64,000 bases of DNA from Orbicella franksi (taxonomy: Eukaryota): positions 4,650,001 through 4,714,000 of the forward strand of contig OZ116707.1 of the NCBI GenBank assembly GCA_964199315.1, in the 5' to 3' direction. Positions 1 to 64,000 of the stretch are shown in pieces. The stretch's first letter is position 1. Each line of letters starts with the position of its first letter. Position numbers and translations under genes: made by a program. Under the pieces are notes generated by a model. That model was not told where the DNA came from, ran no database searches, and saw nothing but the letters and a program-made list of their open reading frames with translations.

Positions 1-984
1 AATAAATTATTCGTTTAAACGCTCATTTAAAGAAAACATTCGCCAAAGGAAAAACGCACTAAAACATTTTGTAAACGCGTTTAAATGTTTTTTAGCCCAT
101 TTAAACGGTGTTTAAACACATTTTGGTCTGAAACGTGAATAAACACGTTTTTCTCTTTTCACCTTTAACCACTTTTTCCAAAATAGGGTCACATATGATT
201 TCTGTGGTTGTTTAAGCGAAGATTGAATGCTGTTTTGTTCTTGCCTATGTACTGTAGATTGTAGATGTTACACTCAATAATGTAAGTAACCCACGATGAC
301 TGGCAGTTTACAGAGTGGAATATTTTAAAGGTCTTATTGTTGTTACCGCTGGTAAATGCGGTGGTTTTGTTAATTCCTTTGCATCAGCTACACTTCAGTT
401 TTCTGCATGCTTTGCAGCCTCTTGGTACAAGTGTTATTAACTGTCTTGAATTTAGTACTGACGAGTCCATCCTGGAGACTCATTGGGTGTCTGTAAGCCA
501 CTAAGGGTGGTTGTTGAATATGTGGGCCAGTCTTTCTTTAGATTGGAGGAAGTTCCAGTTTCTTCTTGCAATCTCTGCAATAAAGGTGGTATGTGGTTGA
601 ATGTAGTGTAGGGGTATACGATCAGTTGATTCCCTTTCTCTGGTCTGTAGACATTCTTCGGCATAGTCCGCTTTTATACTGAAGCGAAAGGTCAAACAAA
701 ACAAAAACACAAGTTCGATGCTCCACATGACTACTCGCGTGCATGTTCCACATGAACAAACTCACGGGATTGAAAGAATCCGATTGGTTCATTCAAAATG
801 GCTGACAAATTTGCATAAATTTCATGCAAGAATGCGGTGTAAAAAAATGTTCCCAAGCATATCTCGCAATGCATGCTCATGTTTATTTCTGCTAAAATTA
901 AATCTGATTTTTGGACTTGTCAGTTAATTTTTCAACTTTGGATCTTATTGCCTTTCACTCCTAGCGAGTGCAATGATTTTCCAT

Positions 985-1090
985 GATTTTGCATGAACCA
1001 ACCTAAATTCCATGACTTTCCAGGCCTGGAAGGTGAAATTATAAAATTCCATGACTTTCCATGTTTTCCATGACCTGTACGAACCCTCTG
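985..1090 (-). repeat. End of a non-autonomous hAT-like MITE
   Basis: Repeated TTCCATGA(C/T)TTTCC subterminal motifs ending in GTACGAACCCT; the reverse complement resembles CAGGG-type hAT termini. The partner end was not found. Confidence 0.35.
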
Positions 1091-1663
1091 CTGGTGTCCG
1101 AAGTACAGACACTGAAACATCAACTACAATGATCAGAGGTAAATTGTCAGTTACATGGTTAAGTGAAATATCTTGAGTTACCCTAAAATTCTGAAAATAA
1201 GGCCATTCTTATCTTATAATATCCTCTGAACATATATAGCTCCCCAAAAAATGAAATGCAAATCAACTTTATGTAGGAAGTCCCTTCTTATACAAAGAAA
1301 TATTGCTCACACAAATTCCCTCCTATAAATTAATAAGTCCCTTTGAATGTCAAACATAAACCCCCTAACCACTTCTTCCAAATACAAGTCCCTCAAGTTG
1401 GTCTTTTGAAAAAATCACGTAACACCCAGGGTATATTTTTGGAATTTTACTGTGGTGTGTGATTAAAGCAAGAAAACCTGATCCTGCTTCCTTGCTTCTT
1501 TCAGCTGCTATGAGGGTACATTTTAAAACAAAGCTGCAGCACTTCAACGATGCAAGAAAGAATATGTCAAAGGAGATCCTCAGTGCTCAAAGAGTTCGGA
1601 GTCATATGAATATGGTAAGTTGATATAATTTTATAATAATTGTAAATAGAAACCTGACACTAA

Positions 1664-2204
1664 AAATGCTACTATGATCAAAATAATTCACTTACCTTTT
1701 TCAATCAGATTTTAAAAGCGTGTTTGTTTGACACCTGACTGGCAAAATCTTGAACTTTGTATTTCATCCAAAGGCTGTTTTCTCTGAGTGCAAGTTTAGG
1801 ATTTCACAGTCTGCCATTTCACATTCAAGACTGACCAACTGGCCCTCAGAGGGTTGGATTGAGGATAAGATGACAAACTTAAAATTGCAGCGTGTAAACG
1901 CAGCTTATTGTACATGCAAAACACGAGTTTAAAGTCTGCAAGTTTGAAACTCCTGTGTTGCATATTAATTTAGATGCGTGCACACGCATTCCATTTTTAA
2001 ACTAGCCAGTCTTTGACGTCATCTTATCCTCGATCCAGCTCTCTCAAGATTTTAAAGTTAGTAATGGCAGACCATTAATAAGAAAATTTCAGTCAAAATA
2101 AACAGGTGTCTTTTTGAAATGAAACTTCCGTCACTTAGTGGTTCAGTTATATAGTTTTGAAATACAAAGAAAAAGTAAAATTGATTTTCGGTCACAGTAG
2201 CACT
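1664..2204. mobile_element. MITE with imperfect TIRs, TTAA-flanked on the right
   Basis: Left AATGCTACTATGATCAAAA matches the reverse complement of the right end (AGTGCTACTGTGACCGAAA); TTAA at 2205-2208; no coding capacity. Confidence 0.5.
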
Positions 2205-2947
2205 TTAAACTATAGTTAATAAGAAATATTTCACATGTTAGTACGCTGGACAAAACTGTTCTGGATTGATGTTTTACCACAAAAAATTAAAACAAACAAA
2301 GTGACACGACTAATTTTGTGATTGTCTTAAACTCTACTAAACTCCACACATGGAAACTTATTTTTATTTTGATCATGCAGGAAGGCTTATGTTATACCTT
2401 GTCCAAATTTGGCAACAGTCACAATAGTATGTAAAATCATGTGATTTCTGAGAAATAAGAGTCACATTTAGAATGTTGTTTTGCGATGAAACTCTTTACA
2501 TGCTGGTGGATTTTTTGGCAAGATTTTGACAACAAAGCATGCAAAAGACTTACAACTTTATTTGGCCACTGAAATACAATACTGGAATTAATTCATATAA
2601 CCTGTTCCTTGTTGTTAATGAGGTGCATGATATTCTAATGACCAGGTTGGGTACGCAAGAGATCGTTTTGCCATTGGAATGTACTGGACTGTTTAAAATC
2701 TGAACCAGAATATTCTTTGCAAGGGAAAAACAGTCAAGATGCATGAAATACGCGTAGTACTTTTGAATATTCTTGCCATTTTTTTGATGTTACATTACAC
2801 TATATGGCTGGCTTTCTGACGCCGTGGCTGAGAAACACTCACACTGGTACTTGCACTCCGGCATGCAAGCATCGGAAGAAAACAATATCTCATTTAAGGC
2901 TTGTTATTTTGAATAAATGTCCACAATTAGGAATTTAAAGCACTAGG

Positions 2948-3262
2948 AGAGTTTTCTTTTCTATTCAACCTTAAATTCCCAGAATTTGGAAACGGGGACA
3001 AATGGTATGGAAATTTCCTGTGAAATTAAATTTTCCCAAAAGAGCGGAAATTATTGAATTTCCGCAAAGCAAACCATTCAACCAAAAATACCAGAAGGAA
3101 AATCAAATTTAGGAAAAAAATTCCGGGTAAGAAATTTTCGGAAATTTGGATACACCTGGCGAGGTTGTTCTTGTGTTTGTAAATTCCAGAAAATGCTCTT
3201 CCATTCGTCAATGAAAATTTCCAGAAATTCAAACCGCTATTTTTCACAGAATGGAAAGTGCC
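2948..3262. repeat. Degenerate MITE-like repeat (possibly PIF/Harbinger-type)
   Basis: Many GGAAATTT/AAATTCC motifs in both orientations, ending GAATGGAAAGTGCC; the left terminus is degenerate. Confidence 0.3.
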
Positions 3263-3914
3263 ATTGGTTTCAGTTCAGCGTGTGCTTTTTAATTGTTTTT
3301 CTCATTACCATTTAGTGATTCTTATTAGCATATAAAAATGGGTTATACGAATTTACTCTACTGTCTTGAGAGACTGATCTTCTTTGAAGTCTTTAAAGTG
3401 ATCTTTCCACCAGACCGGTCTTCCACCTGTTTTGAATATGGCTGCCTTTAGCTCACACTTCACACAAACCACAATTACTCAAGATACTGCTGTTAAAGCG
3501 TGTTAAAGCGTGTTAAAGCGTGATCAACCAAGAACTTCAAAACCTGCCATGTTTGCTTTTAGGAAAGTTTTCGGACCTTTTTCTAGGCTCATCTACCAGG
3601 AGCTTGCCATTTTCTCACAATTTCTTGCTTAACAGCTTGAAATAACTTTCTTTGGTTTGCCTTGTGGCCTTCAGTGGTAGTAGCATTACAACTTGAATCT
3701 TTGCTTCTCTAAACCGCCGATGTATTACAGGATTTTATTATATGGCTTTGGCTTGTGGCCGATATAACGCGCGCTCTGATTGGTTAATTGTCACTGAATT
3801 GTAGGGCATTATTCTCCCGTAATGCCCCGGGCCGATTACGGGTTTGCAAAAACAAAGCAAAAGGTAATTAACAAACCATCGATTTTTTTTGTCTGAAAAT
3901 TGTAGCAGCTGAGA

Positions 3915-5414
3915 ATGAGTGACAAGGAGGAACACTCTGAGAGTGAATTTTATTACCCAGACGAGTTAGAATTTCAGGACAGCAGCGATTTGACAGAAAC
4001 AAATTACGAACGAGTTGGCGAGAGAGAAAACGAAGGAAACAGTCAAGAAGAGATTGAAACTTTCGTGAAAGAGCAAAAAAGTGACAACACAACTAAGAAA
4101 ACAGTCAGCGACATGAAAACATTTCAACGCTATTTGTCATCTATAAACAAGGGCGATGTAGAAGTCTTGGACCTACCGGCTGATGACCTTGACCATTTAC
4201 TTGCAAAGTTTTTCAAGGACGTCTGCAAAATTAATGGCGACGAGTACGAACCTGACACGCTATCCGGTTTCCAGCGAAGCATTCAGAGGTTCCTTTCCGA
4301 TGGGAAATCTCCATTCAATATTCTTGTGCAAAAGGAATTTCAGATGTCACGTAAAGTTCTAGCAGCCAAACGGAAAAGTTTAGTTCAGAAAACCGGCAAG
4401 GGCAACAAGCCAAATGCCACCCGCTCGCTGACAGATGAAGAAGAAGACAAACTCTTCAAAAGTGGCCAGTTTGGTGTTTCCAGTCCCGAAGCCCTGCAGA
4501 GAGCCATGTGGTGGTTTTTGTCCCTCCATTTCGGCTTTAGGGCCAGAGATGAAAGCCGCAAGTTGCGTTGGGGAGACGTGGAACTGCAGCAAGATCCTGT
4601 CCAAGATGGCCACGAAATGCTTGTCTGGATAAATGAATGGGGGACAAAGACACGAAAGGGGCAAGAAAATGGTCACCAGCGAGCGTTCCAGCCGAAGATT
4701 TACGCAACGAGCACTGAAAGGTGTCCCATAAAATTTTACAAGCTTTTCCGGGATCATCGACCCAAGGAAATGAATCAACCAGATTCACCATTCTTTTTAG
4801 CTGTCAGACAAGGCAGTCGTCGCGAAAACAGCGAAATATGGTACATGAAGGGACCACTAGGAAAAAATCAAATCGGAAAATTCCTTAGTGCAGCAGCAGA
4901 CAACGCAGGCATTCAAAGAATCGGAGCAAAAGTCAGCAACCATTCTGTTCGGAAAACAAGTATATCAAGGCTGCTAGACGCCAACACGCCGAAGAATTTC
5001 GTAGCTCAGTTAAGCGGCCACAAAAACACTCAAAGTTTGAAGTCGTATAAATCAGCTGGTGAAAACCACCAACGACAGATGTCTTACATCCTCAGCAGAA
5101 CTACGCAGGAAGCCCCTAATTTGCCAGATTCTGTAGATTCATACCATTTGCCGGAAAATCAATCATCCACAGGGCAATTGATGACCTCAGAGTCAGTACA
5201 GCAGTCGACATCAACAAATTCCCTTGCTGTAACACAAACAAGTTTAAATCAACATCCAGGAACATCAGATGTGAACAGCCGAGCGGTTTTTGCAGGGGCA
5301 AATATCAGCAGCGTTTCTGGTTGCCAATTTCAGATCTTCAATGGCCCAGTAAAGATCATTCAAGAATCGCACAAAAGGCGTCGATTTGTCATCGAAAGTG
5401 ATGACGAAGACTGA
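3915..5414 (+). CDS. DUF3504-type tyrosine recombinase (CryptonA / KCTD1-ZMYM-QRICH1-related), 499 aa, uninterrupted
   Basis: Motifs YEPDTL, GKGNKPN, HFGFRARDE (catalytic R), CPIKFY, NHSVRKT (HxR), LSGHKN (H) and SLKSY (Y) are in YR order. Confidence 0.85.
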   Translation: MSDKEEHSESEFYYPDELEFQDSSDLTETNYERVGERENEGNSQEEIETFVKEQKSDNTTKKTVSDMKTFQRYLSSINKGDVEVLDLPADDLDHLLAKFFKDVCKINGDEYEPDTLSGFQRSIQRFLSDGKSPFNILVQKEFQMSRKVLAAKRKSLVQKTGKGNKPNATRSLTDEEEDKLFKSGQFGVSSPEALQRAMWWFLSLHFGFRARDESRKLRWGDVELQQDPVQDGHEMLVWINEWGTKTRKGQENGHQRAFQPKIYATSTERCPIKFYKLFRDHRPKEMNQPDSPFFLAVRQGSRRENSEIWYMKGPLGKNQIGKFLSAAADNAGIQRIGAKVSNHSVRKTSISRLLDANTPKNFVAQLSGHKNTQSLKSYKSAGENHQRQMSYILSRTTQEAPNLPDSVDSYHLPENQSSTGQLMTSESVQQSTSTNSLAVTQTSLNQHPGTSDVNSRAVFAGANISSVSGCQFQIFNGPVKIIQESHKRRRFVIESDDED

Positions 5415-5757
5415 ACATTCTGAACAGTGCATTCCTTTGTGTATATTTTCCACGAGGCCGTTCACATTTTTCTGTATGTATTGACTTTGGCCGTTGATTC
5501 TCAGAAATGTTGACGAAATTTTCCTTGTTGTAACATGACCATAACATTCCACATGACCTTTTTACAGCTGTAATAAATTGTGACGAAAATAAAGATTATT
5601 TTAGATCGAAAGACGCGTTAGTTCACCTGATTTGTGCAGTTGGAAACGATGAATGAACAGGGAAGCGCACGCACTACCGGATGTAAAGTGATCACTTCCG
5701 CTGCGCCAGCTTTAGCTTTTTTGCTTTATTTTTTGTTTTTGTGCCATATAATAAACA

Positions 5758-5898
5758 ACTTAATAACCTCAACCATTCAGTCGTTACGGGAAAATCTCAA
5801 ACCTCCGCCTACCGTATTGACCTTGCTATCGCTCGGTCAATACGGCAAGGCCTCAGTTTGAGATTTTCCCGTAACGACCTCACCCTCGGTTATTAAGT
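5758..5898. repeat. Interrupted palindrome/hairpin at the right end of the Crypton-like element
   Basis: Arms 5758-5768/5888-5898 (11 bp), 5780-5802/5856-5878 (23 bp, perfect) and 5812-5822/5835-5845 (11 bp); loop TTGCTATCGCTC. Confidence 0.9.
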
Positions 5899-6914
5899 AG
5901 TTAATAGTGCTATTTAGATGGATATTGCTCCTTCTTCGTAACATCTTGTCTAATTCATGAAAGAATTCCACAAACACGCAACAATGTTCTTCACACAACA
6001 ACACTGATCTAACACTACCATGTCAATGTAAACTGTGACTATTCTGAGAAATTGCACAATTTTCCGTACTTTTGCTATTCATTCTGCAAATTTAGATTCG
6101 CTGTGACTCAAGTCTTCCTTGCCTGATCGATATGAAATAAATTCCATGTGTGGAATTTAATAAAGTTTAAGACACTCACAAAATTATTTGCATCGCTTTG
6201 CTTGTCTTAATTTTTTGTCAAAAAATGTTGATCCAGAACAGTTTTGTCCAGCGCACTATTTAATGACTGAGTATAGGTGATTTATTCCAGCCTTCACAAC
6301 TCTTTTTCCACTGTTTAGTAAGAGATAGATCACCAAGAGCAGAATTTTCTAACTTCTTAAAGGCCATAAATATCACAGTAGCTTAATTCTTTATCAGCCT
6401 GCCAGTTTAATATAATAAACATGTCATAAAATCAAACCTAAGTACACCTTGTAAAGTCTGCATATATTGTGGTGGTTCAATATCGTTGGAACCATTCTTT
6501 GAAACTACTTGTTATTTCTAACTCCAACACATTGCCCTTGAATTTGCTCTTGCTCTTTTCAGTCATTTACTCATGACTACATGTATTTATTTCCGATTAT
6601 TCCAATCCCTTGGCCAAAAATCAGCACTGTTCATTTTGAACTCAATTGGTAGAGTTCAAGGATAAACTCCAGCAGGACTTTACACTGTGTCAGAACACAG
6701 CTGGAATGCTACAAATTATTTGGTCCCAACAATATATGCTTTTACTGTAAACCTTTGTCCTTGGATGATTTCCTCCATTATGTTAAATACATATCAATTT
6801 TTATCAATCAGTCCTGGATATTTCAAACCACTGTTATTTCAAACTATTTTTCTCTTCCCTAAAGAGTTCAAAATGGTGTAGTCCAACTGTAACAGTTTAA
6901 TGGCAGACTTTTAA

Positions 6915-7425
6915 GAGCTCCTGCCTGAGAGCATTGAGAATTGTGCGACAGTGACTATTTTGGCACATTGCTCATATTTTGCCTCAAGATACCCTTTGGT
7001 GAACTGTTTTCAAAAATCATAATTTTAAGTTCCAGCGCTTTTTTGTTTTTGAAAAAAATTCAAAAGTTTGAAAATGCAGTCAAAGTGTGTTTTCTGCCCA
7101 GTGGAATGCCCCAAATAACACAAAAAGACGAACCGTTCGTAAAATCTTGAAATTCAATCAAATACTGTTAAATTTTGCTCAGATATAGAATAGCTATTCC
7201 TCTTTACAGCTAAAGTTAAAAGATATGTCAAATGCTCTATTACTTTAAGTTTTCAAGCCATCCAAAAAACATTTCTGGCGACCGCCTAACGAGAGGCAAA
7301 ATATTGGCTATTTTTGACTGGATAAAACCCTCTCTGGTACCTAATTATTTCAGAATCTAACTCTACAGCTGAAAAGATTTGTCTTTTAACTGTTATTCTG
7401 CCAAATCTCAAGGTCGGACTCGAAC
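6915..7425 (+). repeat. Left TIR of the Sola3 element
   Basis: Aligns as reverse complement to 14518-15021 along its length, with mismatches increasing inward. Confidence 0.85.
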
Positions 7426-8369
7426 TGGTTCCCTTTGAAAAAACCTGGAATCTACGAACAATGTTTAGCACATCTTTCAAAATATTTGTCTACATTTCGA
7501 CGTAAAGAAAGACCAAAACCTCAATGTTTGCTGCTTTGTACATTTGAGTGACTGGATTATCGTTATTTCTGAGCAACTTACGAAATAAAACGCTAAAATA
7601 TATATTTATCGTGTGATTATTACCTTGAGATTTCAAGATAAGTTGTTGTGGGAAACTGTTTTAAAATGACATGGCGACTTGCTATGTAAACATTGCGGAA
7701 ATGGTCGTCTTTTCTCGGATGTATTTTCAACCTTATGAATGAATTTCAGAACTCTCCAAACAAGATTTGGTAAAAGATAACATCTCATCAGTGTCTAACA
7801 GCGCTTAGTTTACACGCAATGGTGTAAACTTATTTGTTATTTCTCATTTTCCGACTGGACTGTAATTTGATCTAATTTCACCTTTCACCTACAACTTCCT
7901 GATCCCACGCAAACCACGCACAGTCATGTAAATATATTTCTAAAATAAACGCAAAATATGCACCAAAACCCGTTTTCCCATCTACTTACTATCACTCCAG
8001 CTTTCACCTAGCATTAAAGCATCCATTGTAGGAACCAGATGTGTTTGAAATCTTCCTGAAAGGTCAGTTTATTTACAAACACAACAGCCAAGTCACGTGC
8101 ACACCAAAGTGTGGTAAAATTATTGGCTACATTGAACTGGAAAACCAGGAACATATGAGACCAGTCCTGCTGTTGGCTTAGCTGTGCTATTTTGTGCCCC
8201 TAAGTGTTTGTATTTTTCACATAGCATTTTTCTGTAGCTACATTACACATAAGGTAGGTCCAGCGCTTGCGGGCAATCGAGTGACTATCCAGGACACCTC
8301 GAGTGCGTTAGTCTAAAGGACTGCACGAGAGATGTCAGCAGTCATTTGGCAAGCTTCAAACTAAGCAGG

Positions 8370-11300
8370 GATGAGGGTATTAATACAGAGATGAAGTTAC
8401 TGTTGGCGAGAGCTGGTGAGCGGTGTCATTTATGCTATTTTTGAACCGGTAGTGCCCACATACAGATGAGATGTTTAGCTAAAAGCTGTTAATGTTTCAG
8501 GTGTGTTTAAAGTGGAAGAAGAGCACAAGTTGCTTAATCATTGTCCGCACCAGAGCCATTTATGGTATCCATTGGAGTACAGGAAGATCTGTCTACACAG
8601 TCCCTGCAGAGATGGCCGCCCACAAATCAGCGAATGCTAAAGGAAGCTACTGAGTGAATAGCCACCAATCAGCAGTAATTTTTGAGGAAACCAAGATTCT
8701 CATTCCAGTTGGATCGCGTGAGTTGTTCTAATTTTATCAGTTGCATATAGCCTAAAATGTTTACAAGATCTCGTACAAGTAGTTATACATATACATGTAA
8801 CTGTTCCTATTTCAGAACCATGAGGGGTGAAACAGACTGGCCTGTGAAGTAATCGTAAAGGGAAATAAGGCAAGGGATCGTGCGAGAGAATGGAACAGTT
8901 ATTTCTGTGGTCTTGAAGTCACTGATTTCGTAATAGCTTTTTCGAGTTATTTTAATCGGCTGAGAAAATTCACATTGTCCTCGAGCAGTATATTTTTCGG
9001 CAAGAAGTGAAAGGTTTATTGCTCCACTTTTTCAGCAATTTGCAAACAGTGTAAAGAGTTTGTGAGCAAACAGCTGTTGGAAAACAAGTCACTGCTGGAC
9101 CAGAAGTCAGAAGCCTGTGGAACACCTTTGGCTGCGCCTGCGGTTGAACAACCTGTACTACATGCCGAGTCATCTCAAGAACAATCCACGGTAAGAAGCT
9201 GACTAATTTTCCACCGGGTGTTAATTTAATGCCAGCCCAAAACCCACCCCAACACCATCGCACACACTTCACAACATACACCCACATACCAAAAATAAAA
9301 TAAATACGCTTTTTAGTTACTATTGAAATTATTTTTACTTATAGCAGATATTAGTGGAAAAGGATTCCTCGGACAGCGATGTTTCATCTGAAGATCTGGT
9401 GGCAGAATTATCAAGGCTTGCAATTGACGATGAGACTTTCCTTAGTCCAGATACAGATAGCATTGTTTCAAGCACGAGCGAGGAAACGCAAGCTGTGAAG
9501 GCAACATTGGTGGTGCCTCGAGAAAAGTTGAATGAATATTTACTCTCCGACGGTATCGCTCCGATAGTTCAACCCTGGCTTGAGTGGGAACAAGTCTCTG
9601 ACAGAACCAAGCAACAATACACCAAAAGAACGGCAGAGATCGTGTCCTCAGTCCTCCGCACAATCAGCCCGAAAGACGCAGGTTCTCTTTGGCAGGCCAT
9701 TGTCTCGTCTGCTGCTATGAAGAAGGCCCTTGGTCTAGAAGACTTATCGTAGCCATCAAAAGACTACCTTGAGGCTTTGGTAGAGGCTTACAGCAATGCA
9801 AATGGCTGAGACACGAGAAGACAGATTCTGTCCATCATGGCAGGTCTTGCCAGCTACAAGGCCATCTCAGTGTTTATACCAGGCTTGTCGAGATATCACT
9901 ACACCATAGCCAACCTTCATCGCCTGCAGTTTGCGCGCGGCGCTTCCATGACATACCAACCATTAGTGAGAGTAAGAGTTGAGCGGCAGCAGTTGGACCA
10001 TTTTCTGTCCTTCATTACGAGTCCTCATTTAGTCCAAGATCTGCCTTTTGGACAGAACGTGCTGACGCTTTCCTCAGGAAAAACTATTGAAATACTGAAC
10101 ATCATCCGTACGCTTATTCCACAGAGGATAGCGGGCCAGTACAAACAGTACTGCGATGAGACGGGACTCAAGCCCTTCAGCGAGCGCACCATGTTGCGGA
10201 TACTAGCAGAGTGCAAAGCTTCAGTATGCAAGTCTCTTTAAGGGCTTGATTACTTTGCCGCAGAAGGTGCTCGCGCTTTTGAAGAACTTGGATCCTTAGT
10301 GCGCCAGCTTACCAAACTCGGACTGGGAAAGGAATCAGATGCCATTGACACCCAATCCTTGAAGACTGCCAAATTGTATCTTAAAAGCAATTTCAAGGTA
10401 ATAGTTGTTTTTTGAAAACTAACCTTAAAAAATTGTAGGACTGGGACAAAATCTGTCTCGCAGTGGGTTGCTCAAAATTCACTTTGAATATGCCTTTTAA
10501 ACATAGATACTGTTTATTTTTTTAAATTCATTCTACAGTAGTAATTCTGTAAAAAGGCAGTAAAACGGTTATCTAGAAAAAAATAAAATTAGTCCAATGG
10601 CTCTCCCATCAAAAGATCAGGCTTTGATGAGAGAGAAGGGGATAGTGAGAGGGGAGGGGGGTGGGGGGTGGGAATGGCCAATTGATGGGAAAAGTGCCTT
10701 AGTCACCTTTTCCATTTATTTTTTAATGGTGTTTTGTTTTAACCGCACACATTTTTTTCCTTTATTCTCTTTGATCCAAGGCCAGCTGAATATGTACCTT
10801 ATTAGTGTAGCGATCTTGGCAATACAGGTATGATGTGTAATGCATTCAAATGCATTCCTTGACAGGTTCACATTAGCACCAAGGCAGTCACTGCAGTGTG
10901 TTTGCCCTTAGCAATTGTACCAACCCAGACCTTCGGCAACAATGCGATCACAGACACGAAGATGTATGCGAGCAGTGCGAAAACCTAAATTCTACACTTG
11001 CCACCATTTCAGAAGCCGTAGCTAGGGCGCCGTTTCACACGGATGACAACAGAGACGAAGCTGTATATCTTACCAATCACGCCACGCTTGCCATCCAGTC
11101 ATGGAAATGTCATTTGTTACGATCAGCACACCAAGACCAGGCTCGCCTGCATGTCATCGATGCCCTCAACCAAGAAACGGTTTTCATTGTAAACGACTAG
11201 GCAATAAAGTTTTTGCCACAGAGTTACCGAGAGTCGCAAGCATACTTTTTTGGCAAGCGTGGTATATCCTGGCACATATCAGTCACATACCGACAGGTAG

Positions 11301-13000
11301 AAGGGGTCCTACAGTGGCAAGGGCTCATCCATGTCATCCAGTCATGTAGCCAGGGAAGCTCTGCAGTCGTAGCCATCATGCACCACGTTCTGACCACACT
11401 TAAGCAGGAGTACCCGGAAATCCACACGGCCTTTTTTCGTCAGGATAACGCCTGGTGCTACCATTCTTCTAGCACAATCCTGGCGTGTCGACATATGGGA
11501 ACATGTTGCGGAATTCAAATGGCATGTATTGATTTTAGCTATCCACAAGGGGGTAAAGGTGCGGCAGATCGATTGGCTGCGTCGTGCAAATTCCATATTA
11601 GGGCATACATAAATGAAGGACACGACGTGTGCACTGCAAATGACGTGAAAATTGCATTGATTTCTCATGGAGGACTGGAGGGAGTCCGAATGGTTTCCAT
11701 GGACACCATTGCCGAGACGCAAGACATGGTCCAGACAATAGCAGGTATCACAAAGCTGAACAACTTTGAGTTTACTTCAACAAATACCGTTACTTGTTGG
11801 CGTGCATATGGTGTCGGTCCTGGTGATGTAATCAAACTGGATGTATCATCTTTTAGGTCTACTGGTGAGTAGCCAAATATTGTATACATAATGTCACTAT
11901 TTGTTATACAGACTGACAAACTCTCTTATTTTGCCGTTACTATGGTGTTCTTCACAATTCGACCTTAATTAGATACAATAACGAGTGCGGAAACCTCCCT
12001 GATTAATAGTGTTAGGTAGAGAGGGAGTGAGGGATGGGAAATGCTTTTCAGTAGTACCTCTTCAACACCTGTTATTACCAATAACAATAACTGCATTGTT
12101 ACTTGTTTGTAGATTGAAATATAATGTGGATGTGTGTCTCGTCATGTTTCAGAACCTAGTCAGAGCGGACTAGTGGCAGCATTTTCCCTGGGAAACTTCA
12201 AACCTTTGGGCAACAAGTCGACCAAAGCCACAACTCCTGAAGCCAGCGCAGAGGAAATGCAGAATGTCAATCCAGAGGAGAGCAACAAGGTTGCTGGGGT
12301 TTATTCATGTCCCCAGGATGGGTGCGAGCGCATCTTTCAACGGGTATCGGCGCTTGAAAGCATTTGTCACCCGAGAAATGCACATGGTCACCTGAGAGAC
12401 ATACTGTGATAGATCTAGCCAAAATGGGTTACAAGTCTGCCCTGGAGGAGGGCGTTGGCGTTTTACCGACCTTAAAAGCCTTAACGCTTTCCCAGGATTA
12501 CCCTATTGCAGCTGCCAAGGAGGGATGGGCTCTAAGAGCTGTCAAAAGAGCTTATTGGTTCAGTGATAAACAAAAGTCCTACCTTTTGGCTAAATTTCGT
12601 ATCGGCCAAACAACAGGCCAAGAGCTCGATGCGGAGGTCGTTGGTCATGAAATGCGCCGTGCTTGTGGTGCTGACTGTCTGCGCCTTTTCCAGTCATGAG
12701 AATTCCTTACAGCCTCGCAGATCGCCTCTTACTTTTCACATCTTAATGCTGCCGCTCGCCAGCAAGATATGAATGAGTTAGATATCCAGGCATCAGAAGA
12801 GGAGACAAATTTCATTGGTGCCAGAGACGTGGCGGCCACAGCAAGCCAGGTCCATATGACCAGTTCCATCTTTCCTCAATGGTGAAAGGTGATACCTTGA
12901 AGATGCTCAAGTTACCAATGCTGCAGTGTGTATGCAAGGGCCTGGGTCTAGGTGTACCACAGCCTCCTGTGCGCAGGAGAGCTCCGTACATGGAACTACA
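8370..13000 (+). pseudogene. Intron-containing Sola3 transposase pseudogene
   Basis: Exons joined by GT-AG introns (8416-8500; 10398-10865 joining FK|VH). Core motifs D*AIKFLPQSYRESQAYFFGKRGISWH (D 11195, W mutated to TAG), RQDNAWCYHS and GGKGAADRLAA; several stops and frameshifts. Confidence 0.75.
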
Positions 13001-14517
13001 AAAGGACATAAGACAGAACTGTTCTTGTCAACAATGAACAAACCTTACGATCCACAAGGACTGTACTGTGGCCTGTTTACAAGAAGGGAGGGTACCGTAT
13101 CAGTAGTGTTATCCTAGCCCAAGTTAACAAGTAAAATCAAATTTTGATTTCAAGCTCTTTATCATTCAGACACCATTTTTTTCTTGATTTTAGAACGCGT
13201 TTGAAGGCAAGACTATAAACAATTCTGCTCAAGGATATTTTAGTGACAGTAGCAACAAACATATCGGAAACTTACGCGCCAAACTAAATATAAACAATTT
13301 TGGTGATTAATTGTTGATCGTCAGTGTGTAGAACATATTTTGTGTCACGGAATTGAAATTAAATTGTTCAGGTAGCTGAGTTGTACCTATCCGAGTCTTT
13401 ACAAGGACAGCATATAACCCAGGTGCAAGGGTAGCATTCACGCTCAGCTGGGGTTTGTCATTGTAGTGCATTCTGGCTGCCTCATAAGCATGCCAATACA
13501 AAACAACACTTTCGAGTACTAGAGAAGTCTTATTGTTAGGATAACTGGCATTAGGGTTACCCTTCCTTTTTGTTAACAGACCCCTACGACGCCGACTACT
13601 CCCCTCTTGCTTGCCGCCAAAAACAATGTGTGAAAAATGGGCAGCAAAAGTTTGGCCACAATTTGTATTTTGCTTGTAAAATACTAAGATAACCGTGACA
13701 CCTGGGAATAAGCAGGGTTGTATTTGATTTTACAGTATTTGAGAATACTGCTAACTTAAGCTCAGTTGTCTGCCAACTCGACATTTTACATTGACAACAG
13801 ATGTAGTATCCGTCTCCGCATGCATGACTCAAAGGAGTGTTGTGTTACTACAGGCCTCTTGCGTTTCAACAGCAAAACCACCGTCATAAAATGTCAGTTA
13901 TCCTTGATGGTAAAGATACTTGATTCGAGAAAAATATGGCTTCAGAGACTGCATGCGGTGTCATTGGGGTAGGTTCGAGCTCTTGGTATGTATTGCGTTC
14001 ACTTTGGATCTGAATATAAGCTCCACACAATGAGCCAAGTTGTTTGTAAACATTACGCGGGCGGAATTAATATTTGCTATAATATTGAGCATAAAACTAC
14101 AAGAGTCACAAGCGAAATTAACCTGTTCAGCTCCTGAAAGTTGTCTTATAAAATCATAAATTATACACTAATAAGGATATAATGTTGTTTTCATTGCAAC
14201 TCATTCAGGAACGTTTGCGACAAGTATGTTTGTGTACTCTTGTCCCATGTGAAATCGACAGATTATCTGTTGACAACTGGTTTTCAAATTTTATCATTGT
14301 TTTAATGTTTTCACTCACAGGGCTTTCAATGGTTCCTAAATGATTTATCTAACTTAAGGGATAAATTAGTTGTAAGGTCAAGCCAGAAAATACAAGAGCT
14401 TATATATTTTTTTCCTTAACCACTAAGTTCAGCATCCATTTCATGTTCAAATTATCTGGTCATCTGTGAGTTGCACATGACAAACAACTTCGTTTTGCAG
14501 AGACAGAAGCGCATTGG

Positions 14518-15021
14518 GTTCGAGCTTGAGATTTGGAAGGATAACAGCTAAAGAACAAAACGTTTAGGCTATAGAGTTAAATTTCGAAAAACCAACGTAC
14601 CAGGAAGGGTTTTACCCACTCAAAATTAGCCAATATTTTGCCTCCTGTTAAGTGGTTGTCACACGCATTTTTAGGATGGCTTGAAAATTCAGAATATTGG
14701 AGCATTTGACATATTTGTTACATTAGACTTAAAGAGGAATAGCTATTCTATACCTGAGTAAACTTTAACAGTAATCGATTAAATTTCAAGACTTAACGAA
14801 TGCTTCGTCTTTCCGTGTTATTTGGGCCATTCCATTGGGCGGAAAATGCACTTTGACCGCATTTTCAAACTTTTGAATTTTTTTCGAAAATAAAAAAACG
14901 CTGGAACTTAAAATTATGATTTTTGAAAACAGTTCACCAAAGGGTATCTTGAGGCGAATTATGAACAATGTGCCAAAATAGTCGCTGTCGCAAGATTCTC
15001 AATGCTCTCAGGCAGGAGCTC
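14518..15021 (-). repeat. Right TIR of the Sola3 element
   Basis: Reverse complement of 6915-7425; also visible as the near-identical short ORFs 6941-7150(+) and 14786-14968(-). Confidence 0.85.
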
Positions 15022-18000
15022 TTAATGATAATGTTTGATTACATGTTATGATATGGTAGTGCGATATTTTTTTCCTTGAATCCCCTTCAACACAGAAAAA
15101 GAACCAATGTATCAAAGCTCTCAATATGTCAACCATGTATTGAACAGAGGAAAAGGGAGAGTACATGAAGTGCGTGGCCACCGAATACAAATTTTGTTAT
15201 CGAATTATGATTAGTATGTCGTGATATAAAGTTAAAAAATCCTAATCGATTTTCAAAAATTGATATGGCTCTGAACGTCTTTGATATACTTTTTTACTTT
15301 GTCAAAAGATGTATCATGATGCCATGCTGATCATAACTCAATAATAAAAATAGTTAGTAGCATTGGAAACTAAACATAAGGGTGTTTTTAACAGGTTCTA
15401 CTATTGCTATGGTAACCACTTATGTTGACAAAATGATCACAACTTGTTGCCCATTCACTGGGTATTTGTTTCATACCATTACTCTAATAGTAGCTGATAA
15501 GGGATGGACAACACAATGGAAAAACCGCTGCTCATGTGCAATAGATTTTGGGTCGTCTTCCAGCCTTTCCATTTTCAAAATGGTGGAGATGAATCAAAAA
15601 CGAACACATCATTGCAACAGCCCCCTGCAGCCATGTGCGTGTCCTGGGTCTTCAAAATTACTCGAGTTTCGGAATTCCACTTTCTACTGCCAAGTTTATA
15701 TGCAAAGCTTAGAGATCGGAGTAGGAATTGTGGCTCTAATTTGGTAATGAACGCTTTCTTTTGAGTGAAACTAAGTACCTTTACTACAAGCAATGTAAGA
15801 GTGGGTTTTTCTATTTCTTAAGCTCGCCTTAAACTCAGTAAGCTTGGGAAGAACACATTTTGCAGCCAAGTAATTTCTGGACAAAATATCAAAAATGACT
15901 TTTTTTCATTTCCATGAAAATTTTTTAATACCTTCTCAACATGGACTACAGCGTTGGAGTTTTGCCACAGAGAGTTGGAACTTTCTTTGCCTACTTGTGA
16001 GTGTAACACGCTCAGCTGAAATACTTTTCATTCGTACATTTAAGCTTTGTATTGTTGTTTTTGTGCTGTCAACATTCATATTGCACTGAATGATGTAGTT
16101 AACAATTATTTAATTTATCGAGAGTTTAAATGAGCGGTATATTGTTAATTGTTTGCAGTAGTGGGAATAAATTTCTGTTGTTCTCGTTATATTTTTGTTG
16201 TCCGTGTTGTGACTTTCCATTCATTAGCTGACTACTTCACGCCGAAATTGGCTACGACACAGCTGCAGGATATTATTAGCAGTAATTGATGTAATTGTTG
16301 CAGTGGTTGTTGCAAAGTGCAGTTTTTTTTTTGCCTAATTATTTTTTTCCACAAATGTTTTGTGTTAAGGGTCAATGAGCTCTTAGTAGCTGAGAAACCC
16401 ATTCAAACTGCTGGGGAAATTTGTAGCTATTTTCTGGGTCAGAAGCTAGGGCTTGCAGATATTTACAGGATGTTACCCTCTGTAAAAAAACATCAAGCTG
16501 AGCAAAAAATGCAAAATAATGCAAATTTTTGTTCCCTTTAATTTTTACAAAATGGCAACGCAGGGGAACCTTTGTAACCTGTCCTCAACATCTATTTCCC
16601 GTGTTTGATATTTTGTGCGATAATGTCTGGCGTGTAAACTGGAAACATTGATTTGTGAACATCATTTGACATCTGCTGATCAAGACAAACGGATTTGTGA
16701 AAAGGAACAGTACAAACCTTCCAAAAAGGTAAAACATTAAACAGTTGATGTAGGGAACCCAGTTAATTACACATATTTTTTTCCGATAGCATTCGCATTC
16801 TTCAATGGAAAGTCGCAGTACTCAACCTGAACGAAATGGTTCAAAAAATTGAAATGTTGGAAAAACACCACAGAAACGAAGAACAAAAAAACAAGATGTT
16901 GTGAAACAAACTCAAAGGTATATATTGGTTCTGTATTCTCACCTATTTGAGTATACAAAGAAGCTGATATTTGAAAAAACATCAACAAACAAAATGTTCA
17001 GTGATGACTTATCAAATAAATTGCATGTTAAAAAGTTGCAGACGTTGGTTGTCAGGACTTATAGCAAGAAAGGAACAAGAACATAAACAACCCTGGCAAG
17101 TGAACAACTCTTTACTTGCAAAGAGCTGAATTGTGGGTCCTTTAAGGAATACCAGAGACAGGGATAAAATTCAGTCTTAACAAAATAATCAATAAACAAC
17201 GAGTAAAATTGCTTACAAGTTAAAAGCCATGTCTTACTAGTTTAAACATTATATTTTAAACAAATCCAAATGTGTACCATTTAGCAAAGTACCTAATCAA
17301 GAAGTCAATTTGAAACTTCGACATCCACCCCCTCCCCTAGTTCCCTGAGCACTTGACCATTTGAGGAGTCCCAAATAGTGCTCAAATTCCTCACTTAAGA
17401 GTCATATTAGGTGAACAATGGAGGAGTGTTTAAATGTCTCTTTTTAGTCCATACACAAGGTTCTTATGAAAGCATCACAAAATAAATGAAGAAATCCATG
17501 ATATTTCCAGACTTAGAAGAGACAAACAATCCTTTGGAAAGCAATGTCAAGCTTGAAAACTTTGTTGAAGAGTTCGAAGCAGAAAAAGAGCTATCTGAGA
17601 AAAAAAAGAGGTATCATTTCATCAAGTAGAGCTGTGTAATTGCATTTGGTCAAAATCACACTGGAAAGCTTTCAACTGGGGCACATTTCTATTCTTGTTT
17701 TTCAGGTCCTGCAAGACTTTGCAATTACAAATTTCTGTGCTATAAAATCTTAAAAACAGAATAATAAACAAATGTGTCATGCACAAACAATTATTATTAT
17801 TATTATAATATTTGCAACAAAAATTGTAGCCAAAAATATTACATGCAGGCTTGCTTTTTTCTTCAGCTTCATTACCTTATATACCTTCCCTTATGCACCT
17901 TCCCTTATGCAGAGATTTGTATCATGATGGCTTATAATAGGAATTAGGTAAGGCCAGCACACATGCTATGTTATAATTTATGATTTAGCATAAACAATTG

Positions 18001-18149
18001 CTGTAGGTTTTGCTACAGAAAGAAAATGCACATTGCACTGACCAGCAAAGTCATGGTATTTACAGCAATGCCTTATAATTTATCCTAAATAATTATTTCC
18101 TAAAATGGGTAATATCAACTGTCCTTTTAAAACTGGTGCAACTCTCTTT

Positions 18150-18870
18150 CAGAGACACCTTTCCATGAGAAATTCCTCAATTTTCACCAACAACTAACAA
18201 AACATTATGACACTGAGGGAGCAAAGCTCTATGACCCTGAAGCAATGGAGGAATTCTGCAATAAGCATGTACCCGGTTTTTTTTACGAACTTGAAAGAGC
18301 TATCAGAAATGATGAAAAAGGACAAATTTCAGAACGGGGAGCCATCACTCAAAGGCAACAAGTTGTTGCAATGTTGCACCAGTTCTCTTATTTCAGGAAT
18401 CAAATAAGTTGGTAATGACTGTAAAGTTGTTTACATAGCCTTTAACACACCTGTAGAAAGCTGCCCACTCCCCTCAAGAAATATTGGGGGGTGGGCAGCT
18501 CCCCAAAGACCAGCTTTATCAATGTTGGATTATTTGTCATTTTATCATTGAACTAAACCAGAAAAATAATACATTGCAACAAGATTGTGGTGTCCACCTG
18601 TCCTTTCGTGGTGCCAGTGACGATGCCATAACAGCTGGAAGTCTACTAGGGTTTAGTACGCACCCCAGAAGCGTGTTCAACCACAAGAAATCTCGGGCAA
18701 TGAGAAGCACTAGCAACACTGACACCATCATTAAAAGTGCCATCGAGGTATAGTGTCAAACTTTACTATCACCAATTACAAGTACAGTGTACCGTCATCT
18801 AACAGGATTACTGAAAGAGCAGAACTGCCTAAGCAGAAATTGCTCAACCAGCTGGGATGATTTTCATACC
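18150..18870 (+). pseudogene. Spliced transposase-like ORF remnant of unresolved family
   Basis: Exon-like frames ...VAMLHQFSYFRNQ | KNNTLQQDCGVHLSFRGASDDAITAGSLLGFS...IKSAIE | ...WDDFH with GT-AG boundaries; family not assignable by eye. Confidence 0.35.
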
Positions 18871-21153
18871 AAGTCTTTACATTACACAAAAACTCTGATG
18901 AACAGTCTACAACTTGGCTAGTTCAACAAGTTTCATGTATTATGATATCACCAAACTGGAGTCAATTCTCGAGTAATGGGGCATAAAATTAAATCTCAAT
19001 ATATACAATACAGGTAACTTGAGTAAACAGATAAGTTCACATGAAGTGCAAAGGGTCAACTCTCAGGTTACATTTCAATGTACATTGTATTAGTTAAAAT
19101 TCAAACAAAACAATGTACACTGTATAAATAAATAAATAAACAAATAAATAAATAGTCAGAGACTAAAACAGCCTCTCCCGTTTTTCTTTCTAAGAGGATA
19201 ACAAATTTCTTCTGCTAATAATAGACAACTTCCATTGCATCCACACCATTAAAGACCCCAAACTGGCAAGAATTAGTGAAAGCGTACACAATAAAATATA
19301 AAAAATATGAGGAAGACCATTGCTTATTATAGCCTAAAATATAACCGTTTCACATGTAACAGTTACTGCTAAAAGTCCACAAGTTGTAAAACTCTGGTAG
19401 TTCTTCGTCAACAATCTCATCACATGCTCCTACTGGAACAACTGAACCAGAGGCTTAAGTAACTGAATTACACAACCTAACAAAGGAAGTAGAGGCATGG
19501 GAAGGAGAACTGACAACATTGTCACTGCCTGTTGCTAGAGTGGCATCCTTTTGTTCTATATTCTCCCTGCTGGTGAGCAGTCTAACACAAAGACGGCAAA
19601 TCCCGCACAGGTGTTTTACATGTACAAAATCCCATTGGTGGCCCTTCTTAACCACATCTCTCTTCACAAATTTGAAATCATGCATGGTGATGTCAGGAAA
19701 TTTCTGGCTGAAGATCCCTTTCTAGTTCTCTTCTGATGTTTTCTTCTTTATGATTACTGACAAGGTCAAATTCTCCTTTCAGCAGGACCATATCATCAGC
19801 AACAGGATAATCTTCAAATTCTCCATTGGTGTCAATCTCAGCCTCCTTGCTTGGCTTATCCAAAAGCCAAACAGTTTTGGACTGCTCTTTATCTTTGCTA
19901 GCTTACTTTTTTTCAAACCTCCAAAAGTGACAAGGATTCTGGTCTCACTTAGGGTGTTGATGACAAAACGTTACCATTCTTAGCGGTCACAGAATCCTTC
20001 AGTGTGTACTTCGCCTCCCACTCTCTGGATGACATCATGGTATGTGGCTTGAAACAGTGCTCTGGCAGTAGCAGCTGCAAGCAGCACAAAATGAAATTAA
20101 TCTTCAAGCTGGAAACACTTCGACTGAACGGACTGAACATTTTTGGGGGGTTCCTTTACCTTTATTTCCTTACTACATATAATTTTAACTCTTAACTTAC
20201 GCTACATACAACACTTGCGGCTAACTACCTTACTACCACTAATAATAATACTATATATTTACAGTAGTTACACGACTCACAATACTTGTGGTGATTTAAA
20301 AAGACAGAACGTTACATTGTTTTCGGTGCTTACAATGTGATATACACCTGTAACTAGACTCTGAACTAACATACTGTGATAAATAGTATAACTGATCTAC
20401 AGGGTATATTCTATTTAATTGCCATGATGAAAAAATATACGAGTTTTTTTATAGATTGCAGAAAGTAAAGGACAAATTGAAGAAAACGAAACCTTCTATT
20501 TTCTATTTTAGTTTCCGGACAAAAACATCCCAATCACATTCAAGTTGGTTGATTTTCTGGAAATGAAAGTAGCATTTGGCATAGAGGGGGCAAAAATTTA
20601 GTTTTTTGATTCTATTATCGTTATCGCTAGCTGTTCCGAAGAGTATTTCTTCCGAGTTCAGTTTGATGGAAGTGTTTTCCTTTCCATTAAACCAGCATAG
20701 CACTTTCTGGAGAAAGTCGAGTGCAATATGACAACCTAGGAAAGAGTGAAGTAAATAGTTGCCATCCCTGCAGTAATGACAACTCTTGTTGTCTTCAATT
20801 CTGTATAAATATGATTCTTTTTTTGTGGTGACAATATGATGAGCAAGTTTGAAAAAAAATTCTTTTAATTTATTTCGCTTACTGATTGACTTTGTCTGCT
20901 TAAAAATTGTGCTCCAGGAGAGAGTGAACTGAGGAAGGTAACGGACTGAACATTAACTTTAATTTCTTGTTGCTTTTGGTCTAGTGCATATTACACATAC
21001 ATGCACTAAAACAATGGTTTTCATACTTCACAGCGTGCCTTTGTTTGCTTTGTACTTCACGGGCACGCTTTCCGTGCATGCATACGAGTACAGTTTTTTT
21101 TATGGTGTGGCTCAATCATTCCACCTACTGAAGAAGGGCTAAGCCTACAACGT

Positions 21154-22130
21154 TTAGATTACCAGTGAATAATTGATACTTTTAAGAGCCTTCTCAACCT
21201 TGTTTCTAATTTTCCATGGCCTGATGTGAAGATACGATGGTGAGACATTTAAGGAAGAAGATGAAAAGTCATCATTGTCGTCATAATCATTGTTGTTGTT
21301 GTCCTTGCTGTCATCATCACCCTCACTGTCATCTTCATCTTTTTCACTTTGTTGTGCAGTATCTGTTGTTTCATCTTCATCACTGTCGTCACCAATTTCC
21401 TCCAGCACTACATCATCTCTGTATTATTCATCTGAATCTTCATCCTCGCCATCATCTTCTTCATTGTTTACTGCATCATTGTTAACTGTTGATCTTGCAA
21501 TGTGGGCATCAACAATGTCTACTTTGTCCTGTTTCAATGTGCTCCTTGAACAACTGATACCATGTTTGTCCAGGTAAAGATCAAGAGAGGAGACTTTCAA
21601 CTTTCTAAGCTGCCCTTCCCCATACATGAGTATCCAATTGTATTCATCATATGTTTTTCTTCTTTCTTCCCTTTGAAACCTTTTACTTGATTCTTCACGT
21701 TTTTTTCTCTTGAACTTCTGATCTTCAAGATGGCAGACATAATTCTTGACAAGATGATCTTTTACTATGTATTCTTTGCTGAATCTCTGAATGGCACTTG
21801 GTTCATTTAGTAATCCTTTCAAGAGAAATACATGCCTAGTTGGTAAAGTAGGTTTCTGTAAATATTATAATGCTTTTGATGTTAAAAAAGAAATATATTT
21901 TATGTTATTGTCACGTTTGTCGGTATTCATGTTACCTTCATTAAACAATTTCCACAGCTGAGCCCTTGGTTGAAAATCATCCACAGTTCTGTCGTTTGCT
22001 GGAGCGTCCTCGCATGCCAGTTAAAAACCAAGCTGGTTTCCACAAGATCAAAGTTAACTGACCTTGGAAGGAAAGCCTTGAATCTCTTTCAGGTAGATTT
22101 TGGAGCCTTCAAGAGAAAATCGTGATCAAA
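21154..22130 (-). pseudogene. C-terminal remnant of a transposon-associated protein with an acidic tail
   Basis: Frames CEDAPANDRTVDDFQPRAQL, AIQRFSKEYIVKDHLVKNYVCHL and YDEYNW..GQLRKLKVSSLDLYLDKH, then a D/E-rich low-complexity tail. Confidence 0.4.
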
Positions 22131-23164
22131 AAAAATGGAACAAACACCGTGTGGCAAAACATAAGGCTATGCGTACCTCTCAGAGGACGTCAGAAGTTAT
22201 GAAATAGATCGCCCCTAGATTAGACGAGGACTCTCGCTGTGAAAAAAGTCATATAATGAGAGAGCTTGTTTTCAAATTGAACAAAAGAGAGAAGAAATGG
22301 GTGGAGTTATTGGTATGCCAACATGATACAGCTTGGCTTAGCAGTGGTGCAAGGGACTACCTCTCGAGCCTACTAGGCAAAAATGGAGGCAATGCTGCAA
22401 CCAGTACCAGTAGTTACCACGGCAACGACAATGAAGGTGATGATCTGAATTATGATGATGATGGTGATGACGACGGATACAATGATGACAATGACTGCAG
22501 TGTTTTTGAATGACCAGCCGAATCAGTCCAGTGCAGGAGAATACTTCAGATGACCATTATGGCCCATACTGGGATAATTCCCCAACTTGCACACCATACC
22601 TGGATCATGTGTCAGACTAACTGTCAGAAGTTTTCTATATTATTTAATTCTCCAAGAAAATATTGTTTCTGTTCAAAACGTAGAGCATATTATTAGGTAT
22701 CATTAGTTATAAGCAATGTGTGGTGCATGTGCGCAAGTCAGAAATGGAACTTTTGCAGTTTTTACCTGCTACAGATCATGATATCTTCTCATGTGTTGTA
22801 TTTTCAAATTTGTACAAACTTTGTACAACAAATGAATCATGTAAGAAACCAACACAAATATGAAGTGTTTCATTGAACAGTTATGCCTTTAATAAAGACC
22901 TTTTGTATTCATAATACATGTACTTTTATTATAGGCCTGAATTTCACTTTTCATGCTGCAACCAGTGACAAATTGAAATCCACGGGGTAGAGTGATCCAA
23001 ATCAAGAGAACTCTGAGTTCAAAGACTCATGGTAAATACTTATAATCTCAAAAAATCGTAGCCCTCCCCTCAATGAATTTTTTTTAAAATAGCCCCCCCA
23101 AAGTGGAGCTCAAAAAGTAGTGACCCTTCCCCAAATATAGTGGCACTCCCCCCCAGTAAATAAT

Positions 23165-24270
23165 GACCTGTCCCTAAGAGGATTGGAAGCTGACTCCTTG
23201 TACATTTCAAATATCTTTTTAAAGTTCAGGCATGCCATCAGCTCCCTTTGTTGCGAATCAGGCATTCTATTTGAAAGGGCATCTACCATTTCTCGAAACC
23301 AGAGTTCTGTCTCGATAAAATGCCTGGATTCAAATGTCATGCCTTTTCTGGCATGGACGTGGCTACTGAGTCACTTGATGGCCCAGTCATTCTTCCATTT
23401 GTGAAATCTAAGGCAATTGAAAATCAAACAATTTGCACAGCCAAGTCAATTGTTCAAAGAATCACCATTAGACACAAAAGCTAGCTAGGTTTGTTATGTG
23501 AGTAGTATAAAACACACTCGACAGATCCATCCTTTTCCTTGACACAGTAACCTTAATCTGATGTCGAAAAGATTTATAAACTGTATGTCACTTAGCTTAC
23601 CTACAAGCCTCAAGCAATTTATGCACAAACGTTTCAAATCCTGAGAACCGTAAGATGTCCCTTATTACAAATAAAAGGGCCAACAGCGATGCAACCATAC
23701 CTTCCATTTGATATTCCATGACTCCTAAGCCATGCTTTCTGACAGACTTTCTTGTGCTTGACATCGTACTCGTACATATGCTTGCCATTTTCCATTCTTT
23801 GGCTTATTTTGAAAAAGTTCATCAGCCATTCTCCTTGTTTATTTTACTTGTTTTTAAGAAAGTTTTCGCGTGACTCATTGATATCTTCATCGCTTAAAAC
23901 AGCTGTCAGGCATTTCTTTTGGCAGCAATTTTTTTGGCTTGCAGTTATTTCCCTCAGCCTGCGCTTACGTATTTTCCTGGTTGTCGCACTCGTGACAACT
24001 TGTACCAGCTCATTTGCAGCTGGTTTCCTAATATTGTCTTACAAGTAAACATGCAGTGATATAAATAATCGCCAGCATTTACTTACACTCAACACTCAAA
24101 CCTAACTTGTAATCATATGATTATTGCATATTTTTACAATCATATTTTTCTTTTGTAACATCCTAGAGAAAACATTATATTCAGAAAGCAGTTTATCTAC
24201 CTGGTGAACTTCATCAAAACTGTGATCGATTGCTGTTTCTGGAAGAAAACCTACAACTTCTCCGTTTTCC
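23165..24270 (-). pseudogene. N-terminal remnant of a Sola1-like transposase
   Basis: Spliced frames NCCQKKCL...YEYDVKHKKVCQKAWLRSHGISNGR | ...WFREMVDALSNRMPDSQQRELMACLNFKKIFEMY, resembling the CC..C / VCxxxF/W region of Sola1-type proteins; no DDE core seen. Confidence 0.4.
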
Positions 24271-27200
24271 TGCAAGAATGATAACAGTAACCAGTGGTTT
24301 CATTTCTTACTCCGGTTACACAGTCTACATCTACCATTTAATAGAAACATACTTGTTCAAACACGTGCAAACCAAAACCAACTGGAAGGGAAAATAATCA
24401 TATAGGATTGCTTCATTCAGATAGCTTGCAAAGTGCTGGACAAGACAAGAGAAGAAAAGACGAGACTTTACTGCTCTTAAGCTGAAAGTTTTACACATTA
24501 AGCTGTGAAGATTACAACTGCTATACCTCTTCGTAATCCTCATCAGTCTCCAAATCACTGTCATCAGGAAAGGTAACATGGTTACATGCTCCTCCACACA
24601 AACAACTTTGGTTGTTATTGGTGGGTATCTGCAAGCAAACGTCCATTTAATCTTATTTCAAATAAACCTCCAGTCTTTGCAAGTCCCTTTCATTCGTCTG
24701 CTCCCTTTCCCTTCAATTCACAAATCCTCATACTGGGTTATCCTATTATTGCTCAATGATGGTTAAAAAAAACAACAACAAGAACAAAAATAAAACTGGA
24801 CAGAACAATAGCAACAACACGGAAATGTATCATTTCATATTTGTGGCTGAAACTATAAATGTTCATCCCAACTTGTAGTCTCCTTTGTAGCCTTCGTTTG
24901 GGCTTGTCGCCCAAAAATGGTCAGCCGGAGGAAATGTTGCGTGACGAGCTCAAATGCTGGCTGCAAAAGTGACAACCCAATAACGCACTGGTAGAAACAT
25001 TTCTTGGGGTAGTTTTGTTCATGTGTTCATCAAATATTTGTACCTTAGGTTTTTTCCGTCCTCCGCCACAAAGTCTTAAAATGGCTGGTGAGCTCTTGTT
25101 ATTTTCAATTACCTGTGAAAAAATTCAATACTTGGTTACAGAAATGTTTGCTTGTATGAAAAGTAGTGCCACTCAGCTACTTACATCCTTGTCTCTGTGA
25201 AGTGCTCCTAAGGCTATATCTGTGAGAACTTCATTGTCTTCGTCATTGCCTTGTTTTTCTCCTCCTCCTCCTGGTCCTTTTTCCTCGCTTGACCTTTCGC
25301 ATAACACACTTCTGTCTGTGCTGGTGGTATTACTGATGTATGTCTCATTTTCTCAAACAGTTTTTTGTTTAAAGATAAACAACAAAGCGAACAATGAAAG
25401 CACCGCATATACCATCAATCAGAGCAAAAGGGAAAGACAAACAAAGCTAGATTTTAAAGGCGACATAACTCTTCTTTCCTCTCACGATCTTGATGTCGGA
25501 CTGAGGAGTTAGGATTTCCCACGATGTGTTTTAGAATTTGGTGGGCTTTTTTCATGTGACTTGTGGTAATGAATGAATGAACGAATATTTTAATCTGGAA
25601 TGTAATCTGGAATGTAGACTACAAGATAAATGTTCGCATGTAGAGTGGCTTATTGTGCTGGCAGGAAATACTCGTAAAATTTGCTCATTCTACTCGGACA
25701 CTTCAACTCTGCTTGAATTTTGCTTAGTAGCCAAAACACTGCTTTTTGGCTATTGCTGTATTTTCGCATATACGGAAGGGAGGCGGGGATAAACCAATAA
25801 ATACTATCTGAAAATTCATTATGCATACAGCAAAACTGTAATTCATCTTAATTTATGCTTTACACCATTCATGTTAGTATCTTACCAAAAAAGAACATGT
25901 AACAAACAGAGATACGAAACTTTCAACTTGTGCAATATATTTAATGATTTCCCTTCTTCTTTCCATATTATGCTTATTTTCATCCCACATGGAAGAAAAT
26001 TAGGGTTTATAGAGTGACATGGCAAGCTTCTTTGAGGAAAGATTTTCATTTTTCTGTGGTAATGTAATTTCTGCCGTTTGCTTATTGCGTTTCAGCAGTT
26101 GACTTGCGGTGAATTTTGTGGTGATAAATCGAAACAGTAGTTTGTGTATGAAAAACCACGCTACTTTGAACGATGAAGGAAAAACAGCACAAACTAAAAC
26201 TTCTGTGTTAGGCATTTTGCCATCTTTTTTACTCAAATTTGACTGAAGTCCAATTATTTTTGTGTGAAACAGTTGCCGAAAAAATGAAATCTTGCAGTTT
26301 TGTTCAATCCATTTTATCTACTGGGTTTAGTTAAACACGATCACTGACGTGACCTTTTCATCTTGCTTTTCGCTGAGAAAATGTTGTTTTGAAGTTTTAA
26401 TCTGACAACCCAGTCAAGTACGCAACCATACGCACAGAACTGCTTTAGGGAGGATACATTTCAGAGGCGATCGTGTTACATTTCCGGTTGTGAAAAAGCG
26501 GCCGAAAAACCTCAATCTCGTATACCTGTTGACTGTCACACGATCTCTCGTCAACTCATGTTTAGCCTACGTTGCAAGCGTTCCCGTATAAAGAAGCTTA
26601 AAGAGCTTTTCTGCATTCTAGGCTGTGCATAAATTGGAGTGAGAAGAAAACTTAGACAAACTCATGTTGATCAATCAATGCGTGATAAGTGCATATCGAA
26701 AAATCAGTAACTGATTTGCTCTTACATGTACATCACTTTTGACGGGAGGTCATTATTTCTTGCCGCACTATTTGCCATAGGCAAATAAAAAAAGTCTGAC
26801 TGACAATTTTTTTGGCATTATAAGTGTTATTCTCACCATGTTTAACTTGGGCTGTGTGAGAATTCATCTATCTTCCAGATTGTCAGACAATGTGCACGAA
26901 AATCTGTAGAAGTGAATTCTCACGCAGTTTTCAATGTGGCGACTACAACATCTATCACGCAGAGCTGCGTGTTTGTCTGCAAACGCGGTTCTGCAGAATA
27001 ATAAGGTTTGTGGGCAAGCATTTCCTTCCTCCCTTCTCCCCTCCTTCCTCACGTCTTTGTTTTGCTACTGCCCTATTTGGCGCACATCAAAAATTTGGAA
27101 ATCTGCTTTCAAGCACCGAAAACTCTACAGAAACACTACCAAGCAAGTTACAGATCTGCTTTGGATATTCTTTGTCCTAATGGAATTACCTAAATGAGAA

Positions 27201-27284
27201 AGGCTTTGGTCTCTGATCAAGCCAAGATCTTAACAACAGCAAAAATTAGTCAACACTGACCTGTGTTAAGTTCTTTTATTATAT

Positions 27285-27662
27285 CTTGTCGAGGTTCCAT
27301 GCTGAGCATCGAGGGTAATATTTTTTATTAAATGGCATGTTTTTTCGGAGGAATTTTTTTTTTATCCTAGGCTCGATTTCTGCCACTCAGTTGAGTCCGG
27401 TCTACATGTTCCTCCCCGATTTGGTCAAATGTCCCCTAAACATGATGGCAATTCATATCTTTCTTTATCTTTCTCGCTGTAGCAAAAATGTTTGTGATAC
27501 GAATTACGATCACGTTAGCGGACATGAAAGACATTAAAATATTTTAATGAAATCGGCAGAAATAGAGCCCACCACAAAGATTAAAAAAAACAGAAAAAAC
27601 ATGCCATTTGATAAAAAAAATCCTCGACCCTCGACATGGACCGGCGACAAAAAGATAGACTC
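27285..27662. mobile_element. MITE-like fold-back repeat
   Basis: Left TCGAGGG..TTAAATGGCATGTTTTTTC..GGCTCGATTTCTGCC mirrors right GGCAGAAATAGAGCC..GAAAAAACATGCCATTTGA..CCCTCGA. Confidence 0.5.
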
Positions 27663-28211
27663 CCTACACACTGTTGCCGTTTGTTACCAGTTGACTTAGT
27701 AGGCAGTTAGTAATAAGATATTAAGGTGTTTCCTGGTGCTTTTTCAAGAATTTTCGTTTAAAATTTAGTATAAAAGCAATCCATGAACTTATTTTTCATA
27801 GCTGGGTGTCCCCACTAGTAATACTGCCCATAGTCTGAGGTACCTTTTCTTCAATTGCAACCAATCAGAATGGCTGGATTTTATAACATGCCTTTTACCA
27901 ATGTAGCAAGGAAGCCATCTTCAGAATGCTTGTCCCTTAATATGGTAGAGCCAAAGAGAAGTTTCATGGATATTGCAAGGGCGATTCGTCATTGCACATA
28001 GGCATATATGTAGGTCGAACCAGAATCGTGTGAGGTACTACCTCTTGGAGAAAATAAGCAATTACACAAGGACATGAATACATAGTTGATTCACTAAAAA
28101 GGCACGACACGCAAAAATGTAAGTCAAACGAAGTCAGAGTTAAACTTTATTTTCTCTTTTTATTTTTTGTATTGTTTCTTTCATTGTTAATCAATTTTAT
28201 AGAAAAACAGC

Positions 28212-29325
28212 ACATACATACATACATACTTTATTTGCAACTCCCCAAAGGGGCTTTTCATTACAAAAGGAATAAAAAAGATAAAAATACGTCAATTAAA
28301 ATGAATAAACAAAATGGGAAAAAAGTCTAAAATTAATTACAGTATTAAAGATTTAAAAATTTACAAAGTTTAAAATTGAATATTAAGAATTTACATTATT
28401 AACATTTAAAATATGTTTGATCAAGTGTCCCTTAAAAGCTTTCACAGAAGTTAAACTTTTCAAATCATCACTCAGCTCATTCCAGATTTTTGCTCCGCGA
28501 TATGCAAATGATCTTTGTCCGGTAGCCAGTCGGCAACGTGGAATGTTTAAGTCATTACTCTGTCTGGTGTTTCTTGTAGCGATATGAGATCTGAAAATGA
28601 ATTTATCAATCAAGTAGTCTGGAACAAGATTATGAATACATTTGAAAGTCATCACAGTGTCATTTATGTAGAGTCTGTCACTGACCTGCAGCCAATTCAA
28701 GGATTTGATGCCTTGTGAGATATGGTTGTACTTCTGGAGTCCCAATACAATAGGTGCAGCAAAATTTTGCAACAACTGTAATTTCTTGATGTTAGACTTG
28801 CTTGTGTTCGACCAGACTGTAGAACAGTAGAACAGCTTACTGAAAATAAAAGAATCCATAAGTAGAAGCAATGTCTTCTTATCCAATAAATGCTTTATCC
28901 TGTTTATTTCTATCAGTTTGTGCATGCAGTTAGAAGCTGTTTTTGTAACGTGATCGCTGTAAGTTAAAGATTGATCGAGATAAAGACCAAGGTCTTTGGC
29001 GACAACGACGGGGTTGATTTCTTTTCCAAGCATTAAGACAGGTACTGAAGGCAATTGGTGGAGAAGTTGCTGCACGCCAATAAACAGGACTTTGGTTTTG
29101 TCCGGGTTAATTAGAAGAGAATTTTTGCAGCACCAGACACAGATATTTTTTACATCCTCATTCAAATTGTCGATTGCAGTAGTTATATTAGTTGAAGGAA
29201 AAGACAAACAGAGTTTGTTATTGTCAACATAACGGGCAGATTTGCAGCGTAGAGGGACAGACAACAGGTCATTTACGTAGATAGTGAACAGAACTGGTCC
29301 CAGAATTGATCCCTGGGAGACACCA
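28212..29325 (-). mobile_element. 5'-truncated L2/CR1-clade LINE
   Basis: RT motifs GVSQGSILGPVLFTIYVNDL and YVDN (YADD-like), LINPDKTK, and C-terminal RxSFAYRGAKIWN; 3' end has CCCC-AAA-GGGG stem-loop, AATAAA and a (GTAT)n tail at 28212-28229. Confidence 0.85.
28383..29325 (-). pseudogene. Reverse transcriptase C-terminal part of LINE ORF2
   Basis: Open frame in the ORF track (28383-29378); homology begins at the GV(S)QGS motif. Confidence 0.8.
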
Positions 29326-32300
29326 GGAGGAGAAAAAAACAAAGCTCGTATTTCACCTGTAAGACCTCCAGAAACCAAAATATGTTGGCCGATTTAGTAG
29401 AAGAACTTGGCAATTGGTACTGGATATAGAGGGTGGTGCCACCTGTGGCTCTTCAAGTTCCAAATCTACTCCTGTTATCAACACCTAATTCTTTAAGTGG
29501 CTCAATGCGTCAACCCCAGAAGAAGAAATCTATAAAACTCTTTTGTCCTTACAAGCTGGTGAAGTTTTGGTTGAGGGTTTCATCAAACAGAAGGTGGTGA
29601 TGCCATAAACCCATTTTCTTCATTCTTGTGCAACTTTTTCAGTGTCTTTTTTCTTAAATGTTGTTGTGGAGCTAATTTTTTGTAATTTTTGGTACATGCT
29701 TATAAAGAATGATTCAAGGCATGATCTAAGGAGCATTTTTTAATCAGGCCGCAAGGGCTGCTGAGTCCAAAGAAGACGAAGACCACTCAATAAATGAGAA
29801 GTGGGCAAAAGAGAAAAAAACACTGGTAAGTACCTTTGGTAGATTATCAGATGGTGCAATTTTAAGAGTTAATATTTTGATTTAGTTTGCTGACAAAGTG
29901 TAAAACTGAATTGAATCTTGATTCTGATCCTAGTGAAATGAAACAATCAGCAAGATCTAGGGAAAAAAACAAAATTTCATGATGTTATACGCTTAAGGGT
30001 TAACAAACCATCACAGTCAACACCTATTAACATTAATGCAACGTTTTCTAGTTAATTTGACTAAAAATTTTGTGTGCTTCTGTAATAAAAAAAGACATTG
30101 CATTTTAAATGTATTAAACACTATTACAATAGGTCGACCAAGTAGAAGAGCTTAGAACGAATCTCAAGACTGAAAAAGACCTCAACAGAGCAAATGTCAA
30201 AATGGTAAGTGTCCCTGTAATCAAACACAGTTTACTTAGTACATATACTAAAGTTTCTGAAATACTAGTTGGCTTAACCACTGGATTGCATTAGTTAATT
30301 CAAGGGACGCCATAAGATATATACCTGTGTAATAACACATGAAAAAATTACTCCTGAAAAAGACAAACAAAGGTTGAACCATTATTTTGGCTGGAAGCAA
30401 AATTGTCAATAATCACTTTAGTAATTGTGTCTGTGTTTAGCAAAAAAAGCATGAAACGGAACTGAACACGAAGATTCAACGTTTGGAAAAGGAGGTGAAA
30501 GACAGAAGAGAAACAACGTTTCAGATCAGAATTGTATTTATGGTCTTATTACGAGATTGTTATTTTCTTTTGTATCTGTGGTATTATATATATGTTATAT
30601 TATAATTATTGTAGCGAATATCAGAATACCAGTCTCTAAAGGCAGAAATGGAGGAGCAACTCCAGCAAAAAGATGAAAAAATAGCATCATTGTCAAAGGT
30701 ACAGCACTTTGTGACTGTCCGATTGGTCTACCCGTACGAAATTATTAGGCCTAATAGAGCCAAAATCAGGCCTAACAAAGGCCTGAAAACGTACATAAAA
30801 GGTTTCAAGGGTCTTACAAGAACCAAAATTCAGCCCAACAACTTTTTGTTAGGCTCACAGCTAGAGAGGCTAACAAAAACAAGGGTAATGTTAGGTTGCT
30901 TGTTAGCCTTTGGTAACCCTAACAAGAGCCTTAAAAAAGAGGATCGTTGTTAGGGTTTTGTGGTCCATCCGAAATTAACCGAGTGTTAAGCAAAATATTT
31001 TTGGCTGTGAGAAATGTAAACCCTAACCTAACAATTTGCCAAACATAAGCCTTACTTTCGTAACGCTCTGGCATTATCGTGATGTTTTGATCTGGCGTAC
31101 ATTCTAATTTTAACCGCATGCACAATTTTCCCAGGCTGTATGAAGATGAACCTTCTTGCACAATATATAAAAATCGTAAAATAAATTCTACATTATAGGC
31201 TTACCAGCGATCAAATGACTTAGCCATCGCAATGGTAACTGGGCCAGTAAATGGCAAAGACTCTTCCTCCGAAGACGATTTAATTCATGACCATCTTTTT
31301 CCTGATGATTTTGAAAGCGATTGTTGGATATCCGAAAGTAGGCAAGAGTCGATCGACTTAAGATCCACAATGAACAGCAGTACATGTATATGAATGTTCA
31401 AGTAGCCGAACTTGTCCATTTCTAGAACATAATCCAGTAATCAAGTAGTGTCTGCATGCTTTGAGTACTGTCGTTGCATGAACATGATAATACTCATAAC
31501 ATGCGGGGTCAGGGTCACTACGTGATTGAAAAGTAAGACGTCTCCACGCCAGGTAATTGTTCGGTAACAGGATGCCTGTTGTTTTCTCATTGAACGTTTT
31601 GGGAAAAGGCGACGACAGTTGTGAATTAATGTTGCAGTCAGATTTGCACTAGAATCATGCTTGAGATCGGTGTGTACTGGTGTGTACTGCTTGAGCTGTG
31701 CTAAATAATGAACATTTGTTTTCTTACGGGATTTGACCAATAGCACAGCACTAGTTTTGATAGCTTGACATGTGTGAATTCTTCAGGGCATCAGAGTTTC
31801 ACAACTCCACACGGGCAGTTGAGTCTTGTTTCTCCCTTAACAAATCGTAAAGAGAAAAGATCACACTCCACCGAATCCCGTCATTGATTCAGTTGCCAAG
31901 ATCGTTCAGTTTGCATACTTTGCAAGTGCATATGAGCAAAATTTAACAGCGTCAATGTGGTTGTTGTCGCTGTGTTTCTTCTCGTGACGCAATCAATACA
32001 ACATGAAAAACATAAGCAACAAAAAGCGAACATCCATCGCTCACGTACGCGTCCTTTATTATAGAGTACAGTCTAAAATACTCAACACAATGATTGTTTA
32101 CGTTAAACTCATTTCCACACTTTATTAAAGTTGTACGTTAACAGAAAAGTAACGGGAGAAATTAAATACCTTACTTAGTTTACAGCCAGGTGGGTCTTGT
32201 CAACATGACAGTTTTAAAAACAACTAAAACATGTACCGCCAAAAGATAAACAATTATCAGCTTCAAGATCACGAACGTGTCATGCATACTACTATGGCTC

Positions 32301-34477
32301 TACATCTGGTTGCCAAAACCATGACAAATTACAAAAGGCCACTTACATCACGACTTCACCAGAAGCACGTGTTATATTTACAGCTTTTGAGCATAACAAC
32401 AGTTATAAAACATGCTTCTTATGAGTGACTGCACTTTGAGCCTTGTTTGAAACTACATGTATTCACTACTATTCTATATAAACAACTGCTATAAGTACAC
32501 CCGCCAAAAATCTTTATTTACACAAGGGGTTTGTTTTTGTAAATTCAACTTTAAGTTTTAAGCAATTAAAATTTGAGAATAATCACTCAGCGACCACATC
32601 TGTTTCGATACTTTTTCTCTCGAAATGCTAACCAGGCTTGCATTTTGCGAGCACTGTGTAAATTCTGAACCTTGTGAATAAACGGCATTATAGAGAATAT
32701 GTATTTCTTTGAAAATAGTTAAAACGACTTGTCAACTTTAGTCGGTCTCCAATTTGTTGGGAAACTAGCACACATAAGCCCGGCTAAGATCATCTTTAAA
32801 CTGATAAATATACAATTCGATGAGATGCTTTTAATATCAACTGATATGAGTCTGGTTCGGTCCGTCTGTGAGACAACGTTAATATGTGTAGAGTTGTCAT
32901 AACTCTCGCAGTACAGAGGGTAGCACAATGCAAAATCTAGAACATTTTCGAAGAAGTCAGCAATCTGAATAAAACATTTTACCTGAGCAAAACTGTACCC
33001 CTTGCCATCGAAGTATTTGATCGTGGAACAATTCCTCCTTGTTAAGCACTTGTAGTCTAATCCAAATGTAAAACCCATTTATCGTGCGCCGAACAAAGGA
33101 GGTTACGTTGACAGTGTGCGGGGCACATTGAAAGAATTCAGCTACTGCCAAGAATTCTTCATTTAGTTCGCGTTTTTGCGGGGCTCCCAAAGCAAAAATA
33201 CCAGGTGCAAGTTCACAAGCTCTTTTAGGGGAGTATCTGCTTAAAAGGTCGCAATATAAGTTGTCTGCCTCTACGTGATGAAGGATGTATCTTGTACACA
33301 TTTCTGGTAGCTTTTGTGTGAAGGACACAGCTGATATTTGTCTGTCTATCTACTGTGTCCCATTAATAAATTTCAAAATAAAACCATTCTTATCCTCAAA
33401 ATGAAAACAGCTGTGAGTGAAAAGTGGTCCCAAGTCATGTACATTATCAACTAAGTGCAACAGCTGGTGAATGTTCATAGTAGTGAAATGTGCCGCCTAA
33501 ATGGCGGGAAAACTGGAACAAAAACTAAACAGCAAATTTTTGGCTTCACCGAGATCTGATTCACTTATTGAGTCTTTCAACAACAATTGTATGGCATTTA
33601 CGAGTAGAAGGTAATGCTGAAAGTAGTCTTCAGAAAGAATACCATACAAAGCGGGAGCTCCATAAAACAACAGAAATGAACGTAGTTCACTCGCTTTCCT
33701 GTGTTTTTAAGTGTTCAGATACTGACCTTGGCATTCTCCTTATTTCTTAAGTTGGAAGGATTTCGTTTAGTCGATCATCTAAAACTCCAACTAAGTGCCG
33801 AAAACTGAAGGGCTCTTTAGAATAGGTGTCGCCAAACCACAACTTCAAAAGAAGTTTCTGAACGCCTAATAGAACTCCGTGCATATAGTCTATTCCCATT
33901 CCCACAACAACGTCAAAATTCTCCAGAAATAAAAGCCAGGATGGCCCCTTTACTCCTTTTACTGCATATTGTTTCTGGCCAGATTGAAGGTTCCTCAATG
34001 CTTCATAAGAGTGCTTTGTAGTATCCTGTTTATTTTGCAATGGGCCCTTCGGATTATCCCTTACATACGGAAATATTTTTGTATGGCCTTGAATACCAAT
34101 TTTTTCTGTTCTTCCTTGTTGAAAGCATTTCCAACAGCCATATTCTCCATTAAACTGTAGGCTGTTACACACCAAACACCTGGCAGGAAGATCACAACTC
34201 CCAGCTAGAAGAACAGCTCTACATAAAAACTTGCCTCTTTCTGAAGACTCTACTGTAATACCCTTGTCCATTAACAGAAAACTAAGTTCTTCATACAAGG
34301 GTTTCAGAAAAGTTGCCATAGTGGGCTTTTTGTCCCTGAACCAGCGCCCTGCAAAAATCATGTTTCCTTTTGCCATCCTTTTCTCATACAGTAGTTCATT
34401 GATCACCAGAAATAAAGGCCATATTGAAACTTTTGAAGATTTAGAAACTGGTGCTCCATCCGTATTAAAAAGGAAGG

Positions 34478-34604
34478 TGTTACGATATGTAAATTTCTGT
34501 AGCTGTAATTGTCAGCAGACTTTCTGCCGTACATATAAATTATGTATTTTGAATCGTTAGTTTAGTCTTCTACCGTTAGCTGAGCGAATAAAAGCTTTGA
34601 AACA
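34478..34604 (+). repeat. 5' LTR (127 bp)
   Basis: Starts TGTTA, contains AATAAA, ends GAAACA and is immediately followed by the PBS. Confidence 0.8.
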
Positions 34605-34615
34605 TGGTGTCAGGA
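34605..34615 (+). promoter_or_regulatory. Primer-binding site (TGGTGTCAGGA, compatible with a tRNA-Leu 3' end)
   Basis: TGG-initiated motif directly after the LTR CA; the tRNA identity is from memory of tRNA-Leu 3' ends. Confidence 0.65.
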
Positions 34616-34640
34616 TAAAAAATCGTCGCATAACTACAAG

Positions 34641-35555
34641 ATGTCAGGCGACGAGGGAACTATGGCGACAAATACAACTAATACAGCGTCCATTGGAAGT
34701 GCACAAATGCAGCAAATGTCTTCTTTGCTGAGTGGAATACCAATGCCGAAACCGTTAAATCTTGACAACGTTGCCGCTAACTGGAAAAAATTTAAAAGAG
34801 CCTGGGATAATTACGCCGTAGTTGTGAGGCTCCAGCAGTGCAACGAAGAATATAAGACTGCAACTTTTCTTTCTGTGATCGGTGAAGAAGCTCTTGAAAT
34901 TTATGAAGGTATGACATTTAACCCACCCGAAAGTTCGAAAGTACTCGACTCTGTTGTTCAAAAATTTGAGGAATATTGCATCAGACAAACCAATGAGACC
35001 TTCAAGCGGTATTTATTTAACTCCAGATCACAGAAAGAGGATGAAAGTATTGATCACTATGTATTGGCACTTAGAACACTTGCGAAGTCGTGTAATTTTT
35101 GTCAGTGTTTACATGATTCACTTATATGTGATAGAATAGTGTTTGGCGTTAAAGAGCCTGCCTTGAGAAAGAAGCTGTTGCAAGAAAGACAACTCACTCT
35201 AGAAAAAGCAATCGACATCTGCAAAAGCGGAGAAACAACTGCACAGCATTTAAAGGATCTCGCCACAGCTACAGATCCGAATGAAATACATGCTTTGAAA
35301 CATCGCAACAAAAAAAAACAAGATTACCGGAAGACCCAAGAGATTCAAAGGGTGCCAACAAATGCAAGTACTGTGGAGGAAATCACGTGCTCAAGAGGGA
35401 AAAATGTCCGGCCTATGGAAAGACTCGTGGAAAGTGCGGAAAAAGTAATCACTTCGCTAGAGTGTGTAAGCAGTGTGGACGAAGGAAAAAACCGGTCAAC
35501 ACAGTCTCAGTCTCTTCCAGTGACTCTGGTGAATCACTGTTTACAATTCAATTAA
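34641..35555 (+). CDS. Gypsy Gag-like ORF (frameshifted near the zinc knuckle)
   Basis: NWKKFKRAW, ETFKRYLFNSRSQKEDESIDHY, LICDRIVFG and LTLEKAIDIC motifs typical of Mag-like Gypsy Gag. Confidence 0.8.
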   Translation: MSGDEGTMATNTTNTASIGSAQMQQMSSLLSGIPMPKPLNLDNVAANWKKFKRAWDNYAVVVRLQQCNEEYKTATFLSVIGEEALEIYEGMTFNPPESSKVLDSVVQKFEEYCIRQTNETFKRYLFNSRSQKEDESIDHYVLALRTLAKSCNFCQCLHDSLICDRIVFGVKEPALRKKLLQERQLTLEKAIDICKSGETTAQHLKDLATATDPNEIHALKHRNKKKQDYRKTQEIQRVPTNASTVEEITCSRGKNVRPMERLVESAEKVITSLECVSSVDEGKNRSTQSQSLPVTLVNHCLQFN

Positions 35556-38500
35556 CTCCAGAAGTCGACTCAATGCACGTGATACAGAGCAACATCCCAT
35601 CAAAGATTACTGCGGCTATGAAATTAAAGGGAGGACCCAAAATTAATTTCCAAATCGACACCGGAGCAATGTGTGATGTACTCAAGCTAAGCTCCATCAA
35701 AAGAATGAAGTATGCTAATAGGATCATGCCCACAATTCACGTCCTAAAAATGTACGCCTCTACGCCCAGGCCGCTTGGAAAGTGCAAGGTACAACTCACG
35801 AATTCCAGGGATAAAAGGAAGTACAAAGTTAACTTTACCATTGTAGAGGATGAACACTGTGTCAATCTGATCGGGAGTAAAACTGCCCAGCAACTGCAGT
35901 TAATTACAATCAGAAATGATAAGATCAAGCTGTTTTCCGAACCTGCAGAGTGCACTTCTACAGCAAATGTAGATGTGAACCTGACAAGTAGCCGACAGTT
36001 TGAAGGACTTACCCTGGAACACATGTGCTCCCAGTACAAAGATGCTTTTGATGGCCTTGGCAATCTGGGAACTTCATTGCGACTTGAAGTTGATGAAACG
36101 GTTAAACCTGTCCAACAACCGTTAAGAAGAGTGCCTGAAGCTTTAAGAAGCCCGCTTAAAGAATACCTTGACAATCTGGAAGCTAGAGGTGTTATCGAGA
36201 AAGTTGAGAGGCTGACTGAATGGGTAAATTCCATGATGACCGCAAGGAAGGCTAACGGTAACCTTCTCCTTTGCCTGTACCCTAAGCCCTTGAACAAAGC
36301 GTTAAAGAGATGTCATTTCCCTATGCGAGTCATTGAAGACATACTGCCAGAGTTGGGCAAGGCCAAAATCTTTACTAAAATCAACTGCAAATATGGTTAT
36401 TGGCAAATAAAGCTTACAGAAGAGAGTTCACTGCTTACGACCTTCGCCACACCCTTTGGCAGATACAAATGGAATTGTATGCCCTTTGAGATTTCACCCG
36501 CTAGTGAAATATTGCACCTCCGTTTACATGAAACTGTTGAAGGCCTTGACGGAGTATATGCAATAGCAGATGACATCCTTGTAGCAGGCAATGGAGATAC
36601 TATGAAGGATGTGATAGCAGATCATGACCTCAAAATTAAGAAGCTGTTGAGGCGACGCCAAGAACGTAACATTAAGCTAAACAAGCAAAAAGTCGCTTTT
36701 AAGCAAACAGAGGTACCCTACATCAGACATCTCCTGACCTCAGAGGGAATAAAGGCAGACCTGTCCAAGGTTGAAGCAGTACTAAGGATGGAGAGGCCGA
36801 CTGATGTAACTGGTGTTCAGCAGATTATGGGCACCGTGGGTTACCTAGCAAAGTTCCTGCCGAGATTATCTGAGGTCTTACAGCCTCTCAGACAGCTCAC
36901 CAAGAAGGGAACAGAATTTTTATGGGACGAGATCCATGATAGAACATTCAGCAGGATCAAAGAGATGGTGACAGCCCCACCACTGCTTAAGTACTATGAG
37001 CGAGAGAAGGACCTAGTCATTCAGTGTGATGCAAGCGAAGGGGGCCTGGGAACCGCATTACTTCAAGATGGAAGGCCGCTGACATACGCAAGCAGAGCCC
37101 TGACTGCAGCTGAGAGGAACTACGCCCAAATAGAAAAAGAGCTCCTTGCAATTGTGTTCTCAACAGAGAGCTTTCACCAGTATACGTATGGGAGATCGGT
37201 AATTGTCGAGTCAGACCATAACCCCTAGAAACAATTCTTGCCAAGCCACTGGTCTCTGCTCCTAAGAGATTACAGAGGATGATCTTGAGGCTGCAACGTT
37301 ATGATCTGGACGTGCGATACAAGAAAGGAAGTGAGCTGCATCTCGCAGACACCTTGAGTTGGTACTACCCCAAGTTGGCAGAAGCAACTCAAGATCAGAG
37401 AGAACATAGCCTGTTCGCAAGATCTGCCTTTGAAGAGGGACTGGAAGTCAAGCAAGACGTTCAAGAAATAAACCACTTGCTGGTGAGCGAGCACGAAGCA
37501 GAAATGTTCCGCGTAGAGACTAAGAACGATTAAGTTTTGCAAGCTTTGAAGGCCATAGTGCAGTCTGGGTGGCCAGCAGAAAAGAGAGAGCTACCTCCAA
37601 CAGTGGCGATATACTATGATAGCCGTGATGAATTAGTAATTCAGGATGGTCTACTCTTCAGAGGAGACAGGCTTGTGGTCCCTAAGACCCTTCGAAAGCG
37701 CATGTTTCAGACATTGCACTCCAGCCATCAAGGAATAGAATCGACGCTGAGGCGCATCAGAGAAACAATTTATTGGCCCAATATGAAGAGTGATATAAAA
37801 GATTTCACCTCAAAGTGTAAAACGTGTGCATCCTACAACACAAGACAGCAGAACGAGACGTTCATCAGTCAAAACGTTCCAGATCGCACTTGGGCCAAAA
37901 TTTCCACCGACCTGTTCAACTTAAACGGCCAGAGTTACATGGTGACCGTAGATTATTTCTCCGGTTTCTTTGAGATCGACAGGTTGTATGACCTGAAGGT
38001 TTCCACTGTCATCAGGAAACTGAAGTCACATATGGCACGATATGGGATTCCAGATGAAGTTGTGTCGGACAGTGGTTTGTAGTACACAAGTCGAGAGTTC
38101 AAAAACTTCACCAAGGAGTACGGTTTCAATCACGTGACAACAAGTCCCTACCACCATCAGTCTAATGGTAAAGCTGAGTCTGCTGTCAAGGAAGCAAAGA
38201 AGATCCTCAAAAAAACTGCAGCATCCCAAAGTCACCCTTACCTGGCACTGTTGGCTCATCGTAACACCCCACAGGAAGGATTTGGTACCAGCCCTGCCCA
38301 GCGTCTGTTAAGCAGGAGAACAAAAACAAACCTCCCTACTTCTAGCAACTTGCTGAAACCTAGCATGGCTGAAGACACTCTAGAGAAAGACAAGCTGAGA
38401 AAGTTGAAGCAGAAGCTCTACTATGACAGATCAGCAAACGACCTACAGGACCTTCAGAAAGATGACGTTGTTCAGATGCAACCCTTTCGGCTGAACGAGA

Positions 38501-38859
38501 AAACATGGAGGAAAGCGAAAGTGCTGAAGCCACTGGGCAGAAGATCGTATGTAGTGGAGTCAAATGGTCAGCTCTATATCAGGAATTGGAGACACCTGAA
38601 ACGTTCTGCAGAGGCTGATAGTGTTCCAGCTGAGGAATGGTCAACGCCTTCAAACCACCATGACTCTAAAGTTAAGGATCACCTCGCCAATGAACAGCTC
38701 ACGCTGAAGCCAGTGGCAACGACGAAAGTTAATCAGTCCACGACCACCACTGAGTCAAATAAGGATCAGCCCTTATCGACCACTTCAGTAGACCAAGATC
38801 AAACCATCAAAGATCAGCCCTTGAGACAACAAGTGTCACCTACAGGGTGTGAAAGCTAA
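35387..38859 (+). pseudogene. Gypsy Pol (protease, RT, RNase H, integrase) with stops and frameshifts
   Basis: FQIDTGA (PR), AIADDIL (RT), QCDASEGGLG and YAQIEKELLA (RH), LHSSHQG..CKTC (IN zinc finger), VDYFSG, VSDSG and SNGKAE (IN core). Confidence 0.9.
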
Positions 38860-39015
38860 GTCCATACCAGAAGTGGGAGACTGGTCAAACAGCCTAGACG
38901 TTATACAGATCATGTAACTCTTAAGGTCTAATGAGTGACATTTTAAGAACTGTTAGCGTATAGAGGAACTGATTCTCTTTTTTTTCTGTTTTTTCACTCC
39001 TTTTTTTTTTCTTTT

Positions 39016-39057
39016 GAGGGAAGGATGTTACGACATGTAAATTTACATATCGTAACA
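39016..39057 (+). other. Polypurine tract followed by a 32-bp palindrome replacing the 3' LTR
   Basis: GAGGGAAGGA (39016-39025), then TGTTACGACATGTAAATTTACATATCGTAACA (39026-39057). Confidence 0.9.
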
Positions 39058-40250
39058 GAAGGAAATGTTATCTCCGCTGCTCAATATACCTTTATTTACG
39101 AGATCTTTGTAAAGTTTCCCATCATAAATGTCCTTGATGTTGGAAGGTTCTTTTTTCTTTCTGTTAAAACGATGCTGTAAGGAAGTGTAGAAACTAGGTC
39201 TTTTAAAAAACATCTGCAACTGTTCTGCAATAGGAAAATAAATAAAGAAGCTACGGGCAACTTTCGGTCTCAAATCTCGGAGGCAGGCAGAGTTAGGACA
39301 AAAAGTGACCTGCTGCTATTTACCGGTGTAAAGCAAAAAGAACAGAAGTAATGAAAATTGACTGGACTGTTAAGATTTCAAAAATAAGCTTTGAAACTCT
39401 TTAGCGTAGATGGCAAGTTGTGATTGGGAGGTAAAGCTAAAGAAAGCAGTGTTAGTAAATGCGCAATGGCTTCCCCAGGCAGATGATATTTAACTGTAAA
39501 CAAAGCTAACAAAGTCATCATAGCAGGAATTGTTAGTTGAGACTTGCCACAAATGGGTTGATCGTCTGTGGATTGACTACTCTCAGGGACTGGTATTGAT
39601 GGAATGGGGAAAGTTTGCAAATGTTCGTCATCGTCAAATTCCTCCAACTCATACATACACTCGTCATCATCATTCAGATCATCATTTTCGGTCAGTAACA
39701 CATTAGCGTGAATTTCATCCCACATGCAATCAGCTGCTTTGGCGTTTTCATAATCTTCAGGTGATTCATTCACGACAGAGTGATCTGCATTCAGCAAACT
39801 GCAAAACAACGATGCGTAAATTTCAGCGTATTCCTCCTCAATAGTTCCGGACCCAAGGAAAGCAGTTTCTTCCAAATCTTCATTGATGACCTCAGCTTGT
39901 GTTTCTAAATTGATGACTGTTTCACAGGCAGTAGGTGTTTGTTTCATCTCATCACCTTTACTTGAAGTTGAAGGACTCGGGGATGATCGAGCAAAGCCGA
40001 CAGTTTTCATGGCTTTGAGGGGCACTGAAACTTCTTTAAATTCCTCCTCCTCGACATTGCTTTCCTTTTGTTGTGGTAAATTGAAACGAATGGAAACTTC
40101 TTGAAATCTATCCTGATTATCAGTGGCATTTTTCTGTCTTTTTGGATTATATTCAGCCATAACATTAACCATTTCCATTCAAATAAACTTTTTGCAGTCA
40201 AACGGTGAGGTAGTTTAATTAAACTAGATACTGAGGCAGCTGCATTAAAT

Positions 40251-42230
40251 TTGATGGAGACTTCAACATGCATACACCAACAAAACACCCAGGTTTTCTC
40301 AGCTCTACAAGCTGCCTATAGCTATCAACTTCCAGTGGCACCTGATCCAACCCCACAAGCCAGCTGCCCAGATACAGGCATTTCTCAAACATGGGCTGAA
40401 TGCAATCGCGCACTAGTGTTCAGTGGTCTTCGTGATATTTTGAACAACCCCCCTCGAGATGACGATGTCATTATCGCTGAGAATGATCAGAATACATTAC
40501 AACAGTCGCTACTGAATAAGTCTACAACACCATCAAGGCTTGGTACTTTCACCATGGAGAGAAATCTACAAAAGATCGTTGCAGAAAATAAGAAACTGGA
40601 GGCAGAGAATACATCCCTCAAAGCGGAATTGTCAGCCTTGAAAGGACAACTGGCAATCATGGCTCCAGGTGAGTAAATGTAGATTGTTAGTCATGGTACA
40701 AGATATTCCCTATATTTTTCTTAAGTTCACATTTTCAGCATAAAAATTCTAGCTGCTAGTAGCAGTATAATTCTCAAAGCAAATTGAGCTGCCAATTTCA
40801 CTGTGGTGATAATTTCTTACTTTCACTGGCCTACATGTTAAAGGAAAATCGTTATCTCATTATACTAGCCAAGACTCCAATCAAGAAAGTATAATATGTG
40901 GATGGAAAAGTAAATGAAAATATATTTGTTTTCATCAGCACCTTCAACTGAGGCGCTTGCTTATCTTCAATCCTTAATCTGGCATTACGTTGGCAATGGA
41001 TCAGTGTCAGATCAAGTGCAGCCAGTAACCAAGTACACTGTGAGAGCAAACTTAAGTCCAGTACAGGTATTTAAAATTTTCTATTTCACCTCAGCATTTT
41101 GCAAATTTTTTTCTTCACCAAACCCTGCAATCTTCTTAAGAGCAGCTCCGCCTAAACATCAACTAAACCAGGAAATAGCTAAAAATGAAATTTCTTCAAA
41201 CTCGCCTAGAATGAAGTTCTTAGGGCACTAGTTACAAAAATGTTGGTTTAAGTTTGTTAAATCAATTAGTTTTTTTAACAAATTTTTTCTTCCCGATGCC
41301 CAAAATCGATCAAAAGTAGACTGCATATTCAGAGACTTGTAACCTCAACAGTGGAGATTATCATTAAAAACTAATTGTACGTCGCATTTGTACTTTCTTC
41401 CTTATATATTTAGAGCTATTTAGATTGCAATTTGATTAGAAATCAAATATTTCACAAAATTTTGAAAGCTTATGATGAAAATGTTACTCTTGACTATGTT
41501 CTAAATTGGAGGACCATTTCTGAAATGAAACGATGACACTTTTGAAAGATAACTTTCCAATTTTTGAGTACTTATATTCATAACCCATGAACCGAAAATG
41601 TATATTCAATCTTATTTTCAAGTTTGGCTGTTTTCTGCTAATCTGCCATTCACAGATTATAACAGCATCATGCCAGTAGTAGAAAAACAATACAAAGTCA
41701 TGGGTGACAACATAGTTTGTTTGTCTGATTGCACATATCTTGCTTACCAATGTCGACCATCCTTTCTAACATAGCTTCTTTTAACCAAAAAATGGCATTG
41801 AAGGTTAAGTATTATTGCACCACGTAAATGCACTCGTCATCGCGGCCATCTCAGCCCTGTTCGAGGCGATGAACAATGTGTGTTCAAACCATAGCATTGC
41901 TGTTTTGGACTTGCAAAGAAGCTGTTGGACTGTCAGCTGTATGGATAATGTGTAAAATTTTGCTGGGATTGAGTAACAGCCAATAAAGGTACGCACAGTG
42001 TTCTAACGCTAAGTAGTCAGCTGGGATCATCTGGTGGAATTCACAACTCGCTGGTCTGCACATCTTGCTGATCTTGGCGAGCAGATTCGACTGCTTTGTA
42101 GGTACAAATCCTTTATGTTATTCAAACTTCATGTAATTCACCTCAAACAAACGTCCACAAGGGAATGAAAGCCCAAGGCGGACCCAAGCAAAAGGCCCGA
42201 ATCGAAAGCAACATGCATAATATATCAGGT
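40251..42230 (+). pseudogene. Spliced accessory gene of the EnSpm element, divergent from the transposase
   Basis: 141-aa first exon ending in a coiled-coil (LQKIVAENKKLEAENTSLKAELSALKGQL) at a GT donor; further exon-like frames at ~40930-41045 and ~41810-42230. Confidence 0.4.
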
Positions 42231-44924
42231 GAGTAGCCAGTGACAGACGTAAAGCAGTTGTGAGTGCACAGCATGTGAGGAATGTACATTCTTTCCATAT
42301 TTCGTTTTATCAGGTAACTTGCGAATGACGGATGTCACATTAAGCAGAACCTAGTTAACCCAACAAAGAACCTAACAAAAGCCTAACGTTTCTTACATAT
42401 TTTCATTTCAAATTCTGATAAATGTAAAACAATACCTACTTGAGAACGTAAATGTTACTGTAACAAAAGCATCACAAGAGCGTTAAAGCCAGCTTTTTTA
42501 ATGCTCTTGTAACGTTCATGTAGGGCTCATGTTACACTCAGATAGTTAGGTTCCTGTAAGGCTGCTGTTACGCTCCAAAATTAAGACCTAATTTTGGCTC
42601 CTGTCAGCCCTAAAGTTTTCGTGCAGGTAGTGTAAAATTTTCTGAGCACAAACGGATGTCATTTTGACTACTCTTTAGGACAATAAGGACATCAAGTTGG
42701 AATTACTTCATTGGAAGAGCTCATACATTCACAGGGAAATTTTGGGAGAAGAGGTAATTTACTCCTAGTAATAACTAAAGCTTACATGTTAAAACATTTA
42801 AATTACTAAGCCAATGAAAGTCAATTTTAAGACTGGAAGGGAGAGGATTCATAACTTTGTGCCTGTGTGCAAGCGGTCGGAATAACGAAAACCCTGTAAT
42901 CTGATGTGTTCTGGGAGAGGGAGGAATTTTCCAATCTTGCTGTCAAACCCTGACGCAATCAACATTAGATAAGTCGCCATGTGCCTGAGCATCAATTTTT
43001 TGCACTTTTGATATGTTAATGCGATCCGTGCTTCTTAAAGTTTAAAACATTACAGCTCTTTATATACTGTTTGCCTTTTACAAAAAAGTCATCCTCCCTC
43101 GACTTTGTCTAGCTTGCATTTGGCTCAGTCGACTGCAGTTGTTCGATTACATTACGCATAACCAAGCCGGGTGACTTCTTTTCATGTTGGGAAAAAGATT
43201 TAAAGGTCTCTCGCTGTCTTGAGTAGGTTTAACCATATTTGAAACTCGGAATACATTTGCCTGGCTGGCTGGTCCACTGGGCTAAACGTTAGTAAGTATG
43301 CAAAGTGACCATTGTCACTTTGTGTAATTTAGGCTCATCAGTGGTTATAACACCCTTAACTGACTAACCAACCACCTTCACAATGCCTGCTTATAGGAGA
43401 CAGCTATCAAAGAATATGAATCGGAGACCAGACAAGTCCAACAACAAAATGTAAGTTTCTTTGTAATTAACATGTGATTATGCTACCTCTTGGATAGTTC
43501 AATCTTTATTTAATACCAACTACATGCTGGCTTTAAGCCAATAACACGCACAGCTTCTGCTATCCTGGTGTGCCCAATTCAGTGTGATGTAACGGCTGTA
43601 CAATATTTCTTACCAACTCTGCCCGCAACTTTCCAGACTCAAGAAAGATTGGTCAAGGCGTCAGTAGAAAAGGAAGTTGCCCAAACCACAGCAAAAGTTG
43701 CAAGAAATGTTGAAGTAAAACTGTATCTTTTTGGTCGCTTCAGTTTCGAATAACATAACTTTAAATGTGTTTTATCAACTGACCCTGCCTGTGGAATTAC
43801 TTTATTTAGGTTGCAAATGGTGTTACACTGCTGATGGAGACCGAACTTTACAATGAATTGCCACATGAATTTGGAAAGGTGAAGTTAGGACTTAAGCAGT
43901 GTTTACATGACTATAGGAAACCACCAGAGTTTTTTCCCTGTAAAATTTCTGGCAGTTAGATGGAGCTGTAGCACTGGTAATGCAAGTTAAAGAATCTAGA
44001 AACTAAAAGAGTATTCAGCTGAAATTTGCATCTTCTCTGTCAAGAATAGAGCTTGTATCGCGATGTCGATGAGTACAAGAAAGCAGGGAGGGCCAGAAAT
44101 CATAGTAAAATACTCGAGCTACTGTAAAAGCACATAGGCTAGATCCAGGAAATCAAACAAGAAAGGTAATACTGACAATTACGTTATCGTTATCATTATC
44201 ATTTTGAGAGAAAGTGCCTGTTTTTTTCAGTAGAAATACTTAAGTTCAAAAATTCTGGATTTCCGATCCTCACTGAAACCCTCATATAATTCAACTGAGA
44301 AATCTGCTCCACCAACAGTCTAAATTAGTTCGCGTATTGTACTACAGAGGCCACCCGTTGCATTGATACAATACAAAGAATAGTATTTCATTTGTAAGTG
44401 ATTGTATACTGACTGAACACAGAACAAAACGACTGTCCCAATGCTCCTCCTCTGTGATTCCTTTCACGACGCAGTACATTTTATTGGCTCTTAAAGTAAG
44501 ACCCAGGTGATCGCTAATTCACATTGCGCCCTCTTACCCAGATCCTATTAGCGGACTCCTGCGTGCCAAAGGTGCACTAGTGGAGCCTCAATACTTAAGA
44601 AAATTTGGTAACCCAGTGATATAAAAAGTTCTGATTGTCACATGACTGTCCGTACGTATGTATGTCCGTCCGTGCGTCCAACCCCGTACCTTGAAAAATT
44701 AGAGAGTAGCACCATTACCATAGGCACCTCTTTGATATTGGACAGCCATGTTATGAGTAATTGACAGCTGACCAGTAGTTTCCTATCCAAGGAAAAAATC
44801 CTTCTTTTCCCTTATGGTCAATTATGTCCATAAGTAGCTCTGCTTTTATTTGTAGCTTGAAGCCATGTATGTATAATTGTCATGTCGCCTAAGATTCCGA
44901 AATTTTTAAACACGCAGAAATATA

Positions 44925-45711
44925 CAGTCAAACCTGTATATAACAATCACCCTTGGGAAGTGGCCAGGTGACCCTTATATACAGGGTGACAGCTGTACAC
45001 AGGTTTCCGTTAAACTCCCCTGGAAGTTAATAAATACCATTTTTATGTACAAATGATCACTCGATTTACATTTTGATGACAATAACGAGTAACAGTAACG
45101 CAATAAACATGATAAAAAAAGGCTCATAAAATGTCCGTGGTGTACTTTTAGGGAAGTGCAGTAAAAATCTACTGAAAGCTAATGAACAACGTTTTTAAGT
45201 GGAAAATCACTCAATTTACATCTATTGAAAACAATTTGAAACGGATAAGGTACAATGTAGTAATCAGGTAACTATGAAGAAAGTGAAAACAGTGTGGTTA
45301 CAGTTGTGTTGTTACAGTTACAGTAACTGTTTGAAAGTGACAGCACTTTAATGTTATATGCCGCAAGCATACACTGGACGTAGGCAATCACATGTATTAG
45401 TAATTGTACTAATATTTGTATTTTTGTGAGGTCCCTGCCGTGGTGGCTGCTATTTAACAAGCTGATGAATAAAGTTTGTCATTATTCAGTAATCATAACC
45501 CAATTTCGTGACGATTACATACAGGTAAAAGAATGTGAAATTGTGGATTCAGGAAGTCTAAAGGGTGACCGCATCTGTTATATATAGGTGACCGCTATGT
45601 GCAGGTCAACTTAACTGTAAATATAAGGGATGATTTTTTGGGAAGTTGTTCAGTGACTGTTATACACAGGGTGACTGCTATATAGAGGGCCGTTATATAC
45701 AGGTTTGACTC
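44925..45711. mobile_element. Tc1/mariner-pogo-type MITE in an intron
   Basis: TA|CAGTCAAACCTGTATATAAC ... GTTATATACAGGTTTGACTC|TA (19/20 TIR match, TA TSD); internal GGTGACCG..TATA repeats. Confidence 0.85.
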
Positions 45712-47194
45712 TATAGTTATATGTTCTTTTAGGCTCGATTACCAGTCATTGTTCAAGAGAGTAGCAGAAATTGAGCTAAATGTTCTTTTTGAATATAACA
45801 GGATGACAGCATTGAAGAATTAATAGCCAGCGTAAGTGGACTTAGTTCCAATGACAACATGCTTCAAAAGCCATGTCTACCAACGGTTAAAAGACCTAAA
45901 GAAAAATCCCACGGGTCACCCGCAAAGCAAAAGCCATTTGATGAAGAGTATGTTATCATTCTTGTAATATGTAATAGAGAGTTGACTGCATGCTCTGTTC
46001 TTCTGGTTCAGGTGAATGGTGTTCTGTTTTCATAAAAAATATGCACAAATGGACCTCGTCTCTCACCAAAGAAAAATACTAACTTTAGATTCTTCATTAC
46101 AAGTGTGCATGAAATTACACGTCTATTTTGTTGTTTGGGAGGCGTAGAGTAAATGGCTGCATATGTGTCAGTGGGGGTCATTGTGATAAAATATGAAAAT
46201 AGTTGTGGTAGTTTGTCAAAACTCCATGCTTTCGAGAGAATTTTCTTCCTGAAGTGTCAATGACCTTTTGTATTTATTGGTAGGAATAGCGACAATATGG
46301 ACATCAGCGTTTTGAGAAAGGGACGAAGACTATGCCAACCAAGACAAAACTGACAAACTTGAGCCAGTTGAGGTGAAGAAGGTTCCTCTGGCTCCTCAAG
46401 GTTCTACAAAGTATGAAGTGGAATACAATGATGCGGAGCCTTTGTCGGTGGTTCTAGACAACTGGAAGTTGGGTAGAGCACAACCATGCAAAAGAGGGGG
46501 GTTTTGTAAGGGTGGGAGAAGGACACTTCAATTCTGTCTTGTTTCCTTAGAATGTGCAAACAAGAAGTGCGCATATTTAAAAATTCAAAACTCTCCAAAC
46601 AGAGTGGATTTTAATCGATCTAAATGTTGCGTGCACGTCACTGTGAAGCCATTAAAAAGCATTGCTCAGCGAGAAAATATGTTGAAAACGACTGGTGCCA
46701 CAAAAAAATTACAGTACTTTTTTTAAAGGAACACAATTGTTCTCCAAAGCAAGAAGATAAGCCGTTTCAGGAGGAACTGGAAAACATTCTCTGTATAAAA
46801 CCTACAAAATCAGCAGGTCAACTACAGTTGGATGTTGTACCTGAGACCTTACTTAGTGGTAAAGGAGACTAGGTAAACAAGCATTAAAATAGAGCAACAA
46901 AAAACATCTTCAGTATATACAGAGTACCATCAACAAGAAAAAGAGACTTGGAGGATTGGAAATAGAAGCTGTTTGATTGCCTAACCCTTTCCTGCCCTAG
47001 GGTGTCATATGGCACTGCTCTGTACCACCCCCAAAAATCCCGAGCGTGCCACATGGAACGCTTTGAGTCACCGCCTTTGAACCAATAATAAAGGAGGTTC
47101 TAACTGGTTCTAATGTTCTATTGTAATTTGACCAATAAGAATAAAGATTAGACCAGCAATCAAAGCGACTTTCAGGGGTTATATTCCTGTGTAG

Positions 47195-47346
47195 ATTCGC
47201 CCCCCTCGGTTGCACCTGGCCCCCCCAAAATTCGCACCTCGCCCCCTCGGTCACATCCCGCCCCCCTTCCGGTTGCACCTTGCCCCCTTTGGTGAACCTC
47301 GCCCCCCTGAGGATCGCACCTTGCCCCCTTGGTCGCACCTCGCCCT
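47195..47346 (+). repeat. Array of ~7-8 degenerate GCACCT(C/T/G)GCCCC units
   Basis: Directly visible with ~20-23 bp periodicity; single copies also near 55912, 56077, 57163 and 57549, and inverted near 57718-57727. Confidence 0.8.
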
Positions 47347-47704
47347 CTTAAAGTGTTCCTGGCCCCCTTAGTCATTTGCATAAAATTTGCATACAGGATT
47401 ATTTGCTTTAGATTTGTCAGATTGTGGGCAAATTGCTTGAAACTTTCAGGAAATGTTCAGTGTGGGATGCTTCTTAAGATGTGATAGTTTTTTCCGTGAG
47501 AAAGGGTTTTAAATTTTTTGATTTTTCACACCCATTGTTTGACTTTTATTTTTGAACCATTTTTAAAGTGATTTTACTCGGACAATATTTAATGGATGTT
47601 AAACATTTTCTGGGTACCTGTTCTCTGATCAGTTGGCTATTAAACTATGTATTTGCTTTTCTTTCTAGTTAAAAAGGTTAGAAGATATCTGCCTTGAAAA
47701 ACTG

Positions 47705-47932
47705 TTTTGCGAATGGCCGCCATCTTGGATTTTTTCCCAAAGGGTTTGTATGGCCATTTTGGGCAAAATTTTAAGTGTCTAAAAGGCTTTCTTTAACTTA
47801 GTTTATAGCTAAAAGAACTATTTTTGCCATAAACTAAGTGAAAGAAAGTCTTTTAGAGACTTTCAAAATTTTGACCAAAATGCCTATGCAACCCCTTTGG
47901 ACAAAAATCCAAGATGGCAGCCATCCGCAAAC
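47705..47932. repeat. ~230-bp imperfect hairpin (MITE-like)
   Basis: TTTTGCGAATGGCCGCCATCTTGGATTTTT...AAAAATCCAAGATGGCAGCCATCCGCAAAC, with inner arms continuing (AAAATTTT..CTAAAAG..CTTAGTTTAT / ATAAACTAAG..CTTTTAG..AAAATTTT). Confidence 0.8.
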
Positions 47933-48199
47933 AAAATCTTTCAAAATGAAAAAAATATTTTTTTTATAAATTTAGCAAGTGGCAAAGAACAGAAACTCTT
48001 AAAAAAGAAAGGAAAAAAAGAAAAAATTCATATAGATGTTCCGAGCAACCCCGACACCATATGATGTTATGCCACAACTTTAGGTATAAACCAGTAAATT
48101 ACCGGAAGTTAACCGCTTAACAAAAACAATGTTTTTGATTTCAAATATAGACTTGTGAAATTTAGAAAGTAAACAGGCTACACTCCCCATGTCGTCTGG

Positions 48200-49155
48200 A
48201 CCTCATTGGTGAAAACCGCGCAGGAAACAGCCCATTGGGGAACTTTTTATGAATTTTTTTGTAGTGACCAGTTGTAAAGGAAAGTTCAGTGCATACTACA
48301 TGACGTCCCTGTTCTCAAGACCTTCGAACCGTGAGTACATGCTTTTTGAGCTCCGTTATTTTTGCTGTTTGGCACCCTTAGAACAATGGGCAGAAGCAAT
48401 CCAACTATCGGAAGAGGTGTCTAAGGTGCTCGGGCACCTTTCTTGAACATTTTCTTCCCATAAAAAAGGGTTGCCTCTGCGCAGGCTTTGGTCAAAGTTT
48501 AAGGGTGCAATCTTGACCAATATGTTGTTGAAGGACCTCGTTATTAGAACTGGAGGACCTTTTATTGATGTTTTGATGTTATATCATGCTTGATCATGTT
48601 GTAAGGAACCGTTTGGTGTTAATTTTGTGGAAATCGGTTCCTTTGTTGATTAGTTATGACGTCATTTGTGTCGAAATTTTACACCTTAATAACTTTACGA
48701 GGTTTTAACCATTTGGCCAGCAAATTGTAGCGTCGGATAGGCCTTGACATAGGCTACGTGCATGCCAAATTTTGTAGCAAATGATAAAATCCTCGCAAAG
48801 TTATGAGCGGTTAAAGTTTTATACAAAATGGCGGCCACAAGTTTGCTGGTACCATGCCCTCAGCGGTTTTAACGCGAAAACGAGGGGAAACTTTAACTGC
48901 TAATAACTCAAAGAGGATTGAACCGTTTGACTTGCAATTTGAAGCAAAGATAGAATGCAACAAGGGTTATCTGTTGTGTGGGTGACGTGAGAGCCAGGCT
49001 TCACTCTAATGCCTGTAAGTATGCCAGACTTTTACTGCTTAGAACTTTAAGATAATATTGAGGCAGGCTTTCAAATATACAGACATTATACAATGCAAAG
49101 GTAGCTATCTGTATAGAATGTTGATTTCACCCCTAACTATAATTTCTGTAAGTAT
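48200..49155 (+). repeat. Left arm of a long diverged inverted repeat
   Basis: Colinear with the reverse complement of ~54890-55650 (e.g. TTTTTGAGCTCCGTTATTT, GGAACCGTTTGGTGTTAATTTT, AAACTTTAAC.GCTAATAACTC). Confidence 0.75.
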
Positions 49156-49245
49156 GGGCACTCGTTACTGGAGCTTGAGGTCCTCATTAGAGACTAAGGC
49201 AAGGTTTTTTTTCTTGAAACGTTTTTTGCAGCTGAGCCAGTCACC

Positions 49246-49788
49246 ATGAGCTGCCGTGCTAGATACACGCCAGCCGAGGACCACGCGCTCCAGGCCTTCG
49301 TTGAGGCCAACAAGTTCAACTACCCTGTGACCGGAAATAAATTGTGGCTCTTCGCACAGGCCCAAAGAGTAACTGATCATTCCTGGCAATCCATGAAGGC
49401 CAGGTATATGCTGTTGTCTGGGGCCTCTGTGAAGAAGGGCAAAAAGAAGCCCTCAACGAGACCCTCCCTGGGAAGCGGCGCTCAGGGTACAATTCCATTT
49501 CGGCCGTCGTTCACATCCACCTGCCCCACCTCCACCCACCCCACCTCCACCCTCACCACCTCCACCTGCACCACGTCCACCCGCCCCACCTCCACCCACT
49601 CCTCGATGTCGACCGTTCCACGACGAGTTACTGTGACGGACGCGACAACTCAGACAGACGGTACGGGGATGGTCAGCGTCGGAGTTGGCATCCACCTGTT
49701 CTGCCCTGTCACGCAGTACAGGCCGGTGGATGTCAGCACCCAAACAGGGCGTCTGCCATCCCAACACAGACGTTCACATTCATTTTAG
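49246..49788 (+). CDS. Rap1/TERF2IP-like Myb-domain protein, 180 aa, with T/S/P-rich tail
   Basis: RARYTPAEDHALQAFV...VTGNKLW...TDHSWQSMKARY parallels the Rap1 Myb motif (FT..DD..IL..V..VTGNALW..QHSWQSLKDRY); the other Rap1 domains (BRCT, RCT) are absent. Confidence 0.75.
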   Translation: MSCRARYTPAEDHALQAFVEANKFNYPVTGNKLWLFAQAQRVTDHSWQSMKARYMLLSGASVKKGKKKPSTRPSLGSGAQGTIPFRPSFTSTCPTSTHPTSTLTTSTCTTSTRPTSTHSSMSTVPRRVTVTDATTQTDGTGMVSVGVGIHLFCPVTQYRPVDVSTQTGRLPSQHRRSHSF

Positions 49789-49851
49789 ACATGCATGCAC
49801 CATGCATTACCATACGCATCATACGTACATCATACGCCCATACATTCTCTT

Positions 49852-50102
49852 TGTAAATAAATTTTGTAAATAGACGTTCATATTAGTGTATGTAAGAAAA
49901 ATAGCCAAAAAAAACAAAATACATAGACCAAAAAATCACATTATTGTAAATAGTTTCAATTCAACAAAGTTGAATTTTTGTAAATACCTTTGTAACTAGA
50001 ATTGTCAAATAGAAGATGTCAACTTAAGACTTATTTATTGTAAATGTCACTGTACAAAAAATTGTATATATTTTAACTTCTGTAAAAACAGCCTTGTAAA
50101 TA
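49852..50102 (+). promoter_or_regulatory. Cluster of six TGTA(A/T)ATA motifs (candidate Pumilio elements) 3' of the Myb ORF
   Basis: At 49852, 49865, 49945, 49979, 50063 and 50095, all in the sense orientation of the Myb gene. Confidence 0.55.
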
Positions 50103-50146
50103 CGTCATTGTTGCTTTAGACTTAGGCTCGGCGCTTTATGTCTCCC

Positions 50147-50197
50147 GTCAGGGATCAAACGCGAGTTGGAGTAGTCAATCTCCGAGGAGTGCCCCAC
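50147..50197 (+). repeat. 51-nt motif, copy 1 of an inverted pair
   Basis: 44/51 identical to the reverse complement of 50716-50766; all differences are transitions. Confidence 0.9.
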
Positions 50198-50241
50198 TGG
50201 AACATCTAGTGTCTTTACAGTCTAAGTTTTTAATTATTTTT

Positions 50242-50404
50242 GGGGTACAAGAGGGTGTTGATGCGCAACTTGTGGACAGGAAGTCCGTTAGGCTTTCTGG
50301 GCAGTTTGTAAGCCCCGGTCTGTCTAATCGCCTCTCACACCCAAAGCCAACTCCACCTCCTCGTGGTGCACCCTGGGTAGCCTGGCCTTGCGGCTAAGGT
50401 TAGC
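50242..50404 (+). ncRNA. HDV-like self-cleaving ribozyme (candidate 1)
   Basis: P1 GGGGUAC/GCACCCU (G.U first pair), structured J1/2, P3 ACC/GGU, L3 UCCUCGU, P1.1 CC/GG, J4/2 GCUAAG, P2 GCCAAC/GUUAGC; the core closely follows the HDV antigenomic ribozyme. Confidence 0.7.
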
Positions 50405-50532
50405 AGACGGAGCTCTGGCTGAAAGCTGGAGGGGTTAATCATCCCTTCAGTGGAAAATGGCCTGCAATTGAACACAGTGAGACAAAGAAGATGCAAGAAA
50501 ATGTGACAGTCATAACAGATGTGCACAAAGAT

Positions 50533-50637
50533 GTAGCCCCTTTAGTCTGGCCTCTCTCCTTCAGACCTGTACAGGTCTTTGGTTCATGAAGGCACACAAG
50601 CCTCTCAACCACGACAAGGTAGGACTACTGTGAGAGG
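50533..50637 (-). ncRNA. HDV-like self-cleaving ribozyme (candidate 2)
   Basis: P1 CCUCUCA/UGAGAGG, P2 GUAGUCCU/GGGGCUAC, P3 ACC/GGU, L3 UUGUCGU, long P4, J4/2 ACUAAA; the +1 C is atypical. Confidence 0.6.
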
Positions 50638-50715
50638 AAAAATGTAATGATGGTTTCCCAGTCCCCCCTTGCCGTATCAAACGGCAAGAGTACTACCCAG
50701 AGACTGAGCGTGTTT

Positions 50716-50766
50716 GTGGGGCACTCCCCAGGGGTTGGCTACCCCAGCTCGCGTTTGATCCCTGAC
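50716..50766 (-). repeat. 51-nt motif, copy 2 of the inverted pair
   Basis: Enclosed by further stems ACTGAGC/GCTCAGT and GTTTGT/ACAAAC. Confidence 0.9.
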
Positions 50767-50827
50767 AAACTGCTCAGTCCCCAGAGGGTATCATCGGGTC
50801 ACCAGCCAGACTCATTGTCGCCAGGAC

Positions 50828-50954
50828 TATTTACAATATTTACAATTCTATGTGCAATTAAAATATTTACAATTTTACATACAATTTTATATACAATAAA
50901 TAAAGATACTTTAGATTTTTGATCTGTACAATTCTACTTACAATGATATTTACA
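50828..50954 (-). promoter_or_regulatory. Cluster of five TGTA(A/T)ATA motifs 3' of the YR ORF
   Basis: Plus-strand TATTTACA at 50828, 50837, 50864 and 50947, and TATATACA at 50888; all sense to the YR gene. Confidence 0.55.
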
Positions 50955-51153
50955 GGAGTTCAGCTTGGCTGAACTATGTAATGTGAACTTTTTTGTTTTT
51001 TTTCCAGTTTAGACGCAACGTTCAACACAATGTGGTCCATCAAGTGTCATCAAGAGATTCACCCGCTGTTAAGACAACTGGAACCTCTCTCTCTTCCAGA
51101 CCACACAGAACAAACACAATGCAAGTCCAATCCAGTCAAGTCGAATGACGTGC

Positions 51154-54100
51154 CTACTTCTTTTTTCTGAAGAGATTCTTCAATTTGTTGTAAATGCGTG
51201 CCCATCCTTCTTGTTCCATGAGGTCCTTCAGCCGACGATCATTATTGATGGTTTTTCGGATATCTGTCATCGCTGGCAGCTCGGAAAAGTCTCTGAAGGC
51301 TTCTTTGAGGAGTTTGGTGTCCTCAGGGTCCCACTCTGTCCGCTTGGGTCCTGTGGACCTGGAAGAGGGATCGTCAAAGTCATCCAGCCAGCTGGAGACT
51401 TTAGCCTCTTTAGGTACTTCAGACCCAGGCGGTGTTGACGTTGCACCTATCTTTGCAAGATAGTTAACATAATTTACAACTTGCTTGACCCTGTTTTTTG
51501 AAAATGAAAGAAAGTAGAGAGTGGGGATCTGTCGCAGTGTTTTCTGTACGTCGGTCATGGTGACTTTGTCACAAGCCTCGATCGTTTTGCCAAAGGCACT
51601 CCTTATTTGACCCTTTTGTTTTTTGGTGAGCATCTTATGTGTTGGAGATGGTGGCACTACTCCACTGACCATGGTTGATTGCTTTGATGATTTTGCGGAA
51701 GGTTGCGACTGGGTTTCAACGGATGGTGGTGCCGGTGGTCTTGTCGCCTTAGATGTAGATGGTGGTGGTGACGCTGGTGGGCTCTGTTTCTCGGGTGTAG
51801 TTGATCATTGTGATGCTGGTGGGCTCTGTTTCTTGGGTGTAGTTGATCGTTGTGACGCTGGTGGGCTCTGTTCCTTTGATGTAGATGGTGGTGGTGATGC
51901 TGGTGGGCTCTGTTTCTCGGGTGTAGTTGATCATTGTGATGCTGGTGGGCTCTGTTTCTTGGGTGTAGTTGATCGTTGTGACGCTGGTGGGCTCTGTTCC
52001 TTTGATGTAGATGGTGGTGGTGACGCTGGTGGGCTCTGTTTCTCGGGTGTAGTTGATCATTGTGATGCTGGTGGGCTCTGTTTCTTGGGTGTAGTTGATC
52101 GTTGTGACGCTGGTGGGCTCTGTTCCTTTGATGTAGATGGTGGTGGTGACGCTGGCGGGCTTTTTTCCTAAGATGCTGACACGGCAGCGTCGAACTTCGC
52201 CTTTTCTTTCACGTCCAATAGCCGTTGGATAATGTTAACGGCCTTGATGCCAGTATTCATCAAGTCCGGCCGTGCGTACCACTGCCTAGAGGTCTTCTCG
52301 CTATGGGCGAGGACACGCCACAGGATGGCCCGTTCTTCTGGGTTGCAGCGATCCAGCATCTGCGTGGTTATCATTTTTCTCATATCAACAAATGCGATAC
52401 GCGATCCAAGTTTTACGCCACATTTTTCTAAGAAGGCGGAAAGCCTTTTACCAATGGTGCCCTCGTGGAACACGATTCCGTCGGTTGTGATAAAGAGGGC
52501 ATCCTCATCAAGCTTGGCAAAGTCAGGGCGAATTCTGCGGACATAAATGTCCATGAATTTATATTGGTCTGGCAGCATTGGGCAGATTGCTGGTCCATCC
52601 TTTCCGCACTTGTGCTTTGCCACTAGCATGACTTTGCAACCATCTTGGACTTTACCTGAGGTGTACTCGTGCAAGGTGGCATTATTCAGCGGCCTGGGGC
52701 GAGTACCAGTGTCTAAGGAGAACTTTGTCAGCAAGAAATCCCTGACATTGACGAACTCTTTAGTACTAAGTTCCTTTCCACGACCCGCTTGAATTAGCAG
52801 CCTCTGGGCTTCGTTGTATGCGTCGCTGGACTTGATCTGAGAGAGCTCCTCCAGAGTGAGAAGTCCCTCGGTTTCATCTATCATGCGCTTGTTTTTCACA
52901 TGGTAGGTCTGGCTGTCCACGCACGAACGCCAGCCCTTGATGTCCTCCTGGAGGGTGTTGAACCTAGCCATCAAGTCAGGGTGGACAGCTGGGGCGCTCT
53001 TGTTAAACCGTTCGTGCGTGACGAAACCAAGAAACTTCTCATACGAAGTCAAATATGATATGATGGTACCAGGCTTCTTAGTGCCATTGGTCAAGTGGGG
53101 CTTGACCCAAAGCTTGCACACGGCATCACCTTGGTGATCAAGGAGGCAAAGGATGTCATCGCCCTTTGGATCGATGGTCTCGAGCAGTGATCGCATCTGG
53201 GATGCATGCTGGAGACGTATTGATCTTTTTGTCGCCAGCTGTTGGCCGCGAGAGAAACTCGTAGAAGAGTACAAGCCACCGATGGCGGGCCGTTGATGGA
53301 TGAGCTGATGTAAAGTACTGAGCTATGGTGACGTCGCAATCCTCGCCTTTCTTTAGAGGTTTTGCTGACGAATGATGTGATTGGTCATCCGATTCTGACT
53401 CGGAATCCACTGTACTGGCGGTGTCAGCTTCAGCTGTTGCAGAAGGGATGGCAGATGCAGCGGCAGAGGTGGAGGCAGATGCAGCGGCAGATGTAGCATC
53501 ATCGGGGATGGCAGAAGGTGTGGAAGAGGGAGGAACACGGGCAGCGGGAGCCAGGAGCGGTGATGAATGGTGTTTTGGGAGAACCTCAACGATTGCTGGA
53601 GGTGGTGGTACTAAGTGGTCCTCAAGCTCCGCCAACCCTGTGTACGGAGTGGCCATCTTGAGGTAGCGTATGTGCGCTTTAGAACTTCTGTCAAGCCCAT
53701 GCATAGAGGGATTCTCCAGGTGGCGTGCCATGTCTAGTACCAGTTGATTACACCCAGGCACTGGGCACCACTTCCTTTGTGGGCCTTTCACTGGCTGCTT
53801 ACCCTTTCTGGCCTGCCTCTTTCCTCGCTTAGCAGCACCAGCACGTACGATGGATAGCAGTTTGTCAACTGCCTCTTCCGCCAGATCACCTTTCTTGACG
53901 TGAACGAGAAGATGGCGCCGCAGGTCGTTCCTGTTGAAAGAACAGTTGGAGAGAGGGCACGCTTTCTTCTTATGATGCGATCTAGTAGTCTTGTGAGTCG
54001 ATGGTGATCCTGAAGGTGAGCTGACAGGAGAGGCAGTGTGCTTAGGCCTCTTTGAGGTGGGAAGCGAAGACGATGCTCGAGGTTTTTTGTTTGCAGTGTC

Positions 54101-54334
54101 ATCAGAGTCATCATCAGTGGATGATTCACTCTCATTGGCTGGGACGTATACCGAGGTCTGGTCACTGTCCTCGTCAGACTACTGTTTTTTATCGCGTTCT
54201 GAAGGTGGTCTGGCTTCGTCTTTTGATTTCTCTAAATGTCTTAAAATGTCAACCGATTTGCATAGGCTCTTTGCAAACTCTATTATCTCTGTAGAGAGCT
54301 CCTCGCCGCTGTAGTGCCCGCCGATTTTTGGCAT
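51154..54334 (-). pseudogene. Zinc-finger tyrosine recombinase (~1050 aa; Crypton-related but not DUF3504 type), disabled
   Basis: ATG at 54334; fingers CPLSNC..RHLLVH and CPVPGC..RHL..H; core-binding region (GTIISYL); catalytic DTGTRP (R), AKHK (K), DMRK, LAHSE (H) and RQWY (Y); C-terminal W..ED..LL..F helix domain. Stops at 54179 and 52168 and in the repeats; frameshift near 53230. Confidence 0.8.
51752..52160. repeat. Higher-order tandem repeat: 42-bp monomers in a 126-bp unit, ~3.25 copies
   Basis: Encodes QSPPAS-type S/P/T linker in the YR frame; the three 126-bp units are nearly identical. Confidence 0.95.
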
Positions 54335-54637
54335 TCAGTCGTACAAGCAGTAGAAAGAATGGATCATATGACTAATAGCTTTGCATGCTACAGTTTCCGA
54401 TTTGTCCATGTGGAGGCGATTGGCTGCCTCTGCAAAGAACATGACGTCATCGATCTCTTCTTCAAGTTCTTGAGACGATGTTGCCTTGGGGTCAAATCGT
54501 ACAGGAATATTATATTTGAAACCCTCTTCCAGACCCAGTTCTTCTAATGCGTTCCTGTCGCCATTAGAAGCGCACCTCAGCATAGCCATTATTCCAGGTA
54601 TTTCACCTTCCTTTGTTGACTGGATGATGACGAGCAC
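54335..54637 (-). CDS. Hypothetical ~100-aa ORF or exon whose stop abuts the YR start
   Basis: Open acidic, helical-looking frame ending TGA directly before the YR ATG; no ATG start of its own (GTG, or splice acceptor TATGTAG). Confidence 0.4.
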   Translation of the reverse strand: MLVIIQSTKEGEIPGIMAMLRCASNGDRNALEELGLEEGFKYNIPVRFDPKATSSQELEEEIDDVMFFAEAANRLHMDKSETVACKAISHMIHSFYCLYD

Positions 54638-54889
54638 TACATAACCAATTCTTGCAACAAAAGTTTGTCAAGCAAAGCCTCAACAATAAGACATGTACAT
54701 CAGAACAAAGCTAAACTTTAACTGCTGCTATCTCTAAGAAAACTTAACTCCTTTTTTCTAAGATTAAGCCTGAAGTTTGCCCCTTGGGGCGACAACTAAA
54801 CCTTCAAATCTAAGGTCGAGTCGTCAAAAATATAACCCTTAAGTTTCTAGTAAAACGGTTAAATTCTTTTTAAGTTATAGGCATTATAA

Positions 54890-55650
54890 GGTTTCGAGTA
54901 CTTGCAGAGATTATAGTGACAAGTGATACCAACATGCAGAACGCTCGTGACATATTCTATAATGTCTTCAAATTTAAGAACCTAACTTATTTTTCCTTAA
55001 GAGTTATTAGCGGTTAAAGTTTAGCCTTGTTTCCACGTATAACCAAGCGCGAAATGCACACATGGGTAATTTTGTGGTGAAACTTTGAACGCCAATAACT
55101 CTGTGAGAATTTAATCACTCCCTTTCATTTTTGCCAAGGGGTATCTAACGCAAAAAAAATTTGGAGGAATGATTAAATCCTTGCAAAGTTATTAGCTGTC
55201 GAAGTTTCGACACAAATGGATATTACGTAAACAAAGGAACCGATTTCAAAAAAATTAACACCAAACGGTTCCTCAGCATCAACAATCATATTAATACACA
55301 GGGACCTCAAGTTCTAGTAACGAGTTCCAACAGCATGCATAAATGGTCAAACAATGCACCCTTAAACTTTGACCTGAGCCTGCGCAAAAGCGATTGCATC
55401 TTATCAGAACAAAATGTGCTTGGAAGTTGCTCTAGCATCTTACACACCTTTTCTGATAGTTGTATCGTTTCTGCGCAGTGTTCTAAGGGTGCCAAAAAGC
55501 AGAAATAACGGAGCTCAAAAAAGCGTGTACTCACCCACTGAAGTCTTGAGGAAGAGTGGCTTCATGTAGGCTGCACCAAAATGTACAAAATAAAAAAAAT
55601 TGTTAAAAATTCCCATTTTAACCGATTTTGATGCGATTTTCAGCAAATAA
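54890..55650 (-). repeat. Right arm of the long diverged inverted repeat
   Basis: Reverse-complement similarity to 48200-49155; visible as the similar ORFs 48249-48446(+) and 55307-55534(-). Confidence 0.75.
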
Positions 55651-57810
55651 AAGATCATTACCTGTATTTTAAGGCTGCAGTGCTAAAACAGCTTACAATT
55701 TTCTCTGAATTGGCCAGAATTTAAACCAAAGTTAACTGTTTGCAAACAGTCATTTTTCATTTTTAAAATGTTCCTTCTATGTAGAGATTTCTGTTTTGAC
55801 CATCGTAAAAACGTCAATCGATAATTGCGAGGCCCTTTTTTGTACTGTGTAATTTTTGTTAATTATTAACTTAAACTTAATTTTTTACGAGGTTATAAAA
55901 GTTGTGCACCTCGCCCCCTCACTTCTATGAACTTTTGCTGAATTTGATTCGGATTTTAAAGGTTAGTCAAAAGTAATTACATTATTTTGTAACCCTTGTC
56001 AAGACCTTTCCATTGATGTAAAAAGCTCTTGAAAATGTTAAAACTACAAGATTTAAAATCAGAATCACGAGGTAGCACCTCGCCCCCCTTTAAATTTTTT
56101 TATTTTTTTGGAAAGAAAAAGTCATGAAATCATTACATTTTAATCAATCACAATGAAACTTGAAACACACATAGCCCTATTATTAGGTTACATTTTAACA
56201 GAGTTTTGTGTCTTAACCCTAAAGATTATGCATTTTATTAGCTAAAATATCCACAACCTTTTTTTGCATAAAAACTCAATTTGCTGACTTTGCAACTTAA
56301 TTGCGCCTTTTGTTTTCAACGAAATAATGTGAAAATGATATATGTTATGTATCAAAGACCTTTCTATCTCGTGCAAAATAATTAGCAAAAAATCATGAAA
56401 GTGGAGTAATTTATGATTGTTTGTTTAAACACACTATCTAAGTGCTGAATTAAAAAAAAACACACAACTTTCACTGTAAGTCATATCCACCAGTTTTAAA
56501 GATTTTCAAAACAAATTGTTTTATTTGAAAGACCTTTTATTGGCATCAAAAACCATGAAATAAAAAAGGTGAAAACTGATAACAAAAAGGCGACAGACAG
56601 AAAAATTTAACGGTTGTATTCCTTTCTGTGATATTTTTTGATGCAATTTGAGGGTTTTGAAGAGTCTTAAGAAACTAAATTTTGATTCAGTTTCCGCCAT
56701 TCGTTCAGAATCAGATTCACAATCATATAGCTACATTTGAGATAATTTGTTTTTAAAACTTGTTGTTTCTTCGCCGAGTTAGCCTAGGATTTAAAAAACC
56801 CTATAAATTTCAATTTGTCTTTTTCTGACATACCTTTGTATTTATCAAATTTTTGTACAGAACATAGATTTTACAAAGATTTTGATTTTACTAATCGATA
56901 GCAAAGGTGTTGCTCTATTTATTGTGTAATTCTAATGACATAATGATGATAACTAAAATTTTCACGAAGTTTTAAAAAAATGTCCCCTTGCCCCAATCTA
57001 TTTTTGGTTTTTGCTTAACAATTTATCAACTTTAATGGTGTAGAAAAAACTAATTACACCATTCGAAAGGTCGTAGAAAGACCTTTCAAACAGTATATAT
57101 GGTTTATGAAAATATTAAAATCTGAAGCGTGAAATTTACGTTTTAATTTTTGTGATGAAGTTGCACCTAGCCCCCCCAAATTTTTTGAAGTCGAAAAAAA
57201 TTCTTAAAAAAAAGCATTTCAACTCATCAAAAGGAAACTTACCACACACGTAGCGAAATAACCAATCATTAATTGTATAAAGTTTCATGTCCTACACCTC
57301 AATATTAGGGAAGATATGGTCTCTTAAGTGAAGGTTACTCATTTTTTAAAAAAGTTAAGTCTTATCCTCGGTTAATGTCTGATGTGACTTATATATCCTC
57401 ACGGCATTTTTTCCCCAAAAAAAAATTTCTTAGATCGACATGAAGGGTTAGGTAAAAGTGTTACCGTGGAAACGTTTAGGACCAAATCTAAGGCCTGCTG
57501 CCGAAATTTGGGCCTTTTTTAACGAAATCCGAGCGATTCTCCCAAGGTCGCACCTCGCCCCCAAAAATCGAATTTAACCTTAAATATCTCAACGACCTTT
57601 TAATTACGCAACCTGAAATTTTGCATGCACCTAGATAAAGTAGTTCTCTGCGCATGGCAATTTTCAACCCAATCAGAGGTTTCTAAATATATATTTTAGC
57701 GATTGGTGCAAGAGGTGAGCGAGGTGCTACTGTAGGAACCTAATTAGGGTAGGGTTCATACAAAGTTTTGAAAATATCGAAGCCCGAAGCATCGGGCAAA
57801 TTATTTTGCA

Positions 57811-59440
57811 ATGGCAGAGCCTTTCGAGTCAGATAGTGCGGAAGAAGATTTCTCAGGTTTTCCTAAAGAGCGTGAATCTAGCATAAATCATACTGACAGT
57901 GAATCGGACATATCAGTCTCAACTGTCAACACCGAAGACCTTTCAGATTTTGACCCAAACTAGTGGGAAACCGACAAAAAAGAAGTTGATCAAGAAGGGA
58001 ATTCAAATCGCGATGCTGTGAATGTTAATCCCTTTGTTCAACATACTGGCCCAGTCACCGATGTTACTGGAACATCCGCACTAGATTTCTTTATGCTGCT
58101 GTTTAAAGATAAGAATTTTGACCGAATTGCTGTTGAAACCAACTGCTATGCACAACAGTCGATAGCAGTGAAGGCCGATCCATTGTGGTATGAAACAATG
58201 GTGGATAAAATCTGCGCATTCTTTGCACTGAGCATTCTATTTGGAATCACACAGCTACCAGAAATTCATGCCTACTGGTCGAAAAATCCATTTCTTGGCG
58301 TACCAGAAGTTCAAAAGGTATTTTCAAGGGGCAGGTTTGTGAAAATTTCTCAATATCTTCATTTGAATGACAAGAGTAAAGAATTGCCATGTGGGGACGT
58401 GAACCATGATAAGTTGTTCAAAGTCTACCCTCTTCTCAATGCTGTTGTTGTCTCAATAAAGAACAAATACCTCCCTACAAAATGCGTTTCATCGACGAGG
58501 CAATGATCGCCTTTAAAGGAAGGCTTGGTATGAAGTAGTATATGCCACAAAAACCTACAAAAAGAGGTATAAAAGTGTGGGAATGTGCAGACTCTTTGAA
58601 CGGATATGTTGTTGATCTCAGTGTTTACACTGGCAAGGAGCGTGGTGTGAATACCAAGCGAGGGCTAGTATATCGATTCGTTCACAAGTGAACAAGGCCT
58701 TTGGTTGGCAAAAATCACCATGTCTTCATTGACAATTTCTTTTCTTCAATTCCTTTAGCTGAAAATTTGCCTTAAGATAAAATTTACCTCTGCGGAACTG
58801 TTTGCTCGAACCGCCAGGGCATCTCAAGGGACATTACGCCAACAACACAACAAGTGAAACGCCTTCAGCAAGAAGAAAGTATGTCTTCGAAAAGGAAATC
58901 TGGTTGTCACTGTGCGGAGAGATAAAAAGCCTGTTTATTTTCTAATTACACAGTAGAATCCTGTTGGGGATGAACAAGTGAACAGGAGGCAGCGAGATGG
59001 AAGCATGATTGAAGTTCCATCTGCTCCTGTTGTCAAATCATACAACAACAACAACATGGGTGGCGTGGACCTAAATGATCAGCTCCGCAGGTACTACATA
59101 ACGGGAAGAAAGTCTAAGAACTGGTGGTGTTGCCTTCTGTGTTTTCTTGTCAACCTCTGTATTGTCAATGCCCACATTTGGGAGAAATTGTTGAGACGCC
59201 ACAGGAACAGAACTCACCTTGCTTTTTGCCTTGACCTGGTCAAGAATCTGATTGGCGATTTTTCTGCAAGGAAATTTTCTACAAGTTCAGTACAGATTGA
59301 AGGAGGACACTGCTCTATACCCTACAGCAAAGGTCACTGTAAGTGTTGCTTGAAGCAAAGGAAAGTTACTTAGTGTAGGATGGCTTGTGAACTACGTGAC
59401 AAACGCATTTGTTTGGATTACTTTCAAAATCGTACCGCGG
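57811..59440 (+). pseudogene. piggyBac (PGBD4-like, DDE_Tnp_1_7) transposase pseudogene
   Basis: Acidic N-terminus, ETNCYAQQ, FSRGRF..ISQYLHLND, DKLFKV, IDEAM-like, FIDNFFSS, YNNNMGGVDLNDQL and a Cys-rich C-terminus; many stops and frameshifts. Confidence 0.9.
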
Positions 59441-60745
59441 AGGATCTTGTGTAATTAATGGCGCAAAGTTTGAAATTTACTTTTCAAAGGACTTTCAATT
59501 TTTGTTTCTTCGGCAAATGTTTATCCCTTCAGAATTTAAACATAGCAGCCTGTTGTATTTTAGCCTTATTTTTTCTCTCTCAGTGGCTACATGAACATTA
59601 TATGCACAGAAAAGTGATGCCCAGCTAACACAATGTTCAAAACAAAGACAACATGGAGACATTTTTGTAATGAAGTTTTCATTTTGCTATGTTTTGCAGT
59701 TACATAGTTCAGCAGCATGTACCTAAAAAGGAAAGATTTTTCATACTATCAGAAAGCTCATTATCTCTAGAGCAATGTTTTTCTCTAATGTTTTCTCTCT
59801 AAAAGCGTAGTCAGTGAGATATTAAATAAAATGTGGAATGATGTTACTAAAGACCCATTTTAAAATAGTTGAGTTCAGCTTGCCTTGGGTAGGAGGGGTG
59901 GTCCCCAACATCTGTCTCCCTTGGGCAGAAAAGGGTTAAGGACGATTTTATGGCTAGAAATTTATATGAAAATTTAATGGTGTGTGTTGGCAACAATTAT
60001 GTCATTCTTTCGTCTGAGCAGAGGGTGCAATTAGGTGCACTCATTACCCTTGGAATTGTTGACGAACCAGTAAGCCTTGATGGCTGTGAAAGCCACGCAC
60101 AAAATTACACAGAAATTGATGACTACTTACAATCCCATCTTGAGACGCGATGTCAAATTAGTCAGTATATTTGCAGCCAAACCCAGTGAAAATTCAGATA
60201 ATGTGAAAAAAATGGTGCAGTCTTTTGATGTGGCCATTAACAAAGTTCTCCCAACAGTGGCTGGCAAACATGACAGAGATACTGAAGAGGTCTTAGGACG
60301 GGGATTACATCTAAAATCATATGTCGGTGATGAAGGTGGTGCTCTGTGGCAAGGTCTTTGCATGGCAAAGGGGGAAGACGTCAAAAACAAGACCATATCA
60401 GATTTTTTCCATCTCAAACAAGACATCAACCGTAATTCCATTTATTTTAGCGACCAAAAAAGTAAAGATCAATTCAAATCAATAATGATGGATGAGTACA
60501 ATTCTCCTACCTCTTTGAAGGCAGTAGATGCAGAAAAAAGAATTGAAAAACTCATCGCAAAAAAAGCAACAAACGTCAAAAAAATGAGGACTTTTAAGGA
60601 ATGGTGGTGGCAAAGAAAAGCACACTGGCAAAAATGGTGCCACACACAGTTGTCCAGCGAAGCATCCTTTGTGGAGGTGGCAAATGCCAAGTATTTGCAT
60701 GTGTCTGGATATAGGAAAAGTCTGCTGGAGAAAGTCATCAACTGA

Positions 60746-61400
60746 AATGACGGGCAGCTGTTTATTGCCTTTGCAACCAGACAACTGCTTGACAAACTTA
60801 TCCATGAGGGTGACATAGATGAAAGGAAGAGAGATCAGCTTTACCAAGGAGTGCGTCACTTTTATCGATGAGCTGCATTAGAAGCTATGTCAAAGCTTCC
60901 CTCGCGACACGATATGCTAATCCGTGCTAGATTTGTAGACTTTTTTCTTTAAGAGGTTTTGTGATAACAGATAGTACAAAAAAGTGTTTGCAGCATTTCA
61001 GGGCAGAAGATTTATAAACTGAAACAAATGGCATTCCAAATTCCTGTATTAAAAGCAGTTTTAAGAAATCCTAAATATCAGCCAGGTGGAATTGGGACAA
61101 AAAAATTAGAGGAACAGGGGCTTGTTCATAGCCCCTTGTTGTTAGACAAAGAATCTTGCAAAATGGACAACTTTCTGAAAATTTAGGCTCTGTCAAAAGG
61201 CAATCATGATCCAAACTGTTCTTTTTAAAACAATCAACCAAAGTCTGTTGATCATGATTAGGTTACAACATAGAAGCTGTAACAATCATAAAACATTCCC
61301 ACAAAGAGAGTGCTCATTGTCGAGAAAGTCAGAATCCCATCAATGCAGATACAAATTTGCTGTAAATACATCTGGACAGTCTATGACAAACTGTTCAATG
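60746..61400 (+). pseudogene. hAT-like transposase C-terminal fragment
   Basis: LFIAFATRQLLDKLIHEGDI...GVRHFY...KLP...RARFVDF resembles the pre-dimerisation region of hAT transposases; degenerate afterwards. Confidence 0.45.
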
Positions 61401-62539
61401 CTGTGCTATCAATAGGCATGACTGACAATGCATTTCAAACATATGACAATTTCTCAACATTGTGACCTTTGTAAAAGTTCTCTAAAAGGTTTGTTCCATT
61501 GCTTATTACTTTCTGCAGAGTGTTTGCAATCCTGTTTCTCCATGGACTTTCGTTTGCCCCCCGTTCTTCCCTTACCTGTGCTGCTGCTGAAATTATTTAC
61601 AGGGCTATGGTCATGCCTGTGTTTACTTACTGATATTTATCCACACTTAGCTGCTCAAATTCTTGCAAGCAACAAACTTATAACATCCAACATTGAGACC
61701 TGAGTAGCATAGCTTCAGGACTTGAAAATATGAACATTTGGATTCCATCAGTTGACAGCTATTTGAAAAGAAAATTGTGTGTTTGTGTTTTTTACTACCT
61801 ACAAGCAATGTATGCACACCTTCTAAAATTAAGTGATGAGGAAAAATCACGACTTCGACAGCAGAAACAGACTTTCTTCAGTCGAACTTCCCAAAATTTA
61901 AACTGGAGTTTTGTCTGTAGAAGTTTTTCTTTTTTAGGTGTTTTAAATGATAATAGTTTGCAATCAGAAGTAAGCAATAGAATGAGACTTTCATTTTGAC
62001 AAAAGGTCAACACAAATTTGTTTTGTTGTTGTTGTTATTATTATTATTACTATTATTATGTAAATCTTTTAAGTCTTGCTCTTTTCACTTATGTACTCTA
62101 TCTTGGCAAGTTCAGGACCTCCAGAGACAAGGTGGTCAACTGACTCTTGAAATTACTCACACATTCTGCACTTTGGGTGGGTACCATCTGTCAGCGGTAG
62201 TGGTAGCGGTAGCAGTAGTGGTATTGTCAATATTATTATCATTATTACTATGTTTTGGATATTGAGTGTAAATTCTGGGAGAAACGTATACTCGGAAAAA
62301 ATTAGAGTCACAGATATCATGTTGTTGTTTCTCTGTTAGTATACAAACTTGGGATGTTGGTTGGATGCATCTTGATATGCCCTAAAGTGACAGTGTGATG
62401 CTGTTAGTGAGTTCATGAGTCTGCAGTACGTGGCTGTGTAGCCATGCGATACAGTTCCAGTTGATACCCAGTTTGACTCTTGCTCACCATAGAGTCTTGC
62501 CTCCTATGTGAAGCTTGCCTCATATGTGAATGAACTCCT

Positions 62540-62880
62540 GAGATTAAATAATAGTTTACATTGTCCAAATGGCAGCACTTTCGGTATAAGGACATGGTTG
62601 CTCGAACACAGCTAGCAGCCCTTGACCACAGCCAACACCAGCAAAAACCATGCCACTGCTTCAAGGGGAGACAACAAGGGAGAGCTTCATTTCAAGGTGT
62701 TCTTCCCCAAAAGAAGTAGAGAGTGGATTGCTAAATCAATCATAGAGAAGACAACAAAGGATTGTGTACAGCCATGGCTGGATGCAATTGTCAAAAGAAA
62801 GAATCAAGATGCTGCTGAAAGAAGTGCCACTCTCACAGCACCACATATTCTACGCAACATTGCTTGCACCACTTGACCAG
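62540..62880 (+). pseudogene. Kolobok-like transposase C-terminal remnant
   Basis: KWQHFRYKDMVARTQLAALDH and FPKRSREWIAKSIIEKTTKDCVQPWL, split by a frameshift. Confidence 0.5.
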
Positions 62881-63842
62881 ATAAAGCAGATGTGATTGCA
62901 AGGCACACATCTAGATTTTCTGATACTTGAATGAATTTGATGCAATGGTCATTGAAGGGCTTTGGGCAATGTGTTCACTCACTCAGGTATTTTTTCATAC
63001 ACGTACACCAAAAAAATACTTACCTTTTTGGTGGTTTGCTCTGGGAAAAAATATTTTCCTTTAAATTTCATATCCAACTGTTGCCAAGTTTAGTTTAATT
63101 AATTAAAGCAATCATGTTGGTGTGCTGAACAATACATGTATAATAACAGGCCAGTTTGCCCATCAGCCCTTCAACAAATATTACTGCTATTATTATTAGT
63201 TTTTTTCACTAGAAATGGTTTAATTTGATCAAGACTACATGTGGTATACACTTGTAAGAGCTTCAATATATTTCAACACAAGAAAAAATGCCCAAACAAA
63301 AGTCTTTCATAAAAGCATTGCTTGCAAACTGCTTTGTAACTACATAAAGCAATAGTAAAAAATTAAAAAACACTGAATAACATGTACTTATTTCAAATAG
63401 GCAAGAGCAAGGTCATATATCAAATGATCAAAATACTTGTGATCATGGATGATTAAAATTATTTTTTCAGAGAAAATGTCAGACAAGTAAAAATTGTAAA
63501 GCCACAATTTTTTTGAAAGACATGCCATCCAATCTATACATTGAACACAACAGCAAGCAATACATTTCATTCAAATTTCAAATCAACATTAACTCAGAAC
63601 AAACCATGCATATTGTGCTTAATCATGCTATTAATTATGTATTTCTAAGGTGAATTGAACTTGTTGAAAATCCCAAGAAAATAATAAAAGAACCAGTTCA
63701 CTACTGGAAAATAAAACTGTTCAATTTTCGAGATCAATATAAGGGTATTAGTCAAAGCCAAGTACTGTTTTTGCAATTATAAATTGGCAGAAAACCAACA
63801 TTAATAAAGCATGCTAAAATCTATGATTGTTTGTCTTCAAAT

Positions 63843-64000
63843 TTAGTTTAACTCAATATCTGCTGCTTTGAATCCCACATATTCACCACTTTCCTCTGGA
63901 AATTCCTTTCTAATTGCTTTCACCACGCAGGGTGGAATCACTTGGTGTTTTCTTTCTTCCCAGTATGCCATGAGTCCACCAATTAAACTGACAGTAGACT
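63843..64000 (-). pseudogene. P2X7 ballast-like / KolX protein C-terminal fragment (runs off the window)
   Basis: Reverse strand reads YCQFNWWTHGILGRK (frameshift) QVIPPCVVKAIRKEFPEESGEYVGFKAADIELN*, matching the YRQF..W..G.LG...VIP.C.V..IR..FP...G.Y.GF pattern. Confidence 0.7.

Follow-up and report, generated by a model that had tools for sequence, protein, structure and literature searches.

What mends, or miswrites, the end of a retrotransposon such that the tip of its U3 stands at both of its termini, once forwards and once inverted? This question is raised by a decayed Gypsy copy at positions 34478–39057 of the window (the whole 64,000-nucleotide stretch of DNA analysed), which interrupts a CACTA-type transposase and is flanked by an exact 5-bp target-site duplication (TSD). 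In place of the 3′ LTR stands a 32-bp palindrome built from the U3 tip (39026–39057). Ten independent sister insertions carry two direct LTRs (U3-R-U5), an arrangement absent here, and the window copy is therefore an aberrant member of its family.

All features of the element are described on the plus strand unless stated. The left TSD copy, GAAGG (34473–34477; the family TSD is 5 bp), is followed by a 5′ LTR of 127 bp (34478–34604; TG...CA, U3 tip at 34478), mostly 89–96% identical to sister LTRs (range 84–96%) and of normal size, as the original prediction had it. A primer binding site (PBS; 34605–34615) of 11 nt complementary to the 3′ end of tRNA-Leu(CAG) precedes a gag-like ORF (34641–35555; PNMA match only sub-threshold, E 0.033), a pol frame with protease motif, RT and RNase H (35285–37228; RVT_1, 1.9e-12; RT_RNaseH_2, 6.8e-26) that terminates at a frame break near 37225, and a frame encoding the RNase H tail and integrase (37222–38859; Integrase_H2C2, 8.6e-19; rve weak, E 0.16), broken by stops at 37531 and 38080. 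The polypurine tract (PPT; 39016–39025), the same tract that stands ahead of sister 3′ LTRs, leads into a 3′ LTR stub comprising the first 19 nt of U3 (39026–39044; one substitution, at 39034) and then, on the minus strand, the inverted U3 tip (39039–39057), which adjoins the right GAAGG (39058–39062). Stub and inverted tip share the self-complementary hexamer AAATTT (39039–39044), the palindrome consisting of 19 nt of U3 and 13 more inverted nt. The earlier description of about 19 nt of 3′ LTR after the PPT, followed by its inverted copy, thus stands, as does the claim that the element ends in the exact reverse complement of its own first 19 nt (34478–34496). One pair of the palindrome is mismatched (palindrome positions 9/24), the left arm carrying a non-family letter at 39034; the mismatch offers no useful dating of the palindrome.

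The insertion interrupts a host CACTA/EnSpm-type transposase on the minus strand, of which the part downstream of the insertion occupies 32937–34477 (Transposase_21, E 6e-8; 88% identical to paralog L049) and the upstream part 39058–40299 (85% identical to L049, where the two are contiguous). This paralog, on contig C3, carries a single GAAGG in an uninterrupted frame reading ...DNISFLFNTDG..., confirming the empty-site frame and, with it, the earlier claims that GAAGG flanks the element on both sides and that one copy restores the transposase frame. Loose ends at 39058 in short-read contigs X3 and X15 were considered as an empty allele of the locus and rejected, as they match L049 instead.

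An assembly artefact, or a family LTR truly ending in an inverted tip, would dissolve the question, and either is so improbable as to be negligible: nothing was found in support, and the artefact is refuted at the right junction, where the join of palindrome, TSD and flank is present in public short-read contigs from three of the four runs examined. Contigs X1, X3 and X17 span this join with at least 31 letters per side, and X15 has 27 on the left; X17 may come from the window DNA's own source. The tabulated sister two-LTR and solo copies all end in U5, of the ...GAAACA type, and not in CATATCGTAACA. The two grounds on which the original prediction might have failed, a collapsed 3′ LTR and a misjudged family end, have accordingly fallen away.

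The element resembles Ty3/Gypsy (Metaviridae-type) retrotransposons in its gag-like ORF, its pol order of RT, RNase H and integrase, its TG...CA LTR, tRNA PBS, PPT and 5-bp TSD, and differs from them in lacking a 3′ R-U5 and in ending, on the right, with an inverted U3 tip. Inverted termini are otherwise found in DIRS elements, which have a tyrosine recombinase and no TSD, and in TIR DNA transposons; the window copy is set apart from both by a Gypsy-type integrase (with zinc finger), a sister-like 5-bp TSD and an end structure present in single copy. A search with the palindrome 32-mer, allowing up to three mismatches, found one locus in 497 Mb and no dispersed copies with the same inverted ends, as a MITE-like or DIRS-like family would have, and a spreading TIR-like subfamily was rejected on this basis; ‘TIR-like ends’, as the element was first characterised, holds as description only. 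A genome pattern search identified no further true U3 tips outside known LTR loci; six unassigned matches to the U3-tip pattern were dismissed, having no LTR sequence after them, with controls giving 4 and 10 chance matches.

The most informative comparison is a sister copy, L050 (G000:C10:25304494-25306770), which as assembled carries U3 at each terminus and is flanked by a perfect TSD, GCTTT. Its order is a full LTR, 18 nt of tRNA complement, and then element positions 1122 down to 1, inverted. The 18-nt tail is the exact complement of the tRNA-Leu(CAG) 3′ end (15/15 with the tRNA gene of this genome, plus CCA), while the remaining 12 of 13 LTR-PBS loci match the tRNA over 11 nt only. Plus-strand strong-stop DNA halts after 18 tRNA nucleotides, at methylated A58. 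A PBS length of ∼18 nt is given in PMC12789967. The join in L050 lies at the hexamer TGGGAT, whose complement occurs at two sites in the 4,580-nt element, and a chance chromosomal join producing this structure is put, by the analyst's estimate, at about 1e-4. Read from its letters, the extra LTR is taken to be plus-strand strong-stop DNA that, by pairing over 6 nt, served as primer for antisense synthesis; the structure of L050 thus indicates that this family undergoes 6-nt-primed antisense synthesis by plus-strand products, together with U3–U3 integration. The window join, like that of L050, rests on a 6-nt match, and U3–U3 insertions account for 2 of the family's 12 two-ended insertions. In a third copy, L061, the change of polarity falls precisely at the PBS; it was considered as a candidate U5–U5 mirror case, but neither the 20 kb upstream of it nor a search of the genome yielded a left LTR or further element sequence.

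For the window copy, the origin that is probably correct is an error of reverse transcription in which a short plus strand, started at the PPT, served in trans as primer for the minus strand by pairing at AAATTT, the resulting cDNA being integrated by two U3 ends. RT would lengthen the PPT primer by up to 19 nt, and removal of the primer by RNase H would leave the exact U3 5′ end; the AAATTT of this fragment would anneal to U3 positions 14–19 of a co-packaged RNA, and the annealed fragment would be extended into a minus strand covering PPT, pol, gag and PBS, replacing the tRNA-primed minus strand. Normal plus-strand strong-stop DNA would then anneal at the PBS, supplying the full 5′ LTR and completing the duplex, whose two U3 ends integrase would insert in a single concerted step. 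Such a product has no 3′ R-U5 and therefore would not copy itself again. The required pieces have precedents: HIV-1 RT pauses at +12 and strips the PPT primer, so that short PPT-free plus fragments exist (PMC3185654), and RSV integrase gives concerted products in vitro from donors with a single U3 end (PMC3579926). At both ends of the element the U3 tip ends in CA beside a TSD of family length. U3–U3 integration after an error of reverse transcription, as originally proposed, remains the best reading and is strongly backed by L050, although the clean TSD alone is no proof of it.

Fold-back, the other part of that proposal together with template switching, fares less well. Priming in cis by a hairpin at AAATTT was rejected, the first 19 nt being predicted to fold into another hairpin with the 3′ end unpaired, and fold-back on the plus strand's second pass would not stop at the U3 tip; cis fold-back is for these two reasons unlikely, and priming in trans fits better. 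The reading by mispriming in trans has difficulties of its own. The ≤19-nt fragment has to detach from its template and anneal through six A–T pairs, and the mispriming species differs from that of L050, where it is full strong-stop DNA. The 12 loci in other families with an 18-nt tRNA-Leu tail show 8 direct LTRs, 1 tandem arrangement and 3 cases with no second LTR within about 9 kb, an inverted second LTR occurring in none of the 12. Letters that only an RT intermediate can supply are present in L050 and absent in the window copy, which lacks the diagnostic tail, and whose sequence is reproduced letter for letter by repair after insertion.

Such repair is the main rival, and one that the original prediction had missed: normal U3/U5 integration would have been followed by a break in the 3′ LTR, or a fork stalled there, mended by snap-back or template-switch synthesis that was primed at AAATTT, copied 13 nt and rejoined at the U5 end through the LTR's terminal inverted repeat, deleting about 95 bp and leaving the TSD intact. 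Six of seven bases, the last four among them, are identical between the family U5 end (CGAAACA) and the inverted U3 tip (CGTAACA), which is why the clean TSD does not by itself establish U3–U3 integration here. The junction has the features used to assign SD-MMEJ, primer and microhomology repeats included (a repeat motif of at least 4 bp at most 30 bp from the join; PMC5728401), and yeast breaks acquire fold-back inversions of 5–34 bp captured by 0–5 bp of microhomology (PMC11724301). Ordinary deletions are frequent in this region of sister LTRs, and in the 3′ LTRs of L029/L030 and L032 they begin close to this point of U3, so that the region is prone to other kinds of damage as well; inverted filler of more than 4 nt was, however, found in none of the 16 same-polarity sister deletion junctions by the analyst's count, which speaks for reverse transcription. 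How special a TSD-clean join would be under repair depends on the rule applied: it is 1 of 18–57 possible joins at 4-nt microhomology, 1 of 3–17 at 6-of-7 matching when a sister LTR substitutes for the missing one, and only 1 of 3 candidates under the strictest rule; when the element's own 5′ LTR is the substitute, the join does not pass the 6-of-7 rule. An allele of this insertion retaining its full 3′ LTR appeared in none of the 4 runs examined (20 contain part of the stretch), a weak point against later repair given at most eight haplotypes and contigs that drop rare variants. Repair offers no account of the tRNA tail of L050, and is on balance unlikely. A composite of two plain LTR deletions (involving positions 1–19, ACATAT at 54 and the U5 end) with one substitution was set aside, as it takes three events against one.

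A further possibility is that one integrase complex joined the U3 ends of two cDNAs, the host then uniting the free ends by AAATTT microhomology after trimming one to 13–19 nt. In vitro, integrase can carry out same-end concerted integration with two donor molecules (PMC3579926), and the scheme accounts for both the TSD and the 6-nt overlap, but the two cDNAs would have to be trimmed unequally, one losing about 4.5 kb and keeping just its last 19 nt, the other losing only about 108 nt; the joins of L050 and L061, which coincide exactly with ends of RT intermediates, are not predicted; and host-repaired HIV ends usually show long duplications or deletions instead of a 5-bp repeat (PMC5041404). 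This course of events is very improbable.

Among the known systems compared, complex LTR-retrotransposon insertions formed by RT template switching, with two parents fused and sharing an LTR (Sabot and Schulman 2007, PMC1950507), are likewise aberrant RT products integrated as one unit, whereas the window copy switches polarity and is bounded by U3 on each side. Some HTLV-1 proviruses had already lost the 5′ LTR when they integrated, a defect dated by the normal-length target repeat (PMC6950816); they similarly combine a defective cDNA and abnormal end with such a repeat, the abnormal end being internal sequence in HTLV-1 and a second att site in the window copy. The RSV U3-only donors (PMC3579926) show that two U3 ends suffice for concerted integration, but in vitro, with two donor molecules and enhanced U3, where the window copy is a natural germ-line insertion. 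SD-MMEJ and fold-back inversions (PMC5728401, PMC11724301) share with it a deletion, a short inverted templated insertion and microhomology, but are host repair after insertion and give no reason for tRNA letters or for joins at RT-intermediate ends. In the literature searched, no paper on natural U3–U3 insertions with a TSD was found, most subscription papers being outside its reach.

The window copy is a dead-end copying fossil, not a new or self-copying element. LTR finders seek direct LTRs, and such copies would probably be missed or filed as TIR elements. If mispriming in trans is the true origin, a Gypsy integrase needs no U3–U5 pair in vivo, ≤19 bp of U3 acts as an att site, and the minus strand can be started from plus-strand intermediates. 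It is tentatively suggested, with the balance still somewhat against it, that where the PBS of a Gypsy family falls short of the tRNA stretch copied by RT, the second strand transfer may often fail and plus-strand products may become minus-strand primers, the U3–U3 cDNA integrating in vivo at a high rate (2/12); the window copy would be the limiting case, in which a PPT-primed oligonucleotide of ≤19 nt replaced the tRNA primer and 13–19 bp of U3 sufficed as the second att site of a full-length cDNA. The window copy, L050 and L061 form a countable series tied to the short PBS, and the prediction across genomes is that polarity-switch insertions would be commoner in short-PBS families.

The Gypsy element at 34478-39057 (4,580 bp) is flanked on each side by GAAGG and interrupts a minus-strand Transposase_21 host gene; a 127-bp 5' LTR, from 34478, is followed by the PBS and by an internal region in Gypsy order (gag-like frame, RT, RNase H, integrase zinc finger), in which the frame breaks near 37225 and stop codons fall at 37531 and 38080. 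Only 32 bp stand behind the purine tract, made up of 19 nt of U3, altered by a single substitution (39034), plus an inverted U3 tip of 19 nt, the two sharing an AAATTT overlap; as the original prediction held, the inverted tip reverse-complements the opening of the element without a mismatch. The target-site duplication (TSD) and restored host frame that it described are borne out by a paralogous transposase on contig C3 (L049), with a single GAAGG and the frame ISFLFNTDG open. The window copy is a real, single, dead insertion, and probably the outcome of a variant of a copying error of known kind. Elsewhere in the window, long stop-free frames lie at 51154-54178 and 28383-29393 (both minus) and 3906-5414 (plus), and two of equal length (223 aa; 11201-11872 and 60074-60745, both plus) may be repeats.

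Parts of the window are present in 20 public runs from 9 studies, whose labels point to a coral, and contigs of four runs, one each from four studies, were placed on 39026-39220. The full 3' LTR envisaged as a sign of assembly collapse did not appear in these contigs; instead, those of X1, X3 and X17 (the last possibly from the same source as the assembled DNA) span the join of palindrome and TSD, extending at least 31 letters to either side, an X15 contig has 27 letters on its left, and U5 sequence was not found in any loose end of the four runs across this interval. Loose ends at 39058 (X3, X15) were considered as an empty allele and rejected, their letters being those of the C3 paralog. A genome search with the 32-mer of the palindrome, allowing up to three mismatches, recovered this locus and no second one in 497 Mb.

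Searches with the LTR, 3' region, integrase region, PBS-gag start and U3 tips gathered a small family whose members differ from the window copy by 4.0-5.5%; among them, 10 independent insertions are of ordinary build, bounded by direct LTRs with U3...U5 ends and a TSD of 5 bp (the duplicated segment L054/L055 counted once; L056 carries one extra T), the remaining loci including four solo LTRs and two one-ended copies (L061, L062). The window copy lacks two direct LTRs; it derives from this ordinary Gypsy family, and a TIR or DIRS identity was rejected. U3 stands at both ends in 2/12 independent two-ended insertions, the window copy and L050. Since the U5 ends of sisters are CGAAACA, or differ from it by one letter, the family LTR does not naturally end in the inverted tip, contrary to the alternative raised beforehand. 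An overlooked likeness between this U5 end and the inverted tip CGTAACA (6/7 bases) makes repair of a normally inserted copy possible. Within the family, L004/L005 and L029/L030 (G000:C4, 12.68 and 12.95 Mb) are one insertion duplicated together with its flanks, both 3' LTRs sharing a 45-bp deletion absent from the 5' LTRs, and LTR length variants of 126-152 bp (L006-L010, L016-L027) stem from a short duplication directly behind the U3 tip.

The second such member, L050 (G000:C10:25304494-25306770; L050:1995-4271), has inverted full LTRs and the TSD GCTTT on both sides, in the order forward LTR, inverted element positions 1122->1, second full LTR; a 1-kb unrelated insert (2594-3612), without clear TSD, lies in the inverted part. 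Its LTRs differ at six sites and one gap (sister pairs, 0-9 differences). The 18 nt behind the forward LTR complement the 3' end of tRNA-Leu(CAG), matching the genome's own tRNA gene at 15/15 positions plus CCA, whereas the match is only 11 nt long at the other 12/13 LTR-PBS loci. Since synthesis of plus-strand strong-stop DNA runs 18 nt into the primer tRNA, this tail is the scar to be expected of such DNA priming on a plus-sense template. Its final six letters are also the start of the inverted segment; the complement of the join hexamer, TGGGAT, occurs twice in the 4,580-nt element, and a chromosomal origin of the join by chance is estimated at ~2/4580 x 1/4, roughly 1e-4.

By analogy with L050, the window copy probably arose by a reverse-transcription error. 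A plus-strand fragment would start at the PPT and shed its RNA primer, its AAATTT end would anneal to the U3 on a plus-sense template, to be extended as minus strand, and normal strong-stop DNA would then contribute the full 5' LTR at the PBS, yielding a cDNA with two PPT-defined U3 ends. Short PPT-free plus fragments are known, since HIV-1 RT pauses at +12 and there cuts the PPT away (PMC3185654), and concerted integration in vitro works with U3-only donors (PMC3579926). Of the fold-back or template switch originally proposed, reverse-transcription error stands as the best reading; fold-back in cis is less likely, because the first 19 nt fold into another structure with the 3' end left free and AAATTT leaves no space for a loop. 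Counting against a reverse-transcription origin, a diagnostic tail is missing from the window copy itself, deletions occur near the same U3 spot in sister 3' LTRs, and inverted LTRs were found at 0/12 loci of other tRNA-Leu-primed families. Integration of the U3 ends of two cDNAs is highly improbable.

Snap-back repair of a normally inserted copy predicts identical letters, and the junction agrees with SD-MMEJ criteria in the literature (PMC5728401, PMC11724301); such repair is nevertheless an unlikely origin. Given AAATTT priming, 18-57 distinct joins are possible with 4-nt microhomology, one of them TSD-clean; under 6-of-7 matching the clean join is one of 3-17 when a sister LTR stands in, and none of 2-10 is clean when the element's own 5' LTR does. 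Inverted filler above 4 nt is present at 0/16 same-polarity deletion junctions in sister copies, a count that leaves out large inserts and overlaps due to the two LTR length variants.

Polarity switches occur in two further sisters. In one-ended L061 (L061:3708-7677; G000:C7:14383707-14387676), inverted positions 3059->128 adjoin the 3' part with its LTR, and the switch falls precisely where the PBS begins (CACCA match); the copy's left end was not found within 20 kb, and it would otherwise be the U5-U5 mirror case. L051 (L051:1264-5971; G000:C7 near 18.60 Mb; TSD ACCTA) has an internal inversion with duplicated borders; its two internal switches lie between normal ends and are not diagnostic. 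In another Gypsy family, the very young insertion L102 (L102:1419-5706; G000:C9:23638918-23643205; TSD TCCTT; normal outer ends) contains three identical units of LTR, 18-nt tRNA-Leu tail and antisense integrase-end sequence, joined through the hexamer TGGGAT as in L050. Some 40 nt of tRNA-Leu complement, well beyond 18, stand behind LTRs at L169 (G000:C4 near 14689329), followed by a repeated LTR fragment and shorter PBS, and at L173 (G000:C10 near 3086513), which runs into other sequence with the direct 3' LTR ~4 kb further; both are likely read-through strong-stop scars. A tRNA-Leu(CAG) gene cluster at G000:C1 25.55-25.57 Mb was confirmed by ARAGORN, which called none in the tandem tRNA-Leu-like repeats at C3 31.2-31.4 Mb; C10 26.16 Mb is a further locus among these gene and repeat clusters.

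Related published cases are complexes from RT template switching (PMC1950507), HTLV-1 proviruses with an LTR lost before integration (PMC6950816) and host-repaired HIV ends (PMC5041404), with PMC6894440 and PMC8487063 as background; a search covering little of the subscription literature brought up no publication that describes U3-U3 insertions in nature with a TSD. The value of the window copy lies in its family series together with its very short second end.

Follow-up and report, generated by a model that had tools for sequence, protein, structure and literature searches.

A putative self-cleaving HDV-like ribozyme family in the 3' untranslated region of a coral tyrosine-recombinase element

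Genes and element at the locus

The minus strand of the window (the whole 64-kb stretch of DNA that was analysed) carries a trio of open reading frames: a 211-aa ORF, upstream and first of the three; a 368-aa recombinase ORF (52168-53274), whose C-terminal half matches XerC-type tyrosine recombinases; and a 172-aa ORF (51154-51672), the last, whose 3' untranslated region (UTR) carries the putative ribozyme described here, 517 nt downstream of the ORF. On the plus strand, a Rap1-type Myb ORF converges on this trio. Searches of the three minus-strand ORFs against Pfam gave no match. The identification of the recombinase rests on the XerC match over the catalytic half, which at E = 1.7e-6 lies below the curated cut-off. 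The N-terminal half of the same ORF shows, over residues 108-201, a weak match to three solved proteins described as 'ankyrin repeat-containing' (E ~0.0016). A peptide block of about 42 aa occurs three times in the ORF translations of window positions 51623-52171, on both strands; this suggests that the interval from the recombinase ORF to the 172-aa ORF holds a tandem repeat of about 126 nt.

The order 211-aa ORF, recombinase, 172-aa ORF, a spacer of 230-760 nt and then the ribozyme was found at about 15 loci. Across these syntenic loci the 172-aa protein is down to 29-47% identity and the recombinase ranges from 35 to 74%, and no reverse transcriptase or retrotransposon sequence adjoins the ribozyme. 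Judged by its genes, the mobile element is of the tyrosine-recombinase, Crypton-like type.

Two facing HDV-like folds

Read on the minus strand from 50637 to 50533, the locus contains all the helices of an HDV-like ribozyme in the nested double-pseudoknot order: P1, P2, P3, L3, P3', P1', P1.1, P4, J4/2 and P2'. Direct reading recovered every one of these elements at the place and in the order given by a first-pass annotation, itself made from the sequence. The 5' strand of P1 (CCUCUCA, 50631-50637) makes seven Watson-Crick pairs out of seven with UGAGAGG (50601-50607), a strand that is invariant among the copies described below though the search pattern left it free. P1' follows P3' directly, with no spacer, and the cut is predicted at the 5' end of this helix of about 7 bp, between U50638 (-1) and C50637 (+1), just 3' of a U5 tract (50638-50642). 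J1/2 is CA (50629-50630), invariant across copies. P2 joins GUAGUCCU (50621-50628) to GGGGCUAC (50533-50540) in eight pairs, two of them G.U, and conservation stops with this 3' strand. The three pairs of P3, between ACC (50618-50620) and GGU (50608-50610), close a 7-nt L3, UUGUCGU (50611-50617), in which U50617 and G50612 occupy positions 1 and 6, the sites of the reverse-wobble pair. The P3/L3/P3' stretch was fixed by the pattern of our metagenome scan; it is present also in L002 and L003, two copies found through the protein.

G50615, at position 3 of L3, can pair with C50600, the base after P1', which gives P1.1 a reversed polarity; this swap had been noticed at first pass and was read directly here. 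The following base, U50599, lies opposite L3 U50616, leaving a U.U at the second P1.1 position. P4 (50546-50598) is a stem with interruptions, capped by a palindromic hairpin (50563-50578). It had been drawn as branched; when 18 variants were folded, all gave a single interrupted stem in the order GCCUU/GAGGC, CC/GG and terminal hairpin, with the 3' strand ending beside CUAAA. That motif is J4/2 (50541-50545), directly after the P4 3' strand; this stretch too was fixed by the scan pattern and is present also in L001-L003. We propose C50545 of J4/2 as candidate catalytic cytosine, with C50550 of CAGA as the alternative. Upstream, a hairpin (CUUGCCG/CGGCAAG, 50668-50688, minus strand) was confirmed 30 nt before the predicted cut, in some subfamilies only, with 7 bp where 8 had been announced.

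A paralogous HDV-like ribozyme was identified on the plus strand at 50252-50404, with P1 AGGGUGU at 50252-50258 and its core at 50355-50376. The two putative ribozymes face each other about 115 nt apart, at the 3' ends of convergent genes. Their 3' regions are mirror-image paralogs, including a 51-nt inverted repeat with 86% complementarity; each ends in an HDV-like fold, and the only matches to ACCTNNTCGTGGT in the window are the two core motifs. The paralog keeps the ACC / U..UCGU / GGU frame. Its P1 is entirely different yet fully paired (AGGGUGU with GCACCCU), its P1.1 is a canonical C:G, and it scores only 13.4 bits against the drz-agam-1 model of Rfam. Within its long J1/2, at 50332-50340 (plus strand), lies the sequence CCUCUCACA, which repeats exactly the P1 and J1/2 of the minus-strand ribozyme. 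This relic looks like an orphaned former P1, and would fit the published model in which a changed P1' shifts the cleavage site (PMC3774820). Two contigs contain near-identical copies of both ribozymes and of the Rap1-Myb gene (L015:2817-3764 and L025:4329-5276); in them the upstream recombinase is 28% identical to that of the window and the 172-aa ORF was not detected, which suggests module exchange between different recombinase elements.

Rfam models (HDV, CPEB3 and drz), which are narrow and do not score pseudoknots, gave nothing for the minus-strand stretch at gathering score, nor at E <= 10 in a 600-nt search. The single-sequence fold energy (z = -0.55) is uninformative, pseudoknots being invisible to the method. 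The energies are -26.1 kcal/mol for P1, P3 and P4 together, -10.4 for the P2 duplex and -33.1 for the best nested fold, so the double pseudoknot is only about level with that fold. This and the lack of an Rfam match count against the ribozyme reading.

The specificity of the pattern was examined with two descriptors. The first, made of helices only, matched thousands of places and was dropped as far too permissive. The strict one demanded Watson-Crick pairing in P3 and, in either polarity, in P1.1; U as the first base of L3 and CG as its fifth and sixth; seven pairs in P1, with P1' adjoining P3'; six pairs or more in P2; and a J4/2 of the C-N-R-A type. Over both strands of the 64-kb window it returned a single match, 50637 to 50533, for an expectation of 0.02 per simulated window. 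A chance match to a permissive fold pattern would agree with the thousands of helix-only matches, and 0.02 per window makes many over a whole scan; across many scanned windows this expectation is by itself not decisive. The comparative data are: 22 distinct conserved copies, fixed synteny and boundary-sharp conservation effectively refute a chance origin.

Conservation and pairing among 22 copies

A word search with the 172-aa protein identified 23 relatives. The RNA unit was found downstream of the 172-aa gene in L001, L002 and L003, for protein identities of 94, 45 and 43%; in L003 the flanks are unalignable and identity runs from about 2 bases before P1 to the last P2' base. A gapped DNA pattern in which P1, P1', P2 and P4 were left free gave 22 further metagenome contigs. 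The resulting alignment (A3) of the unit of about 105 nt holds 22 distinct sequences in all, drawn from coral contigs, both genomic and metagenomic. In L010-L031 the search pattern fixed 13 nt in each core block; L002 and L003, which were found through the protein, agree with the other loci. Three loci (L008, L009 and L033) were left out because their contigs end too close to the gene. Related elements L004-L007, of which L004-L006 form a subfamily, contain no such ribozyme by pattern or descriptor. L004-L006 have another conserved 3'-UTR motif (GCCTCTCTGAGGATGAAGG...), about 120-250 nt after their homolog of the 172-aa ORF. In a further locus (L032:2290-2330) the 3' UTR has the 51-nt motif and an L003-type upstream block; about 20 nt short of the point at which a ribozyme would begin, it gives way to unrelated sequence.

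Conservation of the unit is sharply bounded. Among nine subfamily representatives, identity is 0.94 in the 5' core and 0.92 in the 3' core, while the 100-nt flanks and distal P4 are at about 0.6, near the level of unrelated sequence. Between subfamilies the core is 92-94% identical and the 172-aa protein only 29-47%, and homology opens about 2 nt before the predicted cut and closes at the last P2 base. The 5' strand of P1 is identical in 20 of the 22 copies; of the other two, one has an A->G that still allows a G.U pair, and the other a U->C that costs a pair. A U stands at -1 in 21 of 22, the favoured base, with the fastest cleavage, in HDV (PMC1874588). The window copy is the family consensus at every core position.

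The proposed structure leaves 95.6% of cells paired across the 22 copies, against 30-54% when the partners are slid. The fifth P2 pair is U-A (10 copies), C-G (6) or U.G (6), never C-A. The distal P4 pair at columns 66-93 is C-G in 14 sequences and G-C in 4, and P4 insertions of 15-18 nt fold as stem extensions, distal P4 varying in both length and sequence between subfamilies. These compensating changes and folding insertions directly support the long-range pairing of P2 and the P4 stem. The pairings of P1, P3 and P1.1 show no covariation in the 22 copies, so that the pseudoknot rests on conservation rather than covariation, with the paralog comparison as a further argument for P1 and P1.1. 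In particular, the covarying P1.1 of the first-pass annotation holds in the comparison with the plus-strand paralog and with canonical HDV ribozymes; within the family P1.1 is uniformly G:C (G50615:C50600, 22 of 22). With its sharp ends, its compensating changes in P2 and P4, and U-1, the U and G of L3 and the C of J4/2 all in place, the double-pseudoknot reading is supported by the comparative data.

The same alignment admits another fold. RNAalifold, which does not consider pseudoknots, gives a nested consensus made of P2 together with GUC/GAC, GGUU/GGCC and a hairpin GAGGC/GCCUU, on invariant bases and compatible with all 22 copies. Two single G->A changes (L012 and L023) convert U.G into U-A in this nested fold and break pairs at the base of P4 in the HDV model. 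These observations, together with the lack of an Rfam match, the unremarkable fold energy and a position directly before a poly(A) signal, would suit a conserved structured 3'-UTR element with no self-cutting, which would bind a protein or enhance the poly(A) site, its HDV-like drawing being coincidental. We regard this as unlikely. The invariance of most bases of the nested fold is uninformative since they are pattern-fixed; the fold leaves the P1 heptamer CCUCUCA unpaired, although heptamer and U-1 are conserved and intersubfamily homology starts exactly there; the paralog on the other strand forms the HDV-like fold and is unable to form the nested one; and a strict descriptor match is expected only rarely, as given above. 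The nested fold may be a competing or regulatory conformer of the ribozyme.

A C at +1, paired with G (C1:G37), is present in all 22 copies, which answers positively the question whether homologs share it. The G.U wobble at the predicted cleavage site is absent from the 22 copies; among HDV-like ribozymes it is not universal, since those of the L1Tc/ingi clade have C1 (PMC4035085). Found with the reversed P1.1 throughout the alignment, the +1 C is, like it, a family trait and not damage. The suspicion that a +1 C in a C:G pair makes the ribozyme slow, dead or the representative of a new class has found little support, as active ribozymes of the L1Tc/ingi clade share these traits. In that clade, primer extension maps in-vitro cleavage 5' of C1 (PMC4035085). 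L1TcRz has one P1.1 pair, made with C+38, a base that can be captured by a G at -1 (PMC3185411). According to the authors of PMC4035085, the original search descriptor was too restrictive. Fast, crystallised HDV-like ribozymes have a P1.1 of U:A plus C:U or of U:A plus U:U; the U.U at the second P1.1 position of the coral fold has its counterpart in the solved Ackermannviridae ribozyme (PMC13635239). Since +1 C and a reversed single P1.1 have precedents in L1Tc/ingi ribozymes with in-vitro activity, the coral fold does not call for a new class, and by its sequence features the coral ribozyme belongs to the HDV-like kind.

Some copies are probably dead. The L3 G at 50612, conserved and located in a CpG, is changed to A in L001 (L001:4985) and L020, and also in a contig from the RNA library of run X1; all three have probably been inactivated by CpG decay. 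The same change abolished cleavage in a Nasonia R2 ribozyme (PMC3774820), and the importance of the L3 G has been stated (PMC3774820, PMC13635239). Likewise a G->C change in P2 (L015 and L025) and the U->C change in P1 (L018) make probable knock-outs. Such losses, added to the L004-L006 subfamily without the ribozyme, are what one would see if this true ribozyme family, or at least the window copy, were the decaying remnant of a retrotransposon 5' end that had been captured, with no role left for the recombinase element. This is quite improbable: the window copy follows the consensus at every core position, no retrotransposon sequence adjoins the unit, and a relic would not show such retention of the core beside proteins that have diverged so far.

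Taken together, the stretch from 50637 to 50533 is probably a self-cleaving HDV-like ribozyme, member of a conserved family in the 3' UTR of the main transcription unit of the coral tyrosine-recombinase element.

Poly(A) signals, proposed function and known systems

An AATAAA was found 4-30 nt after the last ribozyme base at 14 of 26 loci, in at least 5 groups with unrelated flanks, for a background of 0.025 per 40-nt window. Given this frequency, the usual layout is: stop codon, 3' UTR, ribozyme, poly(A) signal. The window departs from it, with no AATAAA or ATTAAA between the stop codon and 50400. Seven loci (L014, L017, L019 and L026-L029) present, after the ribozyme, the AATAAA, a near-palindrome (gttgtcaac) and a T-rich stretch with TTTATT; this has the look of a poly(A) region that serves convergent units in both directions, TTTATT being AATAAA on the other strand. 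Upstream of the ribozyme there are clusters of UGUA(A/U)AUA motifs, which fit a 3' UTR built for post-transcriptional control. A deltavirus-derived origin of the two facing ribozymes was considered and rejected because most subfamilies have the minus-type ribozyme alone and because it precedes the poly(A) signal. In HDV the order of poly(A) signal and ribozyme is reversed relative to the coral elements.

Parts of the region are contained in 14 RNA runs from 12 studies; in two raw poly(A) RNA-seq runs no read fell within the stretch. One contig from an RNA library runs across the predicted cut site, a point against cleavage; contigs do not reveal RNA ends. In run X3 a contig seems to break at 50637, which was discarded as a cut: it belongs to another subfamily, and its homology starts at P1.

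We propose the following mechanism. After transcription, P1 would pair with the 7 nt after P3', and G50615:C50600 would close the second pseudoknot; C50545 in J4/2 would act as general acid, and the cut would fall between U50638 and C50637. The coding RNA would then end in the U tract with a cyclic phosphate, separated from the downstream part. For most subfamilies, cleavage would detach the coding RNA from AAUAAA and tail; as these lie downstream of the cut, a tail-less message and damped expression would follow. For the subfamily of the window the ribozyme itself would form the 3' end after the U5 tract and insulate the two units, a role suggested by the missing AAUAAA and by the nature of the downstream sequence, whose read-through transcript would be antisense to the Rap1-Myb gene.

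A wider reading can be offered only tentatively, and we hold it to be somewhat unlikely in its full form: ribozyme and poly(A) signal would make up a module by which a DNA transposon governs its own recombinase message. One product of the cut would be a coding RNA with a cap and no tail, the other a small polyadenylated RNA that lacks a cap and starts with the ribozyme. The subfamily of the window would have undergone a mirror-image duplication with loss of the poly(A) signals, which would leave 3'-end formation in the two convergent genes, and the stopping of antisense read-through, to the facing ribozymes alone.

Among known systems, the closest in features are the L1Tc/ingi ribozymes of trypanosomatids (L1TcRz and the SIDER2 ribozymes): they too form a double pseudoknot with a +1 C paired to G and have only one P1.1 pair, made with the C after P1', and they cleave in vitro 5' of C1 (PMC3185411, PMC4035085). 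The likeness drawn here is one of features. The L1Tc/ingi ribozymes, from protists, make up the 5' ends of non-LTR retrotransposons or of their degenerate derivatives, whereas the coral ribozyme is an internal 3'-UTR part of a recombinase element; the Pr77 trait, a place in the first ~77 nt of a non-LTR retrotransposon, does not apply to a ribozyme that comes 230-760 nt after the 172-aa ORF. SIDER2 copies are found in 3' UTRs and are linked to mRNA down-regulation (PMC4035085), and cleavage by the retroposon-borne ribozymes of Leishmania 3' UTRs is reported there to detach the coding RNA from its tail.

With drz-agam-1, R2 and RTE ribozymes the coral fold shares P3 ACC/GGU, an L3 of the form U..UCGU, a J4/2 with CUAA, a 7-bp P1 after P3' and a variable P4 (PMC3774820). 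It differs from them in L3 (UG instead of CC), after P1' (CU instead of GG), by a +1 C that is not a purine, by a location that is not the 5' end of an element and by the absence of an Rfam score. The CPEB3 ribozyme also has an L3 that starts with UU and a weak one-pair P1.1 beside a U.U. In contrast with the coral family, CPEB3 is intronic, mammalian and single-copy; its P1.1 is C:G, its cut site has a G.U, and its model (RF00622) gave no match on the minus-strand stretch. For the location, the nearest parallel is in the rodent CLEC2 3' UTR hammerheads, self-cleaving RNAs between stop codon and poly(A) signal which lower expression; they are of another ribozyme class and belong to a host gene rather than a mobile element. 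Our search of the accessible literature found no paper linking HDV-like ribozymes to Crypton/tyrosine-recombinase elements or to coral genes, nor any description of the present setting, the 3' UTR of a tyrosine-recombinase element beside a poly(A) signal.

HDV-like ribozymes are known mainly from the 5' ends of retrotransposons, from deltaviruses and from a few host introns. If the reading proposed here is true, the coral family would represent a new use for them, the control or formation of a message 3' end in a mobile element, in the 3' UTR of a recombinase-type DNA element. The family also gives an animal example of the stable maintenance of a +1 C together with a reversed P1.1 pair; such copies would escape descriptor searches in which +1 has to be G and P1.1 has to be C:G.
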